From the NCBI GenBank assembly GCA_964035545.1, contig OZ037766.1, positions 16,978,722-17,042,721 on the forward strand: a stretch of 64,000 nt of DNA. The letters are read 5' to 3'. Source of the DNA: Bugula neritina (taxonomy: Eukaryota; Animalia; Bryozoa). A program made the translations under genes and the position numbers. Numbering within the stretch: position 1 is the first letter of the stretch; the number at the start of each line of letters is the position of its first letter. Positions 1 through 64,000 of the stretch are shown piece by piece. Under the pieces are notes generated by a model that worked only from the letters and a program-made list of their open reading frames with translations, searched no databases and was not told the origin of the DNA.

Positions 1-1344
1 GTCGAGCTGGCCGCGTTTATGATGCATTGTGTGGTTACCAGCCGTGAATTCAATCCTTACATCTTGTGGCACGGGCTTCATGCTACACAGATATAAGTAC
101 ATTTCCTCTTCCATTGCTAGGTGTAAGACCCAGTTTCCTTCTCTATCAGCTATGATGTTGGTGCTGATGGTAAAAATTAGTCTAATAAAGCACATGACCC
201 ACAGTTTTGCTGTTCTTGAGCTCTCTGAAATCTTAGTCAACATCTTGTCAAGGTCCTCCATGCTAGTGATTACACTTTTATCAAAGACTGGCTTCAACAG
301 CTCTCCCACCAATATTCTCAGGCCCTGTACATTTTGGGGAAACCACCAAAAGTAGAATTAACTAGGTACTCCTACCAAATCAGTTTCAGCCATTAGTGTT
401 CCAGTGCACCCAACATGGGTCATTAAAAAGGGAGAAATTAATAGTAAACGTTTATGAAAGGGAATTAGTATAAAAAAAGGTAGGGAACCCCTGTTCTAAC
501 AGATATATTACTTTCCCAGCATGAAATAGATTCTCATAAAAAAAAACTGTTTACAAGTGCTTTTAGAAAAAAGTCAAATGTGCTGATAGTAGAAGTAGTT
601 TTCGAAAGCAAACATGTCAATATTTAGATAAATGATGTGTCAACAACAAAGCAATTAAATTATGTAAAGAAGCCATGGTGTTGTGTTATTAAAGTTGTTT
701 ACCCTTTTTTTTAACTTTGAAAAACATAGTTAAAGTTTTGAAACTAAAAATAACTATTAAATTGGCAGCTCAAGAAACCTTTTTGATAGGCATGCTAGTT
801 TGAAATAAATTGCTATTTAGCTCATATGACAATGACGTTGCATTTCAATTTTGCAAAACCCTTTTCAGCTTTATTTGTTTGACATATTATTTGTAATCAG
901 CATATAAAGTCACCCCATATAGTAAATTTTCATGAACTTAGAACAAACTGATGCAGGCATGCAAGAAAATTATAAACACGGCAAGGCTAGGTTAAACTTA
1001 AAAAAATGAATGATTGAGGCTTTGCCTAGTTACCCTTGGGTATCATTTGCTTATTACTCAATAATACACATGATAAATGCACATGCATCTTTATTATAAT
1101 AATTTCTAAAGATTTCAAAGCATTAGAACCTTAAATTTAGCCTCGGTAGGTAGATACATTTGAATTATGAAAAATCGCCTGGTGCCTGGCGGCCATATTG
1201 AATTTCTCGAAATGCTCAAGGGTAAGAAGTTCACACCCACCTGGAAACATTTACCTAGACCCTATATATGAATAATCAGAAGAAAAAAAACTTTATCCGG
1301 GATTGCGAACCTAAGTCAAAAATTGGTGTTTTTCTGCCAGACTA
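1..1344 (-). mobile_element. Academ-type DNA transposon remnant (left part outside window)
   Basis: Minus-strand 1-420 reads FPQNVQGLRILVGELL...SRTAKLWV...DREGNWVLHL...FTAGNHTMHH, resembling Academ transposase core; terminus ...CTGCCAGACTA at 1344 (TAGTC end). Confidence 0.6.
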
Positions 1345-2053
1345 TAATAACAGAATGTTATAAGCATGATTATGTAACACCTCAAGATCATAAAATAAGA
1401 AAACCTAGTGCCACATTTTCTATGCAAAACAGGTTTATTATAGGGCCTAGAGTCCTAGACTATAGTGTCAATTGTGTATTATAGATTCAAAGTCTACAAT
1501 TATTTCAGCTAGTTGTCAATCAGCAACTTTCTTTTTCATTTAAAGTGATAGCATGAAACTGTTTATTGTGAGTGTGTCTATGAGAATATTAAAAGTTAAT
1601 AAAGAAAAAACATGTTCCACATTTTATTTGTTTTATATTAGATAAAATATTATATTGAAAATAACATTTTCGCAAATAGCACCAATCTAAAGTTTCTCAT
1701 GCCAATATCTGTGACAAAGTGTGCTCTATGCGTTATAATAGCATTAGTTTTGCATGGTTATACAAACACTATAAAAAGTTTAGTTGCAATGAAAATTTGA
1801 AACAAAATAATAATTTAGAGCTGTAAATATCTTTTTATAGACACACACACACCTATCGGCTTACTGCAGGTACAAAGTGCTGTTGTAACATAAACCTCAG
1901 ATCTATGCAAGTTGTTATTTCTCCATGTAACACTAGGCTTATGCATTTTATAAACTATAATCTTATATATTATTTTAATGCAAATGTTTCACTTTTGATG
2001 CATAGGCAAGAAAATCGTGAGGTAAAACTGGGTCTTGTTAGCTATAGCAGAGT

Positions 2054-5000
2054 TCATTCAGGTAGTTGGGGGGACATGCCTAGCGGCAGCACACCAACCG
2101 GTTTCCCAGAACTTGCCATGTCTAAAGTCTCTTTCATAAACTTATCCAAGAGCCAAGCTGACTCTACTGGTATCTTTTTATCTATATGCTTCGGTAAATA
2201 GATGCATGGTGGCAGATCACCTACAACATTAGTCATACAACATATTGCATCATCAGGCTGTTCCATTCCTAACTAACTCTAAGCTTAAAATTCATCAGTT
2301 GATTTTATAAGACAGTTTTTGTTTGCAGTAGGTTAATTACAACACAAATATGAAATATTACAAGTAATGATTCTTTAGCTTATGCATTAGCCTATTTACA
2401 TTTATCACAGAAACCACTATTAAGATTGTATTTCAAAGTTAGCACAACAGTAGTTGCCCTTTCACCATCAGCACTGTATTGAAATGATTAATATTTCCAA
2501 GCCATTAAGCTAGGTTGCAATATTACAGAATATAAAAACTTATACTCTAGTAAAAAAGTTGAAGTTGTTACCAATTAACATAGAGTCTTGAAACAAACAA
2601 TCTTCCTAAGCCTTCCCCTTAGCTTATAACAAAACAACATGCATATATCACACACAATGTTAGATTAAGTAAATACTAGCCCATATAGACATGCATGGTG
2701 GTGAAACAGCATATAAGGCAGTTTTGAAACTATCTTAATCTTCTATACATGTAACAAATAAAGTGTAAAAAAATATATATATAATTTATAAAAGTTGCTG
2801 TTGCAATCAGCTTGCTAATAAGATGATTAGAAGATTGGAAACAACTTGAAAGTAAACAAGTAAATACAAGAATTTTATATCTATATCTCGATAGTATGAA
2901 AGAACTATAATATACATTTGAAAACAATTATCAATAACATGAATAAATTTCATCATTGTTATTTTGTCATCACTGCTTACTATATTATAGCAAATTAGCT
3001 TTATACCTACAATAACAGTTTTTATTAATGATCAATTCGTTGTTAACAGAATATTATTATGCTTGTCAGCATTGCATTAAAATTGTCATTAATTTAGTAA
3101 ACCAAATACCAGAATAGGAAAAAAGAGAAATAGTAGAAACACTCATGCCAGAAAGAGAAAAGTGTATAAAGCTATACTTACCGACTATTAAGTGCATGAA
3201 GCACTCTGCTATGAAAGAGCAGTAAATGTACCAGCAAATTTATTCACCAAAAGTTTTGTTATACATTTAGCGTTTAGACCTGTTCACCAATCTCACACTT
3301 ACAAAATGATAATTTTTTCTATATAACTTCAACTTCTACTGAGGCACAATTCAAATTTTTTATTATTATGACTTTATATTAATCTCCAAATCAATTCAAA
3401 AGTGCAAACAATTTCAGTAAGATGGTTTATGCACTCAGCTTACCAGGTTTTGCTGGTTTAAAGGCTACTGCTGAGTTTTTCCTTGCATCAGAAACGGGAT
3501 GAATGCTTTTGGAGATTTTGCCTGGAAGATGACTTTTATTTACTGACCACTTTGGGGCCCAAACAATACCAGGATCCTGTAGATTGGTGACTAGAATAGT
3601 AATAGTAAACACTATTAATATTTTCTAAGAAATGCTTTAAGAGATAATAATATATGTGGCGTTTTAGTGATGACAAAACTTTATAAAAACCAAGTTATAG
3701 CTAGTGGTCAGCAGATCACTGTCATAGAAATGAAATAGGATGGTACAACATAATGAGAGAATGTGCTAATCTATCAAAACAACTCCAGATAAATTGAGCA
3801 TAACTTTTAACTGTATTAACTGTGCCAACCACGAGGATAACTGTATTTCCAACTGAAGCTACCTGTGTCTGTGAAATCTCGATTGATGTCGATAGTTGTT
3901 CTCTTTTTGAATTTGTTAAAATCTAATTCCTTTTGAAGATTTGTGTTAGCCAATAGAAACTTTTTAAGTAGGCTTTCTTGTCTCTTGGCCTCAGTTATCT
4001 GAATTGAACATAAATCAGATTGTGACAGTTAATCAGCTTACTTGTAAAAACTTTTTTGAATCTCAATATTTCACAAAGATGAGCCATAAGTTGGAACCAT
4101 GAATGATAATTACAATTTTAAAGTAAAAAAATTGGTTTTTTTATAATGCTTCAAACCTTTGCAACTCAAGTATATCAACTGCTTTTGAGCATAAATACCT
4201 TAAGCTAAGGTATTAAAGCCTTCAAACCTTTGGAGATTGACGAGTTTTTTTATTCTCCATTTCTGCTCGTCTCTTTGCTTGAGTCAACACATCTAGTTGC
4301 TTGTGTCTATCTTTGATGAGCTGTATTTCTGCTAGAAGATCACCTTTGCGTCCTTTTTTTATTTTATCCACAGTCATCTGAATTCTCTCTGTTTCGGGAA
4401 TATTTTCTTCATCATCTGAAGAATTTATGGATGCATACAAATATATAAACACACTAATAAAACATTCATGTTCAAAAATTTTCAGAGTTGAGTCTAGAGA
4501 ATTAAATGAATTTTAAAAGTCATACATAATTAACAAACAGTCGAATTCATCGCCATTGTTACAACGCTCAATATGAGTTCAGTAACTGTTTCAGGATTGT
4601 CCCTTCTTACCGACACAAAACAAAAAAACATGGCCGACATCTTTACAATAAAAAAGCTAACAATTTGATATATTATTCTGTTATACTAAGTATAGTACTT
4701 ATAGCATATTATTATGACTGAGCATTGTAGCTATCTACCCTGGGATGGTGGGCGAGTTCTGCGAGTTAGTGTAGTACGCCCGGTTCTTGTTCTCATTCTG
4801 CTACAGTTGGCTGCAGGTACTTGTTTTGCTTGAGTCTCAACTAGGTCTTTGATTTCAATTTCGCTACTTTCATCAGAGAAATTCTCATCTTCTTCTCCTG
4901 AATCTTTTTTCTCTAACACATTACTCTCAGGCAGTTTTCGCTGAAATTGTAAATAAAAACATCTCAATTGTTAAAAAGGTCAAATTAACTTGCAGGTCTT

Positions 5001-8000
5001 ATCCAAACTTTTGGCAGGACTATAATTGTCAATCCTAGTTCACAACAGTGTTATATCACAATAACACACTTTCATTGAAAAAGAAGCAAAGTTTTACAAA
5101 TATAACCTCTGTATGTAGCTATAGAGGTGAGGGGGGGAGGGGGTACAAAAAGCCGGCCAAATTGTGAGAGAACTTATTGACTTACAGTTGTGATTTTTTT
5201 AATAAAAAGGTATTGACATAATTATTCAGCCATTGTATTTTTAACACTTGCGGAGCATACATGTTAAAGAGGTGAGTCAAAAACTATTTTCACCTACTTT
5301 TTGTAAATTTTGTAAGATGTAGTTAAAGCCTTATAACTTTTTACACTCAAAGGTAACAAGTCTAGATTTTACTGATATTGTTGCCATTGCTTGTCTCTAC
5401 AATGCTTAACTAGTATAACAGCAAACTCTAAAATAAATTTTTCTTGAGCCACATTTATTTCTAACTTGGCCACACGGGGCACAATGGGCCACCTGATTAT
5501 TGCACTCTAATCACTATTATTAGTTTGTTTGCCCAAAAAATTGGTTGAAATGTTACTAAAATGATATATATAGATATAGCCATTTCTGTCATTTTTGTAA
5601 AATATCAAAGACATAATGGTAAGACTACCAAACTACAAGGTGAAGCTCCCCTAATATATACATCTGGTGAGGTTGCCATTTTATACATCGTACAAAACAC
5701 TCTGCTGTTGCTACTAGTGGATAGTCATGATATTCATTATACATTACATCATTGAGGGAATTAATATGTATTTGAGTAAAATAAATTGCGATTTGCTCAT
5801 TTCCTCACCCCCCCCCTTCCCCCTTCCGTACTCCACTCACAAACTTCAGCCATGCACCTTAGCTACAGCTCATAGAAAAAATCCACTCGGAATTTTGTAG
5901 TACATGTTACTAAAGTTTTTTTCTGATAAAAGTTCCTGTGAAGTGGAAATAGAAAAAACATTTTTAGTTCTAAACAGTAATGATAATGGCATCAAAGAAA
6001 TAAGTGATGTGCGTTTGATTTTGCCTCCCCCTGCTATCTGGGGTGGCACAAACCTTACAGATAAAACAGGATTTTTGCTGTAGATCTGAAAGAATATTTG
6101 TATTTATTTGTAATATTAAATAAATAAAGATCAGATGCAACCAAATCAAGAAAGTTTCAATATATTTGTTGTGTCCCACCCAGTGGCCCATTATACCCTG
6201 GTATCGGGGCACAACTGGCCATTTTTTTCATCATGAAAAATTCCTTATTCTGAAAGTTGTAAAAGAGATAGAAAAGACCAACTGATACATATAATAGACA
6301 ACTGATGTAGCATTTAGACTAGACATTATTGAACTAGTAACTTGAAAAACAGACGAATGAGAGAAAAAAATTCAAAGTACGACCTGTTGTGCCCCCCCCC
6401 CCCTGTTACTCCTACATATGCAACCGCAAAATTTTATGTATGCAACTTTTACCAATGTTACAACTATTGGCTTGCACTCTTCGCATTACCAGAAAGTGCC
6501 TTGTGTAAAAATCGTTTGTAGTTAGCAAAACATAGTTTAAACTGACAAATGAGATTTTCACCAATAATCTTCCAGTATCTTTAAATACGCAGTCATGTGT
6601 TCTAAGCCTAACTGGAATAGCTCTTTATCTTGTCATCAAAACAAGTGGCTAATAGGGTCAGCACTTAGTCGCTGCTCTTCATTATACTTATGTTCATGCT
6701 ATTAAAGAGGACATCGTACAGGACTATATACAGACATTTAGGTGAGAAATAGAGAGGGCATTGTCAAGGACAGCACATAGGCAATGTTATTTGCAGGTGA
6801 CCTAACTCTTTGTGATTGCTTTGGGAAAACAATAGAATATAAAAGAAGTTGATTGAAAGTTAGTCAAAAGAAAACAGAGTACCTACCAATTGTTGAAAAC
6901 TACTGAAACACCAAGATAAAGAAATATTATAGCCAAGACACAAAAATTCTTCCCAAATTTACAAGATTCAAATATTTAGTTAGAAACAGCAATGTGCTAA
7001 GATGGAGGTTAGAGGTAAAAGGAAAGAGATATAGAATACCTAAAGCTTGTATTAAATAGAGGGAACTGACTGGGGTGCTATGTGAAAAGAATATGCCTAC
7101 TAAGTTAAAATTGCTAACTTATAAATGGCAATAAAGCCTGTTTCATTGTATGTAAATTGAACATGGTCAATCACAAAACATCTGGCCAACAAAATGACTT
7201 GTTGGGAGATGCAGTGAATGTTGAGGTACTGCCTAAAAATAAGACTGGAGGACCTCAAGAGAAGTGAGGATATTACAGCAGAGGCTAGAAAGATTTCAAT
7301 CAAGGACAGGATGAGAAAGAAAAGGATGGTCGTGGTAGACGCCGAAAAACCAACAAAGGCGTCAAAGGATTGTCAGAGGTGAGAATGAGGAAATGCAAGT
7401 TAAAGGATGACCAAAGCAAAGATGGTGTGATGCCATAACAGCTGACTTTAGATAAATCATTGTTGTTGCTAGAGAAACGGAAAACAGAGATAGATGGAAG
7501 AGCTTGGTGAAATTTGGATTTAAGCAAAAACCTGTCAGTTGCAGAGGACAGTGAAAAGTGTGAAAGTGTAAAATTGTTATTGTTGCAAGGTTAGTTCAAG
7601 ATATATACAACTTACAACTGTTGCCATTATGTTCTTCTGTTGACTGTACTTGGCACGGTCTGCATGAGAGTAATCCCACTTTTTATACTCATGTTTTCTG
7701 CAATGTGTGCTCAGTTTTTCACAGTCATGCAACCCTCTGTTTCTCATTACCTACATCAGAACTTACAATACAGAATAAATAATGCCTCTAGTGTTTGTTA
7801 CCTGTGCAGCAGGTAGAAGCTATATGCATTGATGACTTGCAAAGCCTTAATGAAACTCCAAGTATAGTCAGTGTATGTTATTTTACTCACTATTATTACG
7901 CAAACCTACTATGGTTTTCTATTATGTTAGTTTCATATAACTTTGTTTAGTAATTTAACACTATCAATTGATAGTAATAACATTTAACTATAGAATGTTT

Positions 8001-10438
8001 AACATTTCAAAATTAAATGGATGTATAAGCTAAATAAGCTTCCTTGATAGTTTGAGTTTTTGTGTTGATTCATCAGTAGTTACAATTTTATGCTGTATAT
8101 AAATTGATCGTGTATAGTAAATTATATCTCGGCATAATCATTTAAGGACATTTATCACCATTTTATATTAGCAGTGCTTTTCATTAGAAATTAGAAAGAT
8201 GCTTATAAATGTCATAAAAGTTAACAATAAAATACTAGAACTATAATTCTATAGGTTCATATTTCTGCTATAGTTACATGAAAGCACACCTCTATTTTGT
8301 TTATCAATCAGCGTGTAAGGTGTGTGCAGGTGGAAACAACCTAATTTGCAAGTTTTGGATAATGAATATTTCATCTGAAAGCAAAACTTGCAATTATTTT
8401 AGTTGAATAACTAGTATGACTTTTGCAGATTATTAATTGAGCAGATGTGTTAAAAATCTCTGTTAAAAATTCACCCCTACTTAAACTTTCTTTTAATTTT
8501 TACTAGAGCTTTCAAGTATTAGTTCGATGTACACTTTTATAAAGAGATATTTGACTTAAAATGCTCGTCAAGTTTTACTTGTTTCACACTGAAACACTAC
8601 TACACTGACTAATATATTGCTAATGGATATTTACCAGTGAGTGTAGCAACTTGCAATATACTACCAACTTGTAATATACTAATAACTTGTAATATACTAA
8701 CAACTTGCAATATACTACCAACTTGTAATATACTAATAACTTGTAATATACTAACAACTTGTAATATACTAACAACTTGTAATATACTAACAACTTGTAA
8801 TATACTAACAGCTTGTAATATACTAATAACTTGTAATATGCTAACAACTTGTAGTATACCGACAACTTGTAATATATTAACAACTTGTAATATACTAACA
8901 GCTTGTAATATACCAACAGCTTGTAATGTACCAACAACTTGTAATATACTAACAGCTTGTAATATACTAACAACTTGTAATATATTAACAACTTTTAATA
9001 TGCTAACAGCTTGTAATATACTAAAAATTAAGCAAAACATGGGAGTAAAATATCTTAGTAGTAGAAAGAATTTATCATGATTATTAAAAAATGCAAGCTT
9101 CTGTAGCCCAATGATACAAAACAAGTCAAAACGATATGAAATTATAAAAAAAAAATCTTGACACACCTCAGCATATTTATTCATCACAGAGTCATATCGC
9201 TGCCCGTCAATGAGATTTGTTGTAGCTGCACGGGAAGGTGTGAAGCTGCTTTTGCTGCCTCTACCCAAAGGTGATATAGAGTAAGCAAAGTCTTCATTCA
9301 GTGCCAGCATACTCATTAGTGATTGTCTTTTAGTGGTCAGCTGCGCAATCTCACTCTTCATTCTATCCATTAGATAATAATTATACAAAATATAGGTTAC
9401 AAGCACTTACAAATTGTGTTAATGTAATGCAGTGGTTAAATAAGGATGTAATGAAGAACTAAAAATATAAATAATGCAGTCTCAGTTCAGTAAAGGAAAT
9501 GAATTGGTAGCTATATTATTTAGATGTTACATTGCCATTGACTTGAAGATAAAAGCATTTTATTTTGCTGAGCAAACTTTGTTTGACAAAACCCTTTTCA
9601 ATATTTTATTGTGAGAGTAATTGAAGGAAGGAAGACTTTCCCATAAAAAGCTCCACAATAAGTGTATCTAATGTGTTGAACAGACGTTATAGCTTTCATC
9701 TCATGTATTACTGAATGTGAATGGTAGCTTGAATGGCATGATCTAAGTATGGATTATGATTAAAATAATACAATTTAGCTGATATATGACATGCCTTACA
9801 GCAAATATAATTACTTTTACATTGCATGGCCATGTCTAGCCTGAGTTCCACAGAATCTTGCTAACAAATACAATACCATTAATAGAATTTATATGCAAAT
9901 CAAGGAAAAAAATTAATGCATGGTCAGTTTGGAGTATATGTATAAATATGGAACTCAATAACCCCTGGCATTGCTGAGTTTTATTTGATTCATCAACGAA
10001 TTTTAAAAGTCTATAGTCAGTCTTCTACTTTCAACTCAGCCATCAGCTTTTTTAATCCTGTGACGTAAAGTTGAGCATAGCATGAGCAGTGCAAATATTA
10101 TTGGATGAAACAAAGAGATTTTACTTTCTTTGAAAGCACCCTGTTATTTAGTAATTTTAATAAATTCAAGTATGGAGTAAAACCTGAAATGAATACCTGA
10201 TTATTTTATAGTTGCAATCAATCTGTAATTTTTAAATAATTATTCAATAAAACCATTTCCAAAAATTGTCTATTTTCTTTCAGATTTTTATCATATTTAG
10301 TTTTTTGAGCTTCGCTGACCTTAGACTATTCTTAAGGAGATTTTCATCTATCTTAGGCAGCTTTCTGTTACAGGTGACACAGGCATTTGCAAATAGGTCA
10401 GCATTTCCTGTCTCAGTTCTGAAACCAGGAGTGAGCAT
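2054..10438 (-). CDS. Uncharacterised ~445-aa protein, 8 coding exons
   Basis: Phase-consistent exons (minus): 10438-10320 (ATG inside an exon starting 10480), 9362-9167, 7750-7616, 4940-4739, 4415-4228, 3998-3863, 3590-3444, 2268-2054, all with GT-AG boundaries. Has a CxxC near the N-terminus, charged/coiled-coil middle and a Pro/Cys-rich C-terminus. Start codon uncertain. Confidence 0.7.
5124..6412. mobile_element. Non-autonomous Tc1/mariner-pogo-like element
   Basis: G-rich left end and ...GTTGTGCCCCCCC..ACTCC right end flanked by TA; highly similar second copy at 55915-56788. Confidence 0.55.
6640..7570 (+). mobile_element. Decayed RTE-like LINE 3' fragment
   Basis: Degenerate RT motifs GSALS, MLFAGDL (=FADD), KKTEYL, FKYL and EMxxMLR with frameshifts. 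Confidence 0.6.
8640..9022. repeat. 18-bp minisatellite (AACTTGTAATATACTAAC)n
   Basis: About 21 tandem units; explains repetitive ORFs 8609-9406, 8620-8991 and 8637-9080. Confidence 0.95.
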
Positions 10439-11335
10439 TTTGATGAGGTGAGATGTAGTAAAGTTTCTAGAGATTGTAACCTGCAAATAACATGTGATCA
10501 CTATGCAACACCAAGAACAATGTGACAACTCTTTATAATGCACTCAAAACTTACAAATTAAAATTTTGACACATATGACTCTTATACTGTATATAGAATG
10601 CTAATTTTATTAGTTGCATAAGCAATATAGTAGAAAGTAATAAAGTGACCTGCAACGTACTATATAGTTACAATAACTCAACCACTAGTATATTAGTTAT
10701 CAAGAACTTTTCTTATATTTTGACTGCTACAAAGCATCAAATTGATATATACCAAAAGTCTTTCATTTGCTTTACTAGATAATTTTTAAATAACGTCTTA
10801 TACAGTTTATAGTCTTATAAAAATAACAAATGCACATTTCATTAGTTTAATAAGATCACAGAAATAGCTTACCTTATAGTTTATCTTCTTTCATAAAGAA
10901 CTGAACAAATTTAAGACAGAATGTGCTAGCAACAGTTAACATTGTGCCAATGTGTCTGGCTGAATGATCTACTAAACTGGCAGCACTTATACAGCTTGGC
11001 TAAACAATAACAACCAAATATATTAACAAAAACTATGTCAACAATCTCTGCTATTTATGCTGTTAGCAGATTGTTTAAAGATTAGAAGCATTAAAGCAAT
11101 GCATACCACTGAAATAACAACTTATTAGGGTTTATAATACTTTGTTAGAGTTATTTGAGTGTGCTAATTGAAACGTAAAACCTTTTTAGAAATCATGATC
11201 TGACTTTGTATTGAAGTGGATTAGAAGCAAATTACATATTAAACTTTTATTATAGTTATAGGTTTGTCTCCTAGCAACTTATTCAATGACTGCAGCTTAA
11301 TAGAAAAACAAATCCTTTACAAATAAAATTAAGTT

Positions 11336-14300
11336 TAGTCTAGAAGTAACCTCCAATTATCTTTCACTCATTACACTCCGAGGGGTGGCCACACAACTTT
11401 TTTAGAAATGGGGAGTTTGAAGGATCCTAATTAATCTGTGAAAACTCTAGACTGTTCTGTGCACCCAGTTAGCCACAAAAGCGCTTCAAACTTTAAAAAT
11501 GAATCAGGAGTTGTCTTTTCTTAACGTTTTTGTGAGTTGGCTAAATATCTTGGAATTATTCAAGCTAATTTATTTTATATAAGCAAAATAATTTTGCTGA
11601 TAATTATAGATACTCTGTTCACTTTTCTGTTATAAAAACTCTAATTTTTTCTGTCCACCCAGTTAGTCACAAAAGCTCTTTAAAATTTTACAGGAGTTGT
11701 TTCCCCACAACTTTGGCCAAATTCATTAAATATTATCTTGAAATTATTGAAGCTAGTTTATTATATATACAAGCAAAAACTTTTGCAGATAAACATAGAT
11801 GTGTTTTTCACTTCTCTGAGTTTAATTTTAGTGATTTTCTTGCGAAAACATCTGAAAAAAAGTGGACTATATCGACGAAAACAAGCAAAGGAATGGGTTT
11901 TCTAGTTATAAGGCAAACATTATTATTGATCAGCTATAAAAAAGCCGAATTATAAGTAAATCTGTGTCTGATAATGATTTTCTTCACGATTTTTATTATA
12001 ATAACTATTTTTACAAAAAAGTTATGAGAAGCATGGGCAGGTTGGTCTGGACTCCGGAAAATAATGTTTTAAATGTGTATGATTGAGCTTTGCCAATAAA
12101 TTTGAGCTGAACTATATATAAATAAGCAATTTGGTTTTTAAAACAATGATATTGGTTAAAATGCATATTTTTAGACTATCTTGGTATAATGACTCTAGAG
12201 TCAATTTAGCTCAGTTATAGTTACAGAAGAAATATCCTAAAACTTCCCTATAATTTAAAATATATATGGTTATATTTAAGCCATCCATAAGAAAAATGAT
12301 CTTGAACTGCCTTATTTAAAGATCATAGGCATGTACTTTTCTTATGTGTGCCATTTGTCACAAAAATAATAATTTCTCATCAGCAAATAAAACAAGCTGA
12401 GTTTGAGACTGGTGCATTTTTGTGTTAAACATGGAGTATAAATATTTGAGAGAACAATCTTATTATTATAGTTGTTGCATACCAAATAAAATTGCATTCA
12501 GCTAGAATGTTTTGAACATGGTGGAATTTTTAAAAAAGCAGAACTCAAATGTTTACAATTAGATCATGAGGAAGCAGGTACACAAACTTTGTTAAGTGCA
12601 AAATATCTTATGAACACCATAAGCCCACGTGTAATAATCAAATCTCAAGACACTGATGTTTTCATCCTAAGTCTCGCTATTTGCAAAACATTACCTTCTT
12701 ACCAATTATATTTTTTCACAGGTATGGTAATCATGGTGTCATGCCAGATAGAGGCTAGGCTAAATTTCCTACTTAGACGCTAGTTATTTATTTTGGTAAA
12801 ATGTATTTTCATGTGCAACTTATTTTAATATTATTTAAATATTTGTATAATTAAATAAACTTGGATCAATTGCTTGTTATTTAGCACATAAATAAATTCC
12901 TTTGATCCGCATTAACTTATTAATTTTGTATATTTTATACATCTTGCCTGTTGTTTGAAAAGATATTTTGTTAAGAAGTATCACTTAAAGATAGTGTCTA
13001 TTATTAATGCATTACTACTTTTTGTCCCACACAAATTTGTGAAAATAATAGAATATTATTCTAGATAATTCATGTTAGCTACTATAGCTATTAGCATATT
13101 AGCTATTTAGCAATCAATACATATGGTAACAAAATAAAAATAGCGTCTATCTGGGAGGAAACCATAATCATATTAGGTATTTGAATATATAATCAACATT
13201 GCAGCAAATAAATCCGGACCGCGATTGTGTGCAACACTTACTAGATTTCATGCTTTAACAAGTTGTGATTTGACTATATAGTGCTTTTTATGGAAAAGGA
13301 TAGCGCGCAGCCTACTCTCTCTTGAGAAAATGTTCCGAATGTATGAGAAGCTTTGAACACCTCGGGAAGTATTTCAAGCTGTAAGCCATTACAGCGGCTG
13401 AAGTAGAACAACTTGTCTATAAACTTTATGGAGCAGGAAATTCAAATATAGATGATGCCCGATATACACTGTATTTTGTTCACCGTCTAAAATAACTCAA
13501 TACTGTTTGCCTCCAAGAAAAGATGATTTAAATTTGCGCTTAAAAAGAGCAGATTATCAGGCAGCCATTTGGCGAAAGGTGACAACAGCCTATATTGATG
13601 CACCACCCCCAGAACATTATGAAAGGATTGTTGAGAATCATGGCAGCATAAATATAAAGTGGATGATTCAAACTTCCGCACCTGAACATGTATATTGCAA
13701 AGTTTAAACTGCTCCTGTAAGACTAGCTGCAACATATCAAGATGTGGATGTCAGAAGTCTCAAATGCAGTGCATGCACTGATGTTTGTCAATGTAAGGAT
13801 TGTCTGAAAAGAAGCTCTATATTGGGGAAGAAGCTGATGAGACTGACGGCAGTGACAATGATGGCGAGAATACTTTTTCATAATAAAGCACTATTTTTAG
13901 GCATTTGTCATATATTTTACTGCAAACAATTTGATTTTGATCATCTCTCATGCTTCTGTTTCTCTAAATAATTTTACAGAAGCTTGTTGATTTTTACAGA
14001 TGTCTAACGGCTACTGACAGACTAGCAAATGATTCACTTGGGCTGTGCTCAAAAGATTTCAATATTTATTCATTTCAAGATTTATTTTGAGCTATAATTT
14101 TATAAATATAGTTTTTTTGCACATCAGCATGACTTTGTTTTTATTTTTGTATAAATAGTTTGGTCATACAATTATTCTGCATGCTTATGCTGCATATGCA
14201 ATATGGCGATTCATAGATAGCGTCTTGCAGTCTTTAAATTCAGTATCAGCATATAATTCTAAGTAAGAGGCAATTATTTTTGGTATTTCAGCAAATATTT

Positions 14301-14549
14301 TTTTTTCAAGATAGCTTGTTAAAATTGGATACTATTTTGCACAATCCACATTTCTTTTTATCACCCATTCAAGATGTTGATCTGTTTTTTTGCAATAACT
14401 TGAGTTTGGGTAGAGATAGAATTCTAGAGTTTGTAGATTCAGAATCAGCACAAAATTCTAATCCAGAAACAACTTTTTTTGAGTGGCCACCTAGTAAAGT
14501 GTAATAAGCCAATTTTTTGAGCACTTTTTGGGAGGTTACTTCTAGACTA
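11336..14549 (+). mobile_element. Academ (AcademX) DNA transposon, internally deleted
   Basis: Perfect 19-bp TIR TAGTCTAGAAGTAACCTCC at both ends, 3-bp TSD GTT; decayed XPG-like motifs DHEEAGT, SQDTDV, FHALTSCD, FYGKG, LPP...KRADYQAAIW and a Cys-rich tail at 12560-13810. Confidence 0.85.
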
Positions 14550-14609
14550 GTTCTCCGAAATTCTAGTTTGCATTTGAATTATAAGTTTGCTCTTTTGAGT
14601 AGATTATAA

Positions 14610-15005
14610 ATGTGTGTTGATCTGTGTTAGTGATGTGTGTTAGTGATGTGTTTTAGTGATGTGTGTTAGTGATGTGTGTTAGTGATGTGTGTTAGTGATG
14701 TGTGTTGGTGTGTGTGTTGGTGTGTGTGTGTTGGTGTGTGTGTTGGTGTGTGTGTTGGTGTGTGTGTTGGTGTGTGTGTTGGTGTGTGTTGGTGTGTGTG
14801 TGTTGGTGTGTGTGTTGGTGTGTGTGTTGGTGTGTGTGTTGTTGTGTGTGTTGGTGTGTGTTGGTGTGTGTTGGTGTGTGTTGGTGTGTGTTGGTGTGTG
14901 TGTGTTGGTGTGTGTTTTGGTGTGTGCGTTGGTGTGTGCATTGGTGTGTGTGTTGATGTGTGTTGGTGTGTGTTAGTGTGTGTTGGTGTGTGTTGGTGTG
15001 TGTGT
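14610..15005. repeat. Compound TG-rich microsatellite (GTGTTAGTGAT / TGTGTGTTGG)
   Basis: Direct inspection. Confidence 0.95.
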
Positions 15006-15126
15006 AATGCTCTCACTTTATGCTCAGAATTGACATTACACAGTTGAGTCCTTTAACCATGATTATGAACTCAAGCTGCTAGCATTCTGCAAAGTTCGTG
15101 AGCTCTCCCTTTAATATAGCTTTAAC

Positions 15127-15401
15127 GATTTTAGGTAAAAATGGCACCGGCAAAGATGGCACAGTTAAAAATGGCTCCGGTAATAAGGGCACAAATGGAA
15201 AAGTGAGAAAAATGGCACACTGATGTAAAATTTTCTCAAACCCCAACTCCAAACTCAAATCCCCATTTTCAAACCTAAACTTCAATCCTATAAAACATCC
15301 AACCCCACCCTAGTATTGAAAATGGGCCATTTTTATCTACTTCGCCATTTGTGCCATTATTACCTGTGTCATTTTTACCGGTGCTATTTTTTCCGGACAC
15401 C
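15127..15401. mobile_element. MITE with GGTAA(A/T)AATGGCAC subterminal inverted repeats
   Basis: 15-bp subrepeats inverted at both ends; related element at 44996-45777. Confidence 0.55.
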
Positions 15402-15425
15402 ATGCTGCATGGTATTTATGTTTAA

Positions 15426-16180
15426 GGCTGCACAAGATAGATAAGGACATCCTCACTAAGAATATCATAAATTTCTCTCAAAATGTAGTTTAGGTTCTGG
15501 TATAATATTGCTCGATGGGTGGCATGCCTACTTGCAATTGTTCGGCCTAAGATCAGACTGAAACAAATAAACAGCAACCTTGATTAAGGCTGCATCATCT
15601 ATCAACATTCTGTTATGGGTGCTACATAAACAAAGGACACAGCAAGCTACTTATCTAACAACCGTGTAACTATAGTGATGTACGCGCCAATATCTTTACA
15701 TCACTATATGCTCCCTGAAGCGGGAAGTGATGCACGCTGGTAAATAAATAGGAAAAAATATTATAGCATCTTTGGTGTATAAATCACTAATTTACAAATA
15801 ATCTAGAAGAGTTATTGGAAAAAGAAAAAATTTGCCCTAGACAAATATCTTGGGATTCCAGCAGTGCAATTTTTATTCAGATATCATGTTTTGCTGCTGA
15901 GATATTTTACTGGTACTGAAAAGTCAGCTTTTTGGGCAAAATTGGCCAAAAATGGGCAGTTTTTTATTTATAACTTTGAAAAAAAAATGAAAATTAAAAT
16001 TTCTAAAAAAGTTGCACTGAAGAGAAAATAGATCTGTACCATTATAGTTTTTAAATATTGGCTCTAGCCCAATTACGTGAGGTTTTACTTTACTGGTACT
16101 GAATTTTTATATGATTGCAATGCAAACCTCAGCAAAGCATTTGCAGCTAAAAGGTTGCCCTTAACTATTTTGCGTGTTCT
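15426..16180. mobile_element. Non-autonomous Kolobok-like element
   Basis: Imperfect TIR containing ATAGTTAAGGGCA, flanked by TTAA / TTAG; pieces recur at ~30685-31292, 33600-34560 and 45150-45470. Confidence 0.55.
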
Positions 16181-16329
16181 TTAGTTTTCACTCACCCATT
16201 GACTGAGTCTAAAATCTGATACTTTCTATATGTCTAGCATTTGTACAACTACATACAAGTCATTGTTTTTATCACCATCACCAAGAAGACCATCCTCAAA
16301 TCTTCCACCGAAGAAGTCATCACCAACAA

Positions 16330-18995
16330 AGGAAAACGGATGGAGAGATGGGTAAAACACTACACCAACCTCTACTGTCACCAGAATTGCGTCTTCCTCT
16401 TTTCCTGGTGCAGTTGAATAAATGTCCACTTTTGATGACCATGATGTCAAACCCACTCTGGATGAACTTAATAAAGCCATTGATAGTTTCACCCAGGGCA
16501 AGGCACTTGGCAGTGATGGAATGAATACCTCCTGATTTCATCAAGATCTGCAAGACTACTCTTTTACATCCCCTGCATGAAGTTCTATGTCAGTGCTAGG
16601 AAGAAGGTGCTTTACTACAAGATAGGAGAGATGCAAAAATTACCGCACTCTACAAGAACAAGGGAGAGAGAAGCGACTGCAACAACTACAGAGATGTGTC
16701 ACTCCTTAGCATCATTGGCAAAGCGTTTGCCAAAGTCATTCTGACTCGTCTACAGATACTAGCTGAATGGGTCGACCCCAAGTCACAGTGTGGTTTCTAT
16801 GCTGAAAGGTCAACAATTGACATGATCTTCTCTTTGCGCCAGCTCCAGCAGAAGTGTAGAAAGCATAGAATCACGGGCTTTCCATGTACCGATCTCAGAT
16901 CGATCTCGCTGAGATCGATCTGAGACATGTGCTCAGATCGATCGTTTTTCCATGAGGGTGTCAGATCGATCTCTCGGAGTTGTCTCCTCTTAGGTAAAGA
17001 CTACTTTAATAGCATAATTTTTTCACCCACCTGAGTGATGAAAGCTACTGCTGTTGAAAAACAAAATTTTCATAGTCTAAAATTTAACGCCAGCTATAAA
17101 CTCTGCACAGTAAAGCTCTTAGTATGAAGTAACTTGGCCAATTTAAGATAATTAATTTTAATATTTTAGCTTGACAGCTTATATAAAATTAATAGCTGTT
17201 GTGCAGCTTATTCATAAACTTACGGGACTACTAGGCTTAAATTTACGCAGCAAATAACTAATGACAGTGCGTCATACTAGTCGTTTAAATTCAATTTAGA
17301 TGCTCTCACTTTTTGTATCTTCTACCGTCCATAATTTTACATAATTAAGTTTTCCTAATCATTTTACTGAAAGTCAAAGTATTGCCACCTAAAAAGGTGG
17401 CTATCTTAATTATTAAGTACTTTGCTTAGTAATTAACAATAAGTTATCATTTTTATTAGCAGACAACATTTTAGCGAGCAGTCATTTTTCTACTTCTCGG
17501 ATCGATCTGGCGTCTTTCCATGGTCTTATTGCATTGAGATCGATCTGAGTTCGAGCTCTACAGACCGACCAGCTCAGAACGACTGAGATCGATCTTTGGC
17601 GTCTTTCCATGGATCGATCTCAGCAAGATCGATCTGAGATCGGTACATGGAAAGCCGGTGAATGCCTGTTGCCTTTATTGACCTGACAAAGGCATTTGAC
17701 CTAGTCAGCAGAGAGGGTTTGTTTGAAATCCTTTAGAAAATTAGTTGCTCTCCAAAGCTGCAAAGCATGATAGAATCTTTCAACCATAACATGAAGGGGA
17801 CAGTGCAGTTTAACAGCAGCCTTTCGGAACCATTCGACATACGAAATGGTGTCAAACAAGGCTGCGTTCTGGCACCAACACTCTTTGGTATCTTCTTTGC
17901 CACGCTCTTGAAGCACATTTTCGGTACTTCATCAGAAGGGATCTACCTACAGACTAGATTTGAAGGTAAACTTTTTAACCTCGCCTGACTCAGAGCCAAA
18001 ATGAAAGTATGTGAAGTTGCTGTTTGCTGATGATACTGTTGCATCCCACACACAAGGATTGCAGACGCTCATCAACAAATTTTCCCAAGCTTGCAAAAAC
18101 TTAAGGCTGACTATCAGCTTGAAAAGACCAATGTTCTAAGACAAGACCCATTGGCACCACCTGCCATTGCATTAGACAAACTAAAAGCTAGATGTTGTCA
18201 AGGAGTTCAATTACCTTGGGTCCATTATCACCAAAAACTTTTCCTTTGATAATGAGATCAGCAAGAGGACCGGAAAGGCAGCAACAACCATGACCCGTCT
18301 CACAAACTGTTTTTGGAAAAACACCAAGCTGACTGTGTCCAGAAAGATGGCAGTGTATAACACCTGTGTTGTCAGCACCTTGTTGTATGGCAGTGAAACT
18401 TGGACTACATTTGCTAGGCAAAAGAGGAAGCTGAACACTTTTTACCTGCGTAACATTTGCCGCCTTCTGGAGATCACATGACAAAACCGAGTGACCAATT
18501 TATAGGTTCTTTTGCAAGCTAGTCTTTCTAGCGTGTTTACCCTGCTCAGGCAAAGCAGACTGCAATAGCTTGGCTATGTGTGACGCATAAAAAAAGAGCA
18601 CATTCCCAAGGATATTCTCTATAGCAAACTAACCAGCAGCAGCTGAAGTTGTGTGTGACCTCAGCTGTGCTACAAATATGTCTGCAAGAGAGATATGAAA
18701 GCTGTCTGCATAAACACAGCGTCCTGACAGGATCTTGCATTTGATCGCACAAGTTGGAGAAGCAAACTAAAACACCATCTTATATCACGGAAAAGAAAAC
18801 TTCTCAGTGCAACTGCTTAAAAGAGGACACGCAGAAGGGCTCAGCCCACCACCAAAAACCAGATTCTATTTACAAGTGTGACTCTTGTGGCAAGGACTGC
18901 CACTCCCACATTGGTCTGCACAGCCACAGGCGCCGCTGCTCAGTCCAATCACAAGGTGCATCCCATGGTCGAATCGACCGACGGATGCCAAATTC
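16330..18995 (+). mobile_element. Decayed RTE-clade LINE (RT plus C-terminal C2H2)
   Basis: DCNNYR.VSLLSIIGK, QCGF..ERSTIDMIF, AFIDLTKAFD, GVKQGCVLAPTLF, LLYGSETW, CDSCGKDCHSHIGLHSHRRRC; stops and frameshifts. Confidence 0.9.
16872..17660. mobile_element. MITE nested in the RTE (PIF/Harbinger-group-like, unresolved)
   Basis: ~49-bp TIR CAC(G/C)GGCTTTCCATGTACCGATCTCAGATCGATC..., 3-bp TSD AAT; removal rejoins the RT sequence. Confidence 0.85.
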
Positions 18996-20713
18996 TAAGT
19001 CACTGTAATACAACTTGATTATTTGCTTACTTTTGTAATGTATCGTATATGCCGTGGTTATGGGTGTAACTGAGTTTATATTACAGCACATATGTTATGG
19101 TTATGAGTACAACTGATTTTATATTACAGCCTATGTGTTATGGTTATGAGTAACTTTGATTCTAAAGGCTACTGCTTTTAAATATAAATCACAATTATAC
19201 TAATTTGTTGATGATAATAAAAATCAAGTCTTTATACACAACATTATATTTTTATGCTGCTTAGCTGTATGTACACATGCACGGCATTATATATTAGGCT
19301 AGTAAATGAAAAAAAGTACTTTTCGCACCAACTTCATTATTATTTAAGAGTATTTAGAAAAGCTGAAGAATATATAGTACCATAAAAGTTAATTGGAGGA
19401 TAAACTGCTGGCTGGTACCAGATCAGCCTTACTTACTACACATTTAAGTTCAATAAAATCGATAGTTACAGGCATCTACAGGTTGTGATCAAGCACTAGT
19501 TGAGATGTTTGTGGCATCTTTGAAAGATTTGCACTTCCATGATCAGAACATGACACACATAGGCCTACAGTATAAAACTACATTATAAACTATGAAGCAT
19601 CCAGTTGCTATTGTAGTAGTTTGTGGGTTATAGAATGAAATCAGGCAGAGAACATAACTCCTTGTTATAGAAGAGACAAGAGAGAGTGTTGAATTCGTGT
19701 GTGTACAGTATTCTTTATTGTAGATGAGATGTATCCAGTCCGAGCTCCAGTCTTCAAGTGACTGAAGCTCGAAAATGTGTGTTCTTTTATACTAGTAGAA
19801 CAAAGGACTTCTAGAACCTTCCACCAACAGCGGGGCCGACATTCGGCAGGAAATGGCGACATTCGTCATGCTGGTAATCGACACTGACCATGTCGGTAAC
19901 CAACAGACCCAATGTTGGCATCCACTGTCGGTTTACATGAATCAAGAAAAATGAACCCAACCGAGTGTATGCGTATTGTAACTTGTAATGGGGGGGAAGA
20001 GATTAACTATTTATTATGCTAAAAGCTTAACAATAGCCATAGTATTTAAGGTATCAGAATGTTGCGCCACAGACTTAGCTATAACTACAGTATTTAGAAA
20101 AATAGCCATAAGTAATGTGTCAAGGAGGATAACTCTTAATATTTACCACACTATAATAGGTTGATCAACAACTGTCTTGAGCAGAAAAACCTTACTAAAA
20201 ATTGCAGTATATTTGTCACAGGATCCTAACGTGCTAAGCATGATAATTAAACAGCACTAGTACTAAATAAAAATTTAATAGTGATAATAAAAATAATAGT
20301 AATAATAATGGTGAGTAACTGGGTTAATACCATAGTTTATGCAATTGCTTGTGTTCTTAGTTTACTATAACTTTCCTGTTGCGAAAAAATGTAATTATTC
20401 TAATTGTATCATTTACTTTAGCCTTAAAAGCTTAAAAGTAAAATAAAAATGCTAAAATTAATGGTTTCATAAATAGCTCTAAATTGGTGGTCACCAAGTG
20501 CATTGGCTAAAGATTCTCGAGTTTGGAATTGGAGGTTTGGGGTACAACACTGGGCCCGCAACTTCAACCTCAAGATTTTAAACTACTGCTCTCAGTGAGT
20601 ACCAACTCGGTGTTGTTTTTAAGGGAATGGTTCTACAAGCAGCTCTGTGTTGGGAGTAACTGAATGCAGTGATTTGCAATTCTTGAGTTTAGAGTTAAGG
20701 GTTTATAAACTCC

Positions 20714-21174
20714 TGTTGTAGTTTTGTGCACTACTCTTGAGGGTGTTATTGTGTACTCGAATAATAACTGCTTATCCACTGTGAGGTTATGTGAAGGACC
20801 GAACCAGTTGATGCTTAATGAGAGAACTGTATTAGTAATTTAATTACGTAAAACAAAAATTATATAGAATTATAAAAGAGAAAAGAATACGATAAGTAAC
20901 TGTTACACGAAGTTAACCTATCTACTTAACAACTATCCTCTAGACTGTGCGAGGGGGGGGGGTGGGGCACTGAAAGGCATTGTTTGTATACAAGGGGTTG
21001 ATCCTGACTGGTTAAGATAAGGTTCCTGCGGTGTCACCGTAGAGAGTGTTGCGATACGCACAGGACTGCGGCATAGCTAGTGGAGTTGTCGTCCTTAAGA
21101 CATTAGTTGGCTAATAATATATTGCAAGTATTAGGTAGGTGGTACTGGGGAGTATGCTTCCCACAGCCACTACA
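20714..21174 (-). mobile_element. Solo LTR (Ty3/gypsy)
   Basis: TG...CA ends, TSD CTCC, terminal similarity to LTR 63253-63691. Confidence 0.8.
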
Positions 21175-21206
21175 CTCCAAATCCAAACTTGTGAATCTCA
21201 AACTAC

Positions 21207-21685
21207 TGTTGTAGATTTGTGAACTACTATCAGTGGGGCTTTATTGTATGCCGAATTACTGACTTATAACCTAGCTACGAGGTTTGAGAGGGAGAACCGA
21301 GGAATTGTAGTGTTGAAATAATGACTATATTTTACATCTAATTATGCAAGAGCAAAAGATACAAGTAATTACAAAAGAGTTCACATAAAAGCAGTATACA
21401 ATACACTAGTCTATCTAACAGTTATCTTTCGACTGAGGCTGGACCACGGAAGGGACTACTTATGACTGGAGGTTATGGTCTGATTGGCTGGTGGGGTTCC
21501 AGTGGTGGTGACTACGTAATGAGTGGTGCGGTGCCGCATGTCTATGCAACATTTTACTATGTCAGCCCGGGCGCAGTATGTAGAGTTATCATCTCTTGGA
21601 ACTTTATAATATAATACACTGCGTCTTTTACTACAAGTGTTAGTGACATAGTGGTTGGGGAACAATACTTCCCGCAGCCATTACA
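21207..21685 (-). mobile_element. Solo LTR (related gypsy family)
   Basis: TG...CA ends, TSD CTAC; same terminal motifs as 20714-21174. Confidence 0.8.
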
Positions 21686-21859
21686 CTACTGCACTCGATC
21701 ATTCCCAATTTGAATTTGGAGCTGCTTTTCCGTTTTCCTTGCTGATCTTTTCCAGTTCATTGAGTAGGATGTTCATCTACTACGCAGTTCTATAGCAAAT
21801 TGCAATGGGTTACTCGAGCTTATTTAGAATTGTGTAAAAGTTGATCTCGTTAAAAACTT

Positions 21860-22400
21860 ACAGGCTAAAAAAATTCTTCAAAACCCGAGTGGATTTTCCC
21901 AAAGGGTTAAAGTTAATAGGTCACACTGGATTTCCCCATTAAAATCGAAGTAATATTACTGAGACAGTTTTGTAGCGTCAGTTTTAAGGATAGTAATATC
22001 ATAGTAGAGTAATTACACGATGCAAAGTTATGACGGCTGTCTGAATATTATGGCGCTCTGCTATTATAATAATCATGTAGGATGCACGCCCATAGCGCCT
22101 TGTGTATTTTATTCGCATCATCATCATAATAACGGCAGGAAAATTTACGTTGCAGTTTCACTTAAATTGAATTTCAACCCAGTTTTGGTCCTTGTCAATC
22201 TTTTATTTACGTTACAAACTGAAGGTATAACCGACTAGCGTTGACATTTGTCGTTTCCACGATAAATTACTACTTTATTGCTTTAGAATTGATGAATAGA
22301 GATTCATATTTATATTAGGCCTATTATTAGCTATTTCTGTAACATTCAAAAGTCATACTAGGTATCAGTCTGAAGTTGTATAGTTCTGTTTTTAGGTAAG
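21860..22400. promoter_or_regulatory. Candidate bidirectional promoter with two kB-like sites and a partial IRF-like site
   Basis: GGATTTTCCC 21891-21900, GGATTTCCCC 21928-21937, AGTTTCACTT 22154-22163; locally CpG-richer; outward-facing donors (minus GTAAGT at 21861, plus GTAAGC at 22396). Confidence 0.35.
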
Positions 22401-22531
22401 CTCTGTTTTTGGTAGTTGATTATATTTTAGCCATTTTTGTTGGCTATTTTGTTGAGTTTGATTATAGTTGTAAAGAAATCGCTTGAATTTGAAGCAGCAC
22501 CAAGTTGGTGGTCACTCTGTGCAGTGATAGC

Positions 22532-23020
22532 TACTGATTGGGGGTCTTGAGTTTAAAAATTGGACAGCTATGCCTATGCTAACTCAGTCACATTCACCCC
22601 CAACTCGGTGCCACTTTCAGTGATTTTATAGTTGCAATAGTCTCACTATGAATATTTTGTCATGCAGGTATTAGATGTTGAAGAAACTCAGTGATACTGA
22701 TTGGGGGTCTCGAGTGTAAAAATTGGACAGCTATGCCTATGCTAACTCAGTCACATTCACCCCCAACTCAGTGCCACTTTCAGTGATTTTATAGTTGCAA
22801 CAGTCTCACTATGAATATTTTGTCATGCAGGTATCAGATGTTGAAGAAATTCAGTGATACTGATTGGGGGTATCGAGTGTAAAAATTAGACAGCTATGCC
22901 TATGCTAACTCAGTCACATTCACCCCCAACTCAGTGCCACTTTCAGTGATTTTATAGTTGCAACAGTCTCACTATGAATATTTTGTCATGCAGGTATCAG
23001 ATGTTGAAGAAATTCAGTGA
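22532..23020 (+). repeat. 163-bp tandem triplication containing the acceptor of the start-codon exon
   Basis: Units start 22532, 22695 and 22858, each with TTTTGTCATGCAG|GTAT; the first part of the unit looks SINE-derived. Confidence 0.9.
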
Positions 23021-23064
23021 GTCAGTGTACGCACCGTATGCGTGCAGACCAACAGACAGTTAAA

Positions 23065-26000
23065 ATGGAACTGGAAAATGTCACGCGCTCTGGTAGATCT
23101 TAGCAAAAACAAATTGAAATGATTTTTAGTTACTACGTATTAACTATTATTTAGTAATATTTTGTCTTTTCATACGATATTTTATTCATTTCATTCATAG
23201 ATTGAACTGTGAAGCATAAGCTGTTGACTCATGCAATTTATTACTTCAGGATCAGTGGAAAAAACTGAAGCAGATGGCCAGGAGTTGTGTGAGAAAGAAC
23301 AGACCTATTGTAAGTAAATAGTTATATTTTCGTATGTCGTTTGCAGGTAGGTCATAGATCTTAGATCATACTAGTCTGTGTATTTGTAGTTGTAGAAGTC
23401 TTTGACTTCCCAAGAGATGAAGAGAATAGGCCGACGAGAGAGGAACTAGTAGAGTACTTTACAGGACCTCCTAAATACCAGACATATTTGCAAATCGATC
23501 ATGTGATACACCACCCAGAAACCGACACATTTGTCATGGAACTCCCCGAGTCCGGTTGGTATCCACTCAAGCCTTAACGTCTGCCATTTCTATAGTATAA
23601 TAAGAGTAATAAGAGCTTATACAAATAGCTTTCAATCAAGCAAACTCTGATGTAACAAATTTGCTGTTCATCAAACATTGCTCAACAAGTATTAACGGTT
23701 TTAATGACAGGCTTGACAAGTACTCCAAGAACTAAAACCAAGCACTTGCCCAAATTTCAATATAATTCTCATACCCTTTCTATAATAACTTTGATAATCT
23801 ATTTACTGTACAATAGAAGATAAAAAAGCTTTGCAAAAAAGGTGTTGCATGTTTGTTACTGAGAAAATGTGTTACCATTTTTAGGAGCTGCTGAGGTTTT
23901 GAGTGAGATTGAGGGTTATCTTCTTACACCAAATGATGAAACGAGTCGAATCAGGGTTAGAAAGTTTGTTGAGCCTACAAAGGAAGTGATACTTAAGTGT
24001 TCAACTGATATATCTCAAAGATTCCTAACTAAAGTACTCAATAAACACAATTTCAGCTTGTCGGGTGTTGATAGAATTGACAGCAAAAATTTCCGTGTCA
24101 CGCTTCCAACGGCTCATGGTAAATATATCAATTTGTTTATATTCAGCTGATAGTCTCACTAGTAGAAGTTTTACTAAGCATTTTAAGCCTCTTATATAAT
24201 TTTTATACCAACTGTACTACACTTTTCAGGAAAATATTCAATGCCTAAAGCTATAATTTTATATAATTTATATATATTTGAGGAAACAAGCTTTAGCTAG
24301 TTGTGAAAAATTATCATTATTTAGACTGTGATTGTTGTTTGAAAGCTGATTATTGTGGGTGGTTTTAGAAGCAGCCAATCTGGCTAGACTGGGAGAGATA
24401 GTTGATACAACACTGGTTATATCTGCACAATTATTTTATGGCAAAGACTCCGTCTTTCTGCTAGGTCAAGGTGAGAACTTTTCATTAGTTGGTAAACTAA
24501 ATCTACTAATAGCTTTATTCTAACTGCACAGCCCATGATCACAGCAAGTTTATTAAAGCTGTTAATTATTGGGCAATAATTATTTTAGAAATATTTATCT
24601 GAATGAAAACATAACACATTATAAGTTGCAACTCATTACTTAGCTAGCAAACATTATTTGTCTACAGCTACTGTGAGAGGGACTAGTAAGCTGCCCTTAC
24701 TCTGTATGCTAATTGACTCATCAAATTTTGTCTTCTTGTAGATGAAACTCTAAGCTTGACATCATGTTTTCCTAGCCGAGACACTTTCTTTGACGGTTCT
24801 GAAAGTCTGGCTTCAGATGTTTCTACTTCTACTGTGGGCAGAGCTCCGGCTCATGATTGGCTCTCCAAAACATATGCACCCCCTATGTACAACCCACCAT
24901 CTCAGCTCAAGAAGCAAGGTAGACGAGTTTAGTTTTATAAACAATACTATTCAATTGATTATTTTTTTTTCAATCAAAAGGTGAATATAAATAATGGCTG
25001 TCTGTGTTATTTGCACGTCCTTTAGTTCTGGGTTTGGCTATGAGAACAGTATATTACATCAGTTTCTATGTTTTGTTGCTAGCTGTTTTTAGAGACATAC
25101 GTGTGCTTCATTTGCTAAACAAATGACCAGATATATAATGTATAGTTATTGTTGCGCAGCTTTTGTAGCCATTTGGCTTTCTGATCACATCATGGTTTCC
25201 CTGATTATTGTAACCCAGAACTTTATTTTATATATAAGTACAAGATAAGTCACCAAGAGATAGTTTACTTTCTGTATTTTAATGCAATAAAGTTCTGTGT
25301 CACTTTCTACTAGTAAAAAGTCACATTAATGTATAGAATGTTCAGAAGCACTTTTTTTTACTATTCAGTCAATCATGATCATTCTGAACATGTATTCCCT
25401 CAACACTAGATACATGTTGAATAACTTGAATCAAATAAATGAGGGCTAAAACTTAAACTTTTCAGCTTAGGACTATTCGTACCTCTTCAATGAGTCATAA
25501 TTTTGGAATACTAGTTTCAACATTTGTGATAAAACAGGCGCTGTACATGCTATATAGAATTCTAGACTAGTTGCTATTCTGATAAAAGTTGATGGTGGGT
25601 GATAAGACATACCCTAATAATCCTAGTTTTGTTGACATTCCCTATTAGATTCAAAGATAAGCTCATCTTTATACCATTGTATTGTGATGGCCTATTGATT
25701 TTATACCCATAAATGTCAGCACCGAACTGTTCAATCATGAAACTATGTGCACTAAATGTACATTTTCTTTGTGGTTTCATTATTCAATTTAAAATGGAGT
25801 TACTTAATCACTGATATCGTCTAATATATAATTTAGCTGACTGTAGTGTTGAGTTTATCCAGTGGCCACCTGGTTTAATAGTAGCGCGTCCACTTGCAAG
25901 CCGGAGGTCTGTGGTTCGAATCCCACTGGGGGTGAAAGTTTTATAAAAACATATATTATATAATATATTGTATGTGACATGTGTTATGTGCAGACGGAAG

Positions 26001-29000
26001 GCTCCATGACACAGTACCAGCTGGCCACAATCCGTTCAGCTCCATGACATCTATTGACTCACAGTCCAAGTACGGTACATACATGCCTCCTTCTGCTCTC
26101 AGCTCCTTCCTGACAAGTGCCTCTCAGTCTCAAAGATTCGTACAGAGTCATCCCAAGTTTTGTAAGTATCCAATAACTATTTTTACTTCATATTTTGAGA
26201 GCTCTGTAGTGTAGAATCAGTTCCAATTTGATAACCAGCTAGATTTGAGATGCTTGTGATGGCAGTTTCAATGCGACTCACTCAGGCGCCCATAACTTCT
26301 GTAACATTCAACTGTGTTTATTAACCATTTGAAAGTTATCAGACCATTATCTACAGCAAGACAGTTAGTTATGACTAATTGTGTTCACTTTTAAATCTTG
26401 AAATAATCTCAACAGAAGTTTATATGATTCTGAACATATCATGTTGTTTAAAAATGACGAAAAGCTCATTGAGCAACTACTATATCTAAAAAAACAAAAC
26501 AACTCTTGTTATAGAACAGAAAAATACTGTAATATCATTGTAGCCAATTATTTTTCCTTTTAGATCTCAAAATTTGCACAGAAAAACCGGAAAGTCAGCA
26601 AGTTCTCCAGAAGTATTTTGAGGATGCATCAGTCGTGATTCTCCAACAACAGAGTCACACAGTGTTCATTGCTCAGACACCATCTAAACAAGGTAGTTAT
26701 CTCTCGCACACAAATTCTAATCTATAATATACATTATTAGGAGCAGGAATGGGAGTATATGCTATAATTATCAGTATGATATGATGTATTATCTGTAAAC
26801 GGTATAAGAGAAAATTACTAAAAATTTTTGTGTTATTAAACTAGTTTGTAGGCTATGAGCTCTGCTTATCGTTTATTAATGTCTTTCTACAATTATTTCA
26901 GAGTATGATGAGTTGGTGAACACAACTGTGGTTACTCATATAGGAAATAAACTCTATATTTCACCTTTCCAAAAGCCAGAGCCAAGTAAGCTCATTTCCT
27001 GTCTACTCGATATTATCAAGTTTATTGCTTAACCATCTAATACTTGATATAGTTTAAAGCTGGAGGTCCAAACACTTTTGGTAAAAACACTGTTGAAGTG
27101 TTAGAATAACATCAAAAATAAAGAGCATATTAATATTACCGTTTGACACATAATAAACCCTTTTCACATGTCCCGCTAGGGGCAATTATAATTTAAAGTT
27201 GTCTCCTCTCACCCGGTACATGGGGAAGTTTCTATGATTAAAAAAATCACATAAAATAAGTAGAAATTAAGGTTTGTGTAAAGGCTTTTGCTAATGTGAA
27301 GTTCGTTTTTCCTGAAATGAATATTTTGGCACAACCATATGTTATATTCACTGAGGTATATTTCTAACCGACTAAAACCACACTGGTATGCGCACGCATT
27401 ACAATTAACAAAGACCGGATATATAATATTGAATAAATGGGCGGAGCCAAAATATAAAAGATTTTCCCTTTACAAATCTTGACTTACAAAACATTCAAGA
27501 AACAAAACAAGTAATAAATCCAAAAAAGACAGAAATAAAAGAAAGAACAATATAATTGTGAAATAATAAAATTGAAAGTGCTATATGTCTAACAGCATTC
27601 TTGGCTTACGTATCCTACTTGAACGCCTTGGCTTTGGAGGTGTGGTAATAGGTGCTGAAGGTGTACTGACAGTTGCAGGAGTTTGAAGACTATTAGGAAG
27701 AGACTCCATATGCTCAGAGGTTGGACCTGTTTGAGGTGCAGAGACTGGCGGCAAATGGCTTAATGAAGGAGGTGTGTTCCTAGAAATTAAATCACATGGC
27801 ACACCGGTAAATGGCTGAGCACTGATATCTAAAGGAGTGGTTTCATTTTGGTCATCAACTATTTTCGCTTACCGGTGCTTGAGTTGGTCTAAATGGCGTT
27901 TCCATTTTTTTTCTTCTACCTGTACGTAATAACACAATGGGCCAACCTGGTCAGTTATTACCCCCTTTTTCCATTAAACAGCTCCAAAGTAACACCTCAC
28001 CCAAACATCTGAGCCTATGTTGAATTTACGGTGTATAGTTTTAGGACCTGCATCATGTAATTTTGATGTTTTGTCAAGCTTTAAGCAATCAAGCCTTGTT
28101 CCCAATGTTCGACCAAGCATGAAAGTTGCAGGGCTCTCACCAGCAGTTGAGTGAAGAGCATTACGATAAGCCCACAAAAACCTGTTTTAGCGATACTGTA
28201 AATCTAAACTTTGAAAGGCCCTTAGAGCGCTTTCGACTGTTTGTACAAAACGCTCTGCTAAACCATTAGTGGCTGGGTAATATGGTCCACTTTTCTTATA
28301 TGCTTGATTCTCAAATGTGCCAAAAAAGCTTCAAAATCTTCCCTACAAAATTGTGGTCTATTGTCACTGACCAGCTCCATAAGCACACCCCATCTAGCAA
28401 AGATTGGCCTAAGCATGTTTATAGTACTTTGGGAGGTGGTAGATTTTTTAACACACACTTCAGGCCACTTAGAATACGAATCCACCACTACTAGTAACAT
28501 ATGACCTTCACCAGGACTAGCATAGTCAACATGAATGTGCTGATATGGTCGAGTTGTGGGTAGCCATGGGTGTGTATTAACTGCTTTAGGGTCATTACTC
28601 ATAGACATGCATGAATCACAAGACTTGCTAGTTGCTTCAATATCGTTGTCTAAGCCTGGCTACCACATAAATGACTTTGCTGCAGATTTCATTTTACATA
28701 TACCTAAATGCCCAACATGCAATTCCTTTAACAGAGGGGTTTGAAGAGAAGGTGGGATAACTACTCGGTTTCCCCACATAACTACTCTTGACATGGTAGA
28801 TAGCTCACTCTTCCTAGCAAGGAAAGGTTCAGATCCCAGTCGGCCTCACACAATTTTTGAGGCCAGCCCTCTCTCATTAGTCTGAATACCTTACACAATG
28901 TTGAGTCTTTAGCAGTGAGCTTAACAACCTGTAAGGAAGTGATAGGAAGTCCAAGGTTGTCAACTTTAACAATAAAAGCATGAGGTTCCTTATTCAATTC

Positions 29001-32000
29001 ACTAGCAGCTACTGGATTAGGGTATCGGGAAAGTAAATTTGTCCTATTATCTTTGCTTCTGCGCCACTCAACCAAAAATCATATCCTGAAAGCTTTAAAG
29101 CCTACCTTTGAATACGCTCTGCTGTCATAATCGGAAGCTCCATCTGTGAGACAAATATTCTACTTAGAGCCTGATTGTCCGTCACTAGAGTAAACTTCCG
29201 CCCATATAAAAAATGCCTGAATTTTTTTAACCCCAAAACAACAGTCAAACCTTCTCGCTCTATTTGTGGATACCAAACCTGCAGAGATGTTAATTTTCGA
29301 GATGCAAACTGTATGGGGTGTTCTACATCATCAATAACATGTAAAAAAACTACTGCTATGCCTACTCTTGAGGCATCACAAGTTAGTTTCACAGGCAAGT
29401 TTGGGTTAAAGTGAACTAGCAGCTTACTTTCTCTCAATAAGTTTATAGATTTTTAGAAAGCATTCTGGGCTGTCTTATCCCAAAAAAATTTAGCATTGGC
29501 CTTAAGCAAAGCATTCAAAGGGGCAACAGTCGCAGCAAGGTTGGGCAAGTAACGCCTGTAAAAATTCAGTAGGCCCACATAAGATCTCACTTTCGATTTA
29601 TCCTTAGGTGCAGGGATGTAGTGGCAAAAATATTCTAGGTTATACTCTCAGGCCGGGGGTCCAGGGGCTGCCCAGGACCCCGCGGCAAGGTGAGGGGCAG
29701 CGTCCCGGCCGCCGAAGCCCTCAGAGCGCTTCTGATGCAAATTTATGCAATTTAAAGCCATTGTAAATTATAATTTTTCTGAAAAAAATTTGTGTTGAAA
29801 TGTGCACCTCACTATTATTTTTATACCATACCAGCTACATAACGACTGGGCATTGCTGCAAACTATATATATATATATATATATATATTTAGTATTGTCC
29901 CATACCTGTTGACTGTAATTTTAAATGTAGTCTTACTCAACTGCAGTTAGGTTTCTTCTGACATGCACTAAGTCCAACCTGTACAGAAAAATTGCTGAAT
30001 ATCTCAAAAAGATTGAAGCATAGAGGCAGGTAACAAGTGCTCTCCAAATGCAACCTGATTATTTTATTAATAACTAATACACTGACGAGCACAGAAAAAA
30101 AATAATAGATCAAAACAGGGACAGATGGCGAATAAGAAAATGTGTGTTGGTTATTTATAAAGAGCAATTTGAACTGATAACTCATTGGCAAGTAGAAATT
30201 GGTTGAAAACTTATTTGGAGTTTATTAGAGTATTAGTTCAATTCATAAGGAGATACCACCACACCTCCTTACACACAATAAAGCACACCCAAAAATAGTA
30301 TCTTGACTTGGTTTTAAAATAAAACCCCTGAGCTTCCACTAGACACACCAAGGAAATATACCCCAAAAAAACAAATTTGACAGGTTTAACATGTGCTAAC
30401 CTAGAAAATGATTAAATGTAGAGCCAGACGTTAGTTAGTACAATCAAACATAAAGAATTACTTATGGTGCTATACAGTTTGCAAAACCTCATTGCATTGA
30501 TAAATAACATGCAATAACGCTAAGTTTTTGACCAAAATGTGGACATAGTACCTGTAGACCTCAGTGATAAATTTTCATTAACCTCTCCTACACAACTGGT
30601 ACTGTTTCCTGAAGACATTTTGATTTCATTTCTGGATTTAATGTTGGTTTTTTCCAAATTCCATTGCTTATTGAGAAAATACAAGTCCACACAAGATAGA
30701 TAAAGGCAACCTTTTAGCTGTCACTGCCTTGCTGAGGCCACATCATTTATATATGATAAGAATTCAGTCCTGTCAAATGAAACCTCACTTAATTGTGCTA
30801 GAATTAAAATTTAAAAAACCATGTTGTAGATCTTCCGGTTCCTCAGAGCACTCGCTTTTTCGAGTTTTCAATATTTTTTTGCAAAGTTGTAGACAAAAAG
30901 CTACAAATGTTTGGCCAATTTGACCTGAAAAGTTTATTTTTCAATCCCTGCCAAATATCTCCGCAGGAAAGCATAGCATTCGACTAGGAAACCGAGAAAT
31001 TTATGCATAGCAAATTTTTGATCTTTTCAATAGCCTTTATTGATTTTCTACAAATTAGTGATTTATACACTGAAAATGAAAGTTTTTTTCCTTAGTGATC
31101 ACCAATGCACAGCACTTCACGCTTCAGTGAACATGTAGAGATGAGAAGATGTAATAGTGTAATCTCAGGCTAAACAGTCACAAGTAGGCAACACGCATAA
31201 CCACATAGCATTAACATAACAAGAACTTAAACTAGATTGTGAGCGAAATCTATGATATTTTTAGTGAGGGTGCCCTAACTATCCTGTGCACTAATCATTT
31301 TTCAAAAAATATGCCCATTTGGGCATAGGGCCTAGTACAGTCTATTTTCTTCTAGACCATGCGACGTATGGGATCCTATGGGCACCACTCCATCTCTGCT
31401 TAGGTGCCTCAGTTTCAAGGATGTTATCTAACTTAGCAGGAATTGGCTTAATGCCCTCACCATCAATTATGTGACCAAAATATTTCACTTCTGGCTTCAG
31501 AGAAGAACATTTTGAGCGCTTTAATTTCAAACCATGTTCTTTTATACGTTTGAAAATCAACTCTAGCTTATGGTTATGTTCCTCTACAGTTCGCCCTGCA
31601 AATAATATGTCATCATACTGATCATAGTATATATGAACACCCTTTATACCATTAAGCACATGTTCTATGGCATTTTGCCACAAGGATGAAGCAGTTTTGA
31701 TACCATACAGCAGTCTGTTATACTGATACAAGCCTCTATTGGTGACCAGTGTTAGCAACTCTTTGGATGACTCATGTATGACCATCTGATTATATGCTTA
31801 GGCAAAATCTAAGTTTGAGAAATAGTTGTTTCCTGCTAAATCACACAGAATATTTTCTATGTTTATTTGAGGTGGTGCTACTTCCTTAAGAAAAGGGTCT
31901 GACAGAGCCATCAGGTTTGGGAATAAAGAGTAAGCTAGTGGACCAGCTACTGTGTTCAACAGGTGTCAAAATTCCTTCATTAATTAGCCTACCAAGCTCC

Positions 32001-35000
32001 TTGTCTACTACAGAATGAAGTGCAATAGGCACTCTGTAAGGTTTAGCGCATTTGGGGGTAGCACCATCAGCCAACTTAGCTTAACTGGTCGACCTTTTAG
32101 CAAACCTTGACCTTTAAAGATATCAGAGTACATTGCTAGCAATTGTTCTATGCCATTTACCAATGAACTTACCACACTCTTTATGGCTTGCCAATTAATT
32201 TGCAACTTTCCCAGCCAGTCTCTTCCCAGCAGAGCAAACTTTGATGCACCGAGAACATGAAGCTACATCCGTTTAGTCTGGCCAAAATATTTGACATTTA
32301 TTTCCATTCTACCTTTGCAATTCACCACATCTCTAGTGAAGCTACAAAATTTTACATCAGAAGGTGAAAGTTTTACATTGCTAAAATGTTTCTGATACAT
32401 AGAATAGAGAACTATTGAGACTGAAGCACCAGTGTCGATTTCCATGTTGACATTAGCATCGTTAATTTGCAAAGTAACAAATATGGATTAGATAAATTAT
32501 ATTTTTCTGCCAGAAGAGTGCTAGCTATTTGAACATTAGCCATGTCTGATGATGAATCACTTTCATCTGAATGTACATAATCTTCAGAATGATATTGTTG
32601 AGCAATATTTGTTTGAACTCTCTCTACACTACACATGGGCTTAATGTGTCCTCTTTTCTCACATGAGTGGCAATTGGCATTTTTAAATCTGCATCTATCT
32701 GGATGATAATCTCTACCACATCTCCAACATTTTGTGTTATGGTTACTGTTAAAATACTCAGCTGTGGGTAATGGCGGTCCCAGGCGTGGAGCTGTGTGAC
32801 TGTTGGAGGCCTGGGACCTTGAAGCATGAGGACCGCTCTTGGTGGGTAATCTTTCCGAATAAACTGCATTCACAGGTTCTGATGGCAGTGCATGTTTACC
32901 AATGACACTTGACTGATAATCGTCCATTTGCTTTGCTAAAGTCACAGCATTATCCCATGTCAGAGTTGTGTTTTCTCTTATCAATGCTTGTCTGATTGTG
33001 TCAGACCTGACACCAGCCACAAGCCTGTTCCGTAGCTTTTGTTTTAACTGCTCAGTGGGTCCGAAGTTGCAGGGAATAGACAGTGCTTTGAGGGCCAGTA
33101 TAAAGTCAGACACTGGCTCAGTAGGTGATTGTGTTCTGGTATCAAATACATAAGCTTCTGCTACCTCATTCTTAGCTCTAAAATGATGGTCAAAAAGCTT
33201 CATCAAGCCAGTATAATTCATTTTGTTGATTGATGTAGGAGCTTATAAGTTTACTAATAGGCTCACATCATCACTCCCAAGCATAGCAATAAAAACTGTT
33301 TTCCGCTTTTCACTTTCTGTTTTATCATTCACTATTAGCCATGACGTAAATCTGGTCTTATAAGTAGACCAATCTTCTGTGTCTTTCTTGAATTCGCTAA
33401 TGTTGCCTGCGGGCATAGTTAGGGAAAAGTATTGAGTTCAAAATAATAAAAATAAAGACCATCAATCATCGGGTGACTAGTCAATATTCCGAAGGCCCAT
33501 TGCTCCGAAGGTCCATTATTCCGAAGGTGCATTGGTCAGAAGGTGCATTGTTCCGAAGGTGCATTGTTCCGAAGGTGCATTAGTCTGAAAATTAGTAGAT
33601 ATAGTAATATATCACTGAGAATATCATAAATTTCACTCACAATCTTGCTATACTATTGCTAGCCGTGGGTGGCTTGCATGTGGCCTACTTGTAACTTTTT
33701 TAGCCTGAGGTTACGCTATGATGCTGCCTCAATTAAAGGCTGCATCATCTATCAACATTCCATTGTGGCTGCTCCATTAACTAAGTACACAGCAAGCTAT
33801 TCACTAGCCTGTCAGCTAGCAAGCCTGTAATTAGTAATCTATGCATTAGTATCTCTTCATCTCCAAGTGTTCACTGAAGTATGAAGTGTTGTGCAAGAGT
33901 GATATAATGAGTGTTTTTATTTCACAGTTTATATAAAAATGACAGCTATAAGCAATGAACTCAAAATATCCAGTTCAATGGCTATAGTGAATGCAATTCT
34001 ATTCTAGTTACAGTCAGTCAGCTTATATAGGCCCTTCATATGTTGACTATTAACTGAAAAACTAAAGTAAAAAACATTTAAGCCAAACAGACATTTTGGG
34101 TCTACTGTACTGTATTTATGATAAGCTTGGTAAAAGTTTACCTCATATTTTATAAAAAAATAGTTTGCATTTGAAGTTGGAGTCAAAAAATTATTAGTAT
34201 TGAATGAAATAGTAAATTTCTGGCTTGGCAGTTAATTGTTTGATATCACATATTTAATCTCTAAAATTATCTGTAAGCTGCTAAACTGCATTATTTTATG
34301 CTATTATTCTTAATATCAGTAAATGCAAGCATTGGAGACAAAAAATAATAAACATCTTGCACGCTACTCTAAAATTAAATAACCAAAGCTGCACACCAAA
34401 CCAAGCAACCCCACAAGATATGTAGACGAGGGCAACATTATTAATATATAAGAGTTCAGGTCTGCCAAATAAAACCTCACCTAAACTAAAATTTGAAACC
34501 CATGTTGTAGATTTTCCTGTTGCTCAGAGCAACTATTTTGAAATGTTCAATAAATAATTTTAATTCTAACAATAATTCTACTAATTTTCAGACTAATGCA
34601 CCTTCGGAATACTACTCCGTCCCCCAATCGTCGCCAGCTTGTTATATTAACTGAGGTATATTTCCAACTGACTTTAACCACGCTGGTATGCGCACGCATT
34701 ACAATTAACAAAGACTGGATATATAATATTGAATAAACGGGCGGAGCCAAAATATAACAGCACACATCTTAGCAGTTTCAGAATTTTTTTGAAAAATAAT
34801 TTTCTTGATAAATTTAAACAAAAGACTTCAAAGCATTTATGTGGATCTGGTGTTATTAAGCAATGCTGAAAATTGCAGCTGTCATAAATCCAAGTAATCA
34901 TTTGTTTTTATGGCTGTCACCACTCTGTTTAGAGCCGTAACCTTTTAAATTTTAGAATAATAACATGCTCATCTATGCAATACAGTCCTGGTTATTAATT

Positions 35001-38000
35001 AGCTACAATAGCCAGCTCGGTCGTACTAAAATCTAAATGATCTAAAACATAGATTGGAACACTTGCCTGTAGTTTATGAACGCACTGGCTCATCTGTGTT
35101 AACATGTCTACATACTTACAAACCTATATTACAAAACTAGGCTACCCTACTATAATCTAATATTTCTGGTAAAAATATTAGATAGTGGGGTAGCCTAGTT
35201 ATTTTTGTAATATAGGTCTGTAAGTATGTGAACATGTTAATACAGATGAGCCAGTTGTTATATTTTTCAGTATTGTGGGTTTCAGTGTGTAATCAAGTTA
35301 TTGCATTGCATGTAGTTTAAATCAATCTCGCAATTGTAGTTTCAGATAATAAGAATATATTTATACAAATAAGCACACAATAAAAACTCTACATCTACTC
35401 AGATACGTTACAACAACTCAGCACAGTGTCTCTAGTTTGCCTGCCTGCTAACAACTGCTCTACTACGCAAGAAGTCACAGTTCTAATAATAACTGACGAT
35501 TCCTATTGGAGGATTTGTTATCTCGGGTCATCTTCTATACACCCAATGACCCCGCATTACAGTCAGAAGAAAAGTAATGTTTTCCCCTTTTTAATTTTGA
35601 TATTAATTCATCGAGCCACGACACCGCCCCCACCAGCAGAAAGCCCACTTCCTGATAAAAATACCCATACAATAATACAAGACTAATGATAAAAAACAGA
35701 TACATAATATAAGACATACATACATCACGATACAAGAATACACTATTATAAGAACACAAGGTACACACACGTGACCAGATATAGAGAAAGAAGTAGGCTA
35801 GCTACGACGGCAACCAGCAAAAGAAGACAACAGGCATTTACAAAATCACAATGTCGTACACCGAGAGTTCCCAAGAAGGACAGGATTCACAGATAAGTCC
35901 GTGTTTATGAGGGTTATTGTCACTGCTTAGAGAAAGGATGCTTAGCTTGGCGGGCACACAGTCTCTGTTTTATTCGCCCTACAGAGTCTTTGAGCTGATA
36001 CAGCCCAGCGGTTGTATTTAATAAATCTGGGACCAACTGTGTAAAATCAGCCTGTAATCGGAAGAGTCGCTCCTCTACTGTGGCCAGGCGGGTCGGTCAT
36101 TCCGGGGGGAGGGGGGTGGGGGGAGTCATGGCTCTCTGGCGGGGTGATTTTGCCCCTTCCTCTACCTCCGCTAGAATCGGTTCTTCGGGAACGGGTATAA
36201 TTTCAGGCTTATCAGCTACTATGGAGGACTGCTGCCGAGCATACTTCAGTACGTGTTGAAATCTCGAGGTCAGGACGACTAGCACCAAAGCCTTCTTCAC
36301 CAGTGGCCGGATGAGTGTTAGGAATTCCGGATACATATCGACATCCACGACATAGTTTTCCCCGGGATAACATCCAGCAGCTCTATGCACAATGATTGGG
36401 TATGGGTAGAGATCGTCATGCCCGCATGGGCAGAAAGTCAATAAGAAGTGTGCATCTACATGCAGTCTTAGAGAACGGTGAGATGGCGGTCCTCGTTACA
36501 TGTTTGGCACCGGGTACTCTCCTTCGGTCTCCACGCGGCCTCTATCTTCTTTTAGGTTGCTGGCGGTTGGTCCCGTAACCTGGTGGTAGCAGGTCAAGTG
36601 TAACCTGAAAGAGTTCAACAGTGTTAGTAAGATATACTGAAGTGTGGCCGGCATTAGACAGCTTGACAGCTTCTTATTCAGTTAGGCACTCGTGAGAGTT
36701 ATGCTAGCAAATATTTGGAGGGGAACACACACTGCAATGGGAGATCTATAAAATCTCTAAGTCAATCTATGTCCCTACCACTATCCCCAGCTCAATTGAC
36801 TCAGTCGAGTCGGAGCCGAGTGATGCAATCTAGTTTCCATACCAAAAAAGAACATAGTTAACTCACCCCTCAATCCGGTATTGTAAGACATGCTGAATTT
36901 AGAATGGTTTTTACTAGTGACTAGTGGCACTCCTGCTCTTAACTGCACCAGCGTAAGAAAAAATCGAGCAACGTGGTTTGGGTGCGTGACTATGACTCCG
37001 CACACCCGGCGAATGAATTCTATTTGTAGTTCCGCTGATGTAAAGGTTGATATTTTCGTAGGGCTCACAACTCCCACAATTGCCCGATGGTTTTCCCATA
37101 CTGTTTCTTGCTAGACTTTCATCTGTGCCGCTTTGAATGCAGTCACATACGAAGTCTTTCAAATACGCCGGGGGGTTATCTAGTATGTTGTCCTCGTTCC
37201 AGAGGGAGTGGTGCACTCATCGGTGAACTATCAAGTTCCACTGGCGGCGTTTCCGGTCTCCTAGTAACCGTTTCCTCTCCGCTTTCTCCGGATGGAGCCC
37301 CTCCCTCCGTGGGAGTTTGCACTTCCGGATCCCGCTCGGGTTCCGGAAGTGATGGCGTCAAACCTGGGGCTGGAGATGGCGGACGCACTTCTGCTGGCGG
37401 AAGCGGTCGCTCGTCTCTTGCCAAATCTTCCTCCCGCGGAATGACCATCTCATATTCGGGTCCATGCCGCCGCCACCTATGCGTCGTTGTCTGCTTTCTT
37501 GGCTCCAACAATGGGGGAGCTTCTCTCACCGCGTCGGGGCTAGCCCAATACGGCTTCAAGCAAACCTCATTCTGGATAAACACCTGTTCTGAGCGCTTGA
37601 TCATGTAGGTATGGTTGGGCATAGCCTCGACTACCACGTAGGGTCCCACGAACTTAGGCTGTAATTTAGCCGCCTGTCCACGACGACTACGGTAATTAAC
37701 CATCCACACCCAATCTCCTGTTTGATAGAGGGGTGGTTCTTTGGATTCATCAAAACGAGGTAGAGAGTAGGCGTCCTGTATGGTCACGCTATTGGGCTTG
37801 CGGTAATCCACACAGAACCACTAACTTCCGTCTTTCTGCATTTTCCCGCTCCATGCGCTATGGGCTGGTTCTATGAGGCCGCGGTCCAGAAGATCCCGGA
37901 CTTGTCGGCTGACCTCTTTCTCCTTCTCCGGCTCCAACCTGCGCCTGGGTTGCCGTATAGGGACTGTCCCTGCAGCCAGTGGTACCTTGTGTCTGGCAAC

Positions 38001-41000
38001 TCGTGTCAGTCCCACGTCATCGTCTACGCTGCTGAACACATCACCGTATTCGCGTAGCAACTTCGCCATAGCCTGGCGTTCCTCGTTGCTCGCACAGCCA
38101 TCACAGGCTGTCTCATACAACTCCTTGATGTGTAGCGGGACGATCCCCGCCCTTTTGGCGGGCGCTGTGAGGGACCCTTCGTTGTATCTCCCAACGATGA
38201 TCCCACGTCCTCTTCCTGGACGGAGTGGAAACGGACCCAGCATGGACCCTGCCGGTAGCTTTACCGACTCCGCAAAGGGATTGAGGCACTGCACTAAGAT
38301 CTCTTCTTGCGCAGTCAGTTGGTTTAAACTGCTGGCAAGTTGGATTCTATCGTGCGCACCTTTCACTGCTCCCAATCCGGAGATCTGGCTATTGTTCACT
38401 ATGCAGTGAATAGTAGCTCGGGAGCGGCTCGGTATTGTACAGTTCCGTACTACCTGCATGCCTCCCCCTAGAGGACGGCTGAACTTGTCAACACGGATTA
38501 CATCGAAGAAAAACGACACGTTCCTATGCAATTCGTACAAAGTTATCTTCTCTTTGACGGCTGAACTAAAATGATAATTAATATGGTCAACTTTGAGTCG
38601 GTGTTCATGCACAATGACAATTTTTTTTAATTCTTCTGTCTCCATTTTTAATAGATTAAATTAATTAAATTTCCAAAATTTGAGTCAGCTTATTTGAAAT
38701 TAAAAAAAACATAAACCAATCAAAGCATAAAGTATTTTGTGATCGATAAATTAAAGCTTAAGAGTAATTTAAATTTTCAAAATGAAAACAGCCGTCAACT
38801 GATTTTTAGCTTGGGAATCCTTTGGCTTACGGAAAATTTTTATAAATTTAAGATGATTAGTAATTATTTTAAATAATAGCAGCCAAGATAAATATAATAA
38901 TTTAAATTGTTATGAGCCGAAGTACACGTTAGCGTAGATTGTAGCTTGTAATTATTGTTTACATCGAGTAACTATGTCACTAGCCTCCACATATGCTGAT
39001 TTCTGCCTCCGGCACAAAAGGTTTCGTTTGATTTAACCGAAAGAATCATTTCCATTATCCGCATAACTAATGCGAAGGAAATTTTTAATCAAAGTAGTCG
39101 TTCGATTGAATTTCCGGCTGCGGTTTTGCTTTGATGCAGCTAGTTCGATAGGGCGGATGAAAAAATCCATACGCATATTATGATAATGGAAACGTAGTGA
39201 TTCTAAAAGTTGAAAGGTTAATAGCTCTATAAAGAGTGGTTACAGCCAGCAAAACAGATGATTAATATGGGATTCATATGACAGCTGCCAGCTTTAACAT
39301 TGCTAATAACCAGAACGACAAAAACGCTTTGAAACTCTTTTTTTCTAATTTACCAAGATAACGATTTTCTAAAATTTTCTGAAGCTGCTAATATGTGTCC
39401 TTGTGCCAAAATATTTATTTCGGAAAATAAAATGAAACTCATGCTAGCAATAGTTTTCACACAAACCTCAAATTTCTACTGATTTTATGTGCTTTCTTTC
39501 CATCACAGAAACTCCCCATGTCCTGGGTGGGAGGGGACAACTTCAACTTATAAATACCCCTAGGGCCTAGAGGGACATGAGAAAAGGGTCTATACTACGT
39601 GAGATAATATGCCAAGTGTAAAATATACTATGTGACACAATATACTGTGTAACACAATGTACTATGTGACATAATATACTATGTGACATTATATTACTGT
39701 GTGACATAATGCTGTGTGTTTATACTTCATCAATGGCTTTTGTTTTGATCACTACTCTGATGCTCTAATTATGTCACTATAGTAACATATTATCTTATAA
39801 CTTGAGCTTTTTTAATTTATTATACATAAGTATAAGCTGTAGTTTTTAAGAAAGCAGCTGTTTACTTGAATCACTTCATTGCAGCTCTAATTGAAGTGAA
39901 GGTCTTGCCAAACCAGCCAGCTAAAGAGATGTACAAACTCATGGTGACACATTTGAAGAAGCGATACTATGATGTCACCGTTACTAAGTTTCAGCAGTCC
40001 TATGATCATAAGATGAGTTTACTCAGATTTGATCTTCCAGCAAAGGGTTCGTCACCTGTGTTGATGTTTTGCTGACAATTATTTGTGTAAAGAACGCTAG
40101 AAAATTCAACCAATGCTGTTTGACTCACTTAGTATTAAATAAAAAATAAGCAGATATTAGTAGATATTAAGTAATTATCAATGATATTTGATTTGGTTGT
40201 TATTGAATGATTGACATATAAGTTGCGGCAACAGACCTGAAAGCTTAACACAATTGATAGTGGAGGTTATGCACCTTTACTGGAACTCAAGTATTTGCTC
40301 TCCTTGCAGAGTTAACATTTTTTTGTTTAGAAGCCAAAGACTTGTTGAGTGAAGATCAGTGGCTGTTTTCAAAGGACCCAAACTCAAAGCTTAGCCTCAA
40401 ATCCCGGCATTCAGGTACAAGATTTTGCTTACATATGCTGTTATTTATGTTGAATTATTTCTATCAAGCCTAGAGAAGTGTACTGATTTAAAAAAAGCAA
40501 TTCTGGTGCTGTAGGGAAACGAATTAGAGTGGTGGTAAAAGACAAGAAGATCATGTTCCTAAGCAAAGAGATGCTAACAGATTACTTTAAACATCGTGGA
40601 CTGATTTCTTCAAATGATGGAATTCCTTCTTTTGTTAAACATAAAGCTATTCTTGTGTTGGAGACCTGCTCTGGTTTGTATTTTGTGTGTTGACTCAGTT
40701 CTTGATTTCTTTAAATTTGAACTTGATCAGTTTAATTATTAGTTTGACAACTGAAAAAAATGCAATTGATACTAAATATTATGTGTGTACATATACATGT
40801 GTGTGTTGTTTAGATAAGTTATGATTGAAACTGTTGAAGTTAAATTCAACTACCGGTTCATCAAACATTTTTTTAATTTGTAAAAATAACCTTTTCTTAA
40901 TTCACAGTTTTTCACTATTTAAAATTCTCTTCTTTCAGCTGCACGACTGATGGTTTCCATAAAGACACACTTACTGAAGGATGGTGTAGTCGTGGTTGCA

Positions 41001-44000
41001 TCTATTGCTGATGAATCTGAAAATTTTCAGTCTGAAGAAACTCCTACCATTAATAGTATGAGCTACTGCTTTATGTTATATTATACCCCTACTACTAGTA
41101 GTATAAGCTAAGCGAGCAACCGTGGTCTAGGGGTTAGAGCGTTTGCCTAGTAAACACGAGGCTATGGGTTCGAGCCCGGATAAAGGCCATTGGTAATGTT
41201 AGGAAGAGCATCTAGTCATGATTGCTCCTGTGCCTTATTTAAACAAGTCCTTAGCCCGATTTAACAAAAACCCTTTCTATGAGGAGTTTCTCACAGGGAT
41301 AGTGACTATAATTTTGTGTGAGTGCTTAATAGTATAAGCTACTGCTTAATACCCCACACTCCTTAGTTAATAGCTATATATGTTTTAATAATCTGTTATT
41401 GTTGCACTGAGCTTTATGGCTTTATTAGCACTTCCTAATCATGTTATTGATGCTAAATTGCTGTTTATGATTTATTAAGCTCATCAATAAGTATATTTTA
41501 GTTATGTTAAGCAAATGTTATTTGATAAGGCATAGTAGTTTATGATGCAGCGTAATACAACATATATTATATAATTTTCTATGCCAATACAGCTTTAAGC
41601 ATTATAGGGTATTTACTAAATGGGTGAAGAATATACTTTTAAACATTCTTGTCTATTTTTCCTGCTCACGGATCTGCTGCTGCCACTGCCATAACAGTTA
41701 AATACTAATTTTAAAAATTATAGTCTAAGAAAATCTGTATAACCTGCAATAATGCTAATATTTTCAGCCAAAGCAGGTAAACCGGGTAAGGCAGCAGTGG
41801 CCAGTTTTTCGGCAGGTCAGCAGACTCTTCTAGTTGACCATCTGCTGGATGTTGACCATGAAACTCTGTACTTCTGGGTCAAGTCTCTCACAGGATGTTG
41901 GCCAGAAAGTATTCAGTTGTCTGCAGACGAGGAGAGAGCCGTAGTACGAGTTCCTACTATTGTCAAGTTGGGTAAGTGTAGTGAGTTTGAGTAGTAGTCT
42001 CTTCTTTCTCAAGTTTTTTGACTAATAATACAATAACATTAAGTAAGCTTTCAATAGTCAATACTTTCATTATGCCTCATATTTGTGTAAGTAGGGTCAA
42101 ACTTATATGCTTAATCATTGTTTCTTTTTGTTGCTGCTAATTTATTTGTAATTAAATCTACTTAACATAATCTTAATTTAATTTTGATTGACAAACTTTT
42201 TGCTTGGTCAGATGAAAGCGAACTGGAGGAATTGATTTCTGATGTAAATTACCATCTCCACGGTGAAAAACTCGCCATAGCTAAAGTTCTTTCTACCTCC
42301 CAAATACAAGTCATTTGCTCCTCCACTAGCACTACAGCTGAGGCTATAGACAAAGACATCATTGAGACCTACTTCAGTAACCCAAAGTATACCGGAATCA
42401 AAGACTTTAATGCTATGAAGAAAGTAAAACCAGCCTCCCCGTTGGATGGTCTGCCAGTGTTTATTGTGACTTATGCCACTGCAGATGGTGAGTGAGTGAG
42501 TGAGTGAATGAGTGAGTGAGTGAGTGAGTGAGTGAGTGAGTGAGTGAGTGAGTGAGTGAGTGAGTGGGTGAGTACACAGTCAAAGTAGGCTCTCACAGGG
42601 TTCAAATAAATATATTAAGTAGTAAATCTATTGTAGTTGTTGACAGGAGCTTTATTGTTTGTAAATATTTTCCTTTATATACTGTATTGTACATTTCCTG
42701 TTTTTTTAACCAAATTACTGATTGAAAGTGCGGAGATTTCTTGTTCGCTTCTGTGTTTAACTACAGTAACTTAGTAAATCAACATAACTTGTGGCAAACA
42801 TTTTGCTCTTTTTATATTTTGTAAGTTGTAGTTACAGATCTGTACGTGTATCTGTATGTGTGGGAGTTATCTGTACATGTGGGAGTTATCTGTACGTCTG
42901 CAAGTAACGTGATAGAACCAGACTCATTGAAAGGGGTGGTAGGTACTGTTAAATGTATGTGACTTGTGTAGATGTTGACTGTGTGATACGAAAGAAACCT
43001 CACAAGCAGAGCCAGTGGAGGTTTGATGTAGCAAAGTACTATGCAGACGTTGGTGTCTGTAAACCAGACAGTCTGGTTGTGTATTCACCGGTTGAAAGGG
43101 GAGAGACAGAAGGTATGTCAACGGAGTTATTCTTCATCAATATGCTGCCACAATATAACTTATAATCATTTTAGTGTAGAATAAGTTATTGTTTTTTATT
43201 AGGTTGTGTTCATCAGTTGAATTATGTAAATAGAACAGCTTTACCTACCCTAAGTTGGGACATCCTTACTTTTTTCAGATGCTGCTAAGATTCGGGAGAT
43301 GCCTGCTCTCTTTGTTAGTAGTATTGATGAACGTGACCTTGGCACTCTAGAAATGTTGTTGAGTAATCAGAAGCGTTCAGGGGGTGGACCCATCACATCC
43401 TGTGACTTTGTTAGGAGAAAGGAGAGACTTGTGAAAGTTATATACGAAGACCCCAAAGGTAATTAGCAATTTAACTGATGTTTGGTGCATCTTGTTATAC
43501 TGTACGGCTTAATAACAAAAACTCTACTTCTGAGTTCTAGAGGAAGTCTTGTGTTGACTGTTGACTATACTGTACTATGAAAGCATACTCTGTACATGCT
43601 TGTTATATGATGGATGCTGTTTTATCCTTATACTAATGTAATGTTTGCCAACATGCTGAGGAAACTGGACGCCTTCTTTCTCAGCTATTCTCAATCCTCA
43701 CTTATCTGCTAGCTTTTCACCAACCTTGACATCACAAGCATTTGTTGCAAATGTTTGATTTATTTTGAAAAAAAACTTAGTTTCAATGTTATTTCAATAA
43801 AAGTCGATGAAAATATACTTTAGCTAATTTGTAGTTGCGGATAGAGTGTATTCTGCACATTGCTCCCACAAAACTTTATGCTTGAATGATAAAATCCTGG
43901 AGATGGAATTGGAGCTCCCTTGGTTGACAGATCATCATGATGATCACAGAGTGAGAGTTTCTGGTCTCACAGAGGAACTTGATCCTGAGAAACTCAGGTT

Positions 44001-47000
44001 CTATCTGTCAGCTCTCTCCAACAACTCTGTGAGGCAGATGAGTTTCAACAAAGAGCAGACACGAGCCATTGCTGAGTTTAAGGGATCACTTGGTGAGTTC
44101 TGATTAACTATTCTAATTGATTTGCCTTTTAAACCAAAAAACTTTCTGAGAAAACTGTAATTATATTTTTATTTAAGATTCCGGCTAGCAATCGCATTTT
44201 AAAGTGTTTAAATTTTAGATTTTGGGCTGTTGCTCTCTAACCAGCACAAGTTCCCTCTTTCGGAATGTTCTCTAAAGATACAGCAGGAACCAAAGCCGTA
44301 TCAGTTAACAGCAACTGGCTCCCTTACTAAGGATGGTATTGAGTTGCCATTGGAGAACCTGTTGAGAGGAAAATTTAATAAGGATGTGGATATTGTGGCT
44401 GAGCGGTTGACAGGCCATTCAGATAAATGGATAATAACCACTTCACCAGATGGTAAATTTTCCATACTCTGTAAAAAAAGAAAATTTATTAGCCGAAGAT
44501 TCTTTTAGGATGGCAAATTTTCTTCATTAATTTTCAAATACTCTATAGTCTATAATCTTACTGGAAATTGGTGCGATTTATAATGCTTAGAAATAAATTT
44601 GTATATTTTTAAACAGATATTAATTGCAGTGGTTGAGCTATGAATTGTGTTAAATTGTGTGAGTTAGGGTGCTTTCGGGTTTTCTTAGATTTGTATACTC
44701 GTGTATCACATACCATTTACACTGCAGTTGCAATATGTAGGAAAATTATATTCATTTAAATTTTTTTCTTATTAATTGAGTTGCAAAGTAGAATGATAAA
44801 TCACATGGATGTACAAAAGTTGTTGCTTTATTCACTTGATGCCTGTTGGTGATAAACTTGTTTATTTGTTTTCATAAATTTGCAAACCGTTAGACTCTTC
44901 TGCACAAGTTAAGTACTATCTTCCATAAAACTACCCTTGAACAGCTACAAGATTCTGAAAATATAACTCCAAGGTTATAGCAATATGACAAGACAGATTT
45001 TAGATAAAATGACACAGGTAAAACGGCACAAATAATAGGGGCGCAGGTAATAAGGGCACAGGTAATAATGGCATTGGTAATGATGGCACAGGTAATAATG
45101 GCATAGGTAATAATGGGCAGACAGAAAAAGATGACTAGTCAATACACCCACAAGCAGCTGTCTTTATTAGGGCTGCATCGTCTATCAACATTCCATTATG
45201 GCTGCTCCATAAGCAAAGTACACACCAAGCTATTCACTAGGCTGTCAGCTAGCAATTGCTTGTAATTAATAATGTACGCATATGTTGCGAGATGTTGCAA
45301 CCCTAATTGAGGCAGTCGCTTATATGGGTCATAGTGTAATCTCAGGCTAAACAGTCACAAGTAGGCAACACGCATGCCACCCACAGAGCAATAATATAGC
45401 AAGAACTTAAACTAAATTGTGAGTGAAATTTATAATATTCTCAGTAAGAATGCCCTTAACTATTCTGTGTCTACTAATTTTCGGACTAATGGACCTTCGG
45501 AATAATGGGCCTTCGGAATATTGCTCCGTCCCCACAGAAAAGTAGGTAAAAATAGCATATTGATGTTGAATTTACCAAATCCCAATCATAAACCCCCAAC
45601 CCTTAAACTCTGACTCAAGTCCCAAACCTCTCACCCTAAACCCAACACTCAAACCCCTATCCCAAACTTAAATCCCTATCCCAAACTTAAATCCCTATCC
45701 TAAATCTCCAATTGCCCACCTTAAAATCCAATATTTAAAATGTGCTATTTTTACCTGTGCCATTTTTAACGGGCACCAAAAAGGCATGTAATAAATTATA
45801 TACTTCATGCAACTTAAATAGGCTCTATCTGATAGTATATCTGACTTTTCTAAAACACTGAAGAAGCTTGAAGGAAAATTGGCTGCTACCCATAATAGCT
45901 TTGATTAGTTAGTCTTAAATATGAAACAATTTCTAAGAAACTCACAATTAAATATTTCTCTGTGACTCAAAGAGCACATATTCGCTTAGCTTAGTAGCAA
46001 AAAATAAGATGGGGTAGGGTGTGGTAGCATAGCCTTTAAATAGAAATAATGCTCCTAAATACCCTTTCATCGGCTCTGCTATTATATCAAAATGATGTGA
46101 TCATAATAATGATCGAATGTAGGCTGCTCTTGTAAAACTACTTTGAGTGTGCCTTGTACATGATACTAGGTTTTGTTAAATTATATTTTTACCTCACACC
46201 AATACTTCATCTTGAAATGAGTGTACAGATTCAAAACATAAAGCGTGAAGTTTTCCATGCCAACACATATATTTTAAGGATAATTGAGGTTGTATAAAAT
46301 AAATCTTGGTGATACAACTATGAATGTTTAGATTAAAAACTTTTGAAAATTTGATATAATCAAAGTTCAATGTAGGAGTATAACCATTTATTATTGAGTA
46401 CTTGAAGCTTGTGTTATAGGTATTATGCTAATTAACTAATTACTGTCAAAATTTTACCAATTGGTTTTAAACTTTGTTTGTTTTAGTGTTGGAGTTTGTC
46501 CTAAGACAGAAGAATAGAATACGACACTGTGAAACTCTCAGCATTCATTCAGACTTCTTGGGACCAGATGCTACATGCAGAGTTCAGAAAAAGTCAGATG
46601 AACTTTCCAACTTTGTTGCCGACAATTTATTGTTGTATTTTTTGCAAAACCTTAACCTTTCTGGGCACAAAAAGTTGGAAGAGTTTCTATGTGAACACGG
46701 AATATCCCTAGCCCAAAACGGAGTGATAACTTCCAATCTTACTTCAAGCAAGCAAAAGAACAGGTTTGTCTTTTTACAATAAAGTTAATTTATTTTATCT
46801 TTATTGCAGTTTTTTTTGTTTAGAAATTTTAGTATTTTTTCTGTTTAATTTATAGAGAAGTCTTGAAAAATTGGAGAAAACGAAGACAGTTGATAGACGA
46901 TTTTATGAGAAGTAATGTCTCAGTGTACTACACACAAACATTGACCCAACAAGTCTTCAACAAACTGAAACCAAGATTTGAAAATTTGTTTGCTAACAGA

Positions 47001-50000
47001 GAAGTTGTCAACCAAGTTGTTGAAGGAAAGCCCATAGGGATTGCTGGCATAAAGGGCAATGTGGAGCAACTGGCACAGGATTTGACAAAGGCTATAGCCA
47101 AATATGAAACTGAGATTCGAGATGAAAAAGCAACCAAGACGGAGGTCCTTCCTAATGTATTTGACTACCAACTCAACTTCCTGAAACAGACAGACTTTTT
47201 CACAACACTTCAGAAAAAGCACAAGTTAAAAGCTGTGAGTGGAGATGTCCAGCAACGTGCTGTAGTTTTCACTGGTGTTCCTGCCAACATTGAAGCAGCA
47301 CAAAGAGAAACACTCAATTTGCTTCCACATCTGGCGGAATCGAAGGTGTCGGAACAGAAAAAACCTCTATTCTTGAAAGTTTTCAAAACGTCTATAGCTG
47401 AGAAGTCTATTAGACAAGAACTATTGGCTGCTGAGAAACTGCAAGCTGTTTGGACCGTGGAGAACCGAACTTTGAGTGTCTACTCTGTTGACAAAATTTC
47501 CGCTGTCAAAGCTCTGAAAATAATCAATGAAATCGTGTGGGAAGCTCAGTACCCACAAGATGGGGAGTTGGATGACCCGGAGAAAAAGATCCTCATCTCG
47601 GGAAAGTGGAATGACAAGAAAGCTGAACTCTGCAAGATGTTTGAACCTCTAGAGATAGTCAACTTCAGTGACAAACCTGGACTAGGTCTGGCTGGTCTAG
47701 CTCATAACAAAGGTCATGTTTTAGAAGAGATCTCATTTTTCTTTTCTAAAAATGTTATGAGAAAAGCCGTGTTTGATAAATTTCCAGAAAAGATCTTCTT
47801 TTTGGTCAAATATAACAAGGAAGTGTTTAAAGAGTTGGCGGGAAAGCACAATGTCAAGGTTACCATCCAGGCAGATGGTAAATCTGTTGCAATTGAAGGT
47901 ACTCGTGATGACAATGCCAACTTTGGTTGTAGTTTAGATAAACATCTAAAAGGTGTTTTTCATGGTTTCCACATAATAGACGACCGAGCCCGAGTTCAAC
48001 ACATCAATGATGATTCAGAGTTTTTAGAGACGGTCGGTTGGAGAAACAACTGCCTCGTTGTGAAGCATGAAGAAGGTGACGTGGAGACGGCTGTAGAACC
48101 TGAACCTCTGTCTGCAACTTCTCATCAAACTAGTTGTCTGTACAGTGTCACTCTGCCTTCTGGAACAGTTTGTGAAGTAAAGAGAGCAGACATAACGTCT
48201 CTTAGTCATGATGCTATTGTGAATGCTGCTAATGGTGATTTGAAGCATGGTGGAGGCCTTGCTTTGGCTATTGTTCAGAAAGGTTTGCTTCTTAAATATG
48301 TATTTCAAAATTTCCAGTATTGAGTCAATTTTGTTTGGTTTTTTTTCTAATTCGCATTGTGTGATTTATGTGTATGCGTGCGTGTGTGTAATATTCTTAA
48401 TATAAGCAATCATTTGATCCATGTGTCTTCCAGGAGGATCTGGTATTCAACAGGAATGTGATCATTATGTTCAAAAGAATGGCAAGCTGATGGAAGGAGA
48501 AGTTATGACCTCCTCACCTGGAAATTTGAGCTGCAAGAAAATTTTTCACGCAGTTGGCCCAAGATGGACGAATGGTGGAAATCATGAGGAGCCAACCCTC
48601 TTAAACTGTATTGATAATTGCTTCTTGGAGGCAGAAAAAGAGAAAATAAACTCCATTGCTATTCCTCCCATTAGTACCGGTATATTTAGATTCCCGATGA
48701 ACATGGCAGTGAAGGCCATAGTTGGAGCTATCGAGCAAAGAGAAATGAACAACGAATATCTGCCACAACTGATAAGTCTCGTAGACAACAAATCAGACAG
48801 TCTACAGCTTTTTGAAACTGAACTCCGCCAGGTGTTTGACAAAGCATCTTCACAAGAAGCTGCACCAGTAAAACCATCAAACTCAGCTAAGGCCGGACCA
48901 TCTAAATCTAGTTCTAGTTCAGGTACAAAGACTATATATTATATAGCTGTTCAGCTACAAAAACTATATATCATATACTAATTTAGCTACAAAGACTATA
49001 TATTATATACTAGTTCAGATACAAAGACTATATATTATATACTGGCTCAGATACAAAGACCATATGTTACAGATATCTTATGGTTCTATTTGTAGCAACT
49101 GGTAAATACACGATTACTGACAAGACAATAAAACTAGCATCTGGCATCAGTATTGAGTTGGTGTATGGTGACCTCGTGACATCACAGGTAGGTTGTTTCG
49201 GAATTTTCTACTGTATGTAATCTGGTTGTAGAAAAGTTACTAGTTACCATTAGTATGTCTCTACAGCCAGCTTCTAATCTGTGTTATGATCTATCTTATG
49301 TATCTGGATTGTTACTTAAACAAATCTTATCATTGCATAATGGACTACCACATAATTTTGTCCTTAGCCAGTAATAAAACTATTTTGTAGTGAACAATCA
49401 ATTATTTCACAACTTGTTTGTATGATAACAGCTTTATCTAAATTTACAAACAGCAATCGCCAAGTGGAAAGTTAGAATGATGGCATATGATACAATAAAG
49501 CCAAGTTTTTTTCTTCCAGTAAGATTTTTATGCACAATTAAAACAGAAAAAACCTCTTGCAAAATACAAAAAAGTCTTAGACTTCCTATTTTAGCTTTGT
49601 TAATAATTAGTACATTGGCATTTATCCCTAGTTTTTCAGCTGTGAAATATCAAAGACCTGCCCTCCAGCAATCCTTAATTTGACCTTTAAGAAAGCTGGA
49701 GTTATTTCTCTTTGTAAGGTTCCTTTCGTAGATTTAATTGCATCTTTTGGGCAGACCTAGTATTTAAAGCCAACACTTGGTCACTTAGTGTTACCAAATT
49801 TAGTGTAAAACTCCTAACTGGGACGTTATAGGTTTCAATTATAGCATGGTTGTCAAGAGAATACATATATTATGCCATATGTATGTATTTGTGTGTGCGT
49901 GTGTAGTGGATTGATCAGCAACAAGCATAAAACAGTATCCTTAACTTCTGGATTTATTGCTTTGTCTTTGACGTTAACTCTGTATAAGAAATATAGTTGC

Positions 50001-53000
50001 ATGCTGTACAAAAACATATGCATAAGTAACTTTTAAATATATGATATCAACAAAAACAAAAAATTCTTAAATTATAACAACACTTGCAAATCTCAGCTCC
50101 TCTGAAACTTTTCCTGGCAAATGAATTTAATAACAATTATAATACAAACTAAGGAGTTTCATTTACAGCCAAAAATAAAATCACAAGAAGCCGACAACAG
50201 CCCACCAAACTGCAAAAGCTAGCAGTATAGTTTTAGTAACATCTTGGCAAACAGCCAAGATTATCTCCGTGGCACAGTGTGTGTGTGTGTGCGCGCGCGT
50301 GGGCCTATGTGCGCGTGGGCCTATGTGCGCGTGGGCCTATGTGCGCCTGGGCCTATGTGCGCCTGGGCCTATGTGCGCCTGGGCCTATGTGCGCCTGGGC
50401 CTATGTGCGCCTGGGCCTATGTGTGTGTTTATGTGCATATAAAAGGGCTGGGTGCAAAATTCATGACTCTAATGGACAATACATGCAGCAGATTGCTGGA
50501 AAAGTTCTTTTAAAATAACTTTGGTATCTCTTTTCAACAATTTTGCTCAAACTAAACTATCAGTTATTTTGTAGGAGGATACTCTGGTAAACTCTGTGGG
50601 AAATGACATGAATCTGTCTAATGGTAAAGTTGCTGTTGCTCTGTCCAACAAAGCTGGGCCACAGCTGCAGGCAGCATGTAAAGCTCTGGCACCTATTAAA
50701 GCAGGCGACGTGAAGGAGACAGATGGGTTCAACTTGGCCTGTAAGAAAGTGCTGCACTGCAACTGTCCACGGTGGCAGGATCCTCAGGCTATACCAGTGA
50801 GTCACTAGTCATTGTCTTGCATTGACTTTAACTCTATTAATTTGAGATGTTACCTAATTTTTGAGAAGATTTTCAACCTCATGATTTTAGATCTATAACT
50901 CAGGTTCTCAACTCCAACACAGCATCATCACTTTTGTCAGCCATATTTGTATAGTCCTATAATATACATGATACTACGCTATACTATAAAATACTATACT
51001 ATATACTATACTACATACTATACTACTATACTATATATAACTATACTATATACTACACTATATCATACTATACTATACTACACTACACTATGCAATATGT
51101 GACTAACTGACTATACTACATGTATATACTATACTGTGCTGTGCTGTGCTGTACTCTATAATATACTATGCTATATTATACCATACTTTACTATATACTA
51201 CTCGTATATAGTATAGAATAGAGTAGTGTAATATAGTGTAGTATATATACTATATACTACTCGTATATAGTATATATACTACACTATATTACACTACTCT
51301 ATTCTATAATATACTACACTATACTATATACTATACTATACTGTACTATATACAATACTATACAGTAATATACACTACAATATATACTATGTGTGTGTCA
51401 GCAATCCCTCGTGTGACGAGTATGATGTCTGCTTGCAAGCCCTAGTCTGTGCCGTGATCCGTAATCCGTTCCAGTTCGAAAATCCGTAAACTCCTACTAG
51501 AGGTTGTGAGTTCTGAGGTGACTCACAAGCCCAATTCGAGATCGGCATAATTTGCCACAGTGAGGACAAATGTTACTAGAGTCAGTCACTGGTGGGTGTG
51601 TAACAGAGCATAACTCCCTGCTTTTCCTTAACAACCGTTTGTGCTCTCGTTTTTGGCGTTGTTGTTGTTCAAAAATCGCTGTCCCTTGATGCACAACAGT
51701 TCTCCAATTTTTTCTGTCCAAGGCCTGAACTTCCCAGGTCTGTGGTCGAATGAAACACTGCTTAAGGCTTTCGTGTAGAGTGTCTCTATACCTTTTCCTC
51801 TGACCACCCTGTGAGCGATTTCCAGTGTTCAGCTCAGAGTACATGATCTTTTTTGGTAGCCGGTTATCATCCATTCTTACCACATGGCCAGACCACTTCA
51901 GTTGTCTCTTCACAATCATGGTAGTAATACTTGTAGTTTGAGCTTTATCCAGGACACTGTTAGTAGTCTGCCTGTCTTGCCATTTGACTCCGAGGATTCG
52001 CCTGAGACTGCGGTTGTGAAATTTCTCGAGGGACAGCAGGTTGTGGCTGTAGGTTACCCAAGTTTCAGAGGCATAAAGTAGTGTCAGGAGAACAATGGCT
52101 TTGTATACTTTTAGTTTGGTCTGTCTGTATATATCCTTGTTGTTGAAAACGCGTGTTTGCAGCCTCCCAAATGCGGAGCTGGCGGCCTGGAGTCTTCGGT
52201 TTATTTCAGCATCAATGTTTGCTTTAGAGGATAGGCAGCTACCTAAATAGTTGAAGGTAGTGACTTGGTCTAATATTTGGTCTCCCACCTTGAGGGAAAA
52301 ATCCTCATGTCTTTCAGTATTCGGGTGTGGTTGGCACATTACTTGCGTCTTCTTGGCATTGAGTGTTAGACCAAGAGAGGTGTATGCTGTATTGAATGCT
52401 GTGAGAGCAAGTTGAAGTTCCTCCTCGGAATGAGCCATGATCATGTTATCATCAGCATACTGCAGTTCATGGATAGCCTCGGTAGCTGTCTTCGTCTTAG
52501 CTCTGAGACGTCTGACATTGAAAATATCATTAAATCTATATCTGATTCTTACTCCAGATGGCATACATTCACTCACTAGTTGAAGTACAGCAGTGAGGAA
52601 AATCGAGAACAATGTAGGTGCTATCACACATCCCTGTTTTACTCCTGTGTTCACAGGAAACTCCTTAGAGTGGTCTCCATCAACTAATACTGATGCCTTC
52701 ATGTCATCATGTAAGATGCGAATGATGGTAATTAATTTGTCGGGGCATCCAATCTTGCCTAGCACTTTCCACAGCGTTGGTCTGTGAACTGTGTCAAAGG
52801 CTTTCTTTAGATCGATGAATGCCATAAACAGATCACGGTGCTGCTCTAGGCATTTTTCTTGAATCTGCCGAGCAGCAAAAATCATATCCACAGTTCCTCG
52901 GTAAGGTCTGAAGCCACATTGGCTCTCTGGTAGGCATCTCTTTGTCAATTGGCCAAGTCTAAAACTAACTATTCTCACCAGAAGCTTTCCAGCAATGGAT

Positions 53001-56000
53001 AGCAGAGAGATACCCCTATAGTTTCCACAATCGGCTCTGTTACCCTTCTTGTAAAGAGTTACAATATTAGCATCCTTAAGATCAGGATGAAGTGATTCTT
53101 TTTCCCAAATCAGCTGAAAGAGTTCCAGCAATTTTCTGTTCAATTCTAGCCCACCACCTTTAAAAATCTCTCCAGGTATTCCATCCGGTCCGGCAGCTTT
53201 TCCTGACTTAGTCATGGATAATGCTTTCTCAAGTTCGTCAATCGTTGGGGGTTCGGCTAGGTGGGTCAGTATTGACAGTTGTGGCAGACATTCTAAGGTC
53301 TTCTCATCCACCATAGTGTCTTGGTTAAGCAGCTCTGAGAAATGTTCAGCCCATCTGCCTTTGATCTCATCTTTCCCCTTATGTATTGTGGAACCATCTT
53401 TGGAAGCTATTGGCCCACATCCTCCAAAAATTGGGCCATACAATCTCTTCGTAGCGGAAAAGAACTCTTTGCTACTGTTTGTCTCAGCAAGTCTCTGAAG
53501 TTCCTCAGATTTTTGGATCCACCAGTCATTTTTTATTGTCCTTATTCTCGCCTGTACTTTCCCTCTCATTTTATGATAATGTTCCCTTTTTTCCACATTT
53601 CTATAGTCTTGGTGCCATAAGCTGAAAGCATGGCGTTTCTTCCTCATGAGCTCGTTTATTTCTTGTTCGTTGTCATCAAACCAATCTTCATGTTTTCGTT
53701 CTGGTTTACCCAGGGTTGAGTGGCATGTTTTCAAGATTGAATCTCTCAGAACTTCCCAGCTGCCATGAGTAGAATTTATGTCAATATCTTGGATATTCTC
53801 TGTAAGCTCACTTTGGAAGCTCTGCTTTATTTCTGGCTGGTTGAGCAGCGATAGATTTATTTTTGTCTGCTTTCTTTTCCTGTTCATTTGTTTTGGATGA
53901 ATACATATGTTCATCTTTGCCAGAATCAGTCGATGGTCTGTCCAGCAAGCATCAGATAGGTCCATAGCTCGGGTTATACGCACATCCTGCACATCCCGTT
54001 GTTTGACAATGATGTAGTCGATAAGGTGCCAGTGGCCAGATCTGGGATGTCTCCATGAGGTCTTGCGTCGGTCTTTCTGTCTAAAAAGAGTGTTTGTGAT
54101 TGCCAAGGAGTGTTCAGCACATTTGGTGAGCAGCATTTCCCTATTGCTATTTAGCTTCCCAGTCCCATATTTACCAATTATCTTTTTCCACACATGGTGA
54201 TCTTTTCCAACCCGAGCATTAAAATCTCCAAGGACCATGATTTTCGCACTCTTGGGGATCCCTGATAGAACCATATCTAGATTTGAGTAGAACTGCTCCT
54301 TTTCCTGATGATCAGCAAGCAATGTCGGTGCATATGCTGAGATCAATGTTGCTTTCCTGTTGCGGCGTAGGTTTAGTTGGAGAGTCATCATCCTGTCGTT
54401 GATTCCCACTGGTAGCTGGTCGAGTTTCCTCACAACCTCATTCTTGATAGCAAAACCAACCCCATGAACTCTCTGTTCATCGGCCGGTTTCCCTCTCCAG
54501 AAAAAAGTGTACCCACCACCAATTTCCGTGAGCTGCCCTTCATCAGCTAAGCGAGTTTCCTGAAGGGCTGCTATGTCTACATTTAGTCTTCTGAGTTCAC
54601 GAGCTATGAAAGCCGTTCTTCTCTCAGGTCTGTTTGGTTTATCATTGTCCATCATTGTCCGTACATTCCAGGTTGCTATGTTCATTTGTATTTTCTGACC
54701 GCAAAGAGGTGAACCCGCTGGACGCGGTAATCCAGCCAGGATGAGTTGGGAGCAGACTATGTTTGGGGCACCTTTTCTAGCCCTCTCCTCTGATTGAGGT
54801 GAGCAGAGTGGGTTCTAAAAAGGACTGCTCAGTCATAGAGATCACTACCGAACAACCATACTGCTCCCTGTCCTAAGTTGAGCGACTGATAAATCTCTAC
54901 CGCCTACGTGCTGGTTTGTAACTGGAAACTTCCAGGCTTCACTGCCCTGTTCCCGTCGCTACGCCCCAATCGCCGCAAGGCTTGAGGAGGGTTGCAAGCA
55001 GAAGCTGTGCGTGGTGTAGAGCATTGTCGCACGAAACGATACTCTGTAAGCTTGGCTAGGCATGTCTGGATCCAGTGGCAAGGGAGCCTCGACGACTGGA
55101 AAACATGCCTAGTTGCAGTGAATGGCCGTTGATTCATGGAATTCATTTGCCCTTTCAGTTTCCTGACTATATACTATACTATACTATACTATAATATACT
55201 ATGCTGTATAGTATAGCAGGATTTTGATAAACCCTCAAACTCTTTTTGTAATCTAAATCTGAATTGCTTACAATAATATAATTGAGTTGAGGTGCATCGA
55301 TGCTGCATATGGTTAATCAGTTTATCTTTTCTTCTCAGTTTCCTTTATTAATCTTATGCTTGAAACCTGGTAAAATGTACAATGCAAGTAAAACACGTTG
55401 AATAAACTAAATATTATAATTGCAGATGTGTGTAGAAATAGGTACAATACAACAAGAACTTTAGAATTAACCTGATAAAAACTACAGTATAAGTTAACGT
55501 GCTAAACTAGCCAAATATTATAATTAAGTAATTGCTGCGGTAATACTTGTAGCACTAGGCTAGCTCACTACTATTACTACTAGCTGTTAGTTCAAAGTTT
55601 GCACCAACATCTGGGTTGCCAAAGCATAAAGTCACAGCCAATGGGCGGTAGGCTGCGCGCTGCTTTGGGGTAATTATCTAATCAACAAATAAGCATAACG
55701 ATAACTAGCAGTCGTAGTGCTGGAATCAAGAGATGTAGTATAGTGTATATGTAATGTAGTATATGTAGTAATATATAGTATATATGTAATGTATATGTAT
55801 TTAGTATATGTAATATAGTGACCAATTAAAATGCAACGCTATGCTAAATACTCGCTTGACTATTAGATCACCATTACAAGTATACTATATTATACTACAC
55901 TATACTACACTATAAGGGTAGGGGGGGGGGCACAACGATCTTGGGGGTACAAAAAGCCGGTCAAATTGTGAGAGAACTTATTGACTTAAAGTTGTAATTT

Positions 56001-59000
56001 CTTTTTAATAAAAAGGTATTGACATAATTTTTAAGCCATTGTAGTTTCAACACTTGCAGAGCATACCTGTTAAAGAGGTGCGTCAAAAACTGTTTTTACC
56101 AACTTTTTGTAAATTTTTTAAGATGTAGTTAAAGCTTTATAACTTTTTACACTGAAAGGTAACAAGCCTAGATTTTACTGATGTTGTTGCCATTGCTTGT
56201 CTCTATATTGCTTAATTAGAATAACAGCAAACTCTAAAATAAATTTACCTTGAGCCACATTTATTTTCAACTTGGCCACACGGGCACAATGGACCACCTG
56301 ATCCTTGCACCCTGATCACTGTTATTAGTTTGTTTGCCCAAAAAGTTAGATGAAATGTTAATAAAATCTATAGATATAGCCATTTTTGATCCTTTTGTAA
56401 AGTATCAAAGACATTATGGTAAGACTACCAAACTACAAGATGAAGCTCCCCTAATAGGCCTATATACATTTGGTGAGGTTATGGCTTTGCCATTTTATAC
56501 ATTATACAAAACACTCTGCTGTTGCTACTAATTGATAGTCATGATATTCATTATACATTATATCATTGAGGGAGTATACATGTATTTGACTAAAATAAAT
56601 TTTGATTTGCACATTCCCTCCGCCCTCCCCTTCTGCATTCCAGTCACAAACCTCAGCCATGCACCTTAGCTACAGTTCATAGAAAAAAGTCCACTCGAAA
56701 TTTTGTAGTACATGTTACTAAAGTTTTTTCTGATGAGAGTTCTTGTGAAGTGGAAATAGAAAAAACATTTTTATTTCGAAACAGTAATATTAGTCATGGA
56801 CTCACTATGTATTTATAACCAACTTGAAAGTATTTAGGGTTATATATTACGGATATTTTGTAGTTACTGAAGCAGATTGTGATGAACTGTCTGAACAAAG
56901 CTGCTAGTAATGGCCATGTTTCTATAGCGTTTCCTGCTTTGGGTACGGGTAACTTGGGCTACCCTCCGGCAATATCAGCTCAGCACATGATAGAAGCTAT
57001 TATGGACTATTCTAAGGGAAATCCTAAGAGTAGTATCACTCAGGTCAAGGTTATTGTCTATCACTCAGATGTCAACACAAAGAAGGTTCAGTAGTTTATC
57101 ACCAATTTACAGATTTCTGTTGAATTTCAAAATGTTAACTTATTTTCAGGGTGCAGAAACACAGGAATAATGCTTTCTAACTTTTTATTTTTGAGTTTTA
57201 AATTGTTTTGCTGCCAAATGCTATGGGGAACCTTGAAAATTGCAAAATCAGTGATAACTTGAAAACAAATTAATGAAATGGAATGCTGTCAATTTTTTGT
57301 TCAGGGGTTTGAAAATGAGATGGCATTGCTGACAGCTGGTAACTCAATACAGACGAATCTACAGCCTAAGGTTGTGGGTTTCGATTCTGCAAATCATGTG
57401 GGAACTAGCATGAAAGGTAAAACTTTTCTAATGCTTTAAAATAAAAATTCTATGCAAATATTCAAATGCCCAGAACTGTACAACCCTGCTATTACATATT
57501 TGGGTTATATTTTTAATCTTTCCATGGGTTTATACATTGTCCATGGTTGAATAACATCTAAACTAAAGAAATAAAGAATTTATTTTAAGAGTTCATTATG
57601 TTCAAGAAGACTGGAATCATGTTAGAAATTGATTGAAGTGTTTTGAGAAATGATGATTTAGCTTGTGAAAATGCACCAATTTTATGACTTAGCTAATTGT
57701 ATTATAGCATTTGATTGTCCTCTCCATAGACATTTCTCCAGGTCTGTGTAAAAGAGCTCGCAAGGGGTTTCAACAGTCCTTATTTAGATTATATGTTATA
57801 TCAACTACAAATACTATATATTATATACTAGTTTAGCTACAAAGACTATATATTATGTACTAGTTTAGCTACAAAGAATATTATATATTATATATCAGTT
57901 CAGCTACAAAGACTATAGATTATATATTAGTTCAGCTACAAAGGCTATATATTATATGCTAGTTCAGCTACAAAGACTATAATATATTATATACCAGTTT
58001 AGCTACAAAGACTATATATTATGTACTAGTTTAGCTACAAAGAATATTATATATTATATATCAGTTCAGCTACAAAGACTATATATCATATACTAGTTCA
58101 GGTACGAAGATTATTTATTATATAAAAGTTCAAATACAAAGACCATATAATACAGATATCTTATGGTTCTACTTGTAGTAACTGGTAAATACACGATTAC
58201 TGACAAGACAATAAAACTAGCATCTGGCATCAGTATTGAGTTGGTGTATGGTGACCTCGTGACATCACAGGTATGTTGTTCTGGAATGTTCTACTGTAAG
58301 TTATCTGATTGTAGAAAAGTTACTAGTTACCAGTAGTATGTCTCTACAGCCAGCTTCTGGTCAGTGTTATGATCTATCTTGTGTATCTGGATTGTTACTT
58401 AAACAAATCTTAGCATTGCATAATGTTATGATCTATCTTGTGTAGCTAGTTTGTAGAAAAAGGCCAAAGCTATACATGATTCTCATGTTAAACTAGCAGC
58501 AAATTTTTGGGCTGTTTTTTATGTTTCTCTGGATTTAGATATGTGACTTGAATCCTAGACTATCAGCTCTTTTGTAGGAGGATACTCTGGTAAACTCTGT
58601 GGGAAATGACATGAATCTGTCTAATGGTAAAGTTGCTGTTGCTCTGTCCAACAAAGCTGGGCCACAGCTGCAAGCAGCATGTAAAGCTCTGGCACCTATT
58701 AAAGCAGGCGACGTGAAGGAGACAGATGGGTTCAACTTGGCCTGTAAGAAAGTGCTGCACTGCAACTGTCCAGGGTGGCCGGGTCCTCAGACTATACCAG
58801 TAAGCAATTAGTCATGGTCTTGCATTGACTTTATTTATCTAAAATATTTACCCCTTCTGGGATTTGAACCGCATACCATTAGCTACTAAGCTTAAAATGC
58901 TAACCATTATACCGCAGAGGTTAGTGGGTTGTTTCAACACTGCAAACTCTAGTTACTCTCAAAATTTATTAATTTAGCATGTTACCTGACTTTTATGATG

Positions 59001-62000
59001 AATTCATGTTCAAACTTATATAAATTTAGATGTAACTTTTGACAGATCTATAAATTAGATCCAAGTAAACATTTTGATGCTGAGGGCTCGACATCATCAC
59101 TTTTGCCCGTAACATCTGCAGTCTTGTACTGTACTACAGTGACATCTGCCGTCCTGTAATATACTAAAGTGACATCTGCAGTCCTGATGTGAACACTTTT
59201 AATTGAGCAACTTTTGTAACCCTTAGTGTGCCGCCTACTCAGTATAATCTCCATGTTAGTCAAAACAGAGGTTTCATCTCAGTTAGCGCTATTTTTTATT
59301 ATGGTACAATATATAGCAATATACCCTTATGTATCTATATAACTGTTGCACTGATTTCTAAACATGAAATAATAGTTATTATGAATTATCTGGAATAATA
59401 TTCTAATTTTCACGGATTTGTGTAGGACAAAAATAGTAATGCATTAATAATAGACATTATCTTTAATTAATACTTATTAACGAAATATTTTTTCAAACAA
59501 CAAGAAGTAGGCTATAGAAGTATTGAAGCACTGTTACTGTACATAGCTTCTTATTATGTGTGTTGCTAATGGCTTCTTTGCCTCCTATTACATTTGCTAA
59601 ATAACAAACAGTTGATCTAAATTTATTTAAATATACCTACATATATTTTAGTAACATTCAAATAAATTGCACATAGAATACATCTATTATACCAAAATAA
59701 ATAAATAGCATCTAACTGGGAAGCATCTATCTGGAATGACAACAACACAAAGTCTAGTCCTAAGTGTTCGTATTTAAAATTTTATTGACTTTGTCTTCTC
59801 TATTTAACTCACTTTTTGATGGAAAACTGTGAATACAGACTTCTTAGTTCTATCATAAAATAGAAAATTTGACTAACTTGCAATTAAACAGAGTTTTGGA
59901 AAAGTTACAAAAAGCTAAGATTACTGGCTTGACTTTCATTATCATTCACATTGTTATATTCAATTCATGATAGTCATCAACTCACTATGCATTTATAACC
60001 AACTTGTAAGTTTTTAGGGTTATATATTACGAATATTTTGTAGTTACTGAAGCAGATTGTGATGAACTGTCTGAACAAAGCTGCTAGTAATGGCCATGTT
60101 TCTATAGCGTTTCCTGCTTTGGGTACGGGTAACTTGAACTACCCTCCAGCAATATCAGCTCAGTACATGATAGAAGCTATTATGGAGTATTCTAAAGGAA
60201 ATCCTAAGAGTAGTATCACTCAGGTCAAGGTTATTGTCTATCACTCAGATGTCAACACAAAGAAGGTTCGGTTTCTTAATTTCTGTCCTACAGTTTGAAG
60301 AGATATTAATTGGCTTCGAGACACAATCTGTTTTCACTTTCTGAACAACATCTTAGCTGTAATCAAAATAGTTCTCCTGGGGCTCTTAACAGGACTTTAT
60401 TCAGCAAAAGCTAAGCAATAACTTAAAATGGACAGCATTTATAAAACGGAAGTACTGCATAGCTCAAGTCCAAATTTTGTTTGAATGCTATTGAATTACA
60501 ATAAAATATAATATGTATAGTATAAGATTATATGTTAACAAACAATTACATAATACATAACTATACTGCTTTTACAATAAAGCCATTAACACCACATTAG
60601 CAAAACTGAAAGTATTTTTTGCAGGGTTTTGAAGATGAGATAACACGGCTTTCAAATATTAAACCAGGGAAAATGAATCTACAGCCTAAGGCTATAGAAC
60701 CATGTTCTGGAGGATATGAAGCCTCGGGCACAAAAGGTAACCTTCACATTCCAGTGTAGTTTGTGTGCAAATTTTTTCTATCTACTTGTCTAGTCTAGTG
60801 CTGCGACTTTTAGTCTCAAAACAATTGTGAAATGTATTTGGGAAAAATTATTTTGGAAAGTAATTCAAGTGTTCGGAAGAATTGCTGAAATCAAAGAAGA
60901 AATAGTCAGTGAAAATGCAACAGTTTTATGTCACAGCATTATTTTTATATATTACTCGCTTTATCCTCAGGTTTACATAAAGGGGCTCTCATAGGGTGGC
61001 TGGCTGTTCACAATACAAATGTTAGAATTGTTAAAGGAGATATCACTGATTTCAAAGCTGATGCGTTGGTTAATAGTACAGATGGAGTGCTCAGTATAAC
61101 AGGTACTAGTGTGTAGTAGACAAAGTATGACTCTGTAGTAGATGGAGTATGACTCTGTAGTAGATAGAGTTTTACTATGTAGTATATTATAGAGTATGAC
61201 TCGGTAGTATTATATAGAGTATGACTCTGTAGTAGATAGAGTATGTCTACTTCTCTATTTCCTTTGTATACTTACATGAATAAAGCCAGTTTGATTTTGG
61301 TGTGAAGTTTTTTCAGATAGGCTCCAAGTTAAAAGTAATTTATGTTCATTTAGATTGTGTCTATTTGCTGTTGAAAATTGACATAAGACTATGAGATGCA
61401 TACACTATAATAGCTTATTCAGACGGTCAACGAATTGGACGAATAGCGGACCAAAATGGCACGACAAATGCAAATTTTGTTAGTTTTGGATCACATAATC
61501 AAACCACGGCGTCAATTGTGCCAAACTAGCGTCCTTCGATTGGTCTGACAGTAGAAGAGTTTGTTCATTTTGGATCACGTTATCGACTTTTCAAAATTTT
61601 GTTGGAGCTTGACCCAGCAAGGTTTCAGCTGACGATTTTTCTGATTGCACTCCATTGGCTTATTTCAAAAAGCAAAAAGTGCGGGCATAATTCACATGGC
61701 AAACAAGTTGCTCAAGCGGCATTGTTTGTAACTAAATTAAATCATCAATATTTTAGTACTTTTAATAATAATAGATAATAATTATTCAAAATAAACAAAT
61801 TTGTAGGAAGCATATTATTTTGCTGGTCAGCAGCACTTTAAAATTATTTCAAGCAGTTTTCACGACAGAAATACGTTTTAATACAAAGATGCCCATAAGC
61901 AACTGAGTCAATGTGCACAAGGGTATGACTAAAATGGGTGGCCACCTGGTGTCGCGGTCCATGACACCCATTTTAGTCATGGGGGGGGGGTTTGACTAAA

Positions 62001-63880
62001 ATAGGTGTCATGGACAATTTTCATTTTATTGTCAGATTTTTAGACAGTTGTGACTGTTAAGATTATTGTTAAATAAATCTTCAGTGAATAATGAACATTT
62101 CACAATAGTTTAAATCAAAAAACATAAATAAATAATGATAAAATTAAATTACTTATAACAAAAACCAAACTCGTCAAGAGTCATCTTTCCGTATCAAAAA
62201 TTTAATTTTCACTTAATTTGATAGTTATTTTTATGTTCATAGACATGCTGACTTATAAAACATAAACTTTAAATTAGTAAAAACGCAGGGAGCAATGTTG
62301 GAAAAACAAAGATGTTCACAAAGTTTAAAAAAAATTAAATATTTTCGCGACACCCATTTTAGTTAAATAACCTACAATGACTAAAATGGGTGTCAAGAAT
62401 TTTGATTTGCATTTAGCATTGAGAACAGATATAATTTTACAGTTGACATCATTACACTGATTTTGCATTTTTACACAAGCTGAGTTAATTAAAAAGTTAT
62501 GAAACTGCAACACGAGAACAAATAAGATTAAAATCATTGTGAACATCCTTGGAGTCAAAAACTGCGGGGTGTCACGAAAAATTCAATACATAGATTTTAA
62601 CTTAATTTTAGTGATATTTTTTAGTTTTCAGACATGCTGACTGACGAACCATATACTTTAAACTAGTAAAAATACTGAGAGCAATATTAACAAACAAAAA
62701 TGTTCACAAAATGTGAAAATAAAACTAAAAGTCTTTGCGACACCCATTTTAGTCAAAACCCCCACAAATGACTAAAATGGGTATCACGGTGATTTTTGCT
62801 TGCAAGCGGACTCGAGCGTCTATAGCCAAGATGCCAAATCGAGTGCGTAGTACAGCGAAGATGCTGTTGACGTCGGGTCCTAACCAATAGGGTTTGGCCT
62901 TATCTGTCAACGCCAGCTGCAGTTGCAACAGGGCCACACGAGGTGGCTACTGGGTGACGACTACCACGTCACTAAACTCCTGGATCAATTGTTCCACGTT
63001 CTCATTGCCAGTAAAGACAGGGGCCTTCAGGCAGTATCTATAGTCAGGTAGTTCCCTGTGAGCCTCCTCGTCCCGTGGCACTAGGTTTTCTAGAACAATT
63101 TGATTTTCGGGCTCACCTTTGTCTTGTCGTGGAGGTTGCACAGGTTCTTCTACCATGGCGGGGACTCCATCGCCAGGTGCTGCCATCTTAATCCTCCTTA
63201 TTATCTAGATAGCAGTTGCATTTGAACACAATTATCCCACCGCTGCCACCACTGTTGTAGTTTATTGCACTACTGATTTGGGCATTATTGTGCGCTGGTG
63301 TTTACTGCATCTCTGCTTGCGAGGTTATAGAGGTAACCGAACTAGTTGAGTGTTCGATGAATAACTGTATTATAATTAATTATGTACAATAAAAACAATC
63401 ACAATTACAATGAGAGAAACAACATAAGTATAAAACGTAGAGCGTTACATGTAGTCAACTAGTTATCTACTACTACTGTCCAAGACTGCTGTGGGCGCCG
63501 GCAGGCCTTGCTTATATATACAGAGTGGATCCTGATTAGATTACACAGGGTTCCGGCGGTGTCATCCGTAGTTACTAATAGGGCACCGCATAGACATGCG
63601 GAGTTGTCATCCTTGATGTTAGTTTCACCATAATCTATAGAGTCATGTTTAGCAGGGGGTACTGGGGGGTATACTTCTCTTAACCATTACAGTGTAATAA
63701 CACGGTTTAGTTTTATAGTGTGCTGTGCACTGCAGAGGATGTGCAAGTAAAGTTTTTAGAGGAAAGTAAGGCAAGGCTTTATTTCTTTATTCTCATTAAT
63801 TGCAGGTCATGTGTCAAAGGCCTTGATACGGAAAGCTGGAGAGCTTATAAAAAGAGAAGTAGAAATCCTCTCAACCAAGC
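23065..63880 (+). CDS. PARP14: PARP14-like macro-PARP (multi-RRM, KH region, >=4 macrodomains); 3' end (expected WWE/ART) outside window
   Basis: Phase-consistent GT-AG exons: 23065-23092, 23250-23309, 23390-23554, 23885-24118, 24369-24470, 24742-24918, 25994-26161, 26564-26692, 26902-26985, 39885-40046, 40331-40414, 40515-40673, 40939-41055, 41768-41971, 42212-42487, 42972-43112, 43279-43458, 43835-44092, 44219-44452, 46487-46763, 46856-48282, 48434-48922, 49096-49187, 50575-50796, 56864-57085, 57305-57416, 58179-58270, 58578-58799, 60044-60265, 60625-60736, 60971-61102, 63806-63880 (6,658 nt). Motifs: PARP14-type RRM '[16 protein letters not shown]'; macro motifs [44 protein letters not shown] and [16 protein letters not shown]. 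Symbol denotes family likeness, not proven orthology. Confidence 0.85.
25863..25935 (+). mobile_element. tRNA-derived SINE head
   Basis: Box A-like TGGTTTAATAG and box B GGTTCGAATCCC; no complete cloverleaf. Confidence 0.55.
29611..31398. mobile_element. Non-autonomous hAT element inserted in gypsy pol
   Basis: TIR CAG(G/A)GATG(T/G)AGTGG, perfect 8-bp TSD CTTAGGTG; contains a Kolobok-like insert at ~30685-31292. Confidence 0.9.
33471..34623. mobile_element. MULE-like non-autonomous element with TTCCGAAGG subrepeats
   Basis: GGGTGACTAGTCAATA...CTCCGTCCC ends; degenerate 9-bp TSD TCAATCATC/CCAATCGTC; inserted beside the gypsy PBS. Confidence 0.65.
35084..35255. repeat. ~170-bp foldback (imperfect palindrome)
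   Basis: ACTGGCTCATCTGT...CTAGGCTACCC arm matches the reverse complement of 35176-35255. Confidence 0.85.
35256..38490 (-). mobile_element. Second Ty3/gypsy element, 5'-truncated and internally deleted
   Basis: Probable 3' LTR ~35256-35579 with purine tract at ~35580-35592; RT N-terminus (PIRQPRRR...SAWS, DYRKPN...DAYSLPR) fused to integrase C-terminus (GDWVW...[10 protein letters not shown]); extra downstream coding region 36097-36603. Confidence 0.85.
39595..39718. repeat. ~17-bp minisatellite (ATACTATGTGACACAAT)
   Basis: Direct inspection. Confidence 0.8.
41113..41330 (+). mobile_element. tRNA-derived SINE
   Basis: Box A GTGGTCTAGGGG, box B GGTTCGAGCCC, followed by a non-tRNA body. Confidence 0.6.
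42488..42573 (+). repeat. (GAGT)n microsatellite starting at a splice donor
   Basis: GATG|GTGAGTGAGTGAGT..., about 21 units. Confidence 0.95.
44996..45777. mobile_element. GGTAATAATGGCAC-repeat MITE containing a nested MULE-like element (45129-45532)
   Basis: Related to 15127-15401; inner element has GACTAGTCAATA / CTCCGTCCC ends and an ACAGAAAA direct-repeat flank. Confidence 0.65.
46856..48282 (+). CDS. Large exon of PARP14-like gene: KH-like repeats plus N-terminal half of macrodomain 1
   Basis: ORF 46863-48323; acceptor ttatag|A at 46856, donor AAAG|gtttgc after 48282; ends in [32 protein letters not shown]. Confidence 0.85.
48434..48922 (+). CDS. Exon: C-terminal half of macrodomain 1 plus Ser-rich linker
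   Basis: [10 protein letters not shown]...[17 protein letters not shown]...[14 protein letters not shown]; acceptor ttccag, donor TCAG|gtacaa. Confidence 0.9.
48915..49070. repeat. ~32-bp minisatellite (TAGTTCAGCTACAAAGACTATATATTATATAC)
   Basis: About 5 units beginning across the exon donor; expanded copy at 57800-58150. Confidence 0.85.
49096..57416 (+). CDS. Macrodomain-2 module, copy A (4 exons: 92+222+222+112 nt)
   Basis: [12 protein letters not shown]|EDTLVNSVG...LACKKVLHC|...[14 protein letters not shown]|linker; canonical splice sites. Confidence 0.85.
50295..50422. repeat. 17-bp tandem repeat (GGGCCTATGTGCGC(G/C)T)
   Basis: About 7 units. Confidence 0.9.
50965..51390. repeat. (TACTA)n-type microsatellite, RTE insertion site
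   Basis: Continues at 55166-55200 after the RTE. Confidence 0.85.
51391..55165 (-). mobile_element. Apparently full-length RTE-clade LINE
   Basis: ~480-nt leader, single intact ORF, short 3'UTR with (CA)n tail; candidate 12-bp TSD AATATATACTAT/ACTATATACTAT within the microsatellite. Confidence 0.9.
51497..54685 (-). CDS. RTE LINE polyprotein: APE endonuclease, reverse transcriptase, C2H2 finger (1062 aa)
   Basis: [27 protein letters not shown]; [19 protein letters not shown]; [21 protein letters not shown]. Confidence 0.97.
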   Translation of the reverse strand: MNIATWNVRTMMDNDKPNRPERRTAFIARELRRLNVDIAALQETRLADEGQLTEIGGGYTFFWRGKPADEQRVHGVGFAIKNEVVRKLDQLPVGINDRMMTLQLNLRRNRKATLISAYAPTLLADHQEKEQFYSNLDMVLSGIPKSAKIMVLGDFNARVGKDHHVWKKIIGKYGTGKLNSNREMLLTKCAEHSLAITNTLFRQKDRRKTSWRHPRSGHWHLIDYIIVKQRDVQDVRITRAMDLSDACWTDHRLILAKMNICIHPKQMNRKRKQTKINLSLLNQPEIKQSFQSELTENIQDIDINSTHGSWEVLRDSILKTCHSTLGKPERKHEDWFDDNEQEINELMRKKRHAFSLWHQDYRNVEKREHYHKMRGKVQARIRTIKNDWWIQKSEELQRLAETNSSKEFFSATKRLYGPIFGGCGPIASKDGSTIHKGKDEIKGRWAEHFSELLNQDTMVDEKTLECLPQLSILTHLAEPPTIDELEKALSMTKSGKAAGPDGIPGEIFKGGGLELNRKLLELFQLIWEKESLHPDLKDANIVTLYKKGNRADCGNYRGISLLSIAGKLLVRIVSFRLGQLTKRCLPESQCGFRPYRGTVDMIFAARQIQEKCLEQHRDLFMAFIDLKKAFDTVHRPTLWKVLGKIGCPDKLITIIRILHDDMKASVLVDGDHSKEFPVNTGVKQGCVIAPTLFSIFLTAVLQLVSECMPSGVRIRYRFNDIFNVRRLRAKTKTATEAIHELQYADDNMIMAHSEEELQLALTAFNTAYTSLGLTLNAKKTQVMCQPHPNTERHEDFSLKVGDQILDQVTTFNYLGSCLSSKANIDAEINRRLQAASSAFGRLQTRVFNNKDIYRQTKLKVYKAIVLLTLLYASETWVTYSHNLLSLEKFHNRSLRRILGVKWQDRQTTNSVLDKAQTTSITTMIVKRQLKWSGHVVRMDDNRLPKKIMYSELNTGNRSQGGQRKRYRDTLHESLKQCFIRPQTWEVQALDRKNWRTVVHQGTAIFEQQQRQKREHKRLLRKSRELCSVTHPPVTDSSNICPHCGKLCRSRIGLVSHLRTHNL
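55915..56788. mobile_element. Truncated second copy of the 5124-6412 element
   Basis: Colinear ~870-bp match to 5124-5980. Confidence 0.75.
57800..58150. repeat. Expanded copy of the ~32-bp minisatellite at the duplication junction
   Basis: About 10-11 units upstream of macro-2 copy B. Confidence 0.9.
58179..60736 (+). CDS. Macrodomain-2 module, copy B (tandem duplicate, same exon sizes 92+222+222+112 nt)
   Basis: Near-identical to copy A in the three domain exons; splice sites intact; no stops. Confidence 0.85.
58850..58920 (-). mobile_element. tRNA-derived SINE head
   Basis: Minus strand GGTATAATGG ... GGTTCAAATCCC. Confidence 0.45.
59270..59742 (-). mobile_element. Dispersed MITE-like repeat, inverted relative of 12735-13163
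   Basis: Shared blocks, e.g. AATGCATTAATAATAGAC and ACCAAAATAAATAA.TAGC.TCTAA. Confidence 0.6.
60971..63880 (+). CDS. First two exons of a further macrodomain (macro-3-like)
   Basis: [20 protein letters not shown] (60971-61102) spliced in phase 1 to [18 protein letters not shown] (63806-63880). Confidence 0.8.
61105..61250. repeat. ~22-bp minisatellite (GAGTATGACTCTGTAGTAGATA)
   Basis: Immediately after the donor at 61102. Confidence 0.8.
61921..62790. mobile_element. Foldback-like element with repeated inverted ATGACTAAAATGGGTGTC motifs
   Basis: Motif in both orientations at ~61925, 61965, 61995, 62350, 62378, 62740 and 62769; internal ~390-bp-period duplication. Confidence 0.55.
62795..63691 (-). 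mobile_element. Truncated gypsy 5' end: LTR, PBS and gag start
   Basis: LTR 63253-63691 (TG...CA), PBS TGGTGGCAGCGGTGGGAT at 63251-63234, gag-like ORF from 63186 ([15 protein letters not shown]...LRTRFG). Confidence 0.85.
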
Positions 63881-64000
63881 GTGAGTTTGGTCACACTAGT
63901 TTCTAGAAAATAGTTTCCACAAACAATATAATATTCTTTCACTTATAACTTTTCTGACGTTTAATATGTCTTTGAGAACTCAGTTTCAGTCTTGTCGTAT

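What the first reader, a model, noticed from the sequence alone, without database searches (positions are those of the whole stretch)
48915..60736. Tandem-duplicated macrodomain-2 module with homogenised domain exons and skewed amino-acid changes
Seen: a phase-1/1 four-exon cassette (92/222/222/112 nt, 216 codons) occurs twice. The three domain exons differ at only 12 of 536 nt by my count (3 synonymous, 9 non-synonymous giving 8 aa changes). The linker exon differs at 44 of 112 nt, and intron interiors do not align and carry different TEs. Changes cluster in the [16 protein letters not shown] loop and include G>N in the GTGNLGYP loop. Known: that loop contacts ADP-ribose in macrodomains, and macro-PARPs (PARP9/14/15) are fast-evolving antiviral genes. 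Inference: an older duplication kept alike by exon-local gene conversion while binding-surface residues diversify, giving an expandable ADP-ribose-reader array in an invertebrate immune PARP.
Basis: partly seen in the sequence, partly recalled or inferred. Interest (0 to 1): 0.8.

Follow-up and report, generated by a model that had tools for sequence, protein, structure and literature searches.

The report
Duplicated PARP14 macrodomain kept alike by conversion
A PARP14-like gene of a marine invertebrate carries its second ADP-ribose-binding macrodomain twice in a row, and the two old copies are kept about 98% alike by repeated copying between their exons, a well-documented case of a known evolutionary process rather than a new mechanism.

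Summary
Two 92/222/222/112-nt cassettes exist. The domain exons differ at 12 of 536 nt and the linker exons at 44 of 112. Intron interiors do not align and carry different transposons.

The gene is PARP14-like: macro1, macro2A, macro2B, macro3, then a PARP catalytic domain 8.5 kb past the window.

The main inference, an old duplication homogenised by exon-centred gene conversion, is now well supported:
- A single-cassette paralog (P) groups with copy B at the linker and at unconverted intron, but A and B group together in the domain exons.
- Contigs from a related lineage (R) hold orthologous A and B cassettes with their own introns and linkers.
- In the domain exons, 8 informative sites unite the two copies within a lineage and none unite orthologs. 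Synonymous divergence is 0.03 for A-B and 0.07-0.13 between orthologs.
- A second paralog (Q) shows the same two-cassette, exon-limited identity.

An RNA contig splices A3, linker A and B1 in series, and DNA depth excludes a haplotype artefact.

The adaptive part is only partly supported. The nonsynonymous share is raised (omega about 0.8 against 0.11-0.15) but not above 1. The loop G/N difference is not fixed across lineages, and Gly is the state shared with human PARP14. This is a new variant of a known kind.

The parts
48418..48922 (+). second exon of macrodomain 1; donor inferred at 48922|GT, phase 1
   Evidence: Pfam Macro E 5e-24. Reading frame and GT read directly; 85% identical to paralog P. 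Splice not verified by RNA.
48914..49069 (.). 32-nt minisatellite (4.9 units) that fills the intron before cassette A exon 1
   Evidence: The same repeat precedes B exon 1 and the single cassette of paralog P.
49096..49187 (+). cassette A exon 1 (92 nt, phase 1 to 0), N-terminal strand of macrodomain 2A
   Evidence: 1/92 nt different from B exon 1.
50575..50796 (+). cassette A exon 2 (222 nt), first half of macrodomain 2A
   Evidence: Pfam Macro E 6e-13. Best solved relative is human PARP14 macrodomain 2. 5/222 nt different from B.
51500..54814 (-). LINE retrotransposon ORF (1105 aa) inside intron 2 of cassette A
   Evidence: Pfam RVT_1 and Exo_endo_phos. Absent from the orthologous contig L040 of the related lineage.
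56864..57085 (+). cassette A exon 3 (222 nt), second half of macrodomain 2A with loop motif GTGNLGYP
   Evidence: Pfam Macro. Aligns to human PARP14 MD2, which has GTGNLGFP. Spliced to linker A in an RNA contig.
57305..57416 (+). linker exon A (112 nt, phase 0 to 1), unique in the genome and fast evolving
   Evidence: 44/112 nt different from linker B. No other genomic match. RNA joints 57085|57305 and 57416|58179. Ortholog in L040 differs at 10/112 nt.
57801..58149 (.). 32-nt minisatellite (10.6 units) in the intron before cassette B exon 1
58179..58270 (+). cassette B exon 1
   Evidence: RNA joints from linker A and to B exon 2.
58578..58799 (+). cassette B exon 2, first half of macrodomain 2B
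   Evidence: Pfam Macro E 6e-12. B1 to B2 splice seen in run X7.
59270..59755 (.). dispersed ~470-nt repeat in intron 2 of cassette B
   Evidence: more than 40 copies at 70-87% identity across the genome
60044..60265 (+). cassette B exon 3, second half of macrodomain 2B with loop motif GTGNLNYP
60625..60736 (+). linker exon B (112 nt), the ancestral-type linker
   Evidence: 19/112 nt different from the linker of paralog P, against 44/112 from linker A. Spliced to macro3 exon 1 in run X9.
60971..61102 (+). first exon of macrodomain 3 (approximate borders)
   Evidence: The rest of macro3, a weak WWE match and the PARP catalytic exons lie in L013, past the window end.

Best explanation
The window holds the middle of a PARP14-like mono-ADP-ribosyltransferase gene. 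Its macrodomain-2 module, a four-exon cassette, was duplicated in tandem long ago, giving macro1, macro2A, macro2B, macro3 and a PARP catalytic domain. Both modules are transcribed and spliced in series. After the duplication, the introns and the inter-module linker exon diverged freely. Repeated non-reciprocal exchange (gene conversion) between the two cassettes keeps overwriting the three domain exons and a few tens of bases of flanking intron. These tracts are probably confined to the exons because they are the only long stretches of homology left. The result is concerted evolution: the two macro2 modules of one genome are more alike than either is to its true ortholog in a sister lineage. 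Shown here: the anatomy, serial splicing, the age of the duplication, and the within-lineage homogenisation. Inferred: the molecular mechanism (conversion rather than another homogenising process), loss of one cassette in paralog P by unequal crossover, and any functional consequence of having two reader modules.
For: Family: Pfam Macro on E2 and E3 of both copies. The best solved relative is human PARP14 macrodomain 2. Macro1, macro3 and a PARP catalytic exon (41 bits, cut-off 26.7) lie on the same strand. Real tandem copies: only A, B and paralog P match closely in the 216-Mb assembly. In DNA run X1, unique parts inside and outside the duplication have the same contig depth (91-123) and the shared E2 part has 185. 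Serial use: an X9 contig joins A3|linker A|B1, X7 joins B1|B2, and X9 joins linker B|macro3. Old duplication: linker A differs from linker B at 44/112 nt, while linker B differs from P at 19/112. Site patterns in the linker are B=P 34, A=B 9, A=P 5; in the domain exons they are A=B 51, B=P 7, A=P 3 (chi-square p 7e-11). The first 40 nt of intron 3 differ by 60% between A and B but 20% between B and P. A Poisson test excludes a young linker A (p 8e-17). Cross-lineage test: L040 is the ortholog of cassette A, with A-type introns, linker A and the minisatellite. L021 and L022 are orthologs of cassette B. In E2 plus E3, 8 informative sites are shared by the two copies within a lineage, 0 by orthologs and 1 crosswise. 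With P as outgroup, shared derived states occur in both lineages. dS is 0.033 for refA-refB, 0.069 for refA-RA and 0.131 for refB-RB. Exon-centred: synonymous A-B differences are 3/123 against 30/319 in the flanks (p 0.014). Recurrence: paralog Q has two cassettes that are 97-98% alike in the exons, with identity ending within a few bases of the exon borders and linkers of 94 and 103 nt.
Against: No conversion event was seen directly, and no population sample was analysed. The RNA evidence that linker A is included is one low-depth contig (depth 6.9) from a run whose RNA nature is only guessed, although its GT..AG-bounded joints argue for spliced RNA. A1|A2 and A2|A3 splicing was not covered. 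The related-lineage contigs are short-read metagenome assemblies, and L040 lacks the first 45 nt of A3, which may be a misjoin. That the duplication predates the split from paralog P rests on rate arguments and on a loss in P that left no trace. The upstream edge of the A3 block (56791) coincides with a transposon end in A, so that boundary is an insertion edge and not a conversion-tract edge.
Confidence: 0.85

Rival explanations
1. A recent tandem duplication, with intron interiors replaced quickly by insertions and deletions and linker A diverging fast. No gene conversion is needed.
For: A-B exon dS is only 0.03. The introns of A are full of insertions (LINE, second transposon, microsatellites) that the related lineage partly lacks. 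Linker A does evolve fast: omega about 1.7 between lineages, from 10 differences.
Against: Both cassettes, with their distinct introns and linkers, are present in the related lineage, which is more diverged (dS 0.07-0.13) than A is from B. Linker A carries 34 unique changes where at most about 5 are expected. Alignable intron next to A3 and before A2 is far more diverged between A and B than between B and P. Shared derived sites within each lineage stand at 8 against 0.
Confidence: 0.03
2. Assembly artefact: A and B are two allelic haplotypes wrongly placed in tandem.
For: High exon identity with different introns could also describe diverged haplotypes of a heterozygous marine invertebrate.
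Against: Unique parts of both cassettes have the same DNA contig depth as flanking single-copy sequence (about 91-123), and heterozygous sites run at about 45 per allele. A spliced contig runs A3|linker A|B1. The related lineage has the linker A side followed by the minisatellite, as in the tandem layout. Paralog Q has the same layout.
Confidence: 0.01
3. The two cassettes are mainly mutually exclusive or optional alternative modules. Each is phase 1 to 1, so skipping either keeps the frame, and most proteins would carry only one macro2.
For: Phase symmetry of the cassette. Only one contig documents serial inclusion.
Against: That contig shows linker A spliced to B1. No skipping joint (A3 to linker B, or linker A to macro3) appeared in any of the four runs. 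Contigs drop rare isoforms, so skipping is not excluded.
Confidence: 0.06
4. Homogenisation is by repeated unequal crossing-over, or a re-duplication of a segment, rather than by short-tract conversion.
For: The single cassette of paralog P looks like the product of an unequal crossover. The minisatellite before E1 is a plausible substrate.
Against: Crossing-over would carry the introns and the linker along and change copy number. Here three separate exon-centred blocks are alike, while the DNA between them keeps position-specific (orthologous) identity across lineages.
Confidence: 0.05

Closest known systems
Vertebrate PARP14 (macro-PARP, ARTD8) and its partial duplicates PARP9 and PARP15
   Same: Tandem macrodomains followed by a PARP catalytic domain. 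E2 and E3 match human PARP14 macrodomain 2 best, and copy A has the loop-2 motif GTGNLG[Y/F]P in common with it. The family is known for positive selection in the macrodomains and for gene and domain gain and loss (PMC4038475). Three macrodomains plus PARP is taken as the ancestral metazoan form (PMC10221186).
   Different: Here macrodomain 2 is present twice inside one gene, giving four macrodomains, and the two copies evolve in concert. PARP9 and PARP15 arose by partial gene duplication into separate genes. I found no report of an intragenic macro2 duplication or of conversion between macrodomains; the library searched is not exhaustive.
Concerted evolution of paralogs by interlocus or intragenic gene conversion
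   Same: Paralogs are more alike within a lineage than orthologs are between lineages. Identity is a mosaic with discordant trees along the sequence. Conversion is confined to conserved coding stretches. General treatments: PMC2720389, PMC3924837, PMC3966226.
   Different: The unit is a domain-encoding exon cassette within one gene, not whole genes. The same pattern recurs independently in a distant paralog (Q) in the same genome.
Tandem duplicated exon arrays such as Dscam
   Same: Tandem exon duplicates that encode a binding-domain part, in a gene class tied to immunity (PMC3236188).
   Different: Dscam exons are spliced in a mutually exclusive manner. Here the one informative contig shows serial inclusion.

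Membership tests
macro-PARP, PARP14-like | two or more tandem macrodomains | tested here: met
   Pfam Macro on macro1 (E 5e-24), both macro2 copies and macro3
macro-PARP, PARP14-like | C-terminal PARP catalytic domain in the same gene | tested here: inconclusive
   PF00644 at 41.3 bits (cut-off 26.7) on the same strand, 8.5 kb past the window, with weak PARP14 KH-domain and WWE matches between it and macro3. No transcript linking it to the macrodomains was examined.
macro-PARP, PARP14-like | WWE domain before the catalytic domain | tested here: inconclusive
   PF02825 at 14.3 bits, below the cut-off of 21.1, on a single exon piece
macro-PARP, PARP14-like | duplicated module corresponds to macrodomain 2 | tested here: met
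   Best PDB matches are 3vfq, 5o2d and 3q71, over PARP14 MD2 residues
macro-PARP, PARP14-like | mono-ADP-ribosyltransferase triad H-Y-hydrophobic | not tested
   The motifs LWHGT, GTYFA and IFVVF were read by eye in the L013 ORFs. No alignment to a reference catalytic domain was made.
concerted evolution by gene conversion | duplication older than the lineage split used for comparison | tested here: met
   L040 carries A-type introns and linker A; L021 and L022 carry B-type introns and linker B
concerted evolution by gene conversion | paralogs within a lineage closer than orthologs, with shared derived substitutions | tested here: met
   8 concerted, 0 orthology and 1 cross site. dS 0.033 (refA-refB) against 0.069 and 0.131 for the ortholog pairs. 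In lineage R the paralog dS (0.093) lies between the two ortholog values.
concerted evolution by gene conversion | discordant genealogy along the repeat (mosaic) | tested here: met
   Domain exons group A with B; the linker and unconverted intron group B with P
concerted evolution by gene conversion | conversion tracts seen as polymorphism or in pedigrees | not testable with these tools
   Only the one read-laying run returned contigs, not reads
ADP-ribose-binding macrodomain (reader) | intact phosphate-binding loop 2 | tested here: inconclusive
   Copy A has the motif of human MD2. Copy B and P have Asn for the last Gly. Other paralogs have R or A at this site. Binding was not assayed.
positively selected immune gene | dN/dS above 1, or site-model support | tested here: not met
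   Omega 0.8 for A-B, 0.36-0.64 among the other copy pairs, 0.11-0.15 against P. Raised, but not above 1, and based on few changes.

The most novel reading that the evidence does not exclude
The two macro2 modules are functionally distinct ADP-ribose readers, and conversion between them acts as a generator of new loop combinations. Variants in the phosphate loop (Gly or Asn) and in the hypervariable loop after CNCP are shuffled between modules and lineages and sorted by selection from pathogens. This would be a small diversity-generating reader array, found twice (this gene and Q) in one genome.
Probability: 0.15. Interest if true: 0.65.

Novelty: new variant of a known kind. Interest (0 to 1): 0.45.

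Why it matters
Macro-PARPs are among the fastest-evolving antiviral genes of vertebrates. Their history is told in terms of whole-gene and partial-gene duplications from an ancestral three-macrodomain PARP14. This locus shows another route: an intragenic duplication of the reader module, held in concerted evolution in two lineages and in two paralogs. Trees of individual macrodomains can therefore mislead about the age of such duplications. The locus also offers natural pairs of near-identical macro2 domains that differ at a phosphate-loop residue and in one adjacent loop, which are ready-made material for binding-specificity experiments. As a process it is textbook concerted evolution, so it does not change concepts.

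Tried and rejected
1. Is linker A a copy of an exon upstream of cassette A, that is, a shifted duplication unit? No upstream or other genomic match was found.
2. Was linker A imported from another paralog? It is unique in the genome.
3. Is there a haplotig elsewhere in the assembly? There is none; only A, B and P match closely.
4. The metagenome scan for relatives of E3 returned only 38-50% relatives, because near relatives are withheld there. The useful contigs came from the word search plus contig look-up.
5. Is the transposon in B intron 2 tRNA-derived? ARAGORN found no tRNA.
6. Is copy A the faster copy? Unique changes are 7 (A) against 3 (B), not significant (p 0.34).
7. Did paralog P donate Asn to copy B? 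P-specific bases 3 nt before and 10 nt after the Asn codon are absent from B, so a simple tract does not fit.
8. Does orthology link the linkers of Q to linker A or B? They are too diverged to tell.
9. Earlier notes of the scan held nothing beyond this finding itself.
All protein searches were exon by exon and by reference, so there is no structure model of either macro2 copy. The large representative-protein search was not used because the family was already clear.
Full report
**Observation.**
A repeat search and BLAST of the region against itself give three A-B blocks and nothing else:
- 48916-49342 with 57996-58425, 90% identical
- 50552-50830 with 58555-58833, 95%
- 56791-57089 with 59971-60269, 96%

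- A: 49096-49187, 50575-50796, 56864-57085, 57305-57416.
- B: 58179-58270, 58578-58799, 60044-60265, 60625-60736.
- All exons have AG/GT borders. The phases run 1|0, 0|0, 0|0, 0|1, for 648 nt per cassette.

The domain exons differ at 1+5+6 = 12 of 536 nt. These are 3 synonymous and 8 nonsynonymous changes in complete codons, plus the first base of E1 in a split codon, giving 8 amino-acid differences. The linker exons differ at 44/112 nt.

Intron 2 of A carries a LINE with an open 1105-aa endonuclease/reverse-transcriptase frame. Intron 2 of B carries a ~470-nt repeat with more than 40 genomic copies.

**What the gene is.**
- E2 and E3 of both copies hit Pfam Macro.
- Their best solved relatives are the macrodomain-2 part of human PARP14 (3vfq, 5o2d, 3q71).
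- Upstream lies macrodomain 1. Downstream lie macrodomain 3, weak PARP14 KH-domain and WWE signals, and a PARP catalytic exon at 41 bits, all on the same strand. The catalytic exon lies 8.5 kb past the window.
- The architecture is therefore macro1, macro2A, macro2B, macro3, PARP. Three macrodomains plus PARP is considered the ancestral metazoan macro-PARP (PMC10221186).

**Are the two copies real and used?**
The whole 216-Mb assembly has only three close matches: A, B and a paralog on another contig. There is no haplotig.

- In DNA run X1, contigs unique to the A side, unique to the B side and outside the duplication all have depth 91-123. The contig over the shared E2 sequence has depth 185. 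Heterozygous sites run at about 45 per allele. This fits two diploid copies and does not fit two alleles placed in tandem.
- A contig of run X9 joins A3 to linker A (57085|57305) and linker A to B1 (57416|58179).
- X7 joins B1 to B2, and X9 joins linker B to macro3 exon 1.
- No skipping joint was seen.

The evidence for serial inclusion is one low-depth contig, so minor isoforms are not excluded. A1|A2 and A2|A3 were not covered.

**An outgroup inside the genome.**
Paralog P (C4, locus L012) is 82-88% identical and has one cassette. Three-way comparison gives opposite genealogies in different parts of the cassette.

| Region | A=B, P differs | B=P, A differs | A=P, B differs |
|---|---|---|---|
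| Domain exons | 51 | 7 | 3 |
| Linker exon | 9 | 34 | 5 |

- The difference between the two rows gives chi-square p 7e-11.
- The first 40 nt of intron 3 are 60% different between A and B but 20% different between B and P.
- The 3' part of intron 1 is 55% different (A-B) against 28% (B-P).
- If A were as young as its exons or flanks suggest, linker A should have at most about 5 unique changes. It has 34 (p 8e-17).
- No other sequence in the genome could have donated linker A.

So the cassette duplication is much older than the 2% exon divergence, and P's cassette is of the B type. P most simply lost the A-type cassette by unequal crossover. This last step is inferred and left no trace.

**Within the alike blocks.**
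The A-B flanks differ at 30/319 nt (9.4%), the exons at 12/536, and synonymous sites at 3/123 (p 0.014 for synonymous sites against flanks). B-P synonymous divergence is 0.41, so synonymous sites are free to change. The exon cores were therefore homogenised more recently than their edges, as expected for repeated tracts anchored in the only long homology left. One boundary is not a tract edge: 56791 is the end of a transposon inserted in A.

**The decisive test: a related lineage.**
A word search with B3 and with the open frame around linker A found fragments in two JGI metagenome samples. Their contigs could be fetched.
- L021 and L022 are collinear with cassette B, its introns (92-95% identical), linker B and macro3.
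- L040 is collinear with cassette A: A-type intron 1 and intron 2, without the LINE, the A-type start of intron 3, linker A (10/112 differences) and the minisatellite.
- Runs X7 and X9 belong to this lineage. They share its linker B changes and an 18-nt linker duplication, and their E2 and E3 variants match L021 and L040.

So both cassettes predate the split, and introns and linkers group by position. The domain exons do not.
- In E2 plus the 177 nt of E3 present in L040, 8 informative sites unite the two copies of one lineage, 0 unite orthologs, and 1 is crosswise.
- With P as outgroup, shared derived states occur in both lineages.

| Comparison | dS |
|---|---|
| refA-refB | 0.033 |
| RA-RB | 0.093 |
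| refA-RA | 0.069 |
| refB-RB | 0.131 |
| Any copy against P | 0.48-0.62 |

(All.)

The site pattern is concerted evolution. The distances agree only in the reference genome, where the two copies are closer to each other than either is to its ortholog. In lineage R the paralog distance (0.093) lies between the two ortholog distances.

**Recurrence.**
A distant paralog, Q (C4:1078001-1098000, about 43% identical in E3), has the same layout.
- It has two cassettes about 2 kb apart.
- One block of 425 nt (E1, a 77-nt intron and E2) is 97.2% alike, and one of 254 nt (E3) is 97.6% alike.
- Identity stops within a few bases of the exon borders.
- Its linkers are 94 and 103 nt and poorly alignable.

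Among three related macro-PARP genes the number of macro2 modules is thus 2, 1 and 2.

**The adaptive claim.**
- A-B has 8 nonsynonymous and 3 synonymous differences (omega about 0.8). Against P the values are 17.5:38.5 for B and 21.5:37.5 for A (omega 0.11-0.14). In Q the two copies differ by 4:10. Fisher tests give p about 0.015 (B against P), 0.04 (A against P) and 0.05 (Q).
- Among the four copies of the two lineages omega is 0.36-0.79.
- Constraint is therefore relaxed, or selection partly positive, on recent branches, but nothing exceeds 1 and the counts are small.
- The loop after CNCP varies in every copy: [40 protein letters not shown], and PQWQGPQTIP in P.
- By residue numbers this loop corresponds to V1093-S1104 of human PARP14 MD2. 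That paper's loop labels run against residue order. As I read it, this is the loop described as lying beside the phosphate-coordinating loop and not directly involved in ADP-ribose binding (PMC9477163).
- The G/N site is in the phosphate loop (human G1138). Its distribution is Gly in reference A, in both copies of the related lineage and in human, and Asn in reference B and in P of both lineages.
- Reference B shares three states with P (E3 offsets 93, 94, 152) that the other three copies lack. P-specific neighbours are absent from B, so these look like unconverted remnants of the older B-type sequence rather than a recent import.
- The difference is not maintained across lineages, so it gives no support for long-term selection on it.
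- Other paralogs carry R or A at this site.

**Verdict.**
The functional and adaptive part remains a hypothesis. The finding is a clean, now cross-checked, example of concerted evolution of a duplicated domain cassette in a PARP14-like gene. It is a new variant of known kinds, not a new mechanism.

**Limits.**
- There is no population sample and no binding or expression data.
- The related-lineage contigs are short-read metagenome assemblies, and L040 lacks the first 45 nt of A3.
- The organism is coded in the tools and was not identified.

Noticed in passing
G000:C4:1078001-1098000 (L014+L015, minus strand): A second macro-PARP paralog (Q) with its own tandem pair of macro2 cassettes. The exons are 97-98% alike, the 77-nt intron 1 is identical, the other introns are unalignable, and the linkers are 94 and 103 nt. 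The copies differ by Sd 10 and Nd 4.
   Followed up: yes
G000:C4:1128000-1139536 (L012, L018): Closest paralog P has a single macro2 cassette of the B type. It has the same minisatellite before E1 and a PARP catalytic hit at C4:1139396. It probably lost one cassette by unequal crossover.
   Followed up: partly
window 51500-54814 (minus strand): A LINE with an uninterrupted 1105-aa endonuclease plus reverse-transcriptase frame in intron 2 of cassette A. The orthologous contig L040 of the related lineage lacks 51282-55169, so the insertion is young.
   Followed up: partly
window 48914-49069 and 57801-58149; L012 about 961-1163: A 32-nt minisatellite makes up the intron before exon 1 of every cassette (4.9, 10.6 and about 6 units). 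Its units contain GT and CAG strings. It is a possible substrate for unequal exchange.
   Followed up: no
window 61112-61245; L012 3521-4240; L021 2837-3257: A 22-nt tandem repeat just after macro3 exon 1. It has 5.8 units here and is expanded to roughly 30 units in paralog P and about 19 in the related lineage.
   Followed up: no
window 55926-56788: A sequence that also occurs, inverted, downstream of macro3 in the related-lineage contigs (L021 7119-7596, L022 5381-6263), so it is probably a transposon. Its end marks the upstream limit of A-B similarity before A3.
   Followed up: partly
L040:3591-3655: In the related lineage's cassette-A contig, the first 45 nt of exon A3 and its acceptor are replaced by unrelated sequence. 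This is either a metagenome misassembly or a real lesion of that copy.
   Followed up: no
L021:2331-2460 and the X9 contig at 60725|60969: Linker B of the related lineage carries an 18-nt internal tandem duplication (repeat of GGAGGATATGAAGCCTCT). It is seen in both the genomic contig and the RNA contig, so linker length is variable.
   Followed up: partly
G000:C291:17-451 and C31:21436-21771: Strong PARP catalytic matches on small contigs, interrupted by 7-8 in-frame TAA/TAG codons. This suggests sequence from an organism that reads TAA and TAG as sense (for example a ciliate), that is, contamination in the assembly.
   Followed up: no
window 27500-38700 (minus strand): Long open frames that look like gag, reverse transcriptase and integrase of an LTR-type retroelement, upstream of or within the 5' part of the gene. 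They were not checked against Pfam.
   Followed up: no
window 58673: The synonymous A at B2 offset 95 is read as G in every contig of X1, X2 and X7. The reference base may be a minor allele, or the variant may have been dropped by contig assembly.
   Followed up: no
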